Positions 1 to 64,000 of a stretch of 64,000 nt of DNA are shown here, one piece after another (positions within the stretch are counted from its first letter, which is position 1; each line of letters begins with the position of its first letter). The notes below the pieces were generated by a model that was not told the DNA's origin, did not search any database, and worked only from the letters and a program-made list of their open reading frames with translations. Source of the stretch: Gammaproteobacteria bacterium (lineage in GTDB: Bacteria > Pseudomonadota > Gammaproteobacteria > CAJXQU01); the NCBI GenBank assembly GCA_026984775.1, contig JALSRM010000069.1, positions 28,939-92,938 of the forward strand. The letters run 5' to 3'. A program made the position numbers and the translations under genes.

Positions 1-173
1 AAACCTGCGGCAACTGGATGACGGCTATTGCTGTCTTGATCCACTCCAGGCACATGAACTCTGGTCAGCCACTGGCAGCAGAAATGCAAAGAAAGTACTC
101 GAAAGAATGACGGGGTCATCCCTGATCATGCAGGGAGATAACGCGATCCATTGATCAGGTCAAGGAGCCCCCG

Positions 174-1997
174 ATGAGTGAAACAACCGCCCGATGGGAC
201 GAACATGATCCCGATCAGGAAGAACTTGGATTCAGAACAGCAAGTTTTGTTCAAAACGATCTGCTCCTTTCGCTGATCTATTTTGGGCTTATCCTGTTCC
301 TTCCACTGATCCTTTGGAATCATGTAGATGACTATGTTATTTTTCTCTGGCAGGTCGGCATGTTTACCATCTCGGCCATTCGCTGGCTATGCCGCTATAC
401 CATTACCAGTGGGAAAAAGGATAGGACCACTGATGACTTCTGGAACGGTGTTCTTATCTTTCTAACATTGATGGATGGGCTAGGTTGGGGCATTGGCGGT
501 GCCCTGCTCTTCCCCGCAGACTCGATCCTTTCCATGAGCCTGGTTGCACTTCTGCTGATAGGTATTGGTGGGGTAGGTGCTGTCTCTTATTCCGCGAGAA
601 TGTTGATCGCCATCCCCTACCTTTTATGTACCGTGTTGCCGTATATCACCCGTCTCTATGCTACAGGTGGTAATGAAGAGTTTTTGCTTGCCAGCATGCT
701 GGGGTTATTGACCATCATGTTCAGTTTTGCTGCCGATCGGCTGAGCCTGACATTGGGCACTGCACTTCAAATCGATGAACAAGATGAAGAAACCATCTTC
801 GCCCTGGAATCACAAAATGAACACCTCAGTAACATGGTTGAACGGAAAAGAAATCATGTGGCCCATCTTGAAAACGAGCTCACTAACATCACACATGAAC
901 TCGAGAAGGTTCATGGTGTCGTCACCAAACATGAAAAGGACTTGAGTCTTGTATGTGGCCGTATGATCAACCATCTAAACGATCTTGAAACGCTGAAACA
1001 GACATCACTTAACGATGATCAGAGCAAAGTGCTGGTTCGTATGGAAAAAAATGTTCGTTTTCTACTTGAGAGGTTGGGAGAAGATGAAATTGAGGAGGAA
1101 AACACACCCCAAGCTGTTAGTGGTCATGAACCCGCTTACGATAAGGATGAAGCATCTAATTCTCCAGTAGTATTGATTGTAGAGCCTGATAGCCATGAAC
1201 GTGAAAAAATCGAGGCATGCCTGCAAGAACTGAACCTGGACTACACCAGTGTAGAGGATGTCCCTGCTGCTCTATCGGCTCTGTGTCAAGCAGAAGACCA
1301 TTTCGGGTATGAACTCATCATTGCCAGTCTGTACATGCCGGAAATGGATGGAATCGGCTTTGCGGAATGCCTGAAGGATGATCAGGAATTTCAGAGTATC
1401 CGCACCATTCTGACCTATAGCGACAAGCTGCCAAGCAAGAACCGACTGATAAAGGCCGGTGTTGACTGGGTAGTACAAAAAGAGACTCTGAAAGAAGATC
1501 TACCACAGGCCATTGAGAGTCTTGTCAACGGAGAAAGACTTTCACAATTGCCCGCATCTATTGAATCCCTGGTTGAAGATACCATCCAGATATCACTCCC
1601 GCCTGATGAGCAGGAACCAATAACTGCCCCATCATCTGTAGACAAATCTGTACTCGAAGGACTTCGATCATCAACTACCCTCAATTTTATCGAGATCGTC
1701 AACGACTTTCTGGAAGATGCGCCACGATTGATCAGCGAAGCCAGAGAAACCCTATCAAAAAATGACCTTCCAGGTTTGCAAAGATCCATCAGGGAACTGG
1801 GCAATCGCAGTCTGCATATAGGGGCTAACGATCTTGCAGATTTGGCCATGTCGGTTGAATCCGCGATTACCGAAAATGGGATAGACAGAGTGCCTGGCAT
1901 GCTGCAGATGATCGAAGCGGAATTCATCCAAGTCGAGTCAGTACTGCTGGGTGAACTGACCAATGGCGCCCTTGTATCTGACCCGTTTAAACACTGA
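174..1997 (+). CDS. Membrane-anchored signalling protein: polytopic N-terminal sensor-like domain, coiled coil, degenerate receiver (REC) domain and HPt-like C-terminal domain; no kinase domain
   Basis: 607-aa ORF with AAGGAG Shine-Dalgarno just upstream of the ATG. The N-terminal ~190 aa are hydrophobic (motif LMDGLGWGIGG). A heptad-like coiled-coil segment follows. The REC-like block is VVLIVEPDS...ELIIASLYMPEMDG...ILTYSD...VVQKE. The C-terminal block IVNDFLEDAP...GLQRSIRELGNRSLHIGANDLADLAMSVE has the HPt layout. Confidence 0.8.
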   Translation: MSETTARWDEHDPDQEELGFRTASFVQNDLLLSLIYFGLILFLPLILWNHVDDYVIFLWQVGMFTISAIRWLCRYTITSGKKDRTTDDFWNGVLIFLTLMDGLGWGIGGALLFPADSILSMSLVALLLIGIGGVGAVSYSARMLIAIPYLLCTVLPYITRLYATGGNEEFLLASMLGLLTIMFSFAADRLSLTLGTALQIDEQDEETIFALESQNEHLSNMVERKRNHVAHLENELTNITHELEKVHGVVTKHEKDLSLVCGRMINHLNDLETLKQTSLNDDQSKVLVRMEKNVRFLLERLGEDEIEEENTPQAVSGHEPAYDKDEASNSPVVLIVEPDSHEREKIEACLQELNLDYTSVEDVPAALSALCQAEDHFGYELIIASLYMPEMDGIGFAECLKDDQEFQSIRTILTYSDKLPSKNRLIKAGVDWVVQKETLKEDLPQAIESLVNGERLSQLPASIESLVEDTIQISLPPDEQEPITAPSSVDKSVLEGLRSSTTLNFIEIVNDFLEDAPRLISEARETLSKNDLPGLQRSIRELGNRSLHIGANDLADLAMSVESAITENGIDRVPGMLQMIEAEFIQVESVLLGELTNGALVSDPFKH

Positions 1998-2015
1998 CAT
2001 CACAGTCCAAAACAA

Positions 2016-4775
2016 ATGAAGATAAATGGCCAGGAAATCGAACAGGAATATAATGAATCATTCCTGCTCAAAGAGGAGTTGATGAAAAATACGCTTCTGT
2101 ATTTTTTATTTTCTGGTCTGCTTGCAATTTTTATCTATGCAGTCTTGCAAGATCAGAAAATCAATGCACTGCTGCAACCCTGGTTGATCTGCATTGAGGC
2201 AAATACTGCTGTATTGATCATTTTCCATCACTATTTTCGCCGAAAGAGAAAGAATCCATTTCACAGTATATTTTTCTCCATTGGATTTATTATTGATGGG
2301 CTGTTCTGGGGAAGCCTGGGAGTCCTGCTACCGGGGAACATACCTCCAGAAGCACACGTACTCATTATTATGTCGCTGGCAGCTTTTGTTGCACTGGGAA
2401 TACCCCTGATTACCTCCACTTCCTGGCTGGTGGGTATATTCCCTAGTGCAGTATTTTTGCCATCCATATTTTATTATCTTACTGATCTCAACCCTTTATC
2501 GGTCGGTAATGGGCTTGTTATTGCTTCAATTATTCCTGTCATACTCAGAATCACCCGACTCATCCGTGATAACAAATCGCGATCGGACTCACTGGTAAAG
2601 AAACACCAATGGTTGATCAAACAACTCAATGAATTCGTTGAAAGAACAGAGCTGGCCAACCTTGAGCTAAAGAAAGAAATTGCCGAAAGAGAAAAAACCG
2701 AGATCGAACTCCGAAAAGCAAAAGAAGAAGCCGAAGCCGCAGCCAAAGCAAAAAGTGAATTTCTCGCCACTATGAGTCATGAAATACGGACCCCCATGAA
2801 TGGCATCCTTGGCATGGCAGAGCTGCTGATAAAAACTGAACTCAACAGCAAACAGAAACGTTTCGCTGAAACAATACACAAATCCGGTAACGCTTTGTTG
2901 ACGATCATCAACGATATCCTCGATTTCTCAAAGATTGAAGCCGGTAAACTCGAACTCAATACCCGTGTCTTCGACCTGCGACTATTGATCGAAGATATAG
3001 GTGTCATGTTTGCGGAACAGGCCCACCGAAAAGGTTTGGAACTGATCTGTAACTACCCTGCAGATGGCCACTCCATGTTCCGTGGGGATGCTGAGAGAAT
3101 AAGACAGATCCTGGTTAACCTGATTGGTAATGCACTCAAGTTCACAGAAAAAGGTGAGATTCAGCTCAAGGTAGAGCTGTTTGAAAAGAAGGGCAACATT
3201 TTTCTGATCCGTTTCAGAGTTCGGGACACGGGTATTGGTATTTTGCCTGAAGTCCAGGAAAAAATATTCGAATCGTTCTCCCAGGCAGACAGCTCTACGA
3301 CACGTAAGTTTGGCGGTACAGGACTCGGACTGACCATCTGCAAGAAACTGACACAATTAATGAAAGGTACAATAGGCGTGAAAAGTAAACCGGGAAAGGG
3401 ATCGGTCTTCTGGTTTGCTATTCCATTGAAAAAAGAGGCTGATGTTAAACAACCCCTATCCAGACAGGATCTCAAGGGTATTCGTATACTGATTGCTGAC
3501 AGTAATAAAACCAACCGGGAAATTCTTGAACAACAATTTACCAGTTGGGGTATGGATTATTATTCAACCGATAGTGCAAGAACGACACTCCGTGTACTTC
3601 ATAATGCCCAAAAACAAGGCTTCCCCTTCCAACTCGCAATTCTGGACAATCAGCTAAAGGATTTGGATGGTGTAAGTCTCGCACGAAAGATCAAAAATAG
3701 CCCCGACATTGCCGACACCAAACTCATTATGCTGAGCTCTGTTGGCAATATGGAACAGACTGGACAGTGGTTGATGGCAGGTATCGAAAGCTATCTAAAC
3801 AAGCCGATCAGACAAAATGAACTTTACCAGACACTGTTGAATACCATTGACTCTGAGGGATTGAAAAATGATTCCTTTGAGGAGGATCAAATAAATAAGG
3901 AAGAACAAGAAGTTGTCAATCTGAAAGGGCATGTTCTTGTCGCAGAAGACAACCTGGTCAATCAGGAACTGGTCCGGGAGATGTTATCACAACTTGGTTG
4001 TTCAGCCGAGATCGTAGATAACGGACGCAAGGCGGTTGAGGTGCTCACAGAACACTCGCTGGATAATCTGCACAAACCTTTTGATCTCGTCCTGATGGAT
4101 TGTCAGATGCCGGAAATGGATGGTTTTGAGGCCACCCAAAATATCCGACAGTGGGAATCAAGGCAAAAAATTGTACAACGAATACCCATTATCGCACTGA
4201 CCGCCAACGCTATGGAAGGTGATAGAGAGAGATGTCTTGAATCCGGCATGGATGATTACATGACGAAACCTTTTAATCTCGATCAGCTAGGTGCGCTGTT
4301 GCATCAGTGGCTACCACTGTTGGCAAGGGAAAATAACAGTGAATATGTACATAAGATGAATAAAACCTCAACAGAGACGTTCAATGAAGCTGCCGAGGAG
4401 TCTCGTAACGTTGCCCAACTGAATCCTGATGCTCTGAATAACATCCGCAAACAACAGCGGGGAGGGCAGCCCAATATTCTCACCAGAGTGATCCGATTAT
4501 TCCTGGAAAACTCCCAGAAGACCATTCAAGCTCTTGAGACAGCCATCTCCAACGGAGATCCGGTAGCCCTGCAACGAAATGCGTACAGTCTTCGATCCAG
4601 TTGCTCTACCGTCGGTGCAACAGCACTTGCTGAAATTTGTTCAGAACTCGAAACACTAGGCAAGGCAGAAAATGTTGATGAGGCCCAAACACAGTTGAGT
4701 GTACTCGAGTTTGAATATGATGCTGTGTGTATGGCATTGAACAACATTATCAATAGCGAGTTGGAATCTGTATGA
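2016..4775 (+). CDS. Hybrid sensor histidine kinase: membrane N-terminal domain, HisKA, HATPase_c, two REC domains, C-terminal HPt-like domain
   Basis: 919-aa ORF. The H-box ATMSHEIRTPMNGILGMAELL and N/G-box motifs (NLIGNALKFT, RDTGIGI, GGTGLGL) are present. REC1 is IRILIADSN...LAILDNQLKDLDG...LNKP. REC2 is HVLVAEDN...LVLMDCQMPEMDG...MTKPF. The C-terminal block IRLFLENSQ...ALQRNAYSLRSSCSTVGATALAEICSELE is HPt-like. A better SD (AGAGGAG) precedes an in-frame ATG at 2082, so the true start may be 2082. Confidence 0.88.
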   Translation: MKINGQEIEQEYNESFLLKEELMKNTLLYFLFSGLLAIFIYAVLQDQKINALLQPWLICIEANTAVLIIFHHYFRRKRKNPFHSIFFSIGFIIDGLFWGSLGVLLPGNIPPEAHVLIIMSLAAFVALGIPLITSTSWLVGIFPSAVFLPSIFYYLTDLNPLSVGNGLVIASIIPVILRITRLIRDNKSRSDSLVKKHQWLIKQLNEFVERTELANLELKKEIAEREKTEIELRKAKEEAEAAAKAKSEFLATMSHEIRTPMNGILGMAELLIKTELNSKQKRFAETIHKSGNALLTIINDILDFSKIEAGKLELNTRVFDLRLLIEDIGVMFAEQAHRKGLELICNYPADGHSMFRGDAERIRQILVNLIGNALKFTEKGEIQLKVELFEKKGNIFLIRFRVRDTGIGILPEVQEKIFESFSQADSSTTRKFGGTGLGLTICKKLTQLMKGTIGVKSKPGKGSVFWFAIPLKKEADVKQPLSRQDLKGIRILIADSNKTNREILEQQFTSWGMDYYSTDSARTTLRVLHNAQKQGFPFQLAILDNQLKDLDGVSLARKIKNSPDIADTKLIMLSSVGNMEQTGQWLMAGIESYLNKPIRQNELYQTLLNTIDSEGLKNDSFEEDQINKEEQEVVNLKGHVLVAEDNLVNQELVREMLSQLGCSAEIVDNGRKAVEVLTEHSLDNLHKPFDLVLMDCQMPEMDGFEATQNIRQWESRQKIVQRIPIIALTANAMEGDRERCLESGMDDYMTKPFNLDQLGALLHQWLPLLARENNSEYVHKMNKTSTETFNEAAEESRNVAQLNPDALNNIRKQQRGGQPNILTRVIRLFLENSQKTIQALETAISNGDPVALQRNAYSLRSSCSTVGATALAEICSELETLGKAENVDEAQTQLSVLEFEYDAVCMALNNIINSELESV

Positions 4776-4877
4776 GACAGCCCTTCCGGCAGGGTATCTA
4801 AACAGAGAGCAAATCAAGTCTGATGAAAAACGGTCGCTAACAGTCATATCAGATCAGTATTTTGAAACAGAATTTGG

Positions 4878-7061
4878 ATGTTACCTGTCAATGAAGAAAA
4901 AAATAGCCCTTTAATACTCGTCATCGATGATGATGTCACGATCCGTTTCATGATCAATGAAACTCTCGAGACACTAGGGTTCATCGTTGAAGAGGCTGAA
5001 AATGGTATCCAGGGGATTGAACGTGCTAGGGAGCTGAAGCCAGATATCATACTTCTTGATGTGATGATGCCGGAAATGGATGGGTTCACCGCCTGTCCAC
5101 AGATCCGGGAGATACCACACTGCAGACACACACCTGTTTTGATGATGACTGGGCTGGATGATATCGAATCAATCAACAAGGCCTATCAGGTCGGTGCTAC
5201 TGACTTTGCAACCAAACCACTGAATTATACTCTCTTGTCACATCGCCTCCTCTACATGTTACGTTCGAAACAGACAGCTGATGAATTACGTGCAAATCAG
5301 GAAAAACTCGATCATGCACAACGACTGGCCAAACTTGGCTACTGGGAATGGGATCTAAACAATTTTGTTACCTGGTCTGAACAGGTAACAGAAACTTTCT
5401 GGCTCCCCAAAGGCAAGACCTGCGGTGAACTCTCCTACTTCTTTCAGAACCTTCACAAAAAAGACATGGAGAAAGTCCGGGCGGCACTAAAACTGGCCAA
5501 GGAAAAAGAGCAAAATTTCAGTTTGGAATATCGCATCCGAAATCGCGAAGGGAAAGTCCGTATTATCTTTCACGAGGCAAAGGTGAATTACAATGAAGGT
5601 AGAAAACCTATCAGCCTGATTGGAACCATACAAGACATTACTGAACGCAAACGTGCAGAATATGAGATCCAGAAGCTGGCTAATTATGACAAGGTCACGG
5701 GGCTCCCAAACAGAACTTCGCTACGCCAGAAGCTTGAAAAAATTATTGCCAGAGCACCTTCCAGTCAACAAGTAACTGCCATCTTGACGCTCGATCTCGA
5801 TCATTTCAAACGTCTCAACGACACCCTTGGCCATCAGGCAGGAGATCAACTCCTGCGAAAAATTGCCTCCCGCCTGAATGAATTTATTGAAAATAGTGCA
5901 TACGGTTCCGTTGATCTAACCTCGACCAGATTGCAACAGAAAAAGCATGCTCTTGAATTGACACTCTCTCATTTCGGAGGCGATGAATTTGTTATTCTGA
6001 TCGATGGAGCTCCTACAATTGAAAATGTGGCTTCAATTGCACGAAAGCTTAATGAGATCATCGCTGAACCTATCGATTTAGACGGCAATGTTATCTCAAT
6101 GACAGCGAGTATCGGCATTAGCGCCTGGCCTGAAGACGGTAAGGATGTTGATACCCTCCTCAAGCAAAGCGGCTCCGCTCTATACCATGCAAAAAGCGAA
6201 GGCAGGAACTGCTACAAGTTTTTCACCGCAGCCATGAATGCACGCGCTTTTGAGCGTTTGTCTCTGGAAATCAATTTGCGCAAGGCAATCGAAAAAGAGC
6301 AATTCATGTTGTTCTATCAACCAAAAGTAGATGCCCTTTCTGGGAGTATATTGGGTATGGAGGCATTGATCCGATGGAAGCATCCTGAACTTGGCATGAT
6401 ATCTCCGGCGGATTTTATTCCTGTTGCGGAACAGACAGGAATGATCATTCCAATTGGCCAATGGATCTTCGAAGAAGCCTGCCGTTTCCTGAATAAGATT
6501 GAAGAACACAATCTCCCACCTCTTACTGTAGCCCTCAATCTTTCCGGTGCTCAATTTACACAGAAAGGGCTCCCTGAGGAGCTTGGCAATAGTGTTGCCA
6601 AGGCGGGTATCGCCCCTCAGCAGATTGAACTCGAGATCACTGAAAGTCTGTTGATGGAAAATATCGAAGAAGCTATCAAAATCATGAACCGGCTACGAGA
6701 GATCGGGTTTTCAATTGCAATCGATGATTTCGGAACCGGGTATTCCTCTCTCTCGTATCTAAAACGCTTTCCGGCAGCAACTTTGAAAATTGATCAATCG
6801 TTCATTCGTGATATCGACAAGGATGCCGATGATCGCTCTATTGTTCAAGCCATCATCACGCTGGCACACAGCCTGCGCCTCAAAGTGGTTGCCGAAGGCA
6901 TAGAAAAACGCGAACAACTCGCCGTGCTGAGAGAACAGGGCTGCGATCTTATTCAGGGCTATTACTACAGCCACCCCCTCTGTTGCGAAGATTTTCTGGA
7001 CTGGATTAGCAACCGCGAAGACGATCCTGTTGACGAACTTGAAGCGACCATGGCTATATAA
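4878..7061 (+). CDS. Response regulator with REC-PAS-GGDEF-EAL architecture (diguanylate cyclase/phosphodiesterase)
   Basis: 727-aa ORF. The receiver is LILVIDDD...IILLDVMMPEMDG...MMTG...ATKPL. A PAS-like segment follows. GGDEF motifs are RLNDTLGHQAGD and HFGGDEFVIL. EAL motifs are EALIRW, QPKVD, DDFGTGYSSLSYL, KIDQSF and EGIE. Confidence 0.9.
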   Translation: MLPVNEEKNSPLILVIDDDVTIRFMINETLETLGFIVEEAENGIQGIERARELKPDIILLDVMMPEMDGFTACPQIREIPHCRHTPVLMMTGLDDIESINKAYQVGATDFATKPLNYTLLSHRLLYMLRSKQTADELRANQEKLDHAQRLAKLGYWEWDLNNFVTWSEQVTETFWLPKGKTCGELSYFFQNLHKKDMEKVRAALKLAKEKEQNFSLEYRIRNREGKVRIIFHEAKVNYNEGRKPISLIGTIQDITERKRAEYEIQKLANYDKVTGLPNRTSLRQKLEKIIARAPSSQQVTAILTLDLDHFKRLNDTLGHQAGDQLLRKIASRLNEFIENSAYGSVDLTSTRLQQKKHALELTLSHFGGDEFVILIDGAPTIENVASIARKLNEIIAEPIDLDGNVISMTASIGISAWPEDGKDVDTLLKQSGSALYHAKSEGRNCYKFFTAAMNARAFERLSLEINLRKAIEKEQFMLFYQPKVDALSGSILGMEALIRWKHPELGMISPADFIPVAEQTGMIIPIGQWIFEEACRFLNKIEEHNLPPLTVALNLSGAQFTQKGLPEELGNSVAKAGIAPQQIELEITESLLMENIEEAIKIMNRLREIGFSIAIDDFGTGYSSLSYLKRFPAATLKIDQSFIRDIDKDADDRSIVQAIITLAHSLRLKVVAEGIEKREQLAVLREQGCDLIQGYYYSHPLCCEDFLDWISNREDDPVDELEATMAI

Positions 7062-7830
7062 CGCCAGAATAACATCTGAAGTTCTACCAATTCAGCTCAA
7101 GCGGTATGTGTGCCCTGTTCTTTATGCCGATATGCAGAACTGGCATCATAGACCCGCTTTCTGATCCGGTTGAACTGACCAACAGGAGAGAAAAAAGAAT
7201 TTCAATACGCTTCCACTGTTCAGAAATTTGTTATACGACTTGATATCGGGGAAAAGAAGTCGGGATTATCGACCATCAAAAAGCCCTGGGGCGTCACTCC
7301 CTGTGTAAGACCATCTCCTACATTGAAAACATTGAAAACTCGAAAACCTTGATTGCCATATCATGGGCATCCTTTTCCACATCGTGCAAATCGTGAATCC
7401 GTATTGGGAAAACGGGCCCAAGTTTTATACCTTTGCCCCGGTTCCGAGAAGATACCATAGCGCAGATCTTCCGGAAGGTTCTTTTCAATATCAAGTTAGG
7501 CCCTCACACAACCATAAACTTTGGTGTGCATCCTCTACCCGCATAATTCGATCGATTTTTTCAATGATCTGGATTCAACTGACGTTGATTTGGATGAATC
7601 GAATTCTCTGTTTTGGTTTTTTTCTTCTATCTCCTCTTTTCGAGAACAAGAAAACTGAAACCGTCATAGATGATAAAAAATACCAATGACTATGCTCCGT
7701 TTCATGCGATTACTCCCGAACCAACGAAGTAAACGGATAATTCATTGAGGCAATTCCATCTACTGAAAGTTCTGACTGCAAGATTCGGGTCAGCCGATTC
7801 AGATCCATATTAATCGTAGTGGCAATCAGA

Positions 7831-9009
7831 CTATTTTGACTTAGGACTTCCCTGCCCGTTTTTCATCAGCACTTCGGGGCTGGTACCTGAAGGTAATACC
7901 GATGGTTTATTCTGAGCTTCCTTTTGAGTTGAAATATCCGGCTTTTTACCTTTTTCAATGATCAGCTCATCAAGAGAGCGGCGCAACATTTTGCCCTTGT
8001 AGGCAGGCAGTGCATAGACCCAACCACTGGTTTTTCTGCCAAGTATTTCGGCCTGTTCTTTTGCGGAGGGTTTTTTACTCTTGTTGTCTTTTCCTTCAGA
8101 TCCGGACGATGTCTCCTCTCCCTTGTAATCAAAAGAAAATTCTGCCCAGACCTGATCATCGATCTTTGCAGATTTTACCTTCATCACCAGTCCATCAAAA
8201 GTTTCATAAACCGTAGTCAGGGTTTGGTCCGGCCATTTGAAACTCTTTGCACTGTTGACATCATTGAATTGGAGATCTTCGACCACTGATGCGAGGCTGT
8301 TGACAGTAGTCTGGGAGCGAACTTCATATCCTTCTGGAATATTCTGCAACACATAGTCAACATCATCCTTCTCCTTGCGACTGACCCGTACGGTCTTATC
8401 ACCACCATGTTCAATGGTAATGCTTTTCAACCTGTCTGACGCCAGATCGATGAGACTGTTATCCATCCATTCAACAGGCTCATCAGAAAGAACGACTTTG
8501 CCTTTAACAAGATAGGACTGCTTCTCACCGGCTCTACGCACATAGATAGAGTCGACTGTGCCGTCTGAACGGTTGACACGCTCCTTGCCAATCAAGAGAG
8601 AGGCAAGAATATTTCCATCTTTATCCATCAAGGTTACTTGTCTGGACTTCGCTTTTTTGCTCGTGACATCTTCAACCTGTAGTCGGGAATACAACGCTGG
8701 ATTGGCCGTCTTGGCCTCACGAATTTCGAGTTTACTGATGGCTATCACCAAAGGCTTGATACGATTGACAAGTGCCGGATAGCCACCGCGATTTTTCACT
8801 ACCCACTTGTCCCCCAGCTTCTCCAAGGTAACTGTGTTCTTGCCGGTTTTTATCTCGACGCTCGTAATCTGCTGGATTTGATCTGCCAGTTGAGGAAAAA
8901 GTGGTTCTTTTTCCATCACGGTTTCAGGTGAGCGGTGCTGGACTGAAAACCACGCCGCGATTACAAATAACAGCGTAATAATGGCAAATATAGATAATGA
9001 TTTTTTCAT
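7831..9009 (-). CDS. DUF4340-family protein (partner of GldG-like ABC auxiliary component); N-terminal signal/anchor
   Basis: 392-aa ORF with N-terminal hydrophobic helix MKKSLSIFAIITLLFVIAAW. It is the last gene of the ATPase-permease-GldG operon, the position DUF4340 proteins typically occupy. Confidence 0.6.
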   Translation of the reverse strand: MKKSLSIFAIITLLFVIAAWFSVQHRSPETVMEKEPLFPQLADQIQQITSVEIKTGKNTVTLEKLGDKWVVKNRGGYPALVNRIKPLVIAISKLEIREAKTANPALYSRLQVEDVTSKKAKSRQVTLMDKDGNILASLLIGKERVNRSDGTVDSIYVRRAGEKQSYLVKGKVVLSDEPVEWMDNSLIDLASDRLKSITIEHGGDKTVRVSRKEKDDVDYVLQNIPEGYEVRSQTTVNSLASVVEDLQFNDVNSAKSFKWPDQTLTTVYETFDGLVMKVKSAKIDDQVWAEFSFDYKGEETSSGSEGKDNKSKKPSAKEQAEILGRKTSGWVYALPAYKGKMLRRSLDELIIEKGKKPDISTQKEAQNKPSVLPSGTSPEVLMKNGQGSPKSK

Positions 9010-9012
9010 GGT

Positions 9013-10884
9013 TTATCTACGTGCTTTCCGTTTCATTCTGTTGAACAGTGCCATACCAATCGCCAGCAGGCCGATCAGAATTGGTATCAAGCCAATATTG
9101 TAAAACTTCAACCTGTTACCAAGTTGTTCAATACTTTTGTTGAGATCATGTTGGACATTTCGTAATTCCTTGCGTGTCTTGATCTGCTCCTGTTGGAAGT
9201 TTTCGATCGCCTTGCGTTGTTCGGGACTGAGCAAAACACCACCTTTCTCGGAACTCTGGAACTGCAGCTGGCTGATCTTCTCTTCGGTTTCCTTTAGCTT
9301 GGCTTGAAGGGCCTGTTCTCGTGCACGAAACTTCTTCTCGGCTTCCAGTTTTAATTCCTCGACCTTGGTGAACGGTCGTGCATACTGACTGCGACTACGC
9401 AAACTGATCAAATCCTTATTACCACCCAGAACATCGATACTGTTAAGCAAGAATTTCGCATTGTCAGCATGCGGACGTGGCACCCGTTGTCCCATAAAAT
9501 TCTGGAATTGCACCCAGAAGCGATCAGTAAGAATATCAGTATCTGCCACCACGACGATATTGATATCCTCTTTTGACTCCTGGACAAAGGTTGGATCCTT
9601 TTCATCGGACGCAGGCCGTCCTTCTGGATAGGCGGTCTCCACCTTGCCTGTGATTCGTGCAGCAATCACCAGTTCCTTGCCACCCGGTTTGAACTGATCT
9701 ACGAGTACCGAAGGATCCCGTACAAACATAATCGCATCCCTTTCGTAGGGCATGGATTTTTTACTGGTAAAGATCAGTGGTGTAAACGTTGTCTTGGCAT
9801 CTTTCACAGGTTCAAGAAAGCCAGCCGTACCAAGATTGATCAACTGGAGCTGGTTGGTTGAGAAATCATCTTTGTTGAAATGTTCCGGCCCCAGTCTCAA
9901 CCAGGGAATATAGGCAATTTCCTTCGGCCCACGTGGATTTCTTGACTGGACTCTGATCGAGGCATCAAGATCGCCTGCAATTTTTTCTGGATTGAATTCG
10001 ATACCCCATTTATCAAACAGTACTGGCATTTCTGAAAAAATCTGAGGCATGACCATCTGGTTGGTTGGATCGGGCATGGTTTGGTCCGATTCTGCCATGG
10101 GATCGACAAAGATCATCGCCTTTCCACCCTTGAGAATGAACTGGTCGATGGCGTAGAGGGTTTTATCCTTGAGTTTCTTCGGGTGAATCACCAGCAAGGT
10201 ATCGATCTCGGGCTCGATGTAACCTACCCTGACGCCAAGATCTCGCACCTGATATTCACTGCGAAGCATGTCGATAACCGCCCAGGCAGATGAGACTGGA
10301 CGTCCATCCGGCCCATTCTGGCCAAAAACTGGCAGACTGCTGATCACACCGATCACCCGATCTTTCGGATTGGCGAGTTGATAGACCATCTTGGTCAGAT
10401 CATATTCCAGCGACTGTTCCTTTTCCGGCTGAAAAAAGGGAATCGTGATCTCGTCATCCGTGGTGTTGGTACCAACCAGGCCGAAATAGGCATGTTCTCC
10501 ATTACCTCCCATCGGAAGAGGGTGCAGCCCATAACTAACAGCCTCATCTTCAAGATCAGAAAAGGGTTCTGGTTCTGCTACGATCAGCTTTATTTTGCCA
10601 TTTGCAGCTTTTGTGTATTCCTCCAGCATGTCACGCACCCGCGTACCATAGTTCCTCAGGGTTGGAATATCGTTGAGCAACTTGTTGGAAAAATAAAAAC
10701 GCAGTGTGATGGGTTCTTTCAGATCATGGAGAATGTTCTGCGTTCCCTTGGACAGGGTAAACAGTTTGTTCTCAGTCATATCCAACCGCCAGGACGTCAA
10801 TGTGCCACTGACAAGAATGTTAACCGCGAGAAATAGTACTATCGCAAGTCCGAGACTGATTAATGTGATGACCTTCTTACTCAT
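9013..10884 (-). CDS. GldG-like ABC-transport auxiliary component (ABC_transp_aux family)
   Basis: 623-aa ORF with N-terminal and C-terminal TM helices and a large periplasmic domain. It lies immediately downstream of the ABC-2 permease with a 4-nt gap. Confidence 0.65.
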   Translation of the reverse strand: MSKKVITLISLGLAIVLFLAVNILVSGTLTSWRLDMTENKLFTLSKGTQNILHDLKEPITLRFYFSNKLLNDIPTLRNYGTRVRDMLEEYTKAANGKIKLIVAEPEPFSDLEDEAVSYGLHPLPMGGNGEHAYFGLVGTNTTDDEITIPFFQPEKEQSLEYDLTKMVYQLANPKDRVIGVISSLPVFGQNGPDGRPVSSAWAVIDMLRSEYQVRDLGVRVGYIEPEIDTLLVIHPKKLKDKTLYAIDQFILKGGKAMIFVDPMAESDQTMPDPTNQMVMPQIFSEMPVLFDKWGIEFNPEKIAGDLDASIRVQSRNPRGPKEIAYIPWLRLGPEHFNKDDFSTNQLQLINLGTAGFLEPVKDAKTTFTPLIFTSKKSMPYERDAIMFVRDPSVLVDQFKPGGKELVIAARITGKVETAYPEGRPASDEKDPTFVQESKEDINIVVVADTDILTDRFWVQFQNFMGQRVPRPHADNAKFLLNSIDVLGGNKDLISLRSRSQYARPFTKVEELKLEAEKKFRAREQALQAKLKETEEKISQLQFQSSEKGGVLLSPEQRKAIENFQQEQIKTRKELRNVQHDLNKSIEQLGNRLKFYNIGLIPILIGLLAIGMALFNRMKRKARR

Positions 10885-10887
10885 GGT

Positions 10888-11637
10888 TTAACTTGCCTTC
10901 TTAGTATCGATTGCGAGCGTATTGAGATACAGCCACAGTATGATCAACGATGCAAAAAAGATGATGTCGCGGAGATCGATCACCCCTTTCATGATGGAAT
11001 TGAAATGGCTCAGAAAACTGAACGAACTGATCGCATCCAGTATGGACTGAGGTGCCCAGCCACGGAAGAAATCCAGTACCAGTGGGAACCCGCTGAGAAT
11101 AAACAGAAAACAGATCACAACACTGATAACAAAGGCAATTACCTGATTTTTCGTCAGTGCAGAGATACAGGAACCAATGGCGAGAAAACCACCTGCCATC
11201 AACAGACTGCCGATATAGCTGACCAAAATGACCGTGTTATCAGGATCACCGAGGTAATTGACTGTGATCCAAATGGGAAATGTAAGCGCCAAGGCAATCG
11301 CGGTAAAGAACCATGCAGCAAGATATTTTCCAATTACTGCCTCGGTCAAAGTGACGGGTAGAGTCATCAGCAGTTCAATCGTCCCAGTCTTGCGTTCTTC
11401 TGACCACAAGCGCATGGAAATCGCTGGAATAAGAAACAGGTAGAGCCACGGATGAAAGCTGAAGAACGGGATCAAATCCGCCTGATTGCTTTCGTAAAAA
11501 CCACCGATATAAAAAGTAAAGATACCGGTCAGAAAAAGAAAAATTACAATAAAAACATAAGCAACGGGGGTTGAGAAATAGGCCTTGAGCTCACGCCTGA
11601 AAATGGCCCCAACATTGTTCAAGAAAGAACTGCTCAT
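10888..11637 (-). CDS. ABC-2 family transporter permease (GldF-like)
   Basis: 249-aa polytopic membrane protein with six predicted TM segments. Its start overlaps the stop of the upstream ATPase gene. Confidence 0.75.
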   Translation of the reverse strand: MSSSFLNNVGAIFRRELKAYFSTPVAYVFIVIFLFLTGIFTFYIGGFYESNQADLIPFFSFHPWLYLFLIPAISMRLWSEERKTGTIELLMTLPVTLTEAVIGKYLAAWFFTAIALALTFPIWITVNYLGDPDNTVILVSYIGSLLMAGGFLAIGSCISALTKNQVIAFVISVVICFLFILSGFPLVLDFFRGWAPQSILDAISSFSFLSHFNSIMKGVIDLRDIIFFASLIILWLYLNTLAIDTKKAS

Positions 11638-12611
11638 GTCAGATGCTCCTCTTCTGTCAGTTTATCCGGCGCTCCGATGGTGACGTCCCGGAATACCTCG
11701 TCAATACGGCCCGTTTCAACCATCAATTGACTGATCTCCCAACCCTTCTCATGTGCCAAATCACTGATGGTTGCAACGATACTCTGCCCATCCTTCGGGA
11801 TGATCAGCAGTTGTGACAAACCGGCAGGCAATTCTTCGATCTCTACTGACAATACACTGGGGAGGTCTAAAAGCACCATCCGTGCAGCTTCACATTGCCC
11901 TGTATTCATTACCAACGCTACTGCATTGTGGTATTTCGATTTCGCGATCAGTTCAGTCGGAGTTCCGTCAAACAACAGTTTGCCCTTGGCTATAATGATG
12001 GCACGATCACAAACGGCATCGACCTCTTCGAGAATGTGAGTGGAGATGATAATCGCCTTGTCTTTTGCCATTTCCTTGATCAGTGTTCTAACTTCGTGCT
12101 TCTGATTGGGATCAAGCCCATCCGTTGGCTCGTCCATGATCAGGACTTCTGGATCGTGAAGTATGGCCTGGGCCATGCCTACCCTTCGCTTAAAGCCTTT
12201 TGAAAGCGTCTCGATCGGCTGTTCCATCACTCCTTCAATATGGATTTTCTTCACCACATCATCGATCCGCTCCTTCCGGTTACTCCCTTTGAGACCACGA
12301 ATATCCGCAATGAAATTGAGAAAGGAACGCGGTGTCATTTCTCCGTAGGCAGGTGCACCCTCCGGCAGATAACCCAAGACCCGTTTTGCTGCGATTGGCT
12401 CTTCACGAACGTCATGACCACACAGGCTAACCGTCCCCCGGGTTGGTTCGAGAAAACCAGTGATCATTTTCATGGTTGTCGATTTACCGGCACCGTTAGG
12501 GCCCAAAAAGCCGAGAACCTCACCACGCCTGACGGTGAAGGAAACATTGTCCACCGCACGTAGTGAACCGAAATCCTTGACAAGATTATTAACTTCTATC
12601 GCATTTTCCAT
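11634..12611 (-). CDS. ABC transporter ATP-binding protein (GldA-like)
   Basis: Walker A GPNGAGKST, signature LSKGFKRRVGMAQAI, Walker B LIMDEPTDGLD. 325 aa. Confidence 0.9.
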   Translation of the reverse strand: MENAIEVNNLVKDFGSLRAVDNVSFTVRRGEVLGFLGPNGAGKSTTMKMITGFLEPTRGTVSLCGHDVREEPIAAKRVLGYLPEGAPAYGEMTPRSFLNFIADIRGLKGSNRKERIDDVVKKIHIEGVMEQPIETLSKGFKRRVGMAQAILHDPEVLIMDEPTDGLDPNQKHEVRTLIKEMAKDKAIIISTHILEEVDAVCDRAIIIAKGKLLFDGTPTELIAKSKYHNAVALVMNTGQCEAARMVLLDLPSVLSVEIEELPAGLSQLLIIPKDGQSIVATISDLAHEKGWEISQLMVETGRIDEVFRDVTIGAPDKLTEEEHLT

Positions 12612-12740
12612 AAGGGTAATGTAGGCAATTATTATATTTAGCCAGATTCGTTCTTATTTTTGCCGGCAGTTTAAGAGGCGCATTATTTTCCACACAAAAA
12701 AATTGCCGTCAATATACACAGTGAGTAACGACAACTATAC

Positions 12741-14153
12741 TCAGGAATTGTTCCGGGCTGGCATAAAACGGATTGCCAGAACGATCAATAAAATAACCGG
12801 TAGACCCAGCAATGCCGTTCCAGCAAAGAACCTTGCATAACCGATGTTGTCAACAACCAGTCCAGAAAACCCGGCGATAAACTTCGGCAACAGCAACATT
12901 ATTGAGCTGAACAGCGCATATTGTGTTGCCGAATACGCAACGTTCGTCAAGCTGGACATGTAGGCAACAAATGCAGCGGTTGCAATCCCGGCACTGAAAT
13001 TATCAAACGATATCACGCCAGCCAGCCACCAGATGTTATGTCCAATGCCGGCAAGGAGAGAAAACAGCAAATTACTTCCAGCGGAGAGTATAGCACCCAG
13101 CATCAGGATTGGCATAACGCCCCAACGCACAATCATCATACCACCCGCCCCGGCCCCCACGATGGTCATGACCACACCATACACCTTGGTAATACTGGCA
13201 ACCTCACCCTTGGTGAACCCCATGTCGTAATAAAAGGGGTTGGCCATGATGCCAAGAACAACATCCGAAATACGATAGGTTCCGATCAGAAACAGAATCA
13301 CAACCGCCCGCCAACGGTAACGTTTCAGGAAGTCCCAAAAAGGGCTGATGATTGCATCCAAAAACCAACTCAGAAATGCGGTGATCGATTGCGGAAGTTG
13401 TGGGTATCGAGCCATCCAGACAGCAAATTTTTTTCTGCGACGCTCCACATCCTCACTGATGCTGACCTCGGGTTCGGAGATCATGAACGTCGTAACGATA
13501 CCGACCAACATGCAACAGGCCATGCAAAGATATGCGATTTTCCATGGTCGCTGCTCATAACTCGATTCACCGGGATCAAACCACGCAGCTATAGCCAGTG
13601 CTCCCGCCGATGCCAAGATCATCGCCAAACGGTAACCCGTCATATAACTTGCTGACATCGCACCTTGCAACTTCTCTGGTACAGCTTCGATACGGTAGGC
13701 ATCGAGGCTAATATCCTGAGTAGCTGAGGCAAAGGCAACGGCCAGCGCAAACAGCGCCATTAACCTTAGATCAACAGCAGGATCGGTGGTTGCCATTCCG
13801 ACCAAACCTATGAAAATAGCCACTTGGGAAAACAACAGCCAGCTCCTTCGCCGGCCCAAAACTCTACTCAACAAAGGTAAAGGCATACGATCGACCAATG
13901 GCGACCAGCACCATTTCAATGCATAGGCAAGACCAATCCAACTGAAAAAACCTATTGTCGTGCGAGATATTCCTGCTTCCCGCAACCAAAAAGAGAGCGT
14001 ACCGAAGACAAGCAGAAGAGGTAGTCCTGCCGAAAACCCGAGAAACAGCATGCCAACGACACGAGGATTTTTATAGATTGAAAAGGCTTCGCGCCATCTG
14101 CGTATTGTAAGAAGACCCATGATGTTCGCATCATAATCGAAACCCGCCCCCAA
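12741..14153 (-). CDS. ampG: MFS muropeptide permease AmpG
   Basis: The N-terminal region GMLFLGFSAGLPLLLVFGTLSFWLREAGISRTTIGFFSWIGLAYALKWCWSPLVDR...LGRRRSWLL closely parallels E. coli AmpG. 12-14 TM helices. The true start may be the internal Met at 14120. Confidence 0.8.
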   Translation of the reverse strand: MGAGFDYDANIMGLLTIRRWREAFSIYKNPRVVGMLFLGFSAGLPLLLVFGTLSFWLREAGISRTTIGFFSWIGLAYALKWCWSPLVDRMPLPLLSRVLGRRRSWLLFSQVAIFIGLVGMATTDPAVDLRLMALFALAVAFASATQDISLDAYRIEAVPEKLQGAMSASYMTGYRLAMILASAGALAIAAWFDPGESSYEQRPWKIAYLCMACCMLVGIVTTFMISEPEVSISEDVERRRKKFAVWMARYPQLPQSITAFLSWFLDAIISPFWDFLKRYRWRAVVILFLIGTYRISDVVLGIMANPFYYDMGFTKGEVASITKVYGVVMTIVGAGAGGMMIVRWGVMPILMLGAILSAGSNLLFSLLAGIGHNIWWLAGVISFDNFSAGIATAAFVAYMSSLTNVAYSATQYALFSSIMLLLPKFIAGFSGLVVDNIGYARFFAGTALLGLPVILLIVLAIRFMPARNNS

Positions 14154-14267
14154 ACACTACAGAACCCCATTGAAACAAATTGTCAAAATTTTGTCTCTCC
14201 GGTTGAAAATACTGTAGTTTAGCCATAGACTTGTCCCCGTACTCATCAACTAAAAGGAAGAAAGAAC

Positions 14268-15014
14268 ATGAAAAGGACTTTTTTAACTGGGCTTGCTCTA
14301 GCCACACTTATTGCATCAGGCACTGCTTCTGCAGAATATGATCTTGAAGACAACTATATCGGTGGCAGCGATCCACGTGATGTCATTGGGTCAGATGCCA
14401 TTTTCAATACCCTGGGGCTCAATGCTTCAATTACAGGCTCAATCCTCAATGTTGATATCTATACCAACTTCGCTGGGTATGGTGACAACGGTCTCTATTC
14501 TGGTATAACAAATACAGAAGCCAGCGGCTGGGGTAACGGTATAGGCTATGGTGACCTGTTCCTGTCATCTGCCGGTTCCATTGGTGAATGGGAATACGGT
14601 TTTTCTCTCGATAATCGCTGGAGCGAAACAGGGGGATCGGGAAGTCTCTACCTGCTGAATGGACCCAATTTCCTCTACAGTGACGACTTCATCTCTACTT
14701 CAGGTGGTTATCGTACTGGTCATGAAGTCGCCGTTGATACCAGTGCTGCCGATGTTGAAATGGTTGGATACGGCAGCTGGTCCGTCGATAAAAACAATGG
14801 AGTCATCAGCTTTGCCATCCAGATGGAAGATACTGGACTGCCTTACGATAACGGCTTTACATTTGGTTGGGGCATGACCTGTGCCAACGACGTAATACAG
14901 GGTACGGTAGAAATGGATAATTCTGTCGATGTTCCTGAACCCGGCGCCCTCGGGCTTGTGGGTATCGGTTTGATTGGTACATTGGTTGGCCGACGCCGTA
15001 GAAAGGCTGTCTGA
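14268..15014 (+). CDS. PEP-CTERM-anchored secreted protein (putative exosortase substrate), Gly/Ser/Asp/Tyr-rich
   Basis: Signal peptide MKRTFLTGLALATLIASGTASA. The C-terminus VPEPGALGLVGIGLIGTLVGRRRRKAV has the PEP motif, a TM helix and an Arg-rich tail. AGGAAG SD upstream of the ATG. Confidence 0.75.
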   Translation: MKRTFLTGLALATLIASGTASAEYDLEDNYIGGSDPRDVIGSDAIFNTLGLNASITGSILNVDIYTNFAGYGDNGLYSGITNTEASGWGNGIGYGDLFLSSAGSIGEWEYGFSLDNRWSETGGSGSLYLLNGPNFLYSDDFISTSGGYRTGHEVAVDTSAADVEMVGYGSWSVDKNNGVISFAIQMEDTGLPYDNGFTFGWGMTCANDVIQGTVEMDNSVDVPEPGALGLVGIGLIGTLVGRRRRKAV

Positions 15015-15079
15015 TCAGGATCACCTCAATTTATAAGGTCTCTGATTACGTCTTGATTTAAAGACTCCTGTTAAAAGAA

Positions 15080-15118
15080 CCGCTGCCTGGCAGTCTGCTA
15101 GGTGGCGGTTTTCTTTGT
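15080..15118 (+). terminator. Putative bidirectional intrinsic terminator between convergent PEP-CTERM gene and tsaD
   Basis: Imperfect inverted repeat CCGCTGCCTGGCAGTCTGCTAGGTGGCGG followed by TTTTCTTTGTTG. Confidence 0.4.
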
Positions 15119-15154
15119 TGCAGAAATCGCCCTGATCAGAATGTGAATAGGCCA

Positions 15155-16177
15155 TCAGGAATTCTCCGGGAGATGTGCTGGTGGCTGCAACTCATCTAGA
15201 GACCAGCGAGGTCTGGCACCAAAACTCAATCCTTTTTGCTCACCAGCCACGAGCCTGATCGCTCCAGCATAGGCAATCATCGCACCATTATCAGTACAAA
15301 ACTCCAGCCGCGGATAAAAAACATCAGCTTCTAGATCACGAAAACGAGCCCGAAGTTGTCTGTTAGCGCTTACTCCGCCTGCAACCACAAGGTGTCGTAG
15401 GCCAGTCTGCTGTATTGCTCGCTGGCATTTTATGAACAGAGTGTCGAACACTGCCTCAGAGAATGCTCTGGCAATGTCTGCCTTAGTCTGTTGATCCTGC
15501 CTCGACTCTTCCCAGGTATTCTTCGCGAAGGTCTTCAATCCACTGAAACTGAAATCAAGTCCGGGACGATTAATCATGGGCCGGGGAAAATTGTAGATAC
15601 CTGCGTGACCTTCTCTTGCAATTTTTTCGATTACAGGCCCTCCCGGATATCCCAGACCGAGCAGTTTCGCAGTCTTGTCGAAAGCCTCACCCACCGCATC
15701 ATCCAGAGACTCTCCCATAATTGTGTATCGCCCCACGGCTTCTACTTTAACCAGTTGTGTATGTCCACCTGAGACCAAGAGAGCGATAAAGGGAAACTTT
15801 GGCTTCTCCTCTTCAAGCATACATGCAAGCAGATGACCTTCCATGTGGTGGATTCCGACGGCAGGGATCTGCAAACTCCAGGAAAGCCCATGAGCAACAG
15901 AAATACCTACCAACAGAGCGCCTACCAACCCCGGTCCTTCAGTATAGGCTATTCCATCAATCGCGTTGAAGTGAATGTTCGCTTCGTCGGAAACCTCTTT
16001 TATCAAAGGTACAATCCTTCTGATATGGTCACGGGATGCCAACTCCGGAACAACACCACCGAAGTGAGCATGCATATCTACCTGACTGAACAGGGCGTGA
16101 GATAACAAGCCTTGATCGGTATCATAAATAGCAACCCCTGTCTCGTCGCAGGATGTTTCAATACCTAAAATGCGCAT
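15155..16177 (-). CDS. tsaD: tRNA N6-adenosine threonylcarbamoyltransferase TsaD
   Basis: [19 protein letters not shown]... with metal-binding His motifs (HHMEGH). Divergent from rpsU as in E. coli. Confidence 0.95.
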
Positions 16178-16265
16178 ACTCTTTGCTTTTCTCCTCTTTA
16201 GCCACTAGAATAATGCGCCTTTTCATCTTTGTGAAACTTTATTTTTAGACTAACAGGAATAACGA

Positions 16266-16481
16266 ATGCCATCAGTTAAGGTAAGAGAAAACGAACCTTT
16301 TGACATTGCACTGCGCCGCTTCAAACGTGCGTGCGAGAAAGCGGGTATCCTTGCGGAAGTCCACCGCCGTGAATTCTATGAGAAACCCGCACAGGAAAGA
16401 AAACGTAAAGCTGCTGCTGCGATCAAACGCTGGCAGAAAAAGGCCTCCAGAAACAGCCTGCAAAGAAAACGCTTGTACTAA
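16266..16481 (+). CDS. rpsU: 30S ribosomal protein S21
   Basis: [41 protein letters not shown]... 71 aa. Confidence 0.95.
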
Positions 16482-16497
16482 GCGACAGTCCAACACA

Positions 16498-16950
16498 ATG
16501 ACCTGTGAACTGAAGCAACGTCTAAATGATGACGTCAAAGTCGCCATGCGTGCCAAAGACAAAACGCGCCTTGGTGTTCTGCGTCTGATCACTGCTGCCA
16601 TCAAACAGAGAGAGGTCGATGAGCGTATCGAGCTTGATGATACCGGTATCACTGCAATTCTGGACAAAATGGCCAAACAGCGCCGTGAGTCTATAGAACA
16701 GTATGAAAAAGCCGCACGCCAGGATCTGGCTGATCAGGAAAAATTTGAGCTGGAAATTATTACATCCTATTTGCCCGAACCACTTACAGAAGCAGAGATC
16801 CAGCAGATGATAGAGAACGTGATCACTAACACTGGTGCGTCAGAAATGAAAGACATGGGCAAGGTCATGGCCGCACTCAAACCTGAACTGCAGGGCCGTG
16901 CCGACATGGCACAGGTCAGTTCACTGATCAAACAACGCCTAAGTCGCTAA
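16498..16950 (+). CDS. GatB/YqeY domain protein
   Basis: MTCELKQRLNDDVKVAMRAKDKTRLGVLRLITAAIKQREVDE... 150 aa. The ORF-track 16300 start overlaps rpsU and is an upstream extension. The ATG at 16498 is the plausible start. Confidence 0.8.
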   Translation: MTCELKQRLNDDVKVAMRAKDKTRLGVLRLITAAIKQREVDERIELDDTGITAILDKMAKQRRESIEQYEKAARQDLADQEKFELEIITSYLPEPLTEAEIQQMIENVITNTGASEMKDMGKVMAALKPELQGRADMAQVSSLIKQRLSR

Positions 16951-16992
16951 CAATCATTCTCCTCTCTATGGCATAGCGGTTATACTGGCGCT

Positions 16993-18759
16993 ATGGCTGG
17001 CCTCATACCCCAGGATTTTATCGACGACCTGTTGAGTCGGACCGACATCGTTGATGTCATCGGCGACTACGTCCAGCTGCGCAAGGCAGGCAAGGACTTT
17101 CAAGGGCTCTGTCCATTCCATACTGAAAAAACACCCTCTTTCACCGTCAGCCAACTTAAACAGTTTTATCACTGCTTTGGCTGTGGGGCAAACGGTTCCG
17201 TGATTGGTTTTCTCATGGATTACAATCATCTCGATTTTGTCGAAGCCATCAAGGAATTGGCATCCCGAGCTGGAATGGAGCTTCCTGAAAATAACGAAAT
17301 TGGGAGAAAGCGTCCTGATAATGAGCCAATCTATAGCCTTCTTGAAGACGCAGCCCGTTTTTTCTCTCTCCAACTCCGTCAGCATCCGCAAAAAGAGCGC
17401 GCTGTCCATTATCTCAAAAATCGCGGCCTGACCGGAAAAATTGCGGCCATGTACAGAATAGGATTCGCTCCCCCTGGCTGGGACAACCTGCTGAAGACGA
17501 TAGGGAAGTCTTCTGAACACCTTGACCTTCTGCAACGTGCTGGTTTGACCATAGAAAAAGAGGGTAATGATAAAAGCGAAAAACACTACTATGACCGCTT
17601 TCGTGATCGCATCATGTTCCCAATCCAAGACTACAAAGGAAGGGTTATCGGCTTTGGGGGGCGTATCATCGATCAGGGAGAACCAAAATATCTCAATTGC
17701 CCAGAAACACCTGTTTTCCATAAGGGACGCGAGCTCTACGGTCTCTATGAGGCCCGAAAGTATTGCCGTGATCTGGATCGGATTCTGGTCGTGGAAGGCT
17801 ATATGGATGTTGTCGCGCTTGCCCAGTATGATCTCCAGAACACTGTTGCAACACTGGGCACAGCGATAACCAGTGATCACATCCAGCGTCTGTTCAAGAC
17901 AACATCCGAGATCGTTTATTGTTTTGATGGCGACAATGCTGGCCGGCGTGCTGCCTGGAAGGCACTCGAACTGTCGTTGCCTCTGCTTAAGGAGGGTCGT
18001 GCTGTCCAATTTTTGTTTCTGCCCGAAGGTGAAGATCCAGACAGTATGGTTCGTTCCCGCGGGAAAGACTTTTTCGAAAACAGGGAAAACTTCACCTCCC
18101 TGTCCGACTTTCTTTTTACTACACTGCTGCAAGACGTTGATATTCATCGCCTTGAAGGCCGTGCCCGTCTCGTCGACCTGGCCAAACCCCTCATCGCAAG
18201 GCTGCCTCAAGGGGCTTTGCGATCTCTGATGCAGCAGCAATTGAGCGAACTTTCACGACTGACGACAGACCAGATCCGCCAGCTCGTACCACCACCCTAT
18301 CCTGAAGTTGAAAAACCGAAACCTGTTCAGCGGTCCACGACTCGCCGTCATCGCCGTCTGACACGTTCCCTGGTCGAGCAGGCAATCCATATTCTTCTGA
18401 ATTACCCACACTTTGCACTCGAGATCGAATTTCCCATGGAACTCGAAGAACTCACCGATCCCCACTTGCCTTTAATCCAGGAACTTATTGGGCTGATTTC
18501 AGACAAACCGGATATCACGACAGGGCAGCTTCTGGAACACTGGCGAAACAAAAAAGTCTATCCAACTTTGGCAGAATTGGTGATGGCAAGGAAGGAACTA
18601 CCCGAGTCTGCAATCAAAACCGAATATGAGGGTATTCTTCAGGGTTTGAAAAATCACCTTCTAAAGCAGCGGCGTTCAGCCGTGATTCAAACCTCCAATG
18701 GCAAGATTACCGAACAAATCAAGGATGTCTTTAGACGAAAGAAACAGGATCAGGGCTAA
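16993..18759 (+). CDS. dnaG: DNA primase
   Basis: Zinc ribbon CPFHTEKTPSFTV...HCFGCG, a TOPRIM domain (EGYMDV, DGDNAGRRA) and a C-terminal helicase-interaction domain. rpsU-dnaG-rpoD synteny. Confidence 0.95.
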   Translation: MAGLIPQDFIDDLLSRTDIVDVIGDYVQLRKAGKDFQGLCPFHTEKTPSFTVSQLKQFYHCFGCGANGSVIGFLMDYNHLDFVEAIKELASRAGMELPENNEIGRKRPDNEPIYSLLEDAARFFSLQLRQHPQKERAVHYLKNRGLTGKIAAMYRIGFAPPGWDNLLKTIGKSSEHLDLLQRAGLTIEKEGNDKSEKHYYDRFRDRIMFPIQDYKGRVIGFGGRIIDQGEPKYLNCPETPVFHKGRELYGLYEARKYCRDLDRILVVEGYMDVVALAQYDLQNTVATLGTAITSDHIQRLFKTTSEIVYCFDGDNAGRRAAWKALELSLPLLKEGRAVQFLFLPEGEDPDSMVRSRGKDFFENRENFTSLSDFLFTTLLQDVDIHRLEGRARLVDLAKPLIARLPQGALRSLMQQQLSELSRLTTDQIRQLVPPPYPEVEKPKPVQRSTTRRHRRLTRSLVEQAIHILLNYPHFALEIEFPMELEELTDPHLPLIQELIGLISDKPDITTGQLLEHWRNKKVYPTLAELVMARKELPESAIKTEYEGILQGLKNHLLKQRRSAVIQTSNGKITEQIKDVFRRKKQDQG

Positions 18760-18935
18760 AAAGCCCTACTCTCGCAGAGTCGGATTATTTATTGTATAAT
18801 TAATAATTTGTGTCAGCTATGATCCTGGCGAGAATCAGGAGTTGATACTACACTTAATTGGTAATCGGCTCAGATAGTTACGAACAAACTCGTACTAACA
18901 TTTTTATTTTCAACATCAGACATTGAAGAGTATTA

Positions 18936-20780
18936 ATGGATAATACAAACGAAAACGCAACGTCACCTGTTTCGACCGACGAACAACGTTCTATGCTTAA
19001 GGACCTTATTGCCAAAGGCAAAGAACAGGGTTACCTGACTTATACCGAGGTCAATGATCACTTACCTGGTGAAATCGTCGATCCGGAACAAATCGAAGAG
19101 ATCATCAACATGATCAATGATATGGGTATCGCCGTACATGAAACAGCACCGGATGCCGATGCCCTTTTGATGTCAGACTCAGCCGTGACCGATAGTGAAG
19201 AAGCAGCCGAAGAGGCTGCTGCTGCACTTGCTCTGGTCTACAATGAATTTGGTCGTACAACCGATCCCGTACGCATGTATATGCGAGAGATGGGCACCGT
19301 CGATCTGCTTACTAGAGAGGGAGAGATCGTCATTGCCAAACGTATTGAAGAAGGTTTGAGTCAAGTTCTTGCAGCATTATCCGACTATCCGTATATCATG
19401 GACAAAGTCCTCAATGAATACCAAAAGGTCGAGTCGGAAGAGATCAAGCTTACCGATCTCATCAGCGGATTTTTTGATCCGAATGAAGAAGCTGCCCAAC
19501 CAGCACCGCGGCCAACTGCAGAAGTCGCAGACGATACCGATGAAGAGGAAGAAGTCGAGGATGCCAATGCCCTTGATCCGGAAGAGGCTCGGAAACGCTT
19601 TATTACCATGGCCAAACTCCACGAAAAGGTGCTTGCGTCCACAAAAAAACTGGGCAGGAATCATGAAAAGACCAAGGCCCTGAGAAAAGAGCTTGCTGAA
19701 CGTTTCCGTGAATTCAAATTCACACCCAAAATGATCGATCGGTTGAACAAGGAAGTCCGTGGAATCGTAGACGAAATCCGCAAACAGGAAAAGGCGATAA
19801 TGACCGCCTGTACGAAGAGGGCGGGTATGCCGCGTAAGGACTTCATTGCCTCCTTTACGGACAATGAAACAAATCTTGAATGGACTGACGAACTGATTGC
19901 CGCAGGTAAACCTTGGTCAGAAAAGATCAAGGAAGAGCAAGAGGTGATCAAGTCTGCCCAGAAACGGCTACTTGCCGTCGAATTGATGTCCAATATGTCC
20001 ATTCCCGAGATCAAGGACATCAACCGCCGTATGTCTATTGGTGAGGCAAAGGCAAGACGGGCGAAAAAAGAAATGGTTGAAGCAAACTTGCGACTGGTAA
20101 TCTCGATTGCCAAAAAGTACACCAACCGCGGACTACTTTTCCTGGATCTGATCCAGGAAGGCAACATTGGACTGATGAAGGCAGTAGATAAATTCGAATA
20201 TCGTCGTGGTTATAAGTTCTCTACCTATGCAACCTGGTGGATCAGGCAGGCAATTACACGCTCAATTGCTGATCAGGCGCGCACTATCCGTATCCCGGTG
20301 CATATGATCGAGACGATTAACAAACTCAACCGTATCTCCCGTCAGATCTTGCAGGAAAAGGGGCGTGAACCCACACCCGAAGAGCTGTCTGAACGCATGC
20401 AGATGCCTGAAGACAAGGTCCGCAAAGTCTTAAAAATTGCCAAGGAACCCATCTCAATGGAGACACCTATCGGTGATGATGAAGATTCACATCTTGGCGA
20501 CTTTATTGAGGACACCAATATTCAGGCACCGATCGAATCGGCCACATTCGAAAGTCTATGCAAGACCACGCGCGATGTCCTGGAAGGCTTGACACCTCGG
20601 GAAGCCAAGGTTCTGCGCATGCGTTTCGGTATTGGCATGAACACCGATCATACGCTGGAAGAAGTCGGCAAGCAGTTTGACGTAACCCGTGAGCGTATAC
20701 GTCAGATCGAAGCCAAGGCGCTGAGAAAGCTTCGACATCCTTCACGTTCAGAACAGCTTCGAACATTTCTGGATAATTGA
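18936..20780 (+). CDS. rpoD: RNA polymerase sigma-70 factor RpoD
   Basis: Region 1.1 acidic N-terminus. Region 2 is [58 protein letters not shown]. Region 4 is [12 protein letters not shown]...[29 protein letters not shown]. Confidence 0.97.
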
Positions 20781-20787
20781 TACTGTT

Positions 20788-20820
20788 CCCGGATCAGGGA
20801 AGGTGGCACCCTGATCCGGC
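20788..20820 (+). terminator. Stem-loop downstream of rpoD (possible partial terminator/processing site before tRNA)
   Basis: CCCGGATCAGGG aaggtggca CCCTGATCCGG, an 11-bp perfect inverted repeat. The 3' flank is only weakly U-rich. Confidence 0.35.
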
Positions 20821-20865
20821 TCTTCCAGCATTTCTATCTGTCCGTTATACTTCACTCCTCACATC

Positions 20866-20942
20866 GGGCCTGTAGCTCAGTTGGTTAGAGCAGTGGACTC
20901 ATAATCCATTGGTCGGAGGTTCGAGTCCTCCCGGGCCCACCA
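20866..20942 (+). tRNA. ileX: tRNA with anticodon CAT; probably tRNA-Ile2 (lysidine, k2CAU), alternatively elongator tRNA-Met
   Basis: 77-nt cloverleaf GGGCCTGTAGCTCAGTTGGTTAGAGCAGTGGACTCATAATCCATTGGTCGGAGGTTCGAGTCCTCCCGGGCCCACCA. 7-bp acceptor stem with C4-G69/C5-G68 (TilS identity elements), discriminator A, encoded CCA. The location directly after rpoD mirrors E. coli ileX. Confidence 0.85.
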
Positions 20943-21175
20943 TTTTGTCATCTACAGGCGACATATTCTTCCATTAAACTGCCATTTCATTTTTGCTTCC
21001 TTGCACTGGAACAGATCAATTATTTCATCCTGACGTACAATTCACTGATTTCACAAGAGTTCTCTGGACTTTTAAAGGAATTGTCAATTCTCTATTCACA
21101 CGCTTGTGGTGGCATAGTTGATGCCTGATTATACAGGCAGTCGTTCTTTATCATATTTTTTCGGAGGGTATTACG

Positions 21176-21556
21176 TTGAGTGAATCAGTTGGGTTAATCG
21201 GGAAAGGAATTGAGTTCACAGGAGATATAAACTTCGAAGGAACGCTCAGGATCGAAGGTCAGGTCAGCGGAACGATCAAAGGAGAAACGGGTACCGTTTC
21301 AATCGGTGACAGCGGAAATGTCAAAGCTGATATCATTTCCAATATTTGTATTATTGACGGTACACTTGAAGGTGATCTTCAAGCGAAGACAAAAGTGGAA
21401 ATTACGAAAACAGGTCGCTTGCGCGGGAATGTTATTACTCGTGATCTGGTCATTGCTGAAGGTGCTATTTTTGAAGGCTCTTTGGAAATGGTCAAGGAAT
21501 CAGGTTTTGCAACGATGCCTGATCGGAACGAGCAGCAGACATTGCAGACAGCCTGA
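21176..21556 (+). CDS. Bactofilin family polymer-forming cytoskeletal protein
   Basis: Repetitive beta-helix signature IEFTGDINFEGTLRIEGQVSGTIKGETGTVSIGDSGNVKADIISNICIIDGTLEGDL...LRGNVITRDLVIAEGAIFEGSL. TTG start 7 nt after GGAGGG SD. Confidence 0.75.
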   Translation: MSESVGLIGKGIEFTGDINFEGTLRIEGQVSGTIKGETGTVSIGDSGNVKADIISNICIIDGTLEGDLQAKTKVEITKTGRLRGNVITRDLVIAEGAIFEGSLEMVKESGFATMPDRNEQQTLQTA

Positions 21557-21574
21557 GTTTCCCCATTCACTCTT

Positions 21575-21606
21575 CCCGGTCAGGATCTGGCCGGGGAACG
21601 TTTTGA
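21575..21606 (+). terminator. Putative intrinsic terminator after bactofilin gene
   Basis: CCCGGTCAG gat CTGGCCGGG stem with one mismatch, followed by GAACGTTTTGAG. Confidence 0.35.
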
Positions 21607-21719
21607 GCACTGATCCCATCTCAGTTTTAAGGTAAACTTGCAGCCGGAATTTCGCACCGGCTCGCAAGAAAACCGGCCGGTGACGCCTTTTAATTCACCA
21701 TCTTGATTATTATTCATTC

Positions 21720-22805
21720 ATGAAAGAATCCCTGATCCAAAAACTGGAAAATATTGCTGATCGCAAAATTGAGCTGGAAGGCATGCTTGCCGAACCTGAG
21801 ATCATCAACGATCAAAACCGATTCCGGAAATTGTCTCGCGAATATGCAGATGTAGAACCTGTTGTTTCCTGCTTTCAGCATTACCGGGAAGCAATAGAAA
21901 CTCAGAAAAATGCCCGGGAAATGCTCAAGGACCCAGATCCTGAAATGCGTGAGCTGGCGAACGAGGAACTGAAACAAGCCGCGTCAGAGATCGAGAAACT
22001 TGAAAAACAACTAAAGATTCTCCTTCTACCCAAAGATCCCTCGGATGACAGCAACCTATTTCTTGAAATACGTGCCGGCACCGGTGGCGACGAAGCGGCT
22101 CTATTCGCTGGTGATTTGTTACGGATGTACACCCGTTACGCAGAATCCCAGAACTGGAAAATAGAACCCATTAATGAAAGTATCAGCGAGACAGGTGGAT
22201 ACAAAGAGGTGATTATTCGTATTATTGGTCAAGGTGCCTACTCCAGACTCAAATTCGAATCCGGAGCACACCGGGTGCAACGCGTCCCTGAAACCGAATC
22301 ACAAGGGCGTATCCATACCTCGGCCTGTACCGTTGCTGTCCTGCCGGAAGTGGATGAAATCGAAGACATCGAAATCAATCCTGCTGATCTGCGTATAGAT
22401 ACCTTTCGTGCATCCGGTGCGGGCGGTCAGCATGTAAACAAAACCGACTCTGCCATCCGAATCACACATTTGCCCACCGGGGTGGTCGTCGAGTGTCAAG
22501 ATGAACGCTCACAGCATAAGAACAAGGCACATGCGATGAACCTGCTGAAATCAAGACTGCTCGCTGCCGAACGGGAAAAACAGCAAACAGAGCAGGCAGA
22601 AAACCGTCGTAACCTGGTCGGGAGTGGCGACCGTTCGGAAAGGATCCGAACTTACAACTACCCACAGGGACGCGTCACCGATCACCGCATCAATCTGACC
22701 CTTTACAAGCTTGACCAAATTATGGAAGGCGACCTCGATCTCATCATTGAACCCCTGATCCAAGAACATCAGGCCGATCTGATCGCATCCCTGTCAGAAA
22801 CATGA
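21720..22805 (+). CDS. prfA: Peptide chain release factor 1
   Basis: GGQ motif [25 protein letters not shown] and RF1-type PxT region. 361 aa. Confidence 0.96.
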
Positions 22806-23653
22806 TGACGGTATCGGCCCTGATTGAACTTGGCCGCAAATCTCTGATCCATTCCGACACCGCACTGCTCGATGCTCAGGTCCTGCTGTGCCATGTCCTC
22901 GGTGTCGATCGCAGCTATCTTTACAAGGCCCCAGAGGAGAAAGTTCCTGATCACGTCCGACAAGCCTATCAGAAACTGGTTAATCAAAGACAACAGGGTG
23001 TACCGGTTTCATATCTCACAGGCAACAAGGAATTCTGGTCATTGGATTTGAAAGTAGACAAGTACACCCTTATCCCGCGACCGGAAACAGAACTGCTGGT
23101 CGAGATCGCTCTTGAAATAATCCATCAACAGTCTATCCGTTCAATTGCTGACTTGGGAACAGGAACAGGAGCCGTTGCGTTGGCCCTGGCATCAGAGATC
23201 AGAAAAGATTTCCCTGACTGTTCAATCATTGCAACGGATATTTCTCCAGAAGCTCTAGAAATTGCTAAAGAGAACATGGAGAACTTAGAAATTAACAATC
23301 TCATCCTCAAACAAGGTAACTGGTGCAAGGCACTGGATGACACAAGGCTCGATCTGATCGTCAGCAACCCGCCCTATATCGCTGAAAACCATTCTTGCCT
23401 AAAAGAAGGTGATGTAAGATATGAACCGATGCTGGCATTAAAAAGCGGTAGTGATGGTCTCAATGCCATCCGCGAGATTATCCATACGGCTCCTGAGCAT
23501 TTGAACCCGGGAGGTTGGTTGCTACTCGAACATGGTCACGATCAGAAACAAGCGATACACGAACTACTGGGAAGAGAGGATTTCCATAAAGTGGAGACTC
23601 GCAGGGACTATGCTGGTCTGGACAGAGTAACCCTGGCACAGGTACGACAATGA
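22802..23653 (+). CDS. prmC: Release factor glutamine N5-methyltransferase PrmC (HemK)
   Basis: SAM-binding motif [13 protein letters not shown] and NPPY motif (VSNPPYI). Start overlaps the prfA stop (ATGA). Confidence 0.93.
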
Positions 23654-23820
23654 TGAGCCGATCCGATTGGAAAAAACGGATACAGAAAGCTTGGCAAGAG
23701 ATTCCAACAGGCTGGGAAACCCACGTTCAGCATGCCTATGCTGCTCGTTATTTATTCCGCCAGAAGAAAGCCGACAAGAATGATCGCAGACGTCACTGGC
23801 AACAGTATCTCGATCCATGA
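23650..23820 (+). CDS. Small basic hypothetical protein (56 aa), translationally coupled between prmC and moeB
   Basis: ATGATG start overlaps the prmC stop (caATGAtg). Its TGA stop overlaps the moeB ATG (ccATGAaa). Translation: [56 protein letters not shown]. Below the 60-aa ORF-track cutoff. Confidence 0.5.
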   Translation: MMSRSDWKKRIQKAWQEIPTGWETHVQHAYAARYLFRQKKADKNDRRRHWQQYLDP

Positions 23821-24569
23821 AAGACGAACAGCTCCTCCGTTACAGCCGGCAGATTATGCTGCCGGAACTGGATGTTGCAGGCCAGCAGGCATTGCTCGAT
23901 GCCACAGTAATGATCATGGGTCTGGGCGGTCTCGGATCACCGGCATCCATGTATCTGGCCGCAGCAGGTGTGGGTCACTTGGTACTGGTCGATTTTGACA
24001 CCGTGGAGCTGTCGAATCTACAGCGTCAAATCGTTCATGTCACCGCAGATACCGGTCGCCCCAAGGTTGAGTCTGCCCGTGATCATTTACATGCATTGAA
24101 CCCTGATTGCGAAATCACCTTGATTAATAAACTTCTCGTGGAGAAGGAGCTCCGCGAAGAGATTGAAAAAGTCGATGTGGTTGTCGATGGTAGCGACAAT
24201 TTCCAGACTCGATTTCTGGTCAACAAAGCCTGTGTCAAAACACAAAAACCGCTCGTTTCCGGAGCGGCAATCCGCTTTGAAGGTCAGATCAGCACCTTTG
24301 ATCAACGTGAAATGGAGAGCCCGTGCTACCAATGCCTCTACAACGATGAAACAGCCATCAACGAAACCTGTAGTGAAACTGGTGTCATTGCACCTCTACT
24401 TGGGATCATTGGTTCCTTACAGGCTCTCGAAACGATCAAGCTAATCACAGAAACAGGTAACCCTTTGATCGGCCGTCTGCTTCTTTTCGACGCCATGAGA
24501 AGTGAGTTTCAGGTGATGCGATTTCGCAAGGATCCCGCATGTCCCGTCTGTGGTAAGCACCAATTATGA
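23817..24569 (+). CDS. moeB: MoeB/ThiF-family E1-like adenylyltransferase (molybdopterin-synthase adenylyltransferase-like)
   Basis: Glycine-rich nucleotide loop GLGGLGSP and paired zinc motifs CYQC...CPVCG. 250 aa with no rhodanese domain. Confidence 0.88.
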   Translation: MKDEQLLRYSRQIMLPELDVAGQQALLDATVMIMGLGGLGSPASMYLAAAGVGHLVLVDFDTVELSNLQRQIVHVTADTGRPKVESARDHLHALNPDCEITLINKLLVEKELREEIEKVDVVVDGSDNFQTRFLVNKACVKTQKPLVSGAAIRFEGQISTFDQREMESPCYQCLYNDETAINETCSETGVIAPLLGIIGSLQALETIKLITETGNPLIGRLLLFDAMRSEFQVMRFRKDPACPVCGKHQL

Positions 24570-24976
24570 GTCACTACCAATTCAGATTTCCCCAAAGCCT
24601 GATGGGGCATATAGTGGACCATGCACTTGAGACACCAGAGATCGAAGTATGTGGACTGATCGCGGCAAGAATGAGTGAAGTCAGCAGTGTCTACCGCATC
24701 CCAAATGTTGCTAAGGACCAAACCATTTCTTTCTTTATGGAGCCACAGGCCCAGATTGCTGCGTTAAAGACCATGCGCAAGTATGGAGAACACCTGTGTG
24801 GAATCTATCATTCACATCCTGCCAGCGATCCTCTCCCTTCGAAAAAGGATCTCGAAGAAGCTGCCTACCCCCACACGCTCTATCTCATTGTTTCTCTGAA
24901 GAACGGGAAACCCGAACTGGGCTCCTTTCTGTTTGACGGGAAAGGCTTTCGCACAGTTGAATTGCAGATTGTCTGA
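24566..24976 (+). CDS. JAMM/MPN+ (Mov34) family metallopeptidase, Mec+-like
   Basis: Intact JAMM motif: E (EIEVCGLI) ... HSHPASDPLPSKKD, which is HxHx7Sx2D. ATGA overlap with the moeB stop. 136 aa. Confidence 0.85.
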   Translation: MSHYQFRFPQSLMGHIVDHALETPEIEVCGLIAARMSEVSSVYRIPNVAKDQTISFFMEPQAQIAALKTMRKYGEHLCGIYHSHPASDPLPSKKDLEEAAYPHTLYLIVSLKNGKPELGSFLFDGKGFRTVELQIV

Positions 24977-24983
24977 TCCCAAT

Positions 24984-25676
24984 TTATTCCAACCACTTCT
25001 CAAGCAGGCAACCCATCTCCTCCACTGTCATTGGAGGTTTGGCCGTTTCAAACCAAAGGACGGACTGGGCTGCAATCATTTCTGCTAATGCCCTGCCATT
25101 GGTCAGCCCGGAATCATCCCGGCAGGCATCCGGCTCTTTAGAAAGAATGTTGAGAGCCGCACCCAAAACCTTTTCCCGATCACTGGACCGACTGCCGGGA
25201 ACGACACTGGCACGATCGGGAGTCTCTGGCAGGGTCATTTCAGGCACAGGTTTTTTTACCACATTCAGTACGAATTGCATGAGACTGTCCAATGCATCAG
25301 GAACCGTGATCCCGGTTTCTATTAGCCAGCGATAATAGCTGGCTGATTCCACACGCCATTTCTCAGGTGGATCATACAGATTGCTAACGGCAGGCCCTGC
25401 GCCTTCCGAGGACAACGCTTTCAGGCTGTTCCAAGCCTTCTGCGCTTGCTCAGTAAACCCTTCAATCGCGATAAAAGTGTCTTTCTCGTCCGGATCCAAC
25501 CCTAACGCCAGTGGAAGAGCCTGATCCCGTAACAACCACTCATCCTGTTTGATCCATTTCTCAAAGATCTTTTGCTGGTAAAAGGGATCCTTTTGTTGCT
25601 CTTCCGTAATACGATCCTGCACAATACCGTTCAAATGCTCTATCGCCTGAAGTAGTTTTTCCGTCAGGTTACTCAT
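24984..25676 (-). CDS. Hypothetical protein (230 aa), no recognisable domain
   Basis: Continuous ORF convergent on the JAMM gene. Acidic, helical-looking. No motif recognised. Confidence 0.5.
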   Translation of the reverse strand: MSNLTEKLLQAIEHLNGIVQDRITEEQQKDPFYQQKIFEKWIKQDEWLLRDQALPLALGLDPDEKDTFIAIEGFTEQAQKAWNSLKALSSEGAGPAVSNLYDPPEKWRVESASYYRWLIETGITVPDALDSLMQFVLNVVKKPVPEMTLPETPDRASVVPGSRSSDREKVLGAALNILSKEPDACRDDSGLTNGRALAEMIAAQSVLWFETAKPPMTVEEMGCLLEKWLE

Positions 25677-25742
25677 TCAATCTCTCCAAAACTTATCCTG
25701 AAAAGTTGTACAATAGACTACCCTAAATTTTACTGATCAGAC

Positions 25743-26513
25743 ATGCAAATCATTATTTCACCAGCTAAAACTCTGGATTTTGAGACAAAACCAAAAATTT
25801 CTGAATATACCCAACCTGAGTTTCTGGAACAGAGTTGTGAGTTGGTTGATCAACTGAAACAGCTCACACCAGATGACCTTGCCTCACTGATGAAGCTCAG
25901 TGATAAACTGGCATTACTTAATTACGAACGTTATCAAAGCTGGCGTACTCCCTTTACGCCTGAAAATTCCAAACAGTGTGTTTATGCGTTCAAGGGTGAC
26001 GTCTATACCGGACTGGAAGTGGCGAGCTTGGATAAGGCAGACATCGATTTTGCCCAGAACCATCTCAAGATCCTCTCTGGCCTGTATGGACTGCTGAGGC
26101 CGCTGGATCTGATCCAGCCATATCGTCTCGAAATGGGGACGCCACTCAAAAACCCGAGAGGTGATAATCTATATCGGTTTTGGGGAAACCTGATCACACA
26201 GAAACTAAATGACTCCCTCGAAGAAAACCCTGTATTGATCAATCTTGCGTCCAACGAATATTCCAAAGCGGTCAATTTTGATAACCTTGATGCTGACGTC
26301 ATCACACCGATATTCAAAGACAAGAAAAATGACGAATACAAACTGATCAGCTTTTATGCAAAAAAAGCCCGTGGTCTTATGAGCCGATTCATCATCACTC
26401 ATCGGATCACCAAACCCGATCAGATCAAGGCATTTGATCTGGCCGGGTACCGATTCAGTCCCTCCCTCTCAAAAGAAAGAGAATGGGTATTTACTCGTGA
26501 TGCGCCAGCATGA
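25743..26513 (+). CDS. yaaA: Peroxide stress protein YaaA (UPF0246/DUF328)
   Basis: MQIIISPAKTLDFE... and YQSWRTPF are hallmarks of the YaaA family. 256 aa. Confidence 0.92.
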   Translation: MQIIISPAKTLDFETKPKISEYTQPEFLEQSCELVDQLKQLTPDDLASLMKLSDKLALLNYERYQSWRTPFTPENSKQCVYAFKGDVYTGLEVASLDKADIDFAQNHLKILSGLYGLLRPLDLIQPYRLEMGTPLKNPRGDNLYRFWGNLITQKLNDSLEENPVLINLASNEYSKAVNFDNLDADVITPIFKDKKNDEYKLISFYAKKARGLMSRFIITHRITKPDQIKAFDLAGYRFSPSLSKEREWVFTRDAPA

Positions 26514-26521
26514 ACCAGCTT

Positions 26522-27625
26522 TCAAGATTCGTCACTTTTAGCCAATGCATCCAGACAGCGAATGACCTCGAAGCTGGCCTCCTCCATTTCCTTAATCTTC
26601 TCCACACCTTCATCTTCCAAGCCTTCATAGTAGAAGTTGATTGCGGCCACGCCCGCCTCATGCACCTTTTGATGGGGTTTCTCGAGCTCCTGAAAGGCGC
26701 GTGTATTTCCAAAGGCTTCTTTACCAGCACCGGCATACCATTTGCCAAGACGGCAGTCGGTATGAAGCGCAAAATCTTTTGCAGTTTTGTCTGAGAGGCC
26801 CATAAAAATTTGATAAATACCAAACTTGTAGATCAGATGATCGATCTTCGCCAGCTCGGCAAAACTGTATATCGCACTCCGTGCGATCGCATCCTCCATT
26901 TCTGAGGAGATGGCGATGAGGCTTTTCATGTTTTGGGTTGCTTCTTCCGTGATCACACTCAGTCCATCCGATTCTTCGATGACTTTATCCATCTGCGCCT
27001 TGGCTTCCTGGGTGTCTGTCTGGATGATCGTGACCAGTTCTTCAATCTCGTTGGTTGCTTCACTGGCGCGTGCCGCCAAATTTCTGACTTCATCAGCGAC
27101 CACTGCAAACCCACGCCCCATCTCACCTGCCCTGGCCGCTTCGATCGCTGCATTTAATGCCAGCAGATTGGTTTGTTCTGAAATCGCCTTGATCATATTC
27201 ACAATACCACCAATATCTTCCGCTCTCTGGCTCAATTCAGACACCTTGACTGAAGTCGTTGCGGTATCTTCCGTCATACGGTGCAGTTTCCTTGCCATGC
27301 TCTCGACGGACTCTCCCGTCGTCGCCGAAATCTTTCCAGCATCGACTGCAAGGGAGGACTTGCTCTCCATATCCGATGCAATGTCGCTCAGTGAGCCTTG
27401 AACAGACAACAATGAATCATTGAATAGTTGCATGTTCTTATAGATTTTTTCCTTGGTATAATGCCTCGAATGAGAGTCGTCAGCCACTGTTGACACATTG
27501 GCTACCAGAGTTCTCAAACTGTCTCTCTCTTCGATCACGTCTGCAAGTTCTGCACGTAAGCGTTCCAGTTCCTGATTCTCTTCGGAATTTTTGCTAGTCT
27601 GTTGTCTTTTACCAAATCCAAACAT
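26522..27625 (-). CDS. Soluble methyl-accepting chemotaxis protein with C-terminal chemoreceptor zinc-binding (CZB) domain
   Basis: MCP signalling domain [31 protein letters not shown]. No TM helix. The C-terminal block [12 protein letters not shown]...[10 protein letters not shown]...HQKVHE is CZB-like. Probable start is ATG 27625 (AGGGA SD). The ORF-track TTG 27676 start is less likely. Confidence 0.85.
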
Positions 27626-27709
27626 ATGATTTCCCTTACAATTGATAACTGAACTTTTGTAGTTTTCATCAAGCAATAACCGTTCCTGTTTTTAACCCAG
27701 AGGTATTCA

Positions 27710-29383
27710 ATGGCTCAATACGTTTTTTCCATGAACCGCGTCAGCAAGACGGTTCCACCAAATCGGACCATCCTGCGAGACATCTCACTCAGTTTCTTTC
27801 CCGGTGCAAAAATCGGTGTTCTTGGCCTAAACGGAGCCGGGAAGTCGAGCCTGCTCCGAATCATGGCGGGAATAGATAAGGAGTTTGATGGTGAGGTAAT
27901 TCCCATGAAAAACCTCAAGATTGGGTATCTGCCACAAGAACCTCAACTCGATCCTGCCAAGGATGTCAGGCGCAATATCGAGGAAGGTATTGCTGAAATC
28001 GCTAATCTTCTCGTACAGTTCGATGAAATCAATGCCCGTTTTGCAGAACCCATGAGTGATGCAGAAATGGCTGAACTACTTGAGAAACAGGCAGAGGTCC
28101 AAGCTGCTATTGATGCCGCCGGTGCCTGGGAATTGGATCGAATGCTGGAGATGGCTGCCGATGCACTTCGACTGCCACCCTGGGATGCGGATGTCACTAA
28201 GCTGTCCGGTGGAGAAAAACGGCGCGTCGCATTGTGCAAATTACTACTCTCCTCACCGGATTTATTGCTTTTGGATGAGCCAACCAATCATCTCGATGCA
28301 GCTTCAGTAGCCTGGCTCGAACGCTATCTTGAGGAATTTCCCGGTACAGTCATCGCAGTAACTCATGATCGCTATTTCCTCGACAATGTCGCCGGCTGGA
28401 TCCTTGAGCTCGATCGTGGCTACGGTATCCCATGGGAGGGCAACTATTCTTCCTGGCTGGAACAGAAGGAACAACGACTTGAACATGAGGAGAAACAGGA
28501 ACGCGCTCATCAAAAAGCCATCAAGGCAGAACTTGAATGGGTTCGTTCTGGAGCAAAAGGTCGTCACGCTAAAAGTAAGGCGCGTCTGCAACAATTCGAA
28601 GAGCTTAACTCCAGGGAATTCCAAAAACGAAACGAAACCAATGAGATCTATATCCCGCCCGGGCCCCGTTTGGGCGATCTTGTCGTTGAAGCTGAAAATC
28701 TCAAAAAGGCCTACGATGGAAAACTTTTGTATGAAAACCTAAGTTTCTCCCTGCCACCGGGTGGAATTGTCGGTATTATCGGGCCCAATGGTGCAGGGAA
28801 AACCACACTCTTTCGACTCTTGACACAACAAGAACAGCCCGACGCTGGACAGATCCGGATCGGTGAAACGGTAAAATTCGCTTATGTAGATCAGAGCCGT
28901 GATTCTCTTGATGACAATAAAACAGTCTGGGAAGAGATCTCCGATGGCCAAGATGTTATCAGGGTTGAAAACTATGAATGTCCTTCAAGACGCTATGTAG
29001 GTCGTTTCAACTTCAAAGGCGGGGATCAGCAAAAGAAAATAGGCCAGCTTTCCGGTGGAGAACGAAACCGGGTTCATCTCGCAAAAATGCTTCGATCAGG
29101 AGGTAATGTTCTACTGCTGGATGAGCCAACTAATGACTTGGATGTTGAAACACTACGCGCACTAGAAGAGGCTCTTCTCAATTTCCCTGGTTGTGCCGTC
29201 ATCATATCCCATGACCGTTGGTTCTTGGATCGAATCGCTACCCACATACTTGCTTTTGAGGGAGATAGCCAAGTGACCTGGTTTGAAGGAAACTATTCTG
29301 ATTATGAGAAGGATCGAAAAAAACGACTGGGAGATGAAGCCGATCAACCTCACAGGATCAAATATCGTCCTCTCTCCACCTAG
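27710..29383 (+). CDS. ettA: Energy-dependent translational throttle protein EttA (ABC-F ATPase)
   Basis: [55 protein letters not shown]... Two ABC cassettes ([17 protein letters not shown]) and an arm insertion. 557 aa, close to E. coli EttA. Confidence 0.95.
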
Positions 29384-29391
29384 GCATCAAT

Positions 29392-29420
29392 AAAAAAGCC
29401 GGTATAAAACCGGCTTATTT
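29392..29420. terminator. Bidirectional rho-independent terminator between ettA and rplQ
   Basis: AAAAAAGCCGGT ataaa ACCGGCTTATTT: an 8-bp GC-rich stem flanked by an A-run 5' and a T-run 3'. Confidence 0.8.
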
Positions 29421-29442
29421 CAAGATCGTTCATAAAGAAGAG

Positions 29443-29829
29443 TTATTCTTCGACCTCTTCCTCATTTACTTGCGGCCGATCGACCAGTTCCACAATTGCC
29501 ATCGGTGCTGCGTCCCCTGCCCGAAATCCACATTTCAGAATCCGTAGATAACCACCTGGACGATTTGCATATCGAGCCCCAAGCTCATCGAAGAGTTTGG
29601 CGACCATTTCCTTGTCACGAAGCCGGGCAAACGCCAAGCGCCTATTAGCGACGGTGTCTTTCTTTGCGAGAGTGATCAATGGTTCTGCAACTCGCCGCAA
29701 CTCTTTAGCCTTGGGCAAGGTCGTTTTGATCATTTCATGGCGAAACAAGGACGCTGCCATGTTCTTGAACATAGCCTTGCGATGACTGCTTGTTCTGTTT
29801 AAGTGTCGTCCACTTTTCAAATGACGCAT
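29443..29829 (-). CDS. rplQ: 50S ribosomal protein L17
   Basis: [28 protein letters not shown]... Last gene of the alpha operon. Confidence 0.97.
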
Positions 29830-29841
29830 CTTCGTAATTCC

Positions 29842-30843
29842 TTATGAGCTACTTACGTTTGAAATTAAGTCCTTCGGAGGCCAGTTCTCCAGGCGCATTC
29901 CGAGAGAGAGCCCCCTTTGAGCGAGAACACTCTTGATTTCTGTGAGAGATTTTTTACCCAGGTTTGGAGTCTTCAAAAGTTCGACTTCCGTTCTCTGGAT
30001 TAAATCACCGATATAGCAAATACTCTCAGCCTTCAGACAGTTAGCAGATCGGACTGTCAATTCCAAATCATCAATTGATCGAAGTAGAATGGGATCAATC
30101 TCGACCTCTTCCTCTTCTTCTTCCTTGACCGGTTCAATTGTGCTCAAATCAACAAAAACTGAGAGCTGATCGAGAAGGATCTTCACTGCTGTTTTTAAAG
30201 CTTCTTCGGGATCTATCGCACCATTGGTTTCGATCTCCAGAACCAATCGGTCCAGATCGGTACGCTGATCTACCCGGGCACTCTGCACTTCATAGGCAAC
30301 CCTGTGAATAGGACTAAATGATGCATCAAGCTTGAGATTGCCAATCGCTTGATCACTTTCATCACCAGCTACCTGCAAAGCTGCAGGTACATAACCTCTG
30401 CCTTTTATGACTTTCATTGTCATATTCAGTTCTGAGCCTTCATGCAGGGTAGCAATATGATGATCCTTATTGACAATTTCGATGTCATGATCGACTGCAA
30501 TATCACCTGCTGTCACCTGAGCAGGCCCCTTTACATTCAAAGTGATCGTAGCCTCATCCTTCGCATGCATAGCGATAGCAAGTCCTTTCAGGTTCAACAA
30601 GATGTCTGTCACATCTTCCTGTACACCTTCTATCGTCGTGTATTCATGCAATACACCCTCAATTTCTGCTTCAACGACCGCAGAACCCGGGATGGAAGAG
30701 AGTAAAACCCTGCGGAGAGCATTACCTAATGTATGCCCGAAACCTCTGTCAAGAGGTTCAAGAACGATCTTTGCACTTTTATCACTGATGAAATCTACAT
30801 CAACAATACGTGGTTTTAAAAATTCCGTAGCGGAAGTGGCCAT
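29842..30843 (-). CDS. rpoA: DNA-directed RNA polymerase subunit alpha
   Basis: [11 protein letters not shown]...[26 protein letters not shown]. 333 aa. Confidence 0.97.
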
Positions 30844-30864
30844 AAGGTAATCTCCTAACCAGTA

Positions 30865-31488
30865 TTATTTAGAATACAATTCGACAACAAGCGATTCATT
30901 GATGTCTGCCGGCAAATCACTTCTTTCAGGAACTGATTTGAATACACCTTCCATCTTTTTTGTATCGATTTGCATCCATTCCGGAAACCCGAACTGTTCA
31001 GCTATTGCCAGAGAATCTTGGATTCGCACTTGGTTACGGCTCTTTTCCCTAACGGAAATAACGTCGTCCGGTTTAACTTGGTAAGAGGGAATATTGACCG
31101 TCTGGCCATTAACCAAGATCGCCTTGTGCGTGACCAGCTGCCGCGCCTCGGCACGCGTGCTGCCGAATCCCATTCTATAGACAACATTATCAAGACGACA
31201 TTCCAACAGTTTCAGAAGGTTTTCGCCTGTCGATCCCTTGATACGCGAAGCCTTTTTATAATAATTTCTGAATTGTCGCTCCAGAACACCATACATTTGT
31301 CTCAGTTTCTGCTTTTCACTCAACTGAAGAGCATAATCAGACATTCTACGTTGTCTGTTATCACCATGCTGTCCAGGTGGCTTCTCTAGCTGGCATTTTG
31401 ATTCCAGAGGCCTTGCTCGACTCTTCAGAAAAAGGTCAACACCATGCCGTCTACTTAATTTACACTTTGGTCCTATGTATCTCGCCAT
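30865..31488 (-). CDS. rpsD: 30S ribosomal protein S4
   Basis: [23 protein letters not shown]... Confidence 0.97.
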
Positions 31489-31502
31489 ATCAGGAATCTA
31501 CT

Positions 31503-31892
31503 CTATACTCTTCGTTTCTTTGGTGGCCGACATCCATTATGTGGAATCGGTGTCACATCGGTAATGCTGCTGATTTTAAAACCGGCATTGTTCAAGGCAC
31601 GCACTGCGGAGTCACGTCCCGGACCCGGTCCTTTGATAAAGACATCCAAATTCTGAATGCCATATTCATTCATTGTGTCGGTCAACCTCTCAGCAGCAAC
31701 CTGGGCAGCAAATGGCGTACTTTTTCTTGATCCACGAAAGCCGCTCCCACCCGCAGTCGCCCAAGCAAGGGTATTGCCCTGCCGATCGGTAATAGTAATA
31801 ATGGTATTGTTGAATGAAGCATGAACATGAACAGCTGCATCAACAACCGTTCTTTTGATTCGCTTTTTAGCTCGTCCTGGTGACTTTGCCAT
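31503..31892 (-). CDS. rpsK: 30S ribosomal protein S11
   Basis: [44 protein letters not shown]... Confidence 0.97.
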
Positions 31893-31917
31893 ATTTTATA
31901 AAACCTAAATTAGATAG

Positions 31918-32274
31918 TTATTTACGGATTGGTTTTCTTGGACCTTTTCGGGTTCTCGCATTTGTTTTGGTACGTTGGCCACGCACAGGCAATCCACGCC
32001 GGTGCCGAATGCCTCGGAAACAACCGAGGTCCATCAGCCGTTTAATATTCATGGAGACTTCCCTTCGAAGATCACCCTCAACCTCATATTCACTCACTGC
32101 ATCGCGGAGTTTCTCGAGCTGCTCTTCGGTCAGATCCCTGATCTTTTGATCAGTTGGAACACCTGACTTTTTACAAATTTCCTTGGCGCGACTTTTGCCA
32201 ATACCATAGATATAGGTCAATGCTATTACAGTGTGTTTCTGATCTGGGATATTTACCCCTGCAACACGAGCCAT
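31918..32274 (-). CDS. rpsM: 30S ribosomal protein S13
   Basis: [26 protein letters not shown]... Confidence 0.97.
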
Positions 32275-32353
32275 TATTTATCGTCTCCTAACCTTCTGTT
32301 TCGCGCAGAAAAGGCGCTGAATTCTATTCTTATATTCGATCATGATCAAGGTC

Positions 32354-32467
32354 TTAACCCTGTCTCTGTTTATGTCTGCCATCTTTACAGATCACGCGCA
32401 CGATGCCATTACGGCGGATGATCTTGCAATTTCTACACATTTTCTTAACTGATGCTCTTACTTTCAT
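32354..32467 (-). CDS. rpmJ: 50S ribosomal protein L36
   Basis: Translated by hand: [37 protein letters not shown] (37 aa). Below the ORF-track cutoff. Lies between secY and rpsM. Confidence 0.95.
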
Positions 32468-32486
32468 ATCAAAACCTCTTTAAAAC

Positions 32487-33839
32487 CTATCGGCCGTAAC
32501 CTTTCAAATTGGCTTTTTTCATCAAACCTTCGTACTGATGTGACATCAAATGTGACTGTACCTGGGCCATGAAATCCATTACAACAACAACAATGATCAG
32601 TAACGATGTGCCCCCAAAATAGAATGGAACGCTGAACTTTAATATCAGAAACTCCGGGAGCAAACAAACCAGAGTAATATAAATCGCACCGGCCATTGTT
32701 AAACGGGTCATCACACCATCGATATATTTCGCTGTTTGTTCACCTGGCCTAATTCCTGGAATAAATGCCCCTGATTTTTTTAGATTCTCTGCTGTCTCCC
32801 GTGGATTAAACACCAACGCGGTATAGAAGAAACAAAAGAAGACAATTGCTGCCGCATAAAGCATGACATAAAGCGGCTGACCAGGTGAAAGTGTCGTACT
32901 GAGATCTTTTAACCACCCCAGCCCTTCTTTGCTACCGAACCATCCTGCTATCGTACTCGGGAAGAGAATGATACTTGATGCAAAAATCGGTGGAATCACA
33001 CCTGCCATGTTCAATTTAAGAGGCAGATGACTGGTTTGTCCACCGTACATTTTCCTGCCCACCTGCCTTTTTGCATAATTGACAGTGATTCGTCTTTGCC
33101 CACGCTCGACAAAAATGACAAAAGCAGTTACGAGCAGTGCCAAAGCAAAGAGCCCGAACACCATCAACCAATGTAACTCGCCAGTTCTAGCCAGTTCGAG
33201 CGTTCCTCCGATAGCTGCTGGCAGTCCGGCAACGATACCAGCAAAGATGATCATCGAAATACCATTCCCAATACCACGCTCGGTAATTTGCTCACCCAAC
33301 CACATCAAAAAAAGAGTCCCCGTGACTAACGTCGTGACAGCCGTAATACGAAAGGCTATTCCTGGATCAATCACCAAGCCCAGCCCGTTGACTGACTGAC
33401 CTTCAAGGGCAATTGCAATGCCAATTGCCTGGAATGTTGCGAGAACGACTGTCCCATAACGAGTGTATTGAGTGATTTTCCTGCGTCCAGCTTCTCCCTC
33501 TTTTTTAAGCTGCTCAAGCTTCGGGTGCACGACTGTCAGAAGCTGCATAATAATTGAAGCTGAAATATAGGGCATAATCCCCAATGCAACGACAGAAAAT
33601 CGTTTCAAAGCACCACCAGAGAACATGTTGAACATGTCCAGGATGGTTCCTTTCTGCTGTTCAAACAATGCGGCCAAGGCGTAAGGATTTATTCCGGGAA
33701 CGGGTATGTGCGTGCAAATACGGAAAACAACCAAAGCACCGATCAGGAAAAGCAGACGCTGTTTCAACTCAGAAACTTCACCGATAGCGGATATCCCACC
33801 TGGCATAGCAGCCTGTTGTTTTTTCTTTTTTGAAGCCAC
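32487..33839 (-). CDS. secY: Preprotein translocase subunit SecY
   Basis: [27 protein letters not shown]... 10 TM helices. The start may be the internal Met at aa 12. Confidence 0.96.
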
Positions 33840-34274
33840 TTAATCTTCCAGTTTTCCGCCTGCAGCTTCTATTGCAGCTTTCGCTCCTTTTGTTGCTGCA
33901 ATCCCTTTCAATGTAATCGCCTTCTTGATTTCGCCAGACAAGATCACCTTGACATGCTTAATATTGTTTGAAATCAGATCAGCCTTCTTCAACGCATCGA
34001 TATCGATAATATCAGTATTGGCAAGTTCTAGTTCATTCAGCCTAATCTCTGCCTTTGAGAGCGACTTTCGAGAGGTGAAACCAAACTTCGGCAGTCGCCG
34101 CTGCAGAGGCATCTGTCCACCTTCGAAACCAACCTTGTGATAACCGCCAGAACGCGAATGCTGTCCTTTATGGCCTCGTCCACAGGTCTTGCCTGATCCA
34201 GAACCAATGCCACGACCGACTCTTTTCCGTGATCGTCTTGAACCTTGTGCGGGTTTAATAGTGTTAAGTCGCAT
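33840..34274 (-). CDS. rplO: 50S ribosomal protein L15
   Basis: [38 protein letters not shown]... Confidence 0.97.
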
Positions 34275-34463
34275 TTAAACTTCCTCAACCTGTAACAGGT
34301 ATGAAACCTTGTTGATCATGCCACGATTTTCAGGCGTATCGCTGACGACAACACTGTGTCTGATCCGCCTCAATCCGAGTCCGTGCACACAAGCCTTATG
34401 TGACGTCCTCCGGCCATTCAGGCTTTTGATTAATGTAACTTTCAGTTCGTTTTGTTTGGCCAT
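34275..34463 (-). CDS. rpmD: 50S ribosomal protein L30
   Basis: [34 protein letters not shown]... Confidence 0.95.
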
Positions 34464-34465
34464 GA

Positions 34466-34966
34466 TTATTCCGTAATTTCATCCACCGATTTACCACGCT
34501 TGGTGGCATAGTATTCGGGGTCTTTCATCTCAACAAGCCCTTTAATGGTTGCTCTGACCACATTGATGGGATTATTCGATCCAATACATTTGGCCAGAAC
34601 ATTATTTACACCAACAGCCTCAAAAACTGCACGCATAGGTCCACCGGCAATAATTCCGGTACCTTCTGAAGCAGGGCGCATATGAATTTTTGCAGCTCCA
34701 AATTCGGCTGTTATGGGATACTGAAGAGTCCCGTCTTTAAGTGGGACGGTTTTCATATTCCTTCTTGCATTTTCCATTGCTTTCTGTATCGCTACAGGAA
34801 CCTCACGAGCCTTGCCTCTACCAAAGCCTATTCGACCTTCCCCATCACCAACAACAGTCAAAGCTGAGAAACCAAAAATTCGACCGCCTTTTACCACCTT
34901 GGCAACACGGTTCACGTGAACCAGTTTCTCGATATAACCTTCACCCTGATCTTTACTAGCTGCCAT
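34466..34966 (-). CDS. rpsE: 30S ribosomal protein S5
   Basis: [49 protein letters not shown]... Confidence 0.97.
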
Positions 34967-34983
34967 AATCTTGTAACCTTATT

Positions 34984-35340
34984 CTAGAATTTGAGCCCGG
35001 CCTCACGTGCAGCATCAGCCAACGCTTTAACACGACCGTGGTACTTATAGCCGGATCGATCAAAAGCTACCGTCTCAATGCCGGCTTGTCTGCAACGTTC
35101 GGCGATAGCGGTACCTACCTTTATTGCCGCCTCGATATTTCCACCATTATTGACTTCGGAACGTAACGACTTATCCACTGTTGAAGCACTGGCGAGAACT
35201 CTACCACCTTCAGGAGTAATCACTTGAGCATAGATATGCCGCGGTGTTCTATGCACAGTCAATCTGTGGGCTCCCAATTCCCTTATTTTTGCTCGTGCCT
35301 TGACGGAGCGTCTCATTCTTGAAGCTTTTTTATTCATCAT
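34984..35340 (-). CDS. rplR: 50S ribosomal protein L18
   Basis: [34 protein letters not shown]... Confidence 0.97.
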
Positions 35341-35345
35341 TTCAC

Positions 35346-35879
35346 CTAGGCTTTCTTGGCTTCCTTACGGACAATCACTTCATCCGCATACTTTATACCC
35401 TTACCTTTATAAGGTTCTGGTTTTCTATAGTTGCGGATCTCTGCAGACACTTGTCCAACCTTCTGTTTATCGATGCCCTTGACAACAATCTCTGTCTGGC
35501 TCGGCGTTTCAATAGTAATTCCCTCAGGAATTTCATAGTTTACTGGATGAGAAAAACCCAGTGTCAGATTGAGCACTTTCCCCTGCACCTGTGCGCGATA
35601 ACCGACACCGTTGATTTCCAGTTTCTTTTCAAACCCCTCGGTAACTCCGGTAACCATGTTCTGTAGCAAGGACCGCGTTGTTCCAGCTAAGGCATTCGCC
35701 TGCTTGGAAGAATCATTGGCAGAGACCTTGAGCACTTCTTCTTCCTGTACAACCTTGACCAAGTCATGGATGACGTAAGTCAATGTTCCCTTTGAACCTT
35801 CAACCGTAACCTTCTGCCCTTCAAGATTGAACTTGACGCCTGAAGGTAGTGATACTGGATTATTCGATATCCTGGACAT
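35346..35879 (-). CDS. rplF: 50S ribosomal protein L6
   Basis: [33 protein letters not shown]... Confidence 0.97.
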
Positions 35880-35892
35880 TGTTAGATTTCCA

Positions 35893-36288
35893 TTAATAAA
35901 CTGCGCAAATTACTTCACCACCGATACCACGTTGACGTGCAGCTCGATCCGTCATTACACCTTGAGAAGTTGAAATAACAGCGATGCCGTAACCACCTTG
36001 GATTTGAGGCAGATCTTCGCTTCCACAATATACTCGTCGGCTAGGTTTACTGATTCTCTTGATCGAATCAATAACTGGTCGATCATTTACATATTTCAAT
36101 TCAATCGTCATTACAGGCTTGCCATCGACGATATCAGTTGTGCAATCAGCAATATACCCCTCTTCTTTCAAGAGGTTTGCAATTGTGACCTTTTTAGTGG
36201 ATGCCGGCATGGTTACGACCTTTTTTAAGGCGCTTTGACCATTGCGGATCTGGGTCAACATATCTGAAATAGGATCTTGCATACTCAT
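35893..36288 (-). CDS. rpsH: 30S ribosomal protein S8
   Basis: [30 protein letters not shown]... Confidence 0.97.
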
Positions 36289-36318
36289 ATTGATATTTCC
36301 GTTCCGGTTTCTGCAAAT

Positions 36319-36624
36319 TTACCAACTGGCTTTGACAAGTCCTGGCACATCGCCTCTCATTGCAACTAAACGCAACCGATTTCTTGCCAGTCCGAACTTT
36401 CGATAGTAGCCATGTGGGCGGCCCGTGATCTGGCACCGGTTTCTCATTCTTGACGGACTTGAATCCCTTGGTAATTTCTGTAGAGCAACTCGCGCCTTGT
36501 TTCGCTCTTCTTCAGTCAGACTCATATCAACCGCCATTGCTTTTAGCTGTTTACGCTTTTCAGCATATTTTTTTACAAGTCGAGCACGTTTTCGCTCTCT
36601 GTTTACCATGGATACCTTTGCCAT
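36319..36624 (-). CDS. rpsN: 30S ribosomal protein S14
   Basis: [24 protein letters not shown]...[25 protein letters not shown]. The ORF-track 36675 start is a 17-aa upstream extension. ATG at 36624 matches S14. Confidence 0.93.
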
Positions 36625-36646
36625 AAGAAACTTTACTCCAAACCTT

Positions 36647-37186
36647 TTATGTTCTGATTGGGAAGTTAAATGCACGCAATAATGCCCGGCCTTCCTCGTC
36701 AGTCGTTGCCGATGTTGTTATACAAACGTCAAGACCGCGAATTGCATCGATCTTGTCATAATCAATCTCAGGAAAGATGATCTGTTCTTTCACGCCGAAA
36801 GAATAATTTCCACGGCCATCAAATGATTTATTACTCAGTCCTCTGAAATCCCTGATTCGAGGGATCGCGATCGTTATCAGCCGATCCAAAAACTCATACA
36901 TACGTTCACGACGGAGAGTAACTTTCACTCCATTTGGCCAGCCTTCGCGGATTTTGAAGTTGGCAACTGATTTCTTTGCTTTAACCACTACAGGTTTCTG
37001 CCCAGAAATCAGGGCAAGATCATTCACTGCATGCTCAATTACTTTTTTATCACTGACCGCTTCACCAAGCCCCATGTTAAGTGTAATTTTTGTAATCTGG
37101 GGAATCTGCATATTGCTCTTGTAACCAAACTCATCTTGCAATTTGGGCACAATCTTTTCTTTATAAACCTGTTGTAATCTAGCCAT
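36647..37186 (-). CDS. rplE: 50S ribosomal protein L5
   Basis: [39 protein letters not shown]... The ORF-track start at 37201 is a TTG overlapping the rplX stop. ATG at 37186 gives the canonical 179-aa L5. Confidence 0.95.
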
Positions 37187-37197
37187 GTCTAAACCTG

Positions 37198-37515
37198 TCA
37201 AATATCGACGACTTCGCCGTTGGATTTGAAATATCTTACTTTCTTGCCATCTTCAAGTATCTTGAAACCAACCCTGTCCGCCTTCTTTGTGGCTGGATTA
37301 TAAATAGCAACGTTACTTACATGAATCGGTGCTTCTTTTTCAATAATTCCGCCAGGCTCACCAATCTGTGGGTTTGGACGAACATGTTTCTTGATGAGAT
37401 TCACATTCTCAACGATCACCTTATCTCCCGGAAGAACACGCCGAACCGTACCCCTGGCTCCTCTATTCTTGCCAGTCAGAACAACAACGTCATCACCTTG
37501 TTTAATCTTTCTCAT
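37198..37515 (-). CDS. rplX: 50S ribosomal protein L24
   Basis: [27 protein letters not shown]... Confidence 0.97.
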
Positions 37516-37526
37516 AATTGCCTAAC

Positions 37527-37895
37527 CTAAAGTACTTCCGGAGCCAGTGAAACAATACGCATAAACTTATCCCCCCTAAGCTCACGTGTCACAGGCCCAA
37601 AGATACGTGTTCCAACAGGATTCATCTGTTTGTCAAGCAGTACTGCGGCGTTACCATCAAAGCGTATGAGTGATCCATCCGGGCGTCTGACACCTTTACG
37701 TGTGCGTACGACAACGGCATTAAACACGTCTCCTTTTTTCACCTTGCCACGTGGTATCGCTTCCTTTACCGTGACCTTGATGATATCTCCGATACCAGCG
37801 TAGCGTATGCCTGAACCACCAAGCACCTTGATACACATCAATCGGCGCGCACCGCTATTATCTGCGGCATCGAGCATTGACTGCATCTGTATCAT
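37527..37895 (-). CDS. rplN: 50S ribosomal protein L14
   Basis: [28 protein letters not shown]... Confidence 0.97.
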
Positions 37896-37964
37896 TTAAT
37901 TTCTCCGTTTCTAAATTGCAGGAATAAAACCCGCGTTCAAAAAAAATCAATGTCAAAACAACCG

Positions 37965-38237
37965 TTAAAGTTGTGCAGCTTTTTCGACTATTTTTTGTAG
38001 TCGCCAGGTTTTATGCTTTGAAAGAGGCCGACATGATTCAATCGCAACTGTATCCCCAATATTACATTCATTGTTTTCATCATGTGCCATCAGTTTTGTT
38101 GACCGTTTGACATATTTTTTGTACAACGGATGCATTACCTGACGCTCAACTTTGACGGTAATTGATTTGTCCATCGCATTACTGACAACCTGACCTATAA
38201 CCACTTTGGTATTTTTAATTTCTTCAGTCATGATCAA
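37965..38237 (-). CDS. rpsQ: 30S ribosomal protein S17
   Basis: [51 protein letters not shown]... The start may be the third codon (ATG at 38231). Confidence 0.95.
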
Positions 38238-38428
38238 CTACCGGCTTTCATTTCGTTTAAAATAGTCTTCACTCTGGCAATATCCTTCCGCAGTTTTTTA
38301 AACATATGAGGACGGCTTGCCTGTCCTGTACCCTTCTGCATTCGTAAACTGAACTGCTCTTTACGTAAATCAAGAAGCAGATTCTGCAATTCTTCAGGTT
38401 TCTTTGACCTTAATTCTTTGACTTCCAT
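38234..38428 (-). CDS. rpmC: 50S ribosomal protein L29
   Basis: [36 protein letters not shown]... Confidence 0.95.
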
Positions 38429-38841
38429 TACAGTACAGTCCTGGATGTAAATGTTGTTCTCACAGGAAGTTTCGCAGCTGCCAACCTCAAAGCCTCTCTT
38501 GCAATGGGTTCTGCAACCCCTTCCATTTCGTATAACACCTTGCCGGGCTGAACTTCAGCAACCCAGTATTCAACGTTTCCCTTACCTTTACCTTGCCTTA
38601 CTTCCAGTGGTTTTTTGGTAATCGGCTTGTCTGGAAAGATTCTGATCCAGATTTTTGCACCACGTTTTACATGCCGTGTGATCGCACGTCGGCCCGCCTC
38701 GATCTGACGAGAAGTGATTCGTCCGCGAGTAGTTGCTTTGAGACCATATTCTCCAAAACTAACTCTATTTCCACGGAGAGCAAGGCCACGGTTTCTTCCC
38801 TTCTGTTGTTTTCTGAACTTTGTCCTTTTAGGCTGAAGCAT
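38428..38841 (-). CDS. rplP: 50S ribosomal protein L16
   Basis: [21 protein letters not shown]... Confidence 0.97.
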
Positions 38842-38855
38842 CTACGCTCTCCTGA

Positions 38856-39536
38856 TTACCCTGCTTTATTACTTTCTTCACTTGAGACAGGATCGTCAGT
38901 TTCTATTTTGTCGACGATCTCACCTTTGAATATCCAAACCTTGACACCTAGAATCCCGTAAGTGGTCAAGGCCTCTGCTGTTCCATAATCAATGTCAGCA
39001 CGTAGTGTGTGTAATGGCACTCTTCCTTCCCTATACCACTGTGTTCTGGCGATTTCAGCACCATTCAGTCTACCTGCTACATTGATCCGGATACCTTCAG
39101 CGCCCAAACGCATGGCATTTGTCACAGCACGTTTCATAGCGCGGCGGAACATGATACGACGCTCCAGCTGATTTGCAACACCTTCTGCGACAAGATAGGC
39201 ATCAAGTTCAGGCTTTCTTATCTCTTCCACACTCACGTGAGCGGTAACCCCCATCATTTTTGAGATTTCGTTTCTGAGCATCTCAATGTCTTCACCTTTC
39301 TTGCCGATCACAATACCTGGCCTGGCCGTATGGATTATGACCTTGGCATTATTGGCTGGTCTTTCGATCTGAATACGGCTTACAGATGCATGTTTGAGCT
39401 TGTTCTGCAGGAATTCTCTAACTTTCAGATCAGTGTTGAGGTAGTCCGCATAGTTTCTGGAGTCAGCATACCAAGTTGAATTCCAGTCTTTTACAATACC
39501 CAGTCGGATGCCGGTTGGATGTACTTTTTGTCCCAT
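38856..39536 (-). CDS. rpsC: 30S ribosomal protein S3
   Basis: [24 protein letters not shown]... Confidence 0.97.
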
Positions 39537-39546
39537 AGGATTTTCT

Positions 39547-39882
39547 CTAATCTTGTTCTTGAACGGCCACGGTTATATGGCTAGTTCGCTTTAAAATTCG
39601 GTTGCCACGTCCCTTAGCTCTAGCTCTAAAACGCTTGAAAATAGGTCCTTCATCAACATGGATCCTGCTGACAATCAATTCATCAATGTCAGCACCGTTG
39701 TTGTGTTCTGCATTGGCTATTGCAGATTCGAGTACTTTTTTAATGATCTTCGCACCCTTTTTTGTACTAAAGGTTAGCGCGTTGATTGCTTGATCAACAC
39801 TCATACCTCTGATCTGATCAGCTACCAACCTGGCCTTTTGTGCTGAGATTCTTGCATACTTTAATTTTGCTACAGTTTCCAC
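39547..39882 (-). CDS. rplV: 50S ribosomal protein L22
   Basis: [26 protein letters not shown]... Confidence 0.97.
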
Positions 39883-39924
39883 GATTCTTTCCCAATTCTG
39901 ATCGACTTCAGTATTGCCTCTCGA

Positions 39925-40200
39925 TTATCTCTTTGATTTCTTGTCTGCAATATGGCCACGATAAGTTCGTGTCACCGCAAACTCGCCAAGTTTGTGACCC
40001 ACCATGTTTTCAGTGATAAATACCGGTACATGTTGACGACCGTTGTGAACAGCAATTGTCAATCCAAGCATGTCTGGCAGGATCATCGATCGTCTAGACC
40101 AGGTCTTGATAGGTTTCTTGTCATCCGTTTCTCTAGCCTTATCAATTTTTGCTTGGAGATGATGATCAATAAATGGTCCTTTCTTGATGGAACGTGCCAC
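39925..40200 (-). CDS. rpsS: 30S ribosomal protein S19
   Basis: [22 protein letters not shown]...[29 protein letters not shown]. Confidence 0.97.
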
Positions 40201-40215
40201 TGTTGTACTCCTGAA

Positions 40216-41043
40216 TTATCTCTTGTTGCGTCGTCGAACGATCAGTTTGTCAGTTCGTTTGTTCTTTCTGGTCTTCGCACCTTTAGTCGGCATACCCCAT
40301 GGGCTGACAGGGTGACGCCCCCCAGACGTTCTACCTTCACCACCTCCATGCGGATGATCAACTGGGTTCATGGCTACACCTCGAACAGTTGGTCGAATAC
40401 CACGCCATCGATTGGCACCGGCCTTGCCCAGTGATCGCAGAGAATGTTCCCCGTTACTGACCTCACCGATTGTTGCCCGACAATCGACCAGAACTTTTCT
40501 CATTTCACCGGACCGTAATCTTAATGTCGCATAAGCACCTTCACGTGCAACAAGCTGTACCGATGCACCTGCACTGCGTGCAAGCTGCGCACCTTTCCCG
40601 GGTTTGAGTTCAACACAATGTACAGTCGTACCTACTGGGATATTTCTTAGTGGCAAACAGTTGCCCGTTTTGATGGGTGATGAAACACCTGACATGACTT
40701 CGTCACCAGTTTTCATCCCTTTAGGTGCAATAATATATCGTTTTTCGCCATCGACATATGTGATTAAAGCGATATGGGCTGTACGATTAGGATCGTATTC
40801 GATTCTCTCGACCCTTGCCATTATGTCATCTTTATTACGTTTGAAATCAATAACTCGATAGCGTTGCTTGTGGCCACCACCACGGTGGCGCACAGTGATC
40901 CTTCCGTGGTTATTACGTCCTGATTTGCGGGATTGATGTTCCAATAATGGACGATAGGGTTCGCCTTTATGCAGTTCTGGAGTAACAACCCGAACCAGCC
41001 CTCTACGGCCAGGTGACGTTGGTTTTGCTTTTACAAGTGCCAT
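40216..41043 (-). CDS. rplB: 50S ribosomal protein L2
   Basis: [30 protein letters not shown]... Confidence 0.97.
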
Positions 41044-41063
41044 TTCAGTAACCTTATCCTTGC

Positions 41064-41360
41064 TTATTCTGAAGCAATAAATTCTATATCATGGCCTGGT
41101 TTCAGACGTACATAAGCTTTTTTTACATCTGATCTCTTCCCAGCCTGGCGTTTGAACATTTTTGTTTTGCCTTTCTGGTTCACAACCTGAACAGAGGCAA
41201 CCTCTACATCAAACATCATCTCGACCGCTTTTTTTATATCAGGTTTGGTTGCTGTTTTTGCTACATCGAAGACAAACTGGTTCGCAGTATCAGCCAACCT
41301 CGCTGTTTTTTCCGAGATCCTCGGCGCTAACAAAATACTGCTCAATTGTTCTTTATTCAT
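41064..41360 (-). CDS. rplW: 50S ribosomal protein L23
   Basis: [45 protein letters not shown]... Confidence 0.95.
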
Positions 41361-41980
41361 GAGTATTTCGCCTCCAGTTTGCTGATGGCATCCTTCGTAA
41401 CAATGACATTCTTGAAACCAATCAAACTGACAGGATCTATCCCTTCGACATCAACAATGCCAACATGATAGAGGTTGCGTGATGCAAGATACAGGTTTTC
41501 AGGGATTTCAGCGGTGATGATAAGAACATCATCTCCAAGACCTAGTTTTTCAAGCCCTGCAACCAGCATTTTTGTTTTCGGTTCAGCAACATCAATGGTA
41601 TCAATCACATATAACCGATTCTGACGTACTAGTTCTGAAAAGATGCCAGCTATGGCCTTACGGTACATCTTGCGGTTGATTTTCTGTTCATAATTCCTTG
41701 GCCTGGCTGCGAAGGCAACACCTCCACTACGCCAGATCGGGCTGCGAATCGTACCTGCCCGCGCACGACCAGTTCCTTTTTGACGCCAGGGTTTGATACC
41801 ACCACCACGTACATCTGAGCGTGACTTGTTGGCTTTCGTTCCCGCTCTAGCAGCAGCTGAATAGGCAGTTACAACCTGATGGATCAACCCTTCGTTGTAA
41901 TCTACTGCGAATAGATCGTCAGTGACGGTGACTTTTCCATCTGCTGAGCCTTTTTCATATGAATGTAGATTTAAATCCAT
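41357..41980 (-). CDS. rplD: 50S ribosomal protein L4
   Basis: [35 protein letters not shown]... Confidence 0.97.
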
Positions 41981-41990
41981 CTCAATACCC

Positions 41991-42629
41991 TTATACGCGT
42001 GTTGTACGCTTGATCAGTAAATCACCACCCTTTACTCCAGGTACTGCCCCTTTGACAAGCAGAAGGTTTCTTTCAGTATCAACCCGGACAATTTCTAGAT
42101 TCTGGATAGTGCGCCTAACGTTGCCCATATGGCCAGACATTTTTTTCCCTTTAAATACTCGCCCAGGTGTCTGACACTGGCCAATAGAGCCGGGCAAACG
42201 ATGCGCCAGAGAGTTACCGTGTGTCGCATCCTGCGTGGAGAAGTTATGCCGTTTTATGACACCAGCATAACCCTTACCAATTGTTGTTCCAGCAATATCG
42301 ACTTTCTGGCCTTCTTCGAAAATATCAACCTTGATTTCCTCACCAGGCTTGAGATTTTCGCCTTCTCCCTCATCGAGGCGGAATTCCCACAATCCTCTGC
42401 CAGCATCTGTCCCAGCTTTGGCAAAGATACCTGCTTGCGGTTTGTTCACACGGTTTCTGTGTTTGAAACCTGTTGTTACCTGCACCGCACGGTACCCATC
42501 TGATTCGGCAGATTTAACCTGTGTGACACGGTTTGGTTCAACCTCAATTACAGTGACAGGAATCGAGACACCATCTTCTGTAAAAATCCGCGTCATCCCG
42601 CGTTTTTGTCCTACTAATCCAAGTGACAT
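41991..42629 (-). CDS. rplC: 50S ribosomal protein L3
   Basis: [30 protein letters not shown]... Confidence 0.97.
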
Positions 42630-42650
42630 TTCTTATGACCTTCTTAAAAA

Positions 42651-42962
42651 TCAGTTCAGTTTGATTTGAACATCGACACCCGCTGCCAGATCCAGCTTCA
42701 TTAGCGCATCAACCGTTTTGTCAGTTGGGCTGATGATATCCAGCAGACGCTTATGCGTTCTGATTTCATACTGATCACGCGCATCTTTGTTGACATGCGG
42801 CGAAATCAGCACGGTGAATCGTTCTTTCTTGGTAGGCAAAGGAATTGGACCCTTCACCTGTGCACCGGTACGTTTCGCTGTCTCAATAATCTCCTTGGTC
42901 GATACATCAATTAAACGATGGTCGAAAGCTCTGAGACGGATTCGGATGACTTGTTCACTCAT
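42651..42962 (-). CDS. rpsJ: 30S ribosomal protein S10
   Basis: [44 protein letters not shown]... Confidence 0.97.
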
Positions 42963-42991
42963 TTTTTTTACCTAAGTCTAATTTATCCAGA

Positions 42992-44181
42992 TCACTCAAT
43001 AATCTTGGAAACAACACCCGCTCCAACAGTCCGGCCACCTTCACGAATCGCAAAGCGTAGCCCTTCTTCCATCGCAATCGGAGCAATCAGTTTGACGGTC
43101 ATCTTCACGTTGTCCCCCGGCATCACCATTTCAGTCCCTTCAGGAAGCTCCACCGCACCCGTCACGTCCGTCGTCCGAAAGTAAAATTGGGGACGGTAGT
43201 TGTTGAAAAAGGGAGTGTGACGTCCGCCTTCGTCTTTCGAAAGAACGTAAACTTCCGCTTCAAAGTGAGTGTGCGGCTTGATCGTCCCAGGCTGCGCCAA
43301 AACCTGTCCGCGCTCCACTTCGTCTCGCTTGGTCCCCCGGAGCAAAACGCCTACGTTGTCTCCCGCCTGACCTTCGTCAAGAAGTTTGCGGAACATCTCT
43401 ACACCCGTGCAGGTGGTGGTCTGGGTTTCACGAATACCCACTATCTCCACTTCGTCTCCTACGTGAATTACGCCCCGCTCAATTCGCCCCGTCACTACCG
43501 TGCCTCGGCCCGATATGGAGAATACGTCTTCTATCGGCATGATAAAGGTCCCATCCACTGCACGTTCCGGATCCGGAATGTAGCTGTCCAGCGCAGCCAC
43601 CAGCTTGTCTATGCTCTGCGTCCCTATTTCGCTGTCGTCGCCTTCCAGCGCCTTCAGTGCAGAGCCGATAATGACCGGGGTGTCGTCGCCAGGAAAGTCG
43701 TAGCTGTCCAGAAGTTCGCGGATCTCCATCTCCACCAGTTCCAGTAGTTCTTCGTCATCCACCATGTCGGCCTTGTTCATGTACACAATGATGTAGGGTA
43801 CACCTACCTGACGAGAAAGAAGAATGTGTTCCCGCGTCTGAGGCATCGGGCCATCCGCCGCCGATACCACCAGTATCGCTCCGTCCATCTGCGCCGCACC
43901 CGTGATCATGTTCTTCACGTAGTCCGCATGTCCCGGACAGTCAACATGAGCATAGTGGCGTTTCTCGCTCTCGTATTCCACGTGCGCAGTCGCGATGGTT
44001 ATCCCTCGCTCTCGCTCTTCCGGGGCGTTGTCTATCTGGTCGTAGGCTTTCGATTCTCCACCAAATTTCTGCGCCTGATGCGTCGTGATCGCCGCCGTCA
44101 GGGTCGTCTTACCATGGTCTACATGACCAATTGTGCCGACATTCACATGTGGTTTGCTTCGTTCAAATTTTTCCTTGGACA
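42992..44181 (-). repeat. 1.19-kb segment duplicated at 59619-60808 (tufA/tufB coding sequences), apparently identical
   Basis: Identical six-frame translations across several overlapping frames (43187-43747 = 59814-60374, 43826-44233 = 60453-60845 except the final residues) and identical flanking 3' codons. Divergence begins at the first base of the start codon and at the base after the stop codon. Confidence 0.85.
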
Positions 44182-44182
44182 C
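42992..44182 (-). CDS. tufA: Elongation factor Tu (copy 1, str-operon copy)
   Basis: [33 protein letters not shown]... 396 aa. GTG start (plus-strand CAC at 44180-44182) preceded by AAGGGG SD. Last gene after fusA. Confidence 0.97.
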
Positions 44183-44237
44183 CTTGATACCCCTTTAACT
44201 TATCTAATTTCTTTAAGCCACCAAACTTGTTAATTAG

Positions 44238-46334
44238 TTAACCATGTTGGTTGATTACTGCGTCCGCAATATTCTGCGGCGCCTCTGCGTAATGTGAGAA
44301 TTCCATTGTGTAGGTTGCTCTGCCCTGTGTGCTTGAACGCAGTGCAGTGGCATACCCAAACATTTCACTCAATGGAACCTCTACCTTAATTACCTTGCCA
44401 GCAGGTGAGTCTTCCGTTCCCTGCAGTATTCCTCGGCGGCGATTCAAGTCACCATTTACCGTGCCGAGATATTCCTCTGGTGTAACAACCTCCACAGACA
44501 TAATCGGCTCAAGCAATACTGGATCTGCCCGGCTTACGCCTTCTCTGAAGGCCATTGAGCCTGCAACTTTAAAGGCCATTTCTGACGAGTCCACATCATG
44601 ATACGACCCATCGTAGAGTGTTACCTTGATGTCAACTACCGGATATCCAGCGAGGACACCGTTTTCCATCTGTTCTCGTATTCCTTTTTCAACCGCTGGT
44701 ATGTATTCCTTGGGAACCGTCCCACCAACGATCTCATTGACAAATTCGAAACCGGCTCCCGCCTCCATTGGTTCGATTTTCAGAATGACGTGCCCATACT
44801 GGCCACGACCACCCGATTGTCGAACAAATTTGCCTTCCGCCTTTTCGACTGTCTTTCTTATCGTCTCGCGGTAAGCCACCTGTGGCTTACCAATATTGGC
44901 CTCAACCCCAAATTCGCGTCGCATCCGATCAACAATAATATCAAGATGCAGCTCTCCCATCCCCGATATGATCGTCTGACCCGACTCCTCATCTGATCGA
45001 ACCCGGAAGGATGGATCTTCCTGTGCCAGTTTCGACAAAGCCACCCCCATCTTTTCCTGATCAGCTTTAGTTTTCGGCTCAACAGCGACTGAAATTACCG
45101 GCTCCGGGAATTCCATTCGTTCCAGTGTGATTATTTCTTTCAGATCACACAGCGTATCACCCGTTGTTACATCTTTAAGCCCGACTGCTGCTGCGATATC
45201 ACCCGCTCGAACTTCCTTAATTTCTTCACGGTGATTGGCGTGCATTTGCAGCAAACGGCCAATTCTTTCTTTCTTGTCCTTAATCGGGTTATAGACAGTG
45301 TCTCCAGTTGACAAAACCCCGGAATAAACCCGTATAAATGTCAACGTCCCGACAAATGGATCTGTCGCAATCTTGAACGCCAGCGAAGCAAAAGGTGCTT
45401 CATCACTTGCAAGACGTTCACCTTCACTCCCATCCTTCAGCTCCCCCTTGATAGGCGGCACATCAATCGGCGAAGGCAGGTATTCGACAATCGCATCCAG
45501 CATGGCCTGAACACCCTTGTTCTTGAAAGCCGAACCACAACAAATCAGTACGATTTCGTTATCCAGCGTTCTTTTGCGCAGACCTTTTTTTATCTCTTCA
45601 TCTGAAAGCTCTTCACCTTCCAGATATTTTTCCATCAATTCATCAGAGGCTTCTGCAGCTGTTTCAACTAGCTTTTCCCGATACCCCTCACATTCTTCCA
45701 GCATTGCCTCCGGCACTGCATCCTCTTCGAACTTGGCACCTTGGGTTTCTTCATCCCAGTAAATTGCTTTCATTTTGATGAGGTCTACAACCCCTTCAAA
45801 ATTTTCTTCAGCACCAATAGGCAGTTGCAACAATATAGGGTTACTTCCCAATCTATCCTTGATCTGCCCGACCACCCGCATAAAATCAGCCCCAGACCTG
45901 TCCATCTTGTTCACGAACCCAATTCGTGGGACATGGTACTTGTCGGCCTGCCTCCAGACTGTTTCTGACTGAGGCTCTACACCTCCCACAGCACAAAAAA
46001 CAGCAACAGCACCATCAAGGACACGTAATGATCGTTCGACCTCGATCGTAAAATCCACATGCCCTGGCGTATCGATGATATTGATGCGATGTTCATCGAA
46101 ATTTTTATCCATGCCACGCCAAAAGCATGTTGTCGCAGCAGAAGTAATGGTTATCCCTCTCTCCTGCTCCTGCTCCATCCAGTCCATAACAGCAGCGCCA
46201 TCATGAACTTCCCCTATCTTGTGAGAGATGCCGGTATAAAACAGAATTCTTTCTGTTGTCGTTGTCTTACCTGCATCAATGTGGGCCATAATTCCAACAT
46301 TACGATACCGCTCTATTGGAGTTTTGCGCGCCAC
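44238..46334 (-). CDS. fusA: Elongation factor G
   Basis: [35 protein letters not shown]... 698 aa. Confidence 0.97.
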
Positions 46335-46355
46335 AATCTGCTTCCCCTTTCCCTC

Positions 46356-46826
46356 TTACCAGCGGAAATGAGAGAATGCCCTATTTGCCTCTGCCATTCT
46401 GTGTGTATCTTCCTTCTTCTTGACAGCCGCCCCTCGATTTTCATAGGCATCCATCAATTCTCCAGCTATCCGTAGACCCATGGTCTTCTCACCACGTTTG
46501 CGTGCCGCTTCAACCAACCAGCGCATCGCCAGTGCGGTACGCCTGTTGGCGCGTACTTCTACAGGCACCTGATATGTGGCACCACCCACACGGCGCGATT
46601 TCACTTCAACCTTAGGCCGGATATTGTCAAGTGCCTGGCTAAAGGCTTCCAGAGGATCGTTCATGCCTTTTTCTTTCATTTGGTCAAGTGCACCATAGAC
46701 AATCTTTTCGGCAATAGACTTCTTGCCATCTTTCATTACCATATTGACGAACTTGGCCAGTGTTTCGTCTCCGAACTTTGGATCAGGGAGTATAGTTCTC
46801 TTAGCAGCAACTCTTCTTCTGGACAT
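46356..46826 (-). CDS. rpsG: 30S ribosomal protein S7
   Basis: [46 protein letters not shown]... Confidence 0.97.
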
Positions 46827-46867
46827 GTTTTAACCTGATTTTCCGCTTAATTTTATATTTCTCTGAA

Positions 46868-47242
46868 TTACGACTTGGGTCGTTTGGTTCCATACTTGGA
46901 GCGCCCTTTCCTTCTATCAGCAACACCAGCTGTATCAAGCGTACCGCGAACAGTATGGTATCGAACACCGGGCAAGTCCTTGACACGACCGCCTCGTATA
47001 AGAATAACCGAGTGTTCCTGTAGATTATGCCCTTCACCACCAATATAAGTGGTAACTTCATAACCGTTTGTCAATCTTACACGGGCAACCTTTCTCATTG
47101 CAGAGTTAGGTTTTTTTGGCGTAGTCGTATATACGCGAGTACAAACGCCTCTTCTCTGCGGACAGCTTTCCAGAGCAGGAACCTTGCTCTTAGCCCTCTG
47201 GCGCTTACGCGGTTTTCTAACCAGCTGGTTTATTGTTGCCAT
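46868..47242 (-). CDS. rpsL: 30S ribosomal protein S12
   Basis: [52 protein letters not shown]... Confidence 0.97.
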
Positions 47243-47341
47243 GCAAATAACTTCCTCAATCTATATGTCTCTTACAAAAAACCATATAGCCTAAAAAAAA
47301 CTAACCACCGAAATGATGATGTGTTTACACCTTTTCGATGG

Positions 47342-47381
47342 TCTGAAAAAAATGACAGACTTGGCAAAAGCCAAGCCTGTC
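47342..47381 (-). terminator. Rho-independent terminator downstream of rpoC
   Basis: On the minus strand: GACAGGCTTGGC tttt GCCAAGTCTGTC (12-bp stem with one mismatch) followed by ATTTTTTTCAGA. Confidence 0.7.
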
Positions 47382-47485
47382 AATAAAGAGGCGGAATTGT
47401 ATTTTCCTTACCGCAACCTGTCAAGGCCAAAGATGATCTTTTTTAGGTAAACACCGAATGTTTCAATGCCCCTGCTATCTCTTCT

Positions 47486-50400
47486 TCAAGCGCTTTCAGA
47501 AGCTGCGTCAAGATCATCGTCAACCTGTGGCGGTTGTTCAATCTTTGTTTCCTCTGATGATCCCTGCCCGTTTTCTTCTGTTGGAACAGCCATCATTTCT
47601 GTGAGTTCGTCTGAACGCTTCCGCCGACGATCCTTATGGTAGGCGTATCCAGTCCCTGCCGGGATCAATCGTCCAACAATAACGTTCTCTTTCAGACCTC
47701 GTAATTCGTCCTTCTTCCCGTTGACGGACGCCTCAGTCAAGACACGGGTGGTTTCCTGGAACGAGGCTGCTGAAATAAAGGATTCGGTGGCCAGAGATGC
47801 TTTGGTAATACCCAACAGCAACTGTCGCCACTTCGCAGGTTGCTTGCCCTCCGCCTTCATACGTTCATTCTCAATCAGGATGGCCTCTTTTTCTATTTGT
47901 TCACCTTTTAGGTAGCGAGTATCACCCGGATCCTCAATTTCGACCTTTCTTAGCATCTGGCGCACTATCACTTCAATGTGCTTATCATTGATTTTCACAC
48001 CTTGGAGCCTGTAAACATCCTGAACCTCATGAACGATATATTCAGCTAGTGCCAAAATACCCTTGAGACGCAAGATATCATGAGCATCCGGAGCACCATC
48101 AACAATCATTTCGCCACGTTCTACATGCTCACCCTCAAACACATTGATATGCCGCCATTTCGGGATCAGGGTCTCTGTCTGCTCCCCATTTGTATCGGTA
48201 ATAATGAGCCGTTGTTTGCCTTTAGTTTCCTTACCGAAACTGACTGTACCGGTTGCCTCTGCCAGAATTGCAGGCTCTTTCGGTTTCCTTGCCTCAAACA
48301 GATCGGCAACACGAGGTAGACCACCAGTGATGTCACGGGTCTTGGCTGATTCCTGAAGCAGACGGGCAATGACATCACCGACATTAACTTCCTGTTTGTC
48401 ATTAACAACAATGACGGCATTGGCAGGTAATGGGTAATGTGCGGGAATCTTTGTGCCTGGAATGTACAGATCCTTTCCTTTTCCATCCACCAATCTAACA
48501 GTTGGCTTCAGATCCTTAGCAGCAGCGGGACGCTGTTTCGGATCAGTAACCACCAGACTGGACATACCCGTAATTTCGTCGACTTCGCGTACAACGGTTG
48601 TTCCTTCGATGATGTCACTAAATTCGACGATACCTTTTACTTCAGAAATCACTGGATGGGTATGTGGATCCCATGTGGCGACAACCTGCCCTGGTTCAAC
48701 TTCACTCCCTTCTTTGACTGACAGTTCAGCTCCGTAGGGAACCTTGTAACGTTCCTTTTCACGGCCATTTTCGTCAATTATGGCCAGACCACCGGAGCGA
48801 GAGACCGTGATCAGCTTCCCATCGGCACGTTCCAGAAGTTTGATATTGTGCAGTTTGACTGTCCCTTTCGACTTAACCTCGATACTGTTGACAGCAACTG
48901 TACGGGAGGCTGCACCACCGATATGGAACGTACGCATTGTTAGCTGCGTACCAGGTTCACCGATCGATTGTGCTGCCATGACGCCGACAGCCTCACCCAC
49001 GTTGACCATGTCACCACGAGCCAGATCACGTCCATAACAGGCACGACAGACTCCATAGTGAGTTTTACATGTGATGGCGGATCGGACCTTGACTTCATCA
49101 ATACCATTCTTCTCGAGTATGTCGATCCAGTTTTCATCCAGAAGCACATTGCGCTTGACGACAATTTCATCACCACCGGGTTTGTAAACGTCCTCGGCAA
49201 CAACTCTGCCCAGTACACGTTCACGCAGCGGTTCCACAACATCACCACCTTCGATGATTGGATTCATGACAAGACCATCTTCTGTACCGCAGTCTTCTTC
49301 AGTAACCACCAGATCCTGTGCAACATCGACTAAACGGCGGGTCAGGTATCCGGAGTTTGCCGTTTTCAGTGCGGTATCCGCGAGACCCTTACGTGCGCCA
49401 TGGGTTGAGATGAAGTACTGCAGAACGTCTAAACCCTCCCGGAAGTTTGCCTTGATCGGGGTTTCGATGATCGAACCGTCCGGTTTTGCCATCAGGCCTC
49501 GCATGCCAGCAAGCTGTCTGATCTGTGCGGCCGAACCACGAGCCCCCGAATCCGCCATCATGAAAATGGAATTGAAAGAAGGTTGTGACACCTCTTTTCC
49601 CTCCGCATCAATAACTTTTTCAGTACCCAGCTCTTCCATCATGGCCTTTGCAACCTGATCATTGGTATGAGACCAGATATCGACCACCTTATTATAGCGT
49701 TCACCATTAGTCACCAAACCATTGGCGTATTGTTCTTCAATTTCCCTGACGCCCTCCTCAGCCTGTTTGATGATTTCCGATTTGACCTTCGGAACAACCA
49801 TGTCTTCGATACCGATGGAAACACCCGCACGGGTTGCCATCCGAAACCCCTTGTACATCAACTGGTCAGCAAACACCACGGTATCCTTGACATCCAGCTC
49901 TCGGTAACAACTGTTGATCAAGTTCGAGATCGCTTTTTTGTTCATCACCTGATTAACCAGGTCAAATGATAATCCTTCAGGAAGGATCTCAGACAGCATG
50001 GCACGACCGGCTGTGGTATCGACCATTCGCGTCTTCCGTACTTTTTCACCGTCAACTGTATTTGTTTCGGTAATCCGTACTTTGATTTTTGCGTGGATAC
50101 TTACAGCTCCTGCTTCATATGCCCGGATCACTTCTCCCACATTCGCAAAACTCATCCCCTCTCCCTTAGCACCGATGGATTCACGTGTCATGTAATACAG
50201 ACCAAGAACCACGTCCTGGGAGGGAACGATGATCGGTTCGCCATTTGCAGGCGAAAGGACATTATTGGTGGACATCATCAGTGTCCTGGCTTCTAGCTGT
50301 GCCTCTATCGACAGTGGTACGTGGACAGCCATTTGGTCGCCGTCAAAGTCTGCATTAAAGGCGGTACACACCAACGGATGGAGCTGAATTGCCTTACCTT

Positions 50401-51727
50401 CGATCAGGATCGGCTCAAAGGCCTGAATACCCAAACGATGCAGCGTCGGCGCCCTGTTGAGCATGACAGGATGTTCACGGATCACATCTTCCAGAATATC
50501 CCAAACTTCAGGCCCCTCTCTTTCGACCGCCTTCTTTGCAGCCTTGATCGTAGTTGCAATGCCCAGCCGTTCAAGTTTGCTGAATATGAACGGCTTAAAG
50601 AGCTCCAGCGCCATCTTTTTCGGCAAACCACATTGGTGTAGTCGCAGTGAGGGGCCGACCACGATAACTGAACGGCCAGAGTAGTCTACTCGTTTACCCA
50701 ACAGATTCTGACGAAAACGGCCCTGCTTACCCTTGATCATATCTGCCAGGGACTTGAGTGGCAGCTTATTGGTGCCGGTAATGGCACGCCCTCGACGACC
50801 GTTGTCCAGGAGAGCATCGACCGATTCCTGCAACATACGTTTCTCATTGCGGACAATGATATCCGGCGCACCCAAATCAAGAAGCCGCTTGAGACGATTG
50901 TTTCGGTTGATCACTCTGCGATACAGATCGTTCAGATCAGATGTGGCAAAGCGCCCGCCGTCGAGTGGTACCAGTGGCCGTAACTCTGGAGGAAGGACCG
51001 GCAAAACTCGAAGAATCATCCACTCTGGCTTATTACCGGAATGAAGAAAACCTTCCATCAACTTAAGACGCTTGGTCATCTTCTTCAGTTTGGTTTCTGA
51101 AGTCGTAGATGGAAGTGCTTCCCGTATCGCTTTGATTTCTTCAGCCAGATCGATGTCGTTAAGTAAATCAAGAATTGCTTCCGCACCCATCTTTGCTGTG
51201 AAATCATCTCCGTATTCCTCGACAGCATCCAAGTAGTTTTCTTCAGACAACAACTGACCTTGCTCCAGTGCGGTCATGCCTGGATCAGTAACCACGTAAG
51301 CCTCGAAATAGAGAACTCGCTCAATATCCCGGAGAGTCATATCCAATAACAGTCCCATCCGGGATGGCAGGGATTTCTGATACCAGATATGGGCTACAGG
51401 ACAGGCAAGCTCAATATGGCCCATGCGTTCACGGCGTACTTTGGCCTGAGTGACTTCTACACCACACTTTTCACAGACCACACCGCGATGTTTCAGACGT
51501 TTATATTTCCCGCACAGGCATTCATAGTCCTTGACCGGTCCGAATGTCTTCGCACAAAACAACCCATCCCGTTCGGGCTTGAACGTGCGATAATTGATTG
51601 TTTCAGGTTTTTTAACCTCTCCGTAAGACCATGAGCGGATCTTTTCTGGAGATGCCAGTCCAATACTTATCGCGTCGAAATCTTCAACGTGACTTTGTTG
51701 TCTCAGAAAATTTAATAAGTCTTTCAA
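47486..51727 (-). CDS. rpoC: DNA-directed RNA polymerase subunit beta'
   Basis: 1413-aa ORF. Zinc finger [47 protein letters not shown] catalytic motif, acidic C-terminus. Confidence 0.98.
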
Positions 51728-51754
51728 GATACTGCCTCCAGTTTGAGGGCTAAA

Positions 51755-63539: not shown

Positions 63540-64000
63540 TTAAAGCATGAGTAGTGCTTCCTGCTCTTCCTCCGACGGCTCAAAACCACGGTGTTCATAA
63601 TATTTGAAAATGGCATCGACGACGCTATCTGCATCATCTTTCACTGAAAATAAATCCATATCTTTAGGACTGATCGTACCATTTTCCACCAAGGATTCCT
63701 TAAACCAGTCCACAAGCCCCTCCCAGAAGGTCGATCCGACCAAAATGATCGGAATCTTAGCTGTTTTTTCAGTCTGAACGAGGGTCAGGATCTCGGCCAG
63801 CTCATCGAGTGTTCCAAACCCTCCTGGCATCACCACATAGGCGGAGGCGTATTTTACGAACATGACCTTGCGTGAAAAGAAATGGCGAAACGTCAGGCTA
63901 ATGTCCTGGAAAGGGTTGCCCGACTGTTCATGAGGCAGTTTGATATTCAACCCAATACTGGGCGAAGGTCCGCCATAGGCACCCCTGTTGCCTGCTTCCA
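63540..64000 (-). CDS. LOG-family (TIGR00730) nucleotide 5'-monophosphate nucleosidase-like protein, N-terminus beyond window edge
   Basis: The PGGFGTLDELAEILTLVQT motif is typical of the LOG family. The reading frame stays open upstream of the ORF-track TTG at 63950 up to the window end (...EAGNRGAYGGPSPSIGLNIKL...). Confidence 0.75.
   Translation of the reverse strand, partial: EAGNRGAYGGPSPSIGLNIKLPHEQSGNPFQDISLTFRHFFSRKVMFVKYASAYVVMPGGFGTLDELAEILTLVQTEKTAKIPIILVGSTFWEGLVDWFKESLVENGTISPKDMDLFSVKDDADSVVDAIFKYYEHRGFEPSEEEQEALLML

Follow-up and report, generated by a model that had tools for sequence, protein, structure and literature searches.

A conserved three-gene cluster joining a membrane hybrid kinase, a kinase-less paralogue and a c-di-GMP regulator, with degenerate phosphorelay sites

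The first genes of a 64-kb stretch of gammaproteobacterial DNA (the window; 64,000 nt of contig JALSRM010000069.1) were initially annotated as a multistep phosphorelay ending in c-di-GMP turnover, some of whose relay residues appeared degenerate. If these sites are indeed lost, how might a signal still pass from the membrane to the c-di-GMP output, and what could be the role of the protein that lacks a kinase core?

Organization and linkage of the cluster

The three co-oriented genes were found exactly where they had been placed, on the forward strand as are all the features described below: ORF1 (nt 174–1997, 607 aa), a membrane protein paralogous to a family of hybrid kinases but itself lacking a kinase core; ORF2 (nt 2016–4775, 919 aa), a hybrid histidine kinase with a membrane domain; and ORF3 (nt 4878–7061, 727 aa), a response regulator composed of REC, PAS, GGDEF and EAL domains. 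The gaps between them are 18 nt (ORF1-ORF2) and 102 nt (ORF2-ORF3). Pfam searches with curated cut-offs (30.2 bits for Response_reg, 24.6 bits for Hpt) gave matches in the three proteins that all exceed these thresholds, far beyond chance. The expected conservation of the neighborhood was also borne out, with the three genes adjacent and co-oriented in the 10 loci of sufficient extent and ORF1 adjoining ORF2 in all 12 loci recovered. Since the adjacency of ORF1-3 in 10/10 loci is accompanied by downstream flanks that differ among them, these results support a single signalling unit ending in c-di-GMP turnover.

The window opens with the 3′ end of another gene, ORF0 (nt 1–154, cut by the window edge), whose stop codon lies 19 nt before the ATG of ORF1. 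It codes for a 189-aa conserved hypothetical protein that matched no family in a Pfam search and is complete in locus L001 (positions 560–1129). Homologs of ORF0 are present without ORF1-3 in loci L014 and L016, the syntenic site of the latter missing the three genes jointly. ORF0 is thus a positional neighbor outside the module, probably co-transcribed with it.

The kinase ORF2 and the output protein ORF3

All the domains anticipated for ORF2, namely HisKA, HATPase, two receivers and an HPt-like domain, were identified by Pfam. They are preceded by a membrane domain (residues 1–195, nt 2016–2600) of a family common to ORF1 (BLASTP of ORF1 against ORF2, E 2e-4, residues 25–156; hhalign, E 3e-6), which has six transmembrane helices (6-TM), matches no Pfam model and is fused to histidine kinase, GGDEF or EAL outputs in 946 representative clusters. 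The kinase core (nt 2748–3431) comprises HisKA (residues 245–310, with H255; 84 bits) and HATPase_c (residues 357–472; 106 bits), and both its H-box, SHEIRTPMNG, and the residues of the N, G1, F and G2 boxes are invariant in 10 orthologs.

The two Response_reg stretches (151.8 bits) are in very different states. REC1 (residues 486–611, nt 3471–3848) is a degraded receiver, having ADS, ADN or ADA instead of a DD acidic pair in 16 of 17 orthologs and, as acceptor, D in 12 and E in five of them; among 103 more distant relatives the acceptor is always D and the acidic pair mostly DD. REC2 (residues 640–760, nt 3933–4295) is canonical, with E644, D645, D695, T729 and K751 invariant across orthologs. 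The C-terminal HPt fold (nt 4488–4727; Hpt match over residues 825–904, 47.6 bits) has Tyr857 in place of the phospho-His, opposite the His of solved HPt proteins in phmmer alignments. This position is Y in 16 orthologs and T in one, whereas 97 of the 99 next relatives with an alignment across the HPt keep H there; the Lys at +3 from this position, also present in 97/99 relatives, is relaxed to Q, R, K, H or A in the ORF2 clade.

The order of transmembrane region, HisKA, HATPase, receiver and HPt is that of the unorthodox hybrid kinases ArcB, BarA/GacS, TorS and EvgS, and the best NCBIfam similarities of ORF2 were to TorS and BarA, both below cut-off. Nevertheless, ORF2 departs from this type in the 6-TM input domain, in having two receivers, the first of them degraded, and in an HPt without His (Y or T in all 17 orthologs) and with a relaxed partner Lys. 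The core order DHp-CA-pseudoREC1-REC2 is also found in ShkA from Caulobacter, whose REC1 binds c-di-GMP (10.1101/675454). As has been described for REC1 of ShkA, that of ORF2 combines an incomplete acidic pocket with an acceptor Asp that is often kept; however, ShkA is soluble, lacks an HPt and relies on the separate protein ShpA, and by eye the linker of ORF2 contains no DDR motif.

ORF3 was correctly described as a receiver fused to PAS, GGDEF and EAL domains, for which Pfam identified Response_reg (residues 13–122), PAS_3 (164–251), GGDEF (268–445, a match split by an insertion) and EAL (467–700, 272 bits). The receiver residues D17-D19, D61, T91 and K113 are invariant in orthologs, and the motifs GGDEF, EALIR, DDFGTGYSS, KIDQSF and EGIE are intact in all of them; no RxxD I-site occurs upstream of GGDEF. 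Kinases genetically paired with a GGDEF-EAL regulator, and with a c-di-GMP output, are known from Xanthomonas campestris (RavA/RavS-RavR) and X. oryzae (PdeK-PdeR; PMC6707612), although those kinases are not HPt-bearing hybrids, no kinase-less paralog is described for them, and the likeness considered here is one of gene pairing and output.

ORF1, a membrane paralog without a kinase core

ORF1 had been taken for a membrane protein carrying only REC-like and HPt-like domains. Both domains are present, but they are not its only ones. Its N-terminal part (residues ca. 13–198, nt 210–767) was predicted by AF2 as six membrane helices (residues 13–47, 53–80, 87–112, 118–139, 143–164 and 167–198) joined by very short loops, and is homologous to the membrane domain of ORF2; in hhalign it matched that of related hybrid kinases with 99% probability (E 1e-18) and that of ORF2 orthologs with 88–90% (E 2–3e-6). 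A helical hairpin then occupies the position of a DHp (residues 202–302, nt 777–1079; AF2 helices 202–275 and 281–302 around a turn, pLDDT about 80), with neither an ATPase domain after it nor space for one. The homology of this hairpin to a DHp is weak (hhalign probability 3–18%, E 0.001–0.014), the turns LKQTSLNDDQ of ORF1 and LIKTELNSKQ of ORF2 aligning in the same register with three independent profiles. The residue equivalent to the H-box His is S258 in ORF1, and six of 17 homologs have a His there.

The receiver of ORF1 (residues 331–450, nt 1164–1523; Response_reg match 333–448, 42.4 bits) is a pseudo-receiver without the acceptor Asp, which is replaced by Ser here and by N, K, S or T in 16/17 homologs, a single one having Asp. 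By hhalign, it is nearer to REC1-type (E 1e-21 to 1e-27) than to REC2-type receivers (E 1e-16 to 1e-19). The HPt fold (residues 490–600, nt 1641–1973; Hpt match 507–583, 27.7 bits) was modeled by AF2 as a four-helix bundle with a pLDDT of about 90, its best Foldseek match being HptB of P. aeruginosa (7c1i, TM 0.90, rmsd 1.9 Å). The motif of the family is ELGxRSxHxGA. R539 falls at the position of the phospho-His (hhalign against canonical HPt, probability 98%), which is R, K, S or Q in 17/17 homologs; H548, at +8 from the canonical site, is invariant in all 17. Without an ATPase domain, a phospho-Asp or a canonical phospho-His, ORF1 is therefore unlikely to be the simple relay protein initially proposed. 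It resembles a member of the same hybrid kinase family that has been stripped of the ATPase domain and one receiver.

Proteins of this kind are rare: 14 full-length homologs were found among 5.8 billion proteins, and 17 once the search was exhaustive. The frame is intact in all 17, down to 36–43% identity, and conservation follows the domains, with a mean identity of 58% in the transmembrane region and 59% in the HPt compared with 16% in one linker, which indicates that ORF1 is under constraint.

A comparable arrangement exists in the RcsC-RcsD-RcsB system of enterobacteria, where a hybrid kinase acts beside a kinase-derived, non-autophosphorylating membrane protein ending in an HPt. The HPt His of RcsD is functional and constitutes a relay step, and RcsD has a degenerate ATPase-like region and no receiver. 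In contrast, ORF1 lacks the HPt His and any ATPase-like domain, has an Asp-less receiver and did not match the NCBIfam RcsD model. The transmitter domain of RcsD also lacks the conserved His (PMC3842833). An HPt fold kept under selection without its phospho-accepting His is likewise found in plant pseudo-HPt proteins of the AHP6 type, which are nevertheless eukaryotic, soluble and single-domain, have Asn at the site and bear no evolutionary relation to ORF1.

Origin of the cluster and possible routes of signalling

The suspicion of degenerate relay residues was well founded: the receiver of ORF1 lacks the Asp, both HPts lack the His, and REC1 of ORF2 is degraded. Comparison of the homologous sequences indicates that these states are fixed across the clade, and a textbook His-Asp-His-Asp relay is indeed not encoded. 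The two nearest His-keeping relatives examined are two-gene modules of a kinase and a REC-PAS-GGDEF-EAL gene, without ORF1. More distant kinases (43% identity) adjoin a REC-PAS-GGDEF-EAL gene that shares 45–46% identity with ORF3; their genomic surroundings are unrelated, and either gene of the pair may come first. A link between the gain of ORF1 and the loss of the ORF2 His would represent one evolutionary event, seen against only two outgroup loci. By eye, helix α1 of the ORF3 receiver much resembles that of the regulators of these relatives; as the latter presumably dock on a functional HPt, the likeness speaks against docking having shifted entirely to the DHp.

The motif MPEMDG, considered a distinctive signature of three receivers that arose by duplication, does occur in ORF1, REC2 and ORF3, but the receivers number four and REC1 has LKDLDG instead. 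Moreover, the motif is a generic receiver consensus (DVMMPGMDG in PleD of Caulobacter, LDWHMPEMDG in dozens of unrelated hybrid kinases). Against PleD the ORF3 receiver scored ca. 70 bits, and dozens of solved receivers matched it with more than 50 bits, compared with just 17–38 bits against those of the cluster, which contradicts an origin by duplication for ORF3. Within the cluster, the closest match of the ORF1 receiver is REC1 (24 bits; hhalign E 2e-21), yet the domains of ORF1 resemble ORF2 orthologs no more than they do more distant family members. We thus give very little credence to duplication of the receivers inside the cluster, coupled to a multistep relay running in gene order through an ORF1 devoid of phosphorylatable relay residues. 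Even less credible is a view of ORF1 as a functionless leftover of a kinase gene duplication, now in decay: the ATPase domain, one receiver and all phospho-sites are gone, and ORF1 evolves faster than its neighbors (identity to orthologs ca. 50%, that of ORF2 being 64% and that of ORF3 71%), but its integrity in divergent homologs, its many invariant positions and its domain-structured conservation contradict decay.

Two other routes would keep a phosphotransfer to ORF3. In the first, which we consider improbable, ORF3 would be phosphorylated by a stand-alone HPt or another kinase encoded elsewhere, the His-less HPts and the whole of ORF1 being receiver-competing decoys, as plant His-less HPt proteins are described to be competitive inhibitors. 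REC2 and the ORF3 receiver are fully canonical, as in relays with a separate HPt such as ShkA-ShpA-TacA (10.1101/675454), and the DNA inspected amounts to 64 kb of the genome. However, the window contains no further HPt, receiver or DHp domain, the ancestral two-gene module would have been self-sufficient through its kinase HPt His, making an external HPt a new recruit, and targeted full-text literature searches found no bacterial pseudo-HPt decoy. Somewhat more doubtful still is an RcsD-like logic with a relocated His, whereby H548 of membrane-anchored ORF1 would take the phosphate from REC2 to ORF3, the ORF2 HPt having lost its His as ORF1 took over. This agrees with the invariance of H548 and of the motif around it (GxRSxHxGA) in all 17 homologs, with the conserved and confidently predicted HPt fold and with the confinement of ORF1 to the clade with a His-less ORF2 HPt; for the atypical hybrid kinase CCNA_03265, moreover, a catalytic His displaced along its helix has been suggested (PMC11481889). 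Nevertheless, the +8 position holds a conserved polar residue in canonical relatives (N in 77, S in 12 and T in 6 of 99) and T in ORF2 orthologs, so the invariance of H548 can be structural. AF2 places H548 where helix 532–549 ends, at its C-terminus beside the GA turn and not mid-helix; a residue at +8 points some 80 degrees away from the face that bears the canonical His, and no counterpart of the usual +3 Lys is near.

In the reading we prefer, and to which we give about even chances, the kinase signals to a c-di-GMP output, ORF1 serves ORF2 as an accessory that cannot itself be phosphorylated, and the HPt step is skipped or put to another use; this reading retains the c-di-GMP end of the initially proposed relay, acting as one unit, and discards ORF1 as a relay step. 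We infer that ORF2, the sole kinase predicted to be catalytically competent, would sense a membrane-associated signal via its 6-TM domain, autophosphorylate on H255 and be able to hand the phosphoryl group to D695 of REC2, steps suggested by catalytic residues that are both intact and invariant. The textbook third step would be impossible with Tyr (ORF2) or Arg (ORF1) at the phospho-His site and the partner Lys lost or relaxed, so that the two His-less HPt folds may be receiver-docking surfaces and not phosphate carriers. REC2 could then be an internal sink or switch, and ORF3 might obtain its phosphate directly from the DHp His of ORF2 or by way of a factor not encoded in the cluster. Phosphorylation of D61 would tip the output between c-di-GMP synthesis by GGDEF and hydrolysis by EAL.

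ORF1, a probable signalling-dead paralog of the kinase family, would be a membrane-embedded accessory or co-sensor that binds ORF2 via the 6-TM domain common to both and via the DHp-like hairpin, tuning its kinase/phosphatase balance in the style of RetS on GacS or of a pseudokinase. There are precedents for pseudokinases without a CA domain that modulate the signalling of a paralog (PMC9491836), and RetS-GacS of Pseudomonas aeruginosa shows that DHp heterodimers are a route of kinase-kinase modulation by helix contact, not by linear relay (PMC8498467). RetS is a model for the proposed contact, although it retains HisKA-HATPase and two receivers, has another sensor domain and is not encoded next to gacS. 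ORF1-3 would be a three-gene version, confined to this clade, of a module found more widely, which pairs a 6-TM hybrid kinase with a REC-PAS-GGDEF-EAL regulator.

Organization of the cluster and domain content

Three forward-strand genes, ORF1 (174–1997, 607 aa), ORF2 (2016–4775, 919 aa) and ORF3 (4878–7061, 727 aa), are separated by gaps of 18 and 102 nt, respectively, and coincide exactly with the co-oriented genes delimited in the initial annotation. All the domains that it had named were recovered by Pfam above curated cut-offs: Response_reg and Hpt in ORF1; HisKA, HATPase_c, two Response_reg stretches and Hpt in ORF2; and Response_reg, PAS_3, GGDEF, split by an insertion of ca. 20 aa, and EAL in ORF3. 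There was no NCBIfam equivalog for any of the three, the nearest models (TorS and BarA for ORF2; DibA, DosP and PleD for ORF3) being all below cut-off, and no source names are on record for these proteins. The window is a chromosomal stretch from an uncultured gammaproteobacterium, with large ORFs and tRNAs farther along, and the related loci derive from metagenome-assembled genomes labelled Gammaproteobacteria. Promoter-like sites were no commoner than in shuffled sequences, no convincing terminator was found within the ORF1-3 cluster, and an Rfam scan of positions 1–8000 identified neither a riboswitch nor any other RNA. At 55953–56003, on the minus strand, there is an Rfam match to the Pseudomonas sRNA P26 (37.2 bits, for a gathering score of 36), directly beyond the end of a 1371-aa ORF (51755–55870).

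ORF1 had been described as a membrane protein with only receiver (REC) and phosphotransfer (HPt) domains; both are present, together with a six-helix membrane domain and a helical hairpin that the description had missed. In an AF2 model built with a 14-sequence family alignment, residues 13–198 form six transmembrane helices with very short connecting loops, followed by a long helix (202–275), a turn and a second helix (281–302; pLDDT ca. 80), a poorly modeled receiver (pLDDT 45–69) and a C-terminal four-helix bundle (pLDDT ca. 90). A single-sequence search of the HPt region against PDB sequences returned irrelevant helical proteins as top matches (EzrA, E3 ligases), with HPt entries at E values of 0.06 or weaker; the identity of the domain was settled instead by profile comparison and by a fold search, whose best match was HptB from P. 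aeruginosa (7c1i; TM 0.90, rmsd 1.9 Å). ORF1 has a C-terminal Lys-His (…LKH, window 1989–1994) that is invariant among its 14 closest homologues; at locus L015, where the protein is more divergent, the tail is longer and different.

The membrane domain of ORF1 (window 210–767) is homologous to the N-terminus of ORF2 (window 2016–2600; BLASTP E 2e-4, hhalign E 3e-6) and, more clearly still, to the N-termini of related hybrid kinases (probability 99 %, E 1e-18). With residues 1–320 of ORF1 as query, phmmer retrieved 946 representative clusters (E ≤ 0.001), and in ten sampled matches the domain was fused to HisKA-HATPase, to hybrid kinases with HPt, to PAS-GGDEF or to PAS-GGDEF-EAL, with no Pfam model over the N-terminus in any of the ten. 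It is a widespread, unnamed, membrane-embedded input module that could merit a name of its own as a membrane sensor domain; its tiny predicted loops suggest that sensing takes place within or at the membrane.

The hairpin occupies in ORF1 the position of the dimerization helices (DHp) of ORF2, and three independent profiles place its turn, LKQTSLNDDQ, in the same register as LIKTELNSKQ from ORF2, although with statistically weak E values (0.001–0.014). We consider this predicted element as DHp-like rather than as a proven DHp homolog. In that register, the equivalent of the H-box His is S258, with His in 6/17 homologs. Pfam found no ATPase-like domain in ORF1, and the ca. 30 residues between hairpin and receiver leave no room for one. 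In comparison with RcsD, a possible counterpart of the degenerate HisKA/HATPase-like region is this weakly similar hairpin, with nothing ATPase-like; the functional relaying HPt His is missing, since none of the 17 ORF1 homologs has a His at the canonical position.

ORF3 has the organization of REC-GGDEF-EAL regulators of the RavR/PdeR type (Pfam scores of 96, 140 and 272 bits) and adjoins ORF2. It carries a canonical terminal receiver, with D17-19, D61, T91 and K113 all invariant, and its GGDEF, EAL, DDFGTGYSS, KID and EGIE motifs are intact in all orthologs; there is no RxxD inhibitory site upstream of GGDEF. One distant relative combines a degenerate GGDEF (SAGDEF) with an intact EAL, so c-di-GMP hydrolysis may be the core output. 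The GGDEF insertion (ca. 20 residues; window 5870–5960, residues ca. 332–360) is placed after the helix that follows the DxLxHFKxxND motif and before the GGDEF strand. It is a conserved feature of the clade; locus L017 has a shorter version and L018 none.

Relay residues in ORF1 and ORF2

Several relay residues had been suspected to be degenerate, and alignments across homologs bore this out for the receiver and HPt of ORF1 and for the first receiver (REC1) and HPt of ORF2. The kinase core of ORF2 is intact (HisKA 84 bits, HATPase_c 106 bits), with H255 and the N, G1, F and G2 residues invariant, and its second receiver, REC2, is canonical, with the invariant quintet E644, D645, D695, T729 and K751. 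In REC1, 16/17 orthologs (the 17 closest homologs, with at least 55 % identity) have lost one member of the acidic pair, and at the acceptor site 12 orthologs have D and five have E; in more distant relatives the acceptor is D in 103/103 and the acidic pair is mostly DD. A pseudo-receiver has been defined as a computationally recognized receiver fold in which one or more of the five active-site residues are missing, and an aspartate-less receiver as one without the acceptor Asp (PMC12632262). REC1 falls within the first definition, and the ORF1 receiver is an aspartate-less pseudo-receiver: at the acceptor site, canonically D-x-x-M-P, it has Ser, and 16/17 homologs have N, K, S or T, with Asp in one.

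The HPt domains of both proteins lack the phospho-accepting His and the accompanying Lys at +3. Alignments by phmmer to solved HPt proteins place Y857 of ORF2 opposite the phospho-His. Among the 120 best ORF2 homologs, 116 of which aligned over the HPt, this site is Y in 16 and T in one of the 17 orthologs, and H in 97 of the 99 next relatives, within the motif AHSLKSSSANLGA; the +3 position is K in 97/99 of these relatives and Q, R, K, H or A in the clade. The remainder of the ORF2 HPt domain is strongly conserved in the orthologs. In ORF1, R539 occupies the phospho-His position (hhalign against canonical HPt domains, probability 98 %), which is R, K, S or Q in all 17 homologs and His in none, and the +3 position is an invariant Gly. 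The loss of the HPt His is fixed and under selection across the whole clade, and coincides with the gain of a kinase-dead paralog. Two related hybrid kinases, P0210 and P0213, have lost the HPt His independently (AAKLAKASARLGA and TGKLAKASARLGA), so that His-less HPt domains recur at ca. 2 % among the close relatives sampled.

Linkage, neighbors and history

ORF1 belongs to a rare family: a search of 5.8 billion clustered proteins yielded 14 full-length homologs, a number that an exhaustive phmmer search of 1.84 billion representatives raised to 17. As far as they extend, the 12 loci recovered (window/L001, L002–L013 and L015) have the order ORF0-ORF1-ORF2-ORF3 with short gaps. Contigs carrying the cluster include ones of 2.9 Mb and 3.3 Mb (ENA ERZ25073254 ctg89727; ERZ25072999 ctg321970). 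ORF2 directly follows ORF1 in 12/12, and ORF3 follows ORF2 in the 10/10 that extend far enough; the pairing of kinase and regulator also holds in distant relatives. ORF0 (window 1–154 for its 3′ part; whole gene at 560–1129 in L001) codes for a conserved protein of 189 aa that belongs to no Pfam family and begins MSxVMLHTPDTALWHAL, and for which we found 22 homologs. It lies between glyQ and ORF1, its stop codon being 19 nt upstream of the latter. We rejected the idea that ORF0 is a fourth component, because homologs occur without ORF1-3 in locus L016 (glyS-glyQ / ORF0 / 5′-nucleotidase / DUF4340-ABC) and next to bipA and glnA in locus L014; ORF0 is a positional neighbor only. The ORF0 context of L016 also indicates that ORF1-3 behave as one insertion/deletion unit. 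In L014, an unrelated cluster of FIST, PAS-kinase and REC-GGDEF-EAL genes, another kinase-to-c-di-GMP module, lies on the opposite strand (12736–17586) near the distant ORF0 homolog.

The flank downstream of ORF3 is variable: DUF4340/ABC transporter genes follow directly, or there is an LCAT-like lipase gene, or genes for a catalase and a RoxA-like cytochrome. In the window, the position of these extra genes corresponds to a gap of 770 bp (7062–7830) containing only a dubious 108-aa ORF (7363–7689), and tblastn found no remnant of the lipase in 7041–7860. A convergent four-gene set follows on the minus strand (7831–12611; DUF4340, ABC_transp_aux/DUF7088, ABC-2 permease and ABC ATPase); it adjoins the cluster in most relatives and is also present in L016, without sensory genes.

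MPEMDG, proposed as a mark of receiver duplication, is a generic receiver consensus that does not indicate duplication: PleD reads DVMMPGMDGFT in an alignment scoring ca. 70 bits with the ORF3 receiver, LDWHMPEMDG is present in many unrelated kinases, and the ORF3 receiver scores only 17–38 bits with the other receivers of the cluster. The ORF1 receiver belongs to the REC1 type. An origin of ORF1 by recent tandem duplication of ORF2 is likewise unsupported, because the ORF1 domains are no closer to ORF2 orthologs than to more distant family members, against which they even score better, although profile diversity may contribute to this. About 11 near relatives of ORF2 (P0206–P0223) combine its type of membrane domain with a canonical HPt His. 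In the two examined, P0209 and P0218 (43 % identity), the kinase gene adjoins a REC-PAS-GGDEF-EAL gene whose product is 45–46 % identical to ORF3 over its full length, in opposite gene orders and unrelated genomic contexts, and neither locus has an ORF1-like gene. The most parsimonious history starts from an ancestral two-gene relay module, sufficient in itself; one lineage acquired the kinase-dead ORF1, and its kinase lost the HPt His.

Possible mechanisms and significance

The initial proposal of a multistep relay ending in c-di-GMP turnover stands as regards the kinase, the canonical REC2 and the REC-GGDEF-EAL output, but neither HPt fold can perform the canonical HPt step, the phospho-His being missing from 17/17 homologs of each; its reservation that this is not a textbook His-Asp-His-Asp relay was therefore justified, and ORF1 cannot act as a textbook relay protein. 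With domain content, residue states, homology relations and linkage as observed, ORF2 would autophosphorylate on H255 and then transfer to D695, and D61 of ORF3 would be the final acceptor, tuning c-di-GMP synthesis versus hydrolysis; ORF3 might receive its phosphate from the DHp His without an intermediate, or else from an unlinked factor. We favor ORF1 as an accessory or co-sensor, which may associate with ORF2 through the common membrane domain and the DHp-like hairpin. RetS associates with GacS through DHp helices, in direct heteromeric contact (PMC8498467), and CA-less pseudokinases can modulate the signaling of a paralog (PMC9491836); what points to such a contact between ORF1 and ORF2 is the membrane domain that these two have in common and where the hairpin lies. 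ShkA, whose REC1 binds c-di-GMP on its alpha4-beta5-alpha5 face and which has a DDR motif in the REC1-REC2 linker (10.1101/675454), has the same order as ORF2 of kinase core, incomplete REC1 and canonical REC2. This match, a comparison of domain order and acidic pocket only, raises the idea of a similar c-di-GMP feedback in ORF2.

The His-less HPt folds may have been retained as receiver-docking surfaces. A tentative and rather unlikely reading is that they are phosphorylation-independent docking modules that turn a relay into a partner switch: the Tyr-HPt of ORF2 and the Arg-HPt of ORF1 would bind the ORF3 receiver, or REC2, and whether REC2 is phosphorylated would decide if the c-di-GMP enzyme is tethered at the membrane or released; ORF1 would be a second, kinase-dead membrane sensor feeding the same switch. 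In a stronger variant, H548 of ORF1 would be a relocated phospho-acceptor and the relay would still run. This residue, eight positions after R539, is indeed invariant in 17/17 homologs, within the invariant motif G-x-R-S-x-H-x-G-A; however, the equivalent position is conserved as polar in 99 canonical relatives (N in 77, S in 12, T in six) and the model places H548 at a helix end, adjoining the GA turn, so its invariance needs no catalytic explanation. This variant appears unlikely. Alternatively, an external HPt could supply ORF3, the pseudo-HPt folds being decoys of the plant AHP6 type, which appears unlikely.

Two-component phosphorelays are usually inferred from domain content, and pseudo-receivers are common. 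Here, domain content reads as a four-step relay and the residues make the third step impossible. In genome annotation, matches to Hpt or Response_reg are no guarantee of relay competence. Conserved His-less HPt domains are little described in bacteria, and targeted full-text literature searches gave papers on plant pseudo-HPt proteins only. The system is a kinase-to-c-di-GMP two-component module with a broken relay, plus a kinase-dead, Asp-less and His-less paralog. If its His-less HPt folds dock or act as decoys, they would be a bacterial counterpart of the plant pseudo-HPt proteins, and the system would show how, in nature, a relay can be converted into a switch that works by protein interaction and controls c-di-GMP.

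What the first reader, a model, noticed from the sequence alone, without database searches (positions are those of the whole stretch)
1326..1793. ORF1 carries a pseudo-receiver (Asp->Ser) and an HPt-like domain lacking the phospho-histidine (His->Arg)
Aligning by eye to the canonical receivers next door:
- DLVLMDCQMPEMDG in ORF2 REC2
- DIILLDVMMPEMDG in ORF3
- ELIIASLYMPEMDG in ORF1
The ORF1 receiver has Ser (codon 1326-1328) where the phospho-acceptor Asp should be. Its acidic pocket reads EPD instead of DD/ED.
Its C-terminal HPt-like block is GLQRSIRELGNRS-LHIGA. In the consensus la-H-tLKG-saa-lGa, the His position is occupied by Arg (codon 1791-1793).
The protein therefore keeps the folds of a relay module but apparently none of the phosphorylatable residues. 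This is the pattern expected of a scaffold/decoy or of a regulator working through binding rather than phosphotransfer.
Basis: seen in the sequence. Interest (0 to 1): 0.65.

Follow-up and report, generated by a model that had tools for sequence, protein, structure and literature searches.

The report
Dead sensor-kinase copy beside live kinase
ORF1 is a membrane protein descended from a sensor kinase that has lost its ATP-using domain and all three phosphate-carrying residues, and it sits in a conserved operon next to a working kinase whose own phosphotransfer domain has also lost its histidine, so it most likely regulates by binding rather than by passing phosphate.

Summary
Profile and structure-based alignments place Ser385 (nt 1326-1328) on the receiver's phospho-Asp and Arg540 (nt 1791-1793) on the HPt phospho-His.

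- ORF1 (174-1997) is a derivative of a membrane hybrid histidine kinase. It keeps a six-helix membrane domain and a DHp-like hairpin without a conserved His. It has no ATPase domain, one pseudo-receiver and one His-less HPt.
- The family is small, about 17 sequences, all from Gammaproteobacteria MAGs or unnamed metagenome contigs. The dead sites hold family-wide: Asp is replaced by N/K/S/T (one member keeps D) and His by R/K/S/Q.
- The gene always lies in the order 189-aa ORF, ORF1, hybrid kinase ORF2, REC-PAS-GGDEF-EAL ORF3.
- ORF2's own HPt has Tyr857 (Thr in one ortholog) instead of His in all 18 orthologs. All 15 more distant relatives examined keep His.
- A syntenic outgroup locus keeps His and has no ORF1.
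- Outgroup kinases' membrane domains resemble ORF1's more than ORF2's.

Best reading: ORF1 is a non-catalytic sensing and regulatory partner of ORF2 that controls c-di-GMP output.

Caveat: an invariant, probably exposed His548 lies eight residues after the canonical site, so an RcsD-like relay is not excluded.

This is a new variant of a known kind, of moderate interest.

The parts
1..153 (+). 3' end of a conserved 189-aa ORF of unknown function that always precedes ORF1; it is cut off by the window edge
   Evidence: The full ORF is seen in L004 (translation). It is conserved in L001, L002, L005, L010 and L011, and as a 173-aa form in the outgroup locus L012. No precomputed Pfam hit is on record for it.
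174..1997 (+). ORF1, 607 aa: a catalytically dead derivative of a membrane hybrid histidine kinase
210..767 (+). Membrane domain, about six helices (aa 13-198), with the motif DGLGWG...FPADS
   Evidence: AF2 helices span aa 13-198. The region is colinear with the N-terminal membrane domain of hybrid kinases. Outgroup kinases match it better than they match ORF2's membrane domain.
777..1079 (+). DHp-like helical hairpin (aa 202-302): long helix 202-275, turn, helix 281-302
   Evidence: AF2 pLDDT is about 75-86. The family HMM aligns aa 43-308 colinearly through the HisKA domain of kinases P0021, P0022, P0023 and P0028. Pfam HisKA itself does not hit, and hhalign against ORF2's DHp alone is not significant.
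945..950 (+). Codons S258-L259, where the kinase phospho-His (SHEIRTP) falls in the HMM alignment
   Evidence: One search gives the alignment. The column 258 residues are S,H,H,H,Y,F,Y,N,Y,H,Y,H,H,D, so there is no conserved His, and the E/DxxT/N phosphatase motif is absent.
1170..1517 (+). Pseudo-receiver (aspartate-less receiver), aa 333-448
   Evidence: Pfam PF00072 E 9e-11. hhalign to ORF2 REC1 gives 99.4% probability. The AF2 confidence for this part is low, pLDDT 45-69.
1182..1187 (+). E337-P338 at the acidic-pocket positions (CheY D12, D13)
   Evidence: Most homologs keep D/N-D here.
1326..1328 (+). Ser385 at the phospho-acceptor Asp position
   Evidence: The family column reads S,K,N,K,N,N,N,N,N,N,S,D,N,N.
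1416..1418 (+). Tyr415 at the conserved Thr/Ser position
   Evidence: Homologs mostly have Ser.
1479..1481 (+). Lys436, the one receiver active-site residue that is retained (the following Pro is Glu here)
1548..1601 (+). Conserved linker motif LPASIEsLvdDaIQISLP between the receiver and the HPt
   Evidence: L459 and P460 are invariant and a helix is predicted at aa 461-473. Function unknown.
1644..1973 (+). HPt-like helical bundle (aa 491-600; Pfam Hpt aa 507-583), the most conserved part of ORF1
   Evidence: Pfam hit. AF2 pLDDT is 74-91. Foldseek to HptB 7c1i gives TM 0.90 and rmsd 1.9 A. Mean column identity is 72% against 64% for the whole protein.
1791..1793 (+). Arg540 at the canonical phospho-His position
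   Evidence: The family column is R in 11, K in 2 and S in 1; the more distant members have K, R and Q.
1815..1817 (+). His548, invariant in all 17 family members, eight residues after the canonical site in the motif G-x-R-S-x-H-x-G-A
   Evidence: The equivalent position in solved HPts is S, Y, N or S, all polar.
2016..4775 (+). ORF2, 919 aa: an active-looking hybrid kinase with membrane domain, HisKA (H255, nt 2778-2780), HATPase, REC1 (D544, nt 3645-3647), REC2 (D695, nt 4098-4100) and an HPt-like domain
4584..4586 (+). Tyr857 of ORF2 at the HPt phospho-His position
   Evidence: Alignments to 7c1i and 4pac. It is Tyr in 17 of the 18 orthologs and Thr in 1, while all 15 outgroup kinases read keep His.
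4878..7061 (+). ORF3, 727 aa: canonical receiver (D61, nt 5058-5060), PAS, GGDEF and EAL; the likely output enzyme

Best explanation
ORF1 is a catalytically dead descendant of a membrane-bound hybrid histidine kinase.

Anatomy:
- It keeps the ancestral-type six-helix membrane domain and a DHp-like dimerisation hairpin.
- It has no ATP-binding domain and only one receiver.
- It carries non-phosphorylatable residues at all three relay positions: DHp His is S258/L259, receiver Asp is S385, and HPt His is R540.

Context. It is co-transcribed with an intact hybrid kinase, ORF2, whose own HPt is disabled by His to Tyr. The third gene, ORF3, encodes a receiver-PAS-GGDEF-EAL enzyme.

Proposed mechanism. 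ORF1 is the non-catalytic sensing and regulatory partner of ORF2. Its membrane domain perceives the signal. Its hairpin and membrane domain pair with ORF2 (or with itself). Its receiver-like and HPt-like domains dock on the real receivers, ORF2 REC1/REC2 or ORF3 REC. By binding, it sets how much phosphate ORF2 delivers to ORF3, and so sets c-di-GMP synthesis and breakdown.

Shown: the domain anatomy, the residue identities, family-wide conservation, the operon, and the co-occurrence with loss of His in ORF2.

Inferred: that ORF1 is not phosphorylated, who binds whom, and the sign of the effect.
For: Residue correspondence:
- S385 aligns with the phospho-Asp and R540 with the phospho-His in independent profile alignments.
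- The HPt fold is confirmed.
- The family profile runs colinearly through the membrane domain and HisKA of genuine hybrid kinases, and their phospho-His falls on a non-conserved column.
- There is no HATPase_c hit, and only about 30 residues separate the hairpin from the receiver.

Signs of function despite dead sites:
- The dead sites are fixed across 17 members at 43-52% identity.
- The HPt-like domain is the most conserved part of the protein, with invariant G543, R545, S546, H548, G550 and A551 and the helix FIQVESALL.
- This indicates purifying selection on a function other than phosphotransfer.
- The window's copy has lost further receiver active-site residues (P338, Y415) that other members keep. 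That fits relaxed constraint on the active-site chemistry.

Operon:
- The order 189-aa ORF, ORF1, ORF2, ORF3 is conserved in L001, L002, L005, L010 and L011. L004 holds the first three genes and the start of a fourth.
- Intergenic gaps are short, and ORF1 and ORF2 overlap in L005.

Co-occurrence with the change in ORF2:
- All 18 ORF2 orthologs have Tyr or Thr at the HPt His. All 15 relatives at 45% identity or less keep His.
- The syntenic outgroup locus L012 (glyS-glyQ, 173-aa ORF, kinase, REC-GGDEF-EAL) has no ORF1. L013 also has none.

ORF1 keeps the ancestral sensor:
- Outgroup kinase membrane domains match ORF1's better than ORF2's. P0065 scores 51.5 against 18.2 bits by HMM, and 47.4 against 25.4 bits by BLASTP.
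- This fits a duplicate that kept the sensor while ORF2 kept the catalytic core.

No canonical HPt nearby. A six-frame scan of the 64-kb window finds only these two HPt-like domains.

Precedents for binding-only two-component pseudo-proteins:
- PsmA (PMC12963549).
- The pseudo-receiver review (PMC12632262).
- DivL, RetS and AHP6, from established knowledge.
Against:
- His548 is invariant and probably exposed, so phosphotransfer at a shifted site is not excluded.
- One family member (P0012) has Asp at the acceptor position together with D, S and K. Its receiver could be phosphorylatable.
- Six of 14 members have His at column 258, one position before the column the kinase phospho-His aligns to. 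Those members might be trans-phosphorylated by ORF2.
- The co-occurrence of ORF1 with the loss of His in ORF2 rests on a single clade, that is, on one evolutionary event.
- ORF1's hairpin shows no significant similarity to ORF2's DHp (hhalign probability 3%), so heterodimerisation through that region is uncertain.
- Four outgroup kinases (P0187, P0197, P0200, P0201) do not match ORF1's membrane domain better than ORF2's.
- The receiver part of the AF2 model has low confidence.
- The rest of the genome may encode a separate HPt protein.
Confidence: 0.55

Rival explanations
1. RcsD-like relay with a relocated histidine. ORF1 is a membrane-anchored phosphotransfer protein whose invariant His548, one heptad below the canonical site, accepts phosphate from ORF2 REC2 and passes it to ORF3 REC. 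It would have taken over from ORF2's disabled HPt.
For: - His548 is invariant in 17 of 17 members, while the canonical position varies (R, K, S, Q).
- Position +8 is polar in solved HPts and lies next to a buried +9, so it is probably exposed.
- ORF2's loss of His coincides with the presence of ORF1. That is what a hand-over of the HPt role would look like.
- The architecture parallels RcsC/RcsD: a pseudo-kinase with a C-terminal HPt next to a hybrid kinase without a working HPt (established knowledge; RcsD is mentioned in PMC3842833).
- Without some His, a His-Asp-His-Asp relay to ORF3 is impossible, and no other HPt lies in the window.
Against: - I know of no HPt with a shifted acceptor, and none turned up in the literature searches.
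- A shift of eight residues moves the site about 12 A along the helix and about 80 degrees around it. This follows from helix geometry and was not measured.
- The canonical features around an acceptor His (Lys at +3, Gly at +4) are not recreated around H548.
- The receiver fused to this HPt is itself dead.
- ORF2's His-less HPt is also strongly conserved, which this model does not explain.
Confidence: 0.17
2. Ligand-gated pseudo-receiver. The aspartate-less receiver of ORF1 binds a small molecule, for example c-di-GMP made or degraded by ORF3, as the pseudo-receiver REC1 of Caulobacter ShkA does. This would give feedback on ORF2. It is compatible with the best explanation, as a specific version of it.
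For: - The operon ends in a GGDEF-EAL enzyme with intact GGDEF and EAL motifs.
- ShkA is a precedent: a hybrid kinase with a c-di-GMP-binding pseudo-receiver (bioRxiv 10.1101/675454, abstract).
- The receiver keeps its Lys and, in most members, the DD and Ser residues. The pocket is therefore partly preserved.
Against: - No c-di-GMP-binding motif was identified or tested.
- The window's copy has further degraded the pocket (P338, Y415).
- The receiver is less conserved than the HPt-like domain.
Confidence: 0.1
3. Functionless remnant. ORF1 is a decaying partial duplicate of a kinase gene on its way to being lost.
For: All catalytic residues and the ATPase domain are gone.
Against: - The reading frame is intact at about 590-645 aa in 17 lineages that have diverged to 43-52% identity.
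- There are 86 invariant columns and strongly conserved motifs.
- The operon position is conserved.
Confidence: 0.03
4. Misalignment. The true Asp and His are present and the hand alignment was shifted.
For: None found. D339 lies two residues after the DD1 position, and H548 lies eight residues after the HPt site.
Against: Five independent alignments agree and have no gaps in the motifs: CheY, ORF2 REC1 and REC2, three solved HPts, and ORF2's HPt.
Confidence: 0.01

Closest known systems
RcsD (YojN) of the enterobacterial Rcs phosphorelay
   Same: It is a membrane-anchored kinase-like protein without the DHp histidine and with a C-terminal HPt domain. It works beside a hybrid kinase (RcsC) that has no functional HPt of its own.
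   Different: RcsD's HPt has the phospho-His and transfers phosphate, while ORF1 has Arg there. RcsD keeps a degenerate ATPase-like domain and has no receiver. ORF1 has no ATPase domain and has a pseudo-receiver. No sequence relationship closer than the shared domains was found.
Histidine pseudokinases that act by binding: DivL (Tyr for His), RetS acting on GacS, and PsmA of Streptomyces (PMC12963549)
   Same: These are kinase-derived proteins that have lost phosphorylation chemistry and regulate partners through protein contacts. PsmA has a hybrid-kinase layout and works as a scaffold. DivL shows the same His-to-Tyr change that ORF2's HPt shows.
   Different: Those proteins keep a CA domain, which ORF1 has lost. 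None carries a His-less HPt. DivL's Tyr is in the DHp, not in an HPt. None is known to be paired with a kinase whose HPt is also disabled.
Aspartate-less receivers / pseudo-receivers (review PMC12632262)
   Same: The domain gives a PF00072 hit but lacks the phospho-Asp and, in the window's copy, DD2 and Thr as well. About 2% of bacterial receivers lack the Asp.
   Different: According to the review the most common replacement is Glu, whereas this family has Asn, Lys, Ser or Thr. Here the pseudo-receiver is fused to a membrane sensor, a DHp-like hairpin and a pseudo-HPt.
AHP6-type pseudo-HPt proteins of plants
   Same: These have the HPt fold with the phospho-His replaced (Asn in AHP6). They act by competing for binding in a phosphorelay (established knowledge; the plant literature appears).
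   Different: They are soluble single-domain eukaryotic proteins. In bacteria, 0.9% of Hpt domains lack the His, but I found no functionally studied case in the searched library.
ShkA of Caulobacter (hybrid kinase with a pseudo-receiver REC1 that binds c-di-GMP)
   Same: It has a pseudo-receiver inside a hybrid-kinase framework that is linked to c-di-GMP signalling.
   Different: ShkA is a soluble, active kinase. No c-di-GMP binding site was identified in ORF1.

Membership tests
Response_reg (PF00072) receiver domain | Sequence match above the curated threshold | tested here: met
   42.4 bits against a cut-off of 30.2, aa 333-448, covering the full model 1-111.
Response_reg (PF00072) receiver domain | Phospho-acceptor Asp (CheY D57) | tested here: not met
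   Ser385. The family has N, K, S or T, and D in one member only.
Response_reg (PF00072) receiver domain | Acidic pair (DD), Thr/Ser and Lys | tested here: not met
   E337-P338, Y415, K436. Only DD1 (as Glu) and the Lys are kept in the window's copy. Most homologs keep DD, Ser and Lys-Pro.
Response_reg (PF00072) receiver domain | (beta-alpha)5 fold | tested here: inconclusive
   AF2 predicts alternating strands and helices, but at pLDDT 45-69. Foldseek to CheY gives TM about 0.5.
Aspartate-less receiver / pseudo-receiver (definition of PMC12632262) | [quoted passage not shown] | tested here: met
Hpt (PF01627) domain | Sequence match above the curated threshold | tested here: met
   27.7 bits against a cut-off of 24.6. 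The margin is small. In the homologs the precomputed Pfam annotation lists no Hpt.
Hpt (PF01627) domain | Helical-bundle HPt fold | tested here: met
   AF2 pLDDT 74-91 over aa 491-600. Foldseek to HptB 7c1i gives TM 0.90, rmsd 1.9 A over 114 columns.
Hpt (PF01627) domain | Phospho-accepting His in the H-x-x-K-G motif | tested here: not met
   Arg540, with Gly at +3 and Asn at +4.
Histidine kinase (HisKA + HATPase_c) | DHp domain with a conserved phospho-His (H-box) | tested here: not met
   There is no Pfam HisKA hit. The hairpin aligns colinearly with HisKA of related kinases, but the His column is S/L in the window and is not conserved.
Histidine kinase (HisKA + HATPase_c) | ATP-binding catalytic domain | tested here: not met
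   There is no HATPase_c hit, and there is no room for one between aa 302 and 333.
RcsD-type membrane phosphotransfer protein | Functional HPt His that relays phosphate from a hybrid kinase to a response regulator | tested here: not met
   The canonical His is absent. Whether H548 could substitute cannot be tested with these tools.
RcsD-type membrane phosphotransfer protein | Membrane-anchored kinase-like protein without the DHp His, encoded next to a hybrid kinase | tested here: met
ShkA-type c-di-GMP-binding pseudo-receiver | c-di-GMP binding residues in the pseudo-receiver and linker | not tested
   No alignment to ShkA was made. Binding needs an experiment.

The most novel reading that the evidence does not exclude
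His548 is invariant and lies one heptad below the canonical site. It may be a relocated phospho-acceptor. ORF1 would then be an RcsD-like membrane phosphotransferase that took over the HPt role when ORF2's own HPt changed His to Tyr. That would be the first HPt domain known to use a shifted histidine, and an example of a relay step being handed from one paralog to another.
Probability: 0.15. Interest if true: 0.8.

Novelty: new variant of a known kind. Interest (0 to 1): 0.55.

Why it matters
Pseudo-receivers and histidine pseudokinases are known classes, but how bacterial ones work is mostly unknown. I found no functionally studied bacterial HPt domain without its histidine.

This operon offers a compact natural test case:
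- A live hybrid kinase.
- A dead copy that seems to have kept the ancestral sensor domain.
- Two conserved His-less HPt domains.
- A single c-di-GMP enzyme as readout.
- A close outgroup (L012) that still has the ordinary arrangement, for comparison.

The system could show what an HPt fold does when it cannot carry phosphate, for instance reading or shielding a phosphorylated receiver. It could also show how a four-step relay is rewired after gene duplication.

The practical limit is that all members come from uncultured Gammaproteobacteria MAGs or unnamed metagenome contigs, so the work would need heterologous reconstitution.

Tried and rejected
- **HPt-only search.** A word-indexed search with ORF2's HPt region alone (160 aa) found nothing and cost one search. 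The full-length ORF2 search gave what was needed.
- **Hairpin against ORF2's DHp.** hhalign of ORF1's hairpin against ORF2's DHp alone was not significant (probability 3%). The DHp homology therefore rests on the colinear HMM alignment to other kinases and on the AF2 hairpin, not on similarity to ORF2.
- **ORF1 as a recent copy of ORF2.** I considered this and rejected it. ORF1's profile scores higher on outgroup kinases than on ORF2.
- **dN/dS.** Not attempted, because at 43-52% protein identity synonymous sites are saturated. Conservation of columns was used instead.
- **HPt residues at the receiver interface.** I looked in the Ypd1-Ssk1 structure paper for interface residues at +7 and +8. 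The searched residue labels did not occur in the text.
- **Literature on bacterial His-less HPt.** Searches gave only plant pseudo-HPt papers and the 0.9% statistic.
- **ORF3 receiver helix alpha-1.** Comparing ORF3's receiver helix alpha-1 between clade and outgroup showed differences. These cannot be separated from ordinary divergence.
- **Antisense ORF.** The ORF at 1415-1963 (182 aa) is a shadow of ORF1, with no support.
- **Second structure job and multimer modelling.** Not run. Coordinates are not returned by the tool, so interdomain or interprotein contacts could not have been read.
Full report
**1. The observation**

ORF1 runs from 174 to 1997 on the + strand and encodes 607 aa. Codon 385 (nt 1326-1328, AGT) is Ser and codon 540 (nt 1791-1793, AGG) is Arg.

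Pfam finds a receiver at aa 333-448 (E 9e-11) and an Hpt domain at aa 507-583 (E 3.1e-6). Both are above the curated cut-offs, the Hpt only narrowly.

- Against CheY, 'liiaSlympemdg' lies on 'fviSDwnmpnmdg', so S385 is on D57 and E337/P338 are on D12/D13.
- hhalign of the family profile against ORF2's two receivers (99.4% and 98.6% probability) puts the same column on their Asp.
- A profile of the family's C-terminal domain against solved HPts (3us6, 3myf, 7c1i) aligns without gaps in the motif and puts the R540 column on the phospho-His.
- The AlphaFold model is confident for this domain (pLDDT 74-91). It superposes on P. aeruginosa HptB with TM 0.90 and rmsd 1.9 A.

In the window's copy the Thr/Ser position is Tyr415 and the Lys is kept as K436. 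Three of the five receiver active-site residues are therefore gone.

**2. It is a family trait, not an accident**

The 5.8-billion-protein search found 13 homologs at 43-52% identity. The exhaustive representative search found about five clusters at the 50% level among 1.84 billion representatives, which added three more distant members.

| Position | Residues across the family |
|---|---|
| Receiver Asp | N (8), K (2), S (2), D (1), N; in the distant members T, N, K |
| HPt His | R (11), K (2), S (1); in the distant members K, R, Q |

Most members still have the DD pair, the Ser and Lys-Pro, so the window's copy is the most degraded receiver of the set.

The HPt-like domain is the best conserved part of the protein, at 72% mean column identity against 64% overall. 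G543, R545, S546, H548, G550 and A551 are invariant, and the last helix is almost invariant (FIQVESALL). This is the signature of a domain under selection for something other than carrying phosphate.

For scale, a 2025 survey found the Asp missing in 2.0% of bacterial receivers and the His missing in 0.9% of bacterial Hpt domains (PMC12632262).

**3. What ORF1 is**

After the family itself, the best hits of the family profile are hybrid histidine kinases of 900-1100 aa. They match profile positions 43-308, that is, ORF1's membrane domain plus the following helical region. Their architecture is membrane domain, HisKA, HATPase, REC, REC, Hpt, the same as ORF2.

The HMM alignment runs colinearly through their HisKA domain. 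Their SHEIRTPMN falls on ORF1 columns 258-266 (window: SLVCGRMIN). The phospho-His lands on a column that is not conserved, and the phosphatase motif is absent.

AlphaFold predicts about six membrane helices (aa 13-198). These are followed by a long helix (202-275), a turn and a second helix (281-302), which is a DHp-like hairpin, at pLDDT about 75-86.

There is no HATPase_c hit and no room for such a domain between residues 302 and 333.

ORF1 is therefore a hybrid-kinase derivative that has lost the ATPase domain and one receiver. It has lost the phosphorylatable residue at all three relay positions. Its single receiver is closer to ORF2's REC1 than to REC2 (hhalign scores 123 and 93).

**4. 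The neighbours are not canonical**

ORF2 (2016-4775) has an intact H-box (H255), an ATPase domain, REC2 with all five active-site residues, and REC1 with Ala at the first acidic position.

Its HPt reads NAYSLRSSCSTVGA. Alignments to 7c1i and 4pac put Tyr857 (nt 4584-4586) on the phospho-His. The domain contains no His at all in the window's copy.

All 18 orthologs (the window's ORF2 plus 17 at 55-66% identity) have Tyr there, with Thr in one. All 15 more distant relatives examined (45% identity or less, same architecture) have the usual AAH(S/T)LKSS.

In four orthologs REC1's Asp is Glu.

ORF3 (4878-7061) is a canonical receiver followed by PAS, GGDEF and EAL, with both catalytic motifs intact.

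A six-frame scan of the whole 64-kb window with a canonical-HPt HMM finds only the ORF2 and ORF1 domains. The operon thus has two conserved HPt folds, and neither has the canonical histidine.

**5. Comparative genomics**

The order 189-aa ORF, ORF1, ORF2, ORF3 is kept in every locus long enough to show it: L001, L002, L005, L010 and L011. L004 shows the first three genes and the start of a fourth. Wherever the record names an organism it is a Gammaproteobacteria or 'uncultured proteobacterium' MAG; the other loci are unnamed metagenome contigs.

Locus L012 carries an outgroup kinase, P0065, whose HPt has His. Its surroundings are the same: glyS-glyQ on the opposite strand, then a 173-aa homolog of the small ORF. 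The kinase follows that small ORF directly, and then comes REC-GGDEF-EAL. There is no ORF1. L013, another His-containing relative, also lacks ORF1.

The presence of ORF1 and the loss of His in ORF2 therefore go together. This is one clade and so one evolutionary event.

The membrane domains of P0065 and most other outgroup kinases resemble ORF1's more than ORF2's:

| Outgroup kinase | HMM bits vs ORF1 / vs ORF2 membrane domain | BLASTP bits vs ORF1 / vs ORF2 |
|---|---|---|
| P0065 | 51.5 / 18.2 | 47.4 / 25.4 |
| P0186 | 55.2 / 24.4 | 61.6 / 38.5 |
| P0023 | 53.2 / 19.5 | 56.2 / 29.3 |

Four outgroup kinases are exceptions. ORF2's cytoplasmic part is the ortholog of the outgroup kinases' cytoplasmic part.

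The simplest history is a duplication of the ancestral kinase. One copy (ORF1) then kept the ancestral sensor and lost catalysis. The other (ORF2) kept catalysis, let its membrane domain diverge and lost the HPt histidine.

**6. Mechanism**

I commit to this reading. ORF1 is the non-catalytic sensing and regulatory partner of ORF2. By binding, it controls how much phosphate reaches ORF3's receiver, and so controls c-di-GMP turnover. The binding would be through its membrane domain and hairpin to ORF2, and/or through its receiver-like and HPt-like domains to the real receivers.

The anatomy, residues, conservation, operon and co-occurrence are shown. The absence of phosphorylation, the binding partners and the direction of the effect are inferred.

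Precedents exist for kinase-derived binding regulators: DivL, RetS and RcsD from established knowledge, and PsmA from PMC12963549. AHP6 in plants is a precedent for a pseudo-HPt that competes for binding.

It is also established that an HPt protein can shield a phosphorylated receiver from hydrolysis, as Ypd1 does for Ssk1. A His-less HPt could do this without back-transfer.

**7. The main rival**

His548 is invariant in all 17 members. It lies eight residues after the canonical site, in G-x-R-S-x-H-x-G-A. The equivalent position in solved HPts is S, Y, N or S, next to a buried hydrophobic +9, so it is probably exposed.

An RcsD-like relay through a relocated His would explain why ORF2 could afford to lose its own His. 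I give this about 0.17, for these reasons:
- No shifted HPt acceptor is known.
- The surrounding K/G features are not recreated around H548.
- ORF2's dead HPt is itself strongly conserved.

The other rivals:
- A ligand-binding (c-di-GMP) pseudo-receiver as in ShkA. This is compatible with the main reading and untested.
- A functionless remnant. Intact frames and invariant motifs in 17 diverged lineages contradict it.
- A misalignment. This is refuted.

**8. Novelty and verdict**

Each ingredient is a known kind: pseudo-receiver, pseudokinase, pseudo-HPt. The combination is what I could not find described in the searched literature. That combination is a hybrid-kinase derivative with no ATPase domain and all three relay sites dead, which keeps the ancestral sensor and is fixed in an operon with a live kinase whose HPt has His replaced by Tyr.

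I rate it a new variant of a known kind, with interest about 0.55.

Noticed in passing
window 4584-4586 (ORF2 Tyr857); HPt domain 4488-4727: ORF2's own HPt domain has Tyr at the phospho-His position, and the window's copy has no His anywhere in the domain. All 18 orthologs have Tyr, or Thr in one. All 15 more distant relatives examined keep His.
   Followed up: yes
window 3483-3845 (ORF2 REC1; D544 at 3645-3647): ORF2's first receiver has Ala at the first acidic-pocket position (LIADSN). In four orthologs (P0169, P0178, P0181, P0182) its phospho-Asp is Glu, so REC1 may be drifting towards a pseudo-receiver. REC2 is fully canonical.
   Followed up: partly
window 1-153 (+), full length in L004:560-1129: A conserved 189-aa ORF lies immediately upstream of ORF1 and has no precomputed Pfam hit on record. 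Its N-terminus (MLHTPDTALWHAL) is very conserved. It is present in every ORF1 locus and, as a 173-aa form, in the outgroup locus L012, so it is probably part of the ancestral operon. Function unknown.
   Followed up: partly
window 1992-1994 (H607) and 1548-1601: Two conserved features of ORF1 have no explanation. One is a C-terminal tail ending K/R-H in the 14 closer family members and one distant one (the other distant members end SH, KY or differently). The other is a linker motif LPASIExLxDDxIQISL between the receiver and the HPt.
   Followed up: no
P0012 (ORF1 homolog; its neighbour kinase is P0173): One family member has Asp at the receiver acceptor position together with N-D, Ser and Lys, so its receiver might be phosphorylatable. 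Its HPt still lacks the His (Lys).
   Followed up: no
window 4878-7061 (ORF3): The GGDEF domain is matched by Pfam in two stretches, which suggests an insertion of roughly 20-30 residues. The GGDEF (aa 367) and EAL (aa 495) motifs are intact, and no RxxD inhibitory site is seen five residues before GGDEF.
   Followed up: no
window 7831-12611 (-): A cluster on the opposite strand encodes a DUF4340 protein, an ABC-transporter auxiliary (GldG-like) protein, an ABC-2 permease and an ABC ATPase. It follows ORF3 here and in L001 and L010. In L002 and L011 other genes lie in between.
   Followed up: partly
window 42992-44182 and 59619-60809 (-); 44238-55870 (-); 55953-56003 (-): Judged by ORF length and order, not by a search, this is the standard ribosomal-protein/rpoBC region. 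It has two 396-aa ORFs that look like duplicate EF-Tu genes, a 698-aa ORF (fusA-like), 1413-aa and 1371-aa ORFs (rpoC/rpoB-like) and a cluster of four tRNAs at 59.4-61.4 kb. There is also an Rfam hit to the Pseudomonas sRNA P26, just above its threshold (37.2 against 36 bits). This is a chromosomal context with 47% G+C.
   Followed up: no

Follow-up and report, generated by a model that had tools for sequence, protein, structure and literature searches.

The HPt domain at the C-terminus of an unorthodox hybrid kinase (ORF2), encoded in a 64,000-nucleotide stretch of gammaproteobacterial DNA (hereafter the window), carries a tyrosine, Tyr857, where the phospho-His is expected. Can a phosphorelay still run through such a domain and, if it cannot, for what is the domain kept? 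The explanation that we favour, and hold to be fairly probable, is that the domain lost its His once, in an ancestor of this lineage, and has since been under selection as a non-phosphorylatable module that docks onto receivers. The features of the cluster on which we draw are listed in Table 1.

Table 1 Features of the three-gene cluster, in positions of the window
Feature	Position	Strand	Description
ORF1	174..1997	+	607 aa; multi-pass membrane N-terminus, coiled coil, pseudo-receiver, His-less HPt fold
ORF1 pseudo-receiver	1170..1517	+	aa 333-448; Pfam Response_reg E=9e-11
ORF1 Ser385	1326-1328	+	at phospho-Asp position
ORF1 HPt-like domain	1659..1973	+	aa ~496-600; Pfam Hpt 27.7 bits
ORF1 Arg540	1791-1793	+	at His position; profile alignment sets R opposite H
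ORF1 His548	1815-1817	+	+8 from His site; invariant
ORF2	2016..4775	+	919 aa; membrane domain, HisKA, HATPase_c, REC1, REC2, Tyr-HPt; unorthodox hybrid kinase
ORF2 kinase core	2748..3431	+	HisKA 2748-2945, HATPase_c 3084-3431
ORF2 His255	2778-2780	+	inside HisKA
ORF2 REC1	3483..3833	+	Asp544 at 3645-3647; probably degenerate receiver
ORF2 REC2	3933..4295	+	Asp695 at 4098-4100; fully canonical receiver
ORF2 Tyr-HPt (pseudo-HPt)	4431..4751	+	aa 806-912
Tyr-HPt Arg854	4575-4577	+	position -3
Tyr-HPt Tyr857	4584-4586	+	codon TAC; His site
Tyr-HPt Arg860	4593-4595	+	former Lys(+3) site
Tyr-HPt Cys863	4602-4604	+	key residue
Tyr-HPt Glu879	4650-4652	+	key residue
ORF3	4878..7061	+	727 aa; REC-PAS-GGDEF-EAL response regulator (Pfam)
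ORF3 Asp61	5058-5060	+	receiver phospho-acceptor

ORF2 has the same domain order, HisKA-HATPase-REC(-REC)-HPt, as unorthodox hybrid kinases of the ArcB/BarA/TorS type. Its kinase core matches the Pfam HisKA and HATPase_c families with E=7.7e-24 and E=1.8e-30 respectively, and His255 is invariant in 17/17 orthologues. A sequence-only reading of this DNA had described the HisKA His and both receiver Asp residues as intact, and all three are indeed present (H255, D544, D695). For REC1, however, this description goes too far: the Asp position is occupied by Asp in 12 orthologues and by Glu in the other five, and the acidic pocket is incomplete, its second residue being absent in ORF2 and varying between S/N/K/H/A/D/Q across the 17 orthologues. 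Judged by these residues, REC1 is probably a non-working receiver. In REC2, E644, D645, D695, T729 and K751 are all invariant (17/17). The first steps of an H1-D1-H2 relay are consequently present in ORF2, in the form of the HisKA His, HATPase_c and a receiver Asp, and what is missing is the second phospho-His (H2), where Tyr857 stands.

The C-terminal region of ORF2, which reads ISNGDPVALQRNAYSLRSSCSTVGATALAEICSELE and includes Tyr857, was rightly recognised in the sequence-only reading as HPt. Pfam Hpt (PF01627) matches aa 825-904 with 47.6 bits (gathering cut-off 24.6 bits), and an AlphaFold model of the domain (pLDDT 90.7) superposes on P. aeruginosa HptB (7c1i) with TM 0.81/0.89 and an rmsd of 1.7 Å, the predicted fold being the four-helix bundle of HPt domains. 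Tyr857 lies opposite the phospho-His of 7c1i HptB, 4pac AHP2 and 8pbw in phmmer alignments to solved HPt proteins, and a profile made from 117 related HPt domains likewise sets it at the His column. We take this register to be sound, as the three independent alignment methods concur with one another and with the structural superposition: profile, pairwise and structural alignments all find Tyr, encoded by TAC, in place of a genuine in-register His, as had been claimed. An alternative phospho-His within the domain was also considered and ruled out, aa 795-919 (the last 125 residues) containing no His. The site reads Y-S-L-R-S in place of the HPt motif H-x-x-K-[GS]. It had been suggested that a conserved KG was changed to RS here, of which only the first half stands, since the Lys at +3, present in 98/98 His-type relatives, is unusually replaced by Arg, whereas Ser at +4 is shared by 77 of the same 98 proteins.

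Representative proteins were searched exhaustively with an HPt profile of the clade, and our comparisons use 17 ORF2 orthologues, 55-66% identical and from independent assemblies, which share common ancestry, such that counts across them are not independent. Tyr occupies the His site in 16 of the 17 and Thr in one, and none carries His, which fills this column in the 98 His-type relatives. A genome scan with the generic kinase motifs MSHEIRTP and MDDYM[TA]K returned only hybrid kinases of 34-47% identity from many phyla, and no orthologues. In our tree the Tyr clade is monophyletic and sister to the His-bearing P0023. The Thr variant (P0015) is nested inside it, and shows that the site does not absolutely require Tyr. 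At the Tyr-clade loci checked, the codon is TAC in 4/4, with flanking codons that differ synonymously. As Tyr is conserved clade-wide in place of the essential His, the relay step has most likely been lost, and we infer that the domain would be unable to carry phosphate. Its predicted HPt fold, the non-phosphorylatable residue in place of His and the conservation of this state among orthologues are the features of a pseudo-HPt.

ORF1 resembles ORF2 over much of its length in BLASTP comparisons: its REC matches REC1 (E=4e-7), its REC-HPt portion matches REC2-HPt (E=4e-6) and its TM region matches that of ORF2 (E=2e-4). On these matches, ORF1 is a kinase-less paralogue of ORF2 confined to the Tyr clade. 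A search of 5.8 billion proteins gave only 14 homologues, with identities of 43-52%. At the loci examined, the Tyr clade is always accompanied by ORF1, inserted upstream, and no counterpart lies beside the kinase genes of His-type relatives; the gain of this gene and the replacement of His by Tyr coincide. The earlier observation that the HPt His of ORF1 has become Arg is borne out by profile alignment, with R-E-L-G-N at the site instead of H-x-x-K-[GS], and in orthologues the residue is R11, K3, S1 or Q1 (n=16). The domain is nevertheless predicted to be a four-helix-bundle HPt fold (AF2 pLDDT 88.5; HptB TM 0.86/0.90 in Foldseek). The receiver of ORF1, too, is without the Asp that would accept phosphate at the end of beta-3, a feature overlooked in the earlier reading; the residues found there in orthologues are N9, K3, S2, T1 and D1 (n=16).

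In an alignment of five Tyr-clade and three His-clade orthologues, the DD/D/T/K residues of the ORF3 receiver, as well as GGDEF and EAL, are retained in the Tyr clade. In the His-type relatives P0020, P0023 and P0032 the kinase is paired with the same adjacent REC-PAS-GGDEF-EAL regulator without ORF1, and a His-type locus (L087) shares the same glyQS plus small-protein synteny. Going by gene content, kinase and regulator without ORF1 is the ancestral arrangement, from which ORF2 differs in having Tyr for the HPt His and an unconstrained Lys(+3).

The state of ORF3 counts against the pseudo-HPt reading, because a receiver that keeps every phospho-acceptor residue is still expected to have a histidine donor. 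A doubtful but possible alternative is that the relay is bypassed, Asp61 of ORF3 being fed by a His elsewhere, with the Tyr-HPt as a competitor, or decoy in cis, that gates this route. The donor could be an unlinked stand-alone HPt protein, His255 of ORF2 directly, or the invariant His548 of ORF1. Such a bypass would accommodate the high conservation of the fully intact ORF3 receiver in the Tyr clade, as well as the origin of ORF1 with the loss of His and the invariant +8 His in its HPt fold, and competition is the means by which the plant pseudo-HPt AHP6 works. Moreover, the borrowing of one sensor's HPt by another is documented, RscS using that of SypF (bioRxiv 10.1101/2021.03.29.437627) and HPt domains being shared in CblS/CblT and PvrS/RcsC (PMC3842833). 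These pairs, together with RcsC/RcsD, are adjacent sensor-like membrane proteins of which one is catalytically incomplete, like ORF1/ORF2, and the two act together in a single pathway; however, their shared HPt has its His, whereas ORF1 and ORF2 are both without His at the canonical site. Evidence against a bypass is that, when the ORFs of all six frames are searched with the profile, HPt domains are detected only in ORF1 and ORF2 within the 64 kb window; in four other genomes, no further one lies less than 8 kb from the cluster. Direct transfer from a DHp domain to a separate regulator is also unusual for hybrid kinases. As regards His548, it lies in an invariant motif (G-x-R-S-x-H-x-G-A; His in 16/16) and, formally, might yet be a displaced phospho-acceptor. 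However, neither Lys nor Gly follows it at +3/+4, and its place at the last turn of a helix, together with Asn at the equivalent position in 78/98 His-type relatives and Thr in ORF2, suggests a role in helix capping.

The suggestion made previously that these HPt folds have been repurposed as interaction modules gains support, for ORF2, from the pattern of conservation. Synonymous sites are saturated at 55-66% protein identity, and consequently we used per-domain identity in place of dN/dS. Mean pairwise identity is 0.71 for the ORF2 HPt domain, 0.76 for REC2 and 0.29-0.46 for linkers, and the HPt/REC2 ratio is 0.92 in the Tyr clade versus 0.75 in His-type relatives, while the +3 residue, a Lys associated with phosphotransfer in His-type relatives, has drifted (Q10/K4/R/A/H). 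Invariant columns number 35 of 126, clade-specific residues among them, and three residues near Tyr857, R(-3), C(+6) and T(+8), are invariants specific to the Tyr clade. By this measure the domain appears to remain under purifying selection, and phosphotransfer chemistry has most likely been lost yet the domain retained. A functionless remnant, in which the relay is broken and the HPt domain is a decaying or neutral C-terminal tail, would also fit the disappearance of His together with Lys(+3), and P0024/P0027, which have lost His independently and carry an unconserved A/G in its place, with A at +3, do look like cases of decay. We consider this improbable for ORF2, however, given a domain conserved like REC2 and far above the linkers, better conserved, relative to REC2, than its His-type counterparts, rich in invariant columns that include new residues, and free of truncations or frameshifts among the 17 orthologues.

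Very little credence can be given to the proposal that Tyr857 is chemically active, either as the acceptor in a His-Asp-Tyr relay fed by Asp695~P or by speeding the hydrolysis of REC~P, with the invariant Arg854 and Glu879 making a new active site, although if true this would be previously unknown chemistry within a two-component phosphorelay. Tyr is conserved at this site while the ORF1 equivalent drifts between R/K/Q/S, and the invariant Arg(-3) shares the helix face of Tyr857 and could lend stability to a phosphoryl group. A multi-HPt kinase (P0121) has one Tyr and one Ser HPt domain, its Tyr having arisen independently, and the transfer potential of phosphotyrosine is relatively high. However, we know of no Asp-to-Tyr phosphotransfer in two-component systems, Lys(+3) is not kept, and one orthologue has Thr. 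Furthermore, four of the nine Xpt domains of ChpA show no phosphotransfer ability (PMC12632253), and DivL does not need its Tyr as a site of phosphorylation (PMC4211667). Finally, while a single base separates the Tyr and His codons, an artefact (a CAC to TAC sequencing or assembly error, or a mis-registered alignment) is refuted almost beyond doubt by Tyr in 16 independently assembled orthologues, all of one clade, by an identical ORF2 copy on a second contig, and by the agreement on register described above.

If the Tyr-HPt is a docking module, as we favour, ORF2 would autophosphorylate on His255, and the phosphoryl group would move on to Asp695 in REC2, the two residues being intact and invariant; as the Tyr-HPt could not accept it, we propose that REC2 would be the terminal acceptor in cis. 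The other job of the Tyr-HPt is then probably receiver-domain binding: it would dock on receivers via the normal HPt surface, taking no phosphoryl group, and so would not relay but read, or insulate, the state of the receiver. Possible partners would be REC2 of ORF2, the ORF3 receiver and the ORF1 pseudo-receiver. Tyr857, held with Glu879 and Arg854, may be a steric mimic of His that allows hydrogen-bonding while blocking transfer. ORF1 and ORF2 most likely form a membrane complex through matching pseudo-REC and pseudo-HPt contacts, and c-di-GMP output would be affected.

Several known systems offer partial parallels. Arabidopsis AHP6 (AHP6/APHP1), which has Asn for His, is a competitor in receiver binding (PMC7402358), and resembles the ORF2 domain in its HPt fold, non-phosphorylatable His-site residue and, as proposed here, receiver binding without transfer. 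Yet AHP6 is stand-alone, eukaryotic and in competition with several genuine AHPs, whereas the ORF2 domain is the sole HPt of a bacterial kinase, fused in cis, and bears Tyr. It is most closely related to the HPt domains of bacterial hybrid kinases and not to the plant AHP6 lineage, and on these relationships the likeness is one of analogy, not of common descent of the degenerate state. In Caulobacter, the DHp domain of DivL has Tyr conserved where the phospho-His would stand (Ala in one homologue); repurposed to sense a phosphorylated receiver, it binds DivK~P by its regulator-docking face without kinase or phosphatase activity (PMC4211667). The presumed effect of Tyr857 matches, by analogy, that of the His-to-Tyr550 change in DivL, and both lineages have Tyr throughout with one non-Tyr exception (16/17 Tyr in the ORF2 clade). 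However, Tyr550 lies in a DHp (HisKA) dimer and Tyr857 in a monomeric HPt bundle, DivL is a pseudo-histidine kinase whereas the kinase core of ORF2 is fully canonical, and DivL binds a phosphorylated receiver whereas receiver binding by the ORF2 Tyr-HPt is our proposal. Bacterial HPt-fold domains with Ser/Thr in place of His occur in ChpA (P. aeruginosa Pil-Chp), where the four unphosphorylated Xpt domains, from a group including the Ser/Thr types, are proposed to be scaffolds (PMC12632253). ChpA is CheA-type, with several genuine Hpt domains beside degenerate ones in a tandem Hpt/Spt/Tpt array, whereas ORF2 is HisKA-type with a single, degenerate HPt; P0121 parallels ChpA more closely. A further precedent is Ypd1, whose complex with Ssk1~P is unusually stable (PMC6863705).

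Degenerate two-component parts, pseudo-kinases and pseudo-receivers among them, have time and again proved to be regulators and not junk, while study of pseudo-HPt domains has so far concerned mainly plants (AHP6), the only bacterial cases being the unexplained Ser/Thr domains of ChpA. The Tyr clade offers a clean natural experiment, in that a His-to-Tyr change of single origin would have removed a kinase's only HPt, which is still conserved, among close relatives that are canonical. The change coincides with a partner made of pseudo-domains only (ORF1), and the output is a c-di-GMP enzyme. The system is consequently tractable for studying the role of an HPt fold unable to relay, the structural reason, if any, for Tyr at lost phospho-His sites (DivL, ORF2), and the feeding of an intact downstream receiver after relay loss.

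As a minor observation on the surroundings of the cluster, a 189-aa upstream protein matched no Pfam family, and the synteny is of gammaproteobacterial type (rho-trxA-glyQS; rpoBC, tuf and a tRNA cluster).

Three co-directional genes open the window (coordinates in the table), and we confirm that a tyrosine, Tyr857, stands at the phospho-histidine site of the HPt domain of ORF2. The peptide quoted in the sequence-only reading is found in ORF2, whose aa 825-904 score 47.6 bits against Pfam Hpt (27.7 bits for ORF1; cut-off 24.6 bits), and the best matches of this domain among all PDB chains (phmmer) are HPt proteins (AHP2 4pac, HptB 7c1i and the Chaetomium HPt 8pbw), with ...rnaYslRsS... of ORF2 paired to their ...htaHsfKgG.... 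In a profile of HPt domains from 117 homologues the His column is filled by Tyr in ORF2 and by Arg540 in ORF1, as that reading had claimed for both proteins. Structural superposition of the ORF2 HPt model (AlphaFold, 15-sequence clade alignment as input, pLDDT 90.7) on HptB (TM 0.81/0.89, rmsd 1.7 Å) agrees, the Tyr lying at mid-helix (helix 56-72 of the model), and every top PDB match of the model is an HPt protein. There is no histidine in the final 125 residues of ORF2. The C-terminal domain of ORF1 also models as an HPt fold (pLDDT 88.5; HptB TM 0.86/0.90).

Coordinates of the features discussed (window positions unless a locus is named)
Feature	Position	Strand	Description
Small upstream protein	L081:560-1129		just upstream of window position 1; no Pfam family
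Small-protein orthologues	L082:5609-6178, L083:5544-6098, L084:5461-6030, L085:5425-6000, L087:6458-6979
ORF1	174..1997	+	607 aa; multi-pass membrane N-terminus, coiled coil, receiver (Pfam E=9e-11), weak Hpt match
ORF1 last codon	1992-1994
ORF2	2016..4775	+	919 aa; membrane domain related to ORF1's, HisKA, HATPase_c, two receivers (REC1, REC2), Hpt
Asp544 codon (REC1)	3645-3647
Tyr857 codon	4584-4586		TAC
ORF3	4878..7061	+	727 aa; REC-PAS-GGDEF-EAL
ORF2 orthologue P0015	L085:8001-10787		Thr for Tyr857
DUF4340/ABC_transp_aux/ABC-2 permease/ABC ATPase block	7831-12611	-	after signalling cluster
rpoB-sized ORF	51755..55870
Pseudomonas sRNA P26 match	55953-56003	-	Rfam

The tyrosine is neither an error nor an isolated case. 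Among 5.8 billion proteins searched there are 16 full-length ORF2 orthologues from independent assemblies (55-66% identity), none with His at the site: A-Y-S-[LM]-x-S-S-C-x-T-[VI]-G-A is found in all but P0015, where Thr replaces Tyr. At the four Tyr-clade loci whose DNA was compared the Tyr codon is always TAC, and the adjoining Leu, Arg, Ala, Cys and Gly codons show synonymous differences. The 17 ORF2-type sequences form a single clade in a neighbour-joining tree, with the His-bearing P0023 as sister and the Thr variant nested inside, and therefore His was lost once and Tyr gave way to Thr later. An exhaustive search of 1.84 billion representatives with the clade's own HPt profile gathered the 182 closest HPt domains; 174 carry His, and the sole Tyr outside this clade is that of one HPt-like stretch of P0121. 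The latter is an unrelated CHASE8-HAMP-HisKA-HATPase-REC-REC kinase (1672 aa) with tandem HPt domains (five by Pfam, six HPt-like stretches). Two of these, aa 838-925 and 1565-1667, lack the His, which is replaced by Tyr (AAYRFRSSSASLGA) in one and by Ser in the other; the Tyr-type HPt of P0121 is an independent occurrence. His occupies the site in 98 of the 100 other HPt domains taken from the top homologues, the exceptions being P0024 and P0027 (885-aa, HAMP-containing hybrid kinases), with Ala or Gly at the His site and Ala at +3. Unlike in the Tyr clade, the substitute residue differs between these two, and their His loss is a second, independent event that resembles decay.

The Tyr-bearing domain shows no overall decay: its mean pairwise identity within the clade is 0.71, versus 0.29-0.46 in linkers (HisKA 0.89, HATPase 0.79, REC2 0.76, REC1 0.67, membrane domain 0.56). 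The HPt/REC2 identity ratio is 0.92, versus 0.75 in His-type relatives. Lys(+3), present in 98/98 His-type relatives, is replaced in the clade by Gln (10) or by Arg, Ala or His, and kept in four; the reported change of Lys-Gly to Arg-Ser is thus real for its first residue, whereas Ser at +4 is the subfamily norm (77/98 His-type relatives). Arg(-3), Cys(+6) and Thr(+8) are invariants specific to the clade near the site. Glu(+22), invariant in His-type domains, is retained in 16/17 clade members, and its sole loss (to Ile) is in P0015, also the sole Thr-for-Tyr member, which anecdotally suggests that Tyr857 and Glu879 function as a pair. Phosphotransfer chemistry would thus appear to be lost from an HPt fold still under selection.

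Elsewhere in ORF2, where the HisKA His and both receiver Asp residues had been described as intact, REC2 is fully canonical in the clade alignment, but REC1 is doubtful because Glu occupies the phospho-Asp position in five of the 17 orthologues (Asp in 12) and the second acidic-pocket residue varies; it is probably a pseudo-receiver despite Asp544 in ORF2 itself. The ORF3 receiver (DD/D/T/K), GGDEF and EAL are all retained in Tyr and His clades alike, and an HPt profile search of ORFs in the 64 kb window found no HPt beyond those of ORF1 and ORF2.

The Tyr-clade cluster keeps one order in 5/5 loci (a 184-191-aa protein, ORF1, ORF2, ORF3), and wherever its flanks are complete (four loci) it lies between glyQS and the DUF4340/ABC-transporter block. 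The closest His-type relatives (P0020, P0023 and P0032) are 43-45% identical to ORF2 and equal to it in length, and each adjoins a REC-PAS-GGDEF-EAL gene; ORF1 is absent at all three loci, while glyQS and the small protein are also kept at that of P0020. Only 14 ORF1 homologues exist in the whole protein database (43-52% identical), each partnered with a Tyr-type ORF2. Judging by its matches to ORF2 (REC to REC1, E=4e-7; REC-HPt to REC2-HPt, E=4e-6; membrane domains, E=2e-4), ORF1 is a diverged ORF2 paralogue without the kinase core. Across 16 sequences its receiver phospho-Asp position reads N9, K3, S2, T1, D1 (the Asp being that of P0275, VIADMWMPDMGG) and its HPt His position R11, K3, S1, Q1. 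All 16 share the invariant motif G-x-R-S-x-H-x-G-A, which places a His at +8; this position is a helix end, occupied by Asn in 78/98 His-type domains and by Thr in ORF2, and we take the ORF1 His to be a capping residue, although it may instead be a displaced phospho-acceptor.

The small protein (173-191 aa) heads the cluster both in the Tyr clade and in the His-type locus L087, and is therefore an ancestral component of the system. Each of its six copies has a C-terminal His. ORF1 shares this terminal His: its last two residues are Lys-His in 14/16 orthologues (His invariant in a 12-sequence alignment), and disorder is predicted for the tail that carries them (pLDDT below 50).

The ancestral system was apparently a textbook His-Asp-His-Asp relay with a c-di-GMP enzyme as its target. 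The acceptor of its third step was lost in this lineage, yet selection continued to act on the HPt fold, and ORF1, a partner combining pseudo-receiver and pseudo-HPt, was added. On the most economical reading, the HPt fold would now dock to receivers without phosphotransfer. Such repurposing is supported by three documented cases. DivL, which likewise has a conserved Tyr at a phospho-His site (in a DHp rather than an HPt domain; lineage-wide, with one Ala exception), binds DivK~P via its regulator-docking face without kinase or phosphatase activity, and reversion of its Tyr to His harms fitness and leaves binding unchanged (PMC4211667). AHP6, with Asn in place of His, acts as a competitor for receiver binding (PMC7402358), and four of the nine Xpt domains of ChpA, a group including Ser/Thr types, are not phosphorylated and have been put forward as scaffolds (PMC12632253). 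Ypd1, a genuine HPt, keeps Ssk1~P in an unusually stable complex (PMC6863705). The interpretation offered in the sequence-only reading withstood both tests that might have overturned it. The ORF3 receiver could be phosphorylated via an unlinked HPt, as another sensor's HPt is used in RscS to SypF, CblS/CblT and PvrS/RcsC; it could also be served directly by ORF2 His255 or via ORF1 His548, or could be controlled by binding alone, with no phosphodonor. ORF2 appears to hold a bacterial pseudo-HPt that is fused in cis, is the only HPt of the protein and has a conserved Tyr, and that putatively co-evolved with an all-pseudo-domain partner. Degenerate two-component domains are already a familiar theme; of note to specialists are the conservation of the Tyr, its parallel in DivL and the co-gain of ORF1.

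The DUF4340/ABC block of the window, assigned by size, order and position of its ORFs, also adjoins the cluster in L082, L084 and L085. The P26 match, at 37.2 bits against a gathering score of 36, sits immediately upstream of the rpoB-sized ORF, which fits a gammaproteobacterial chromosome.
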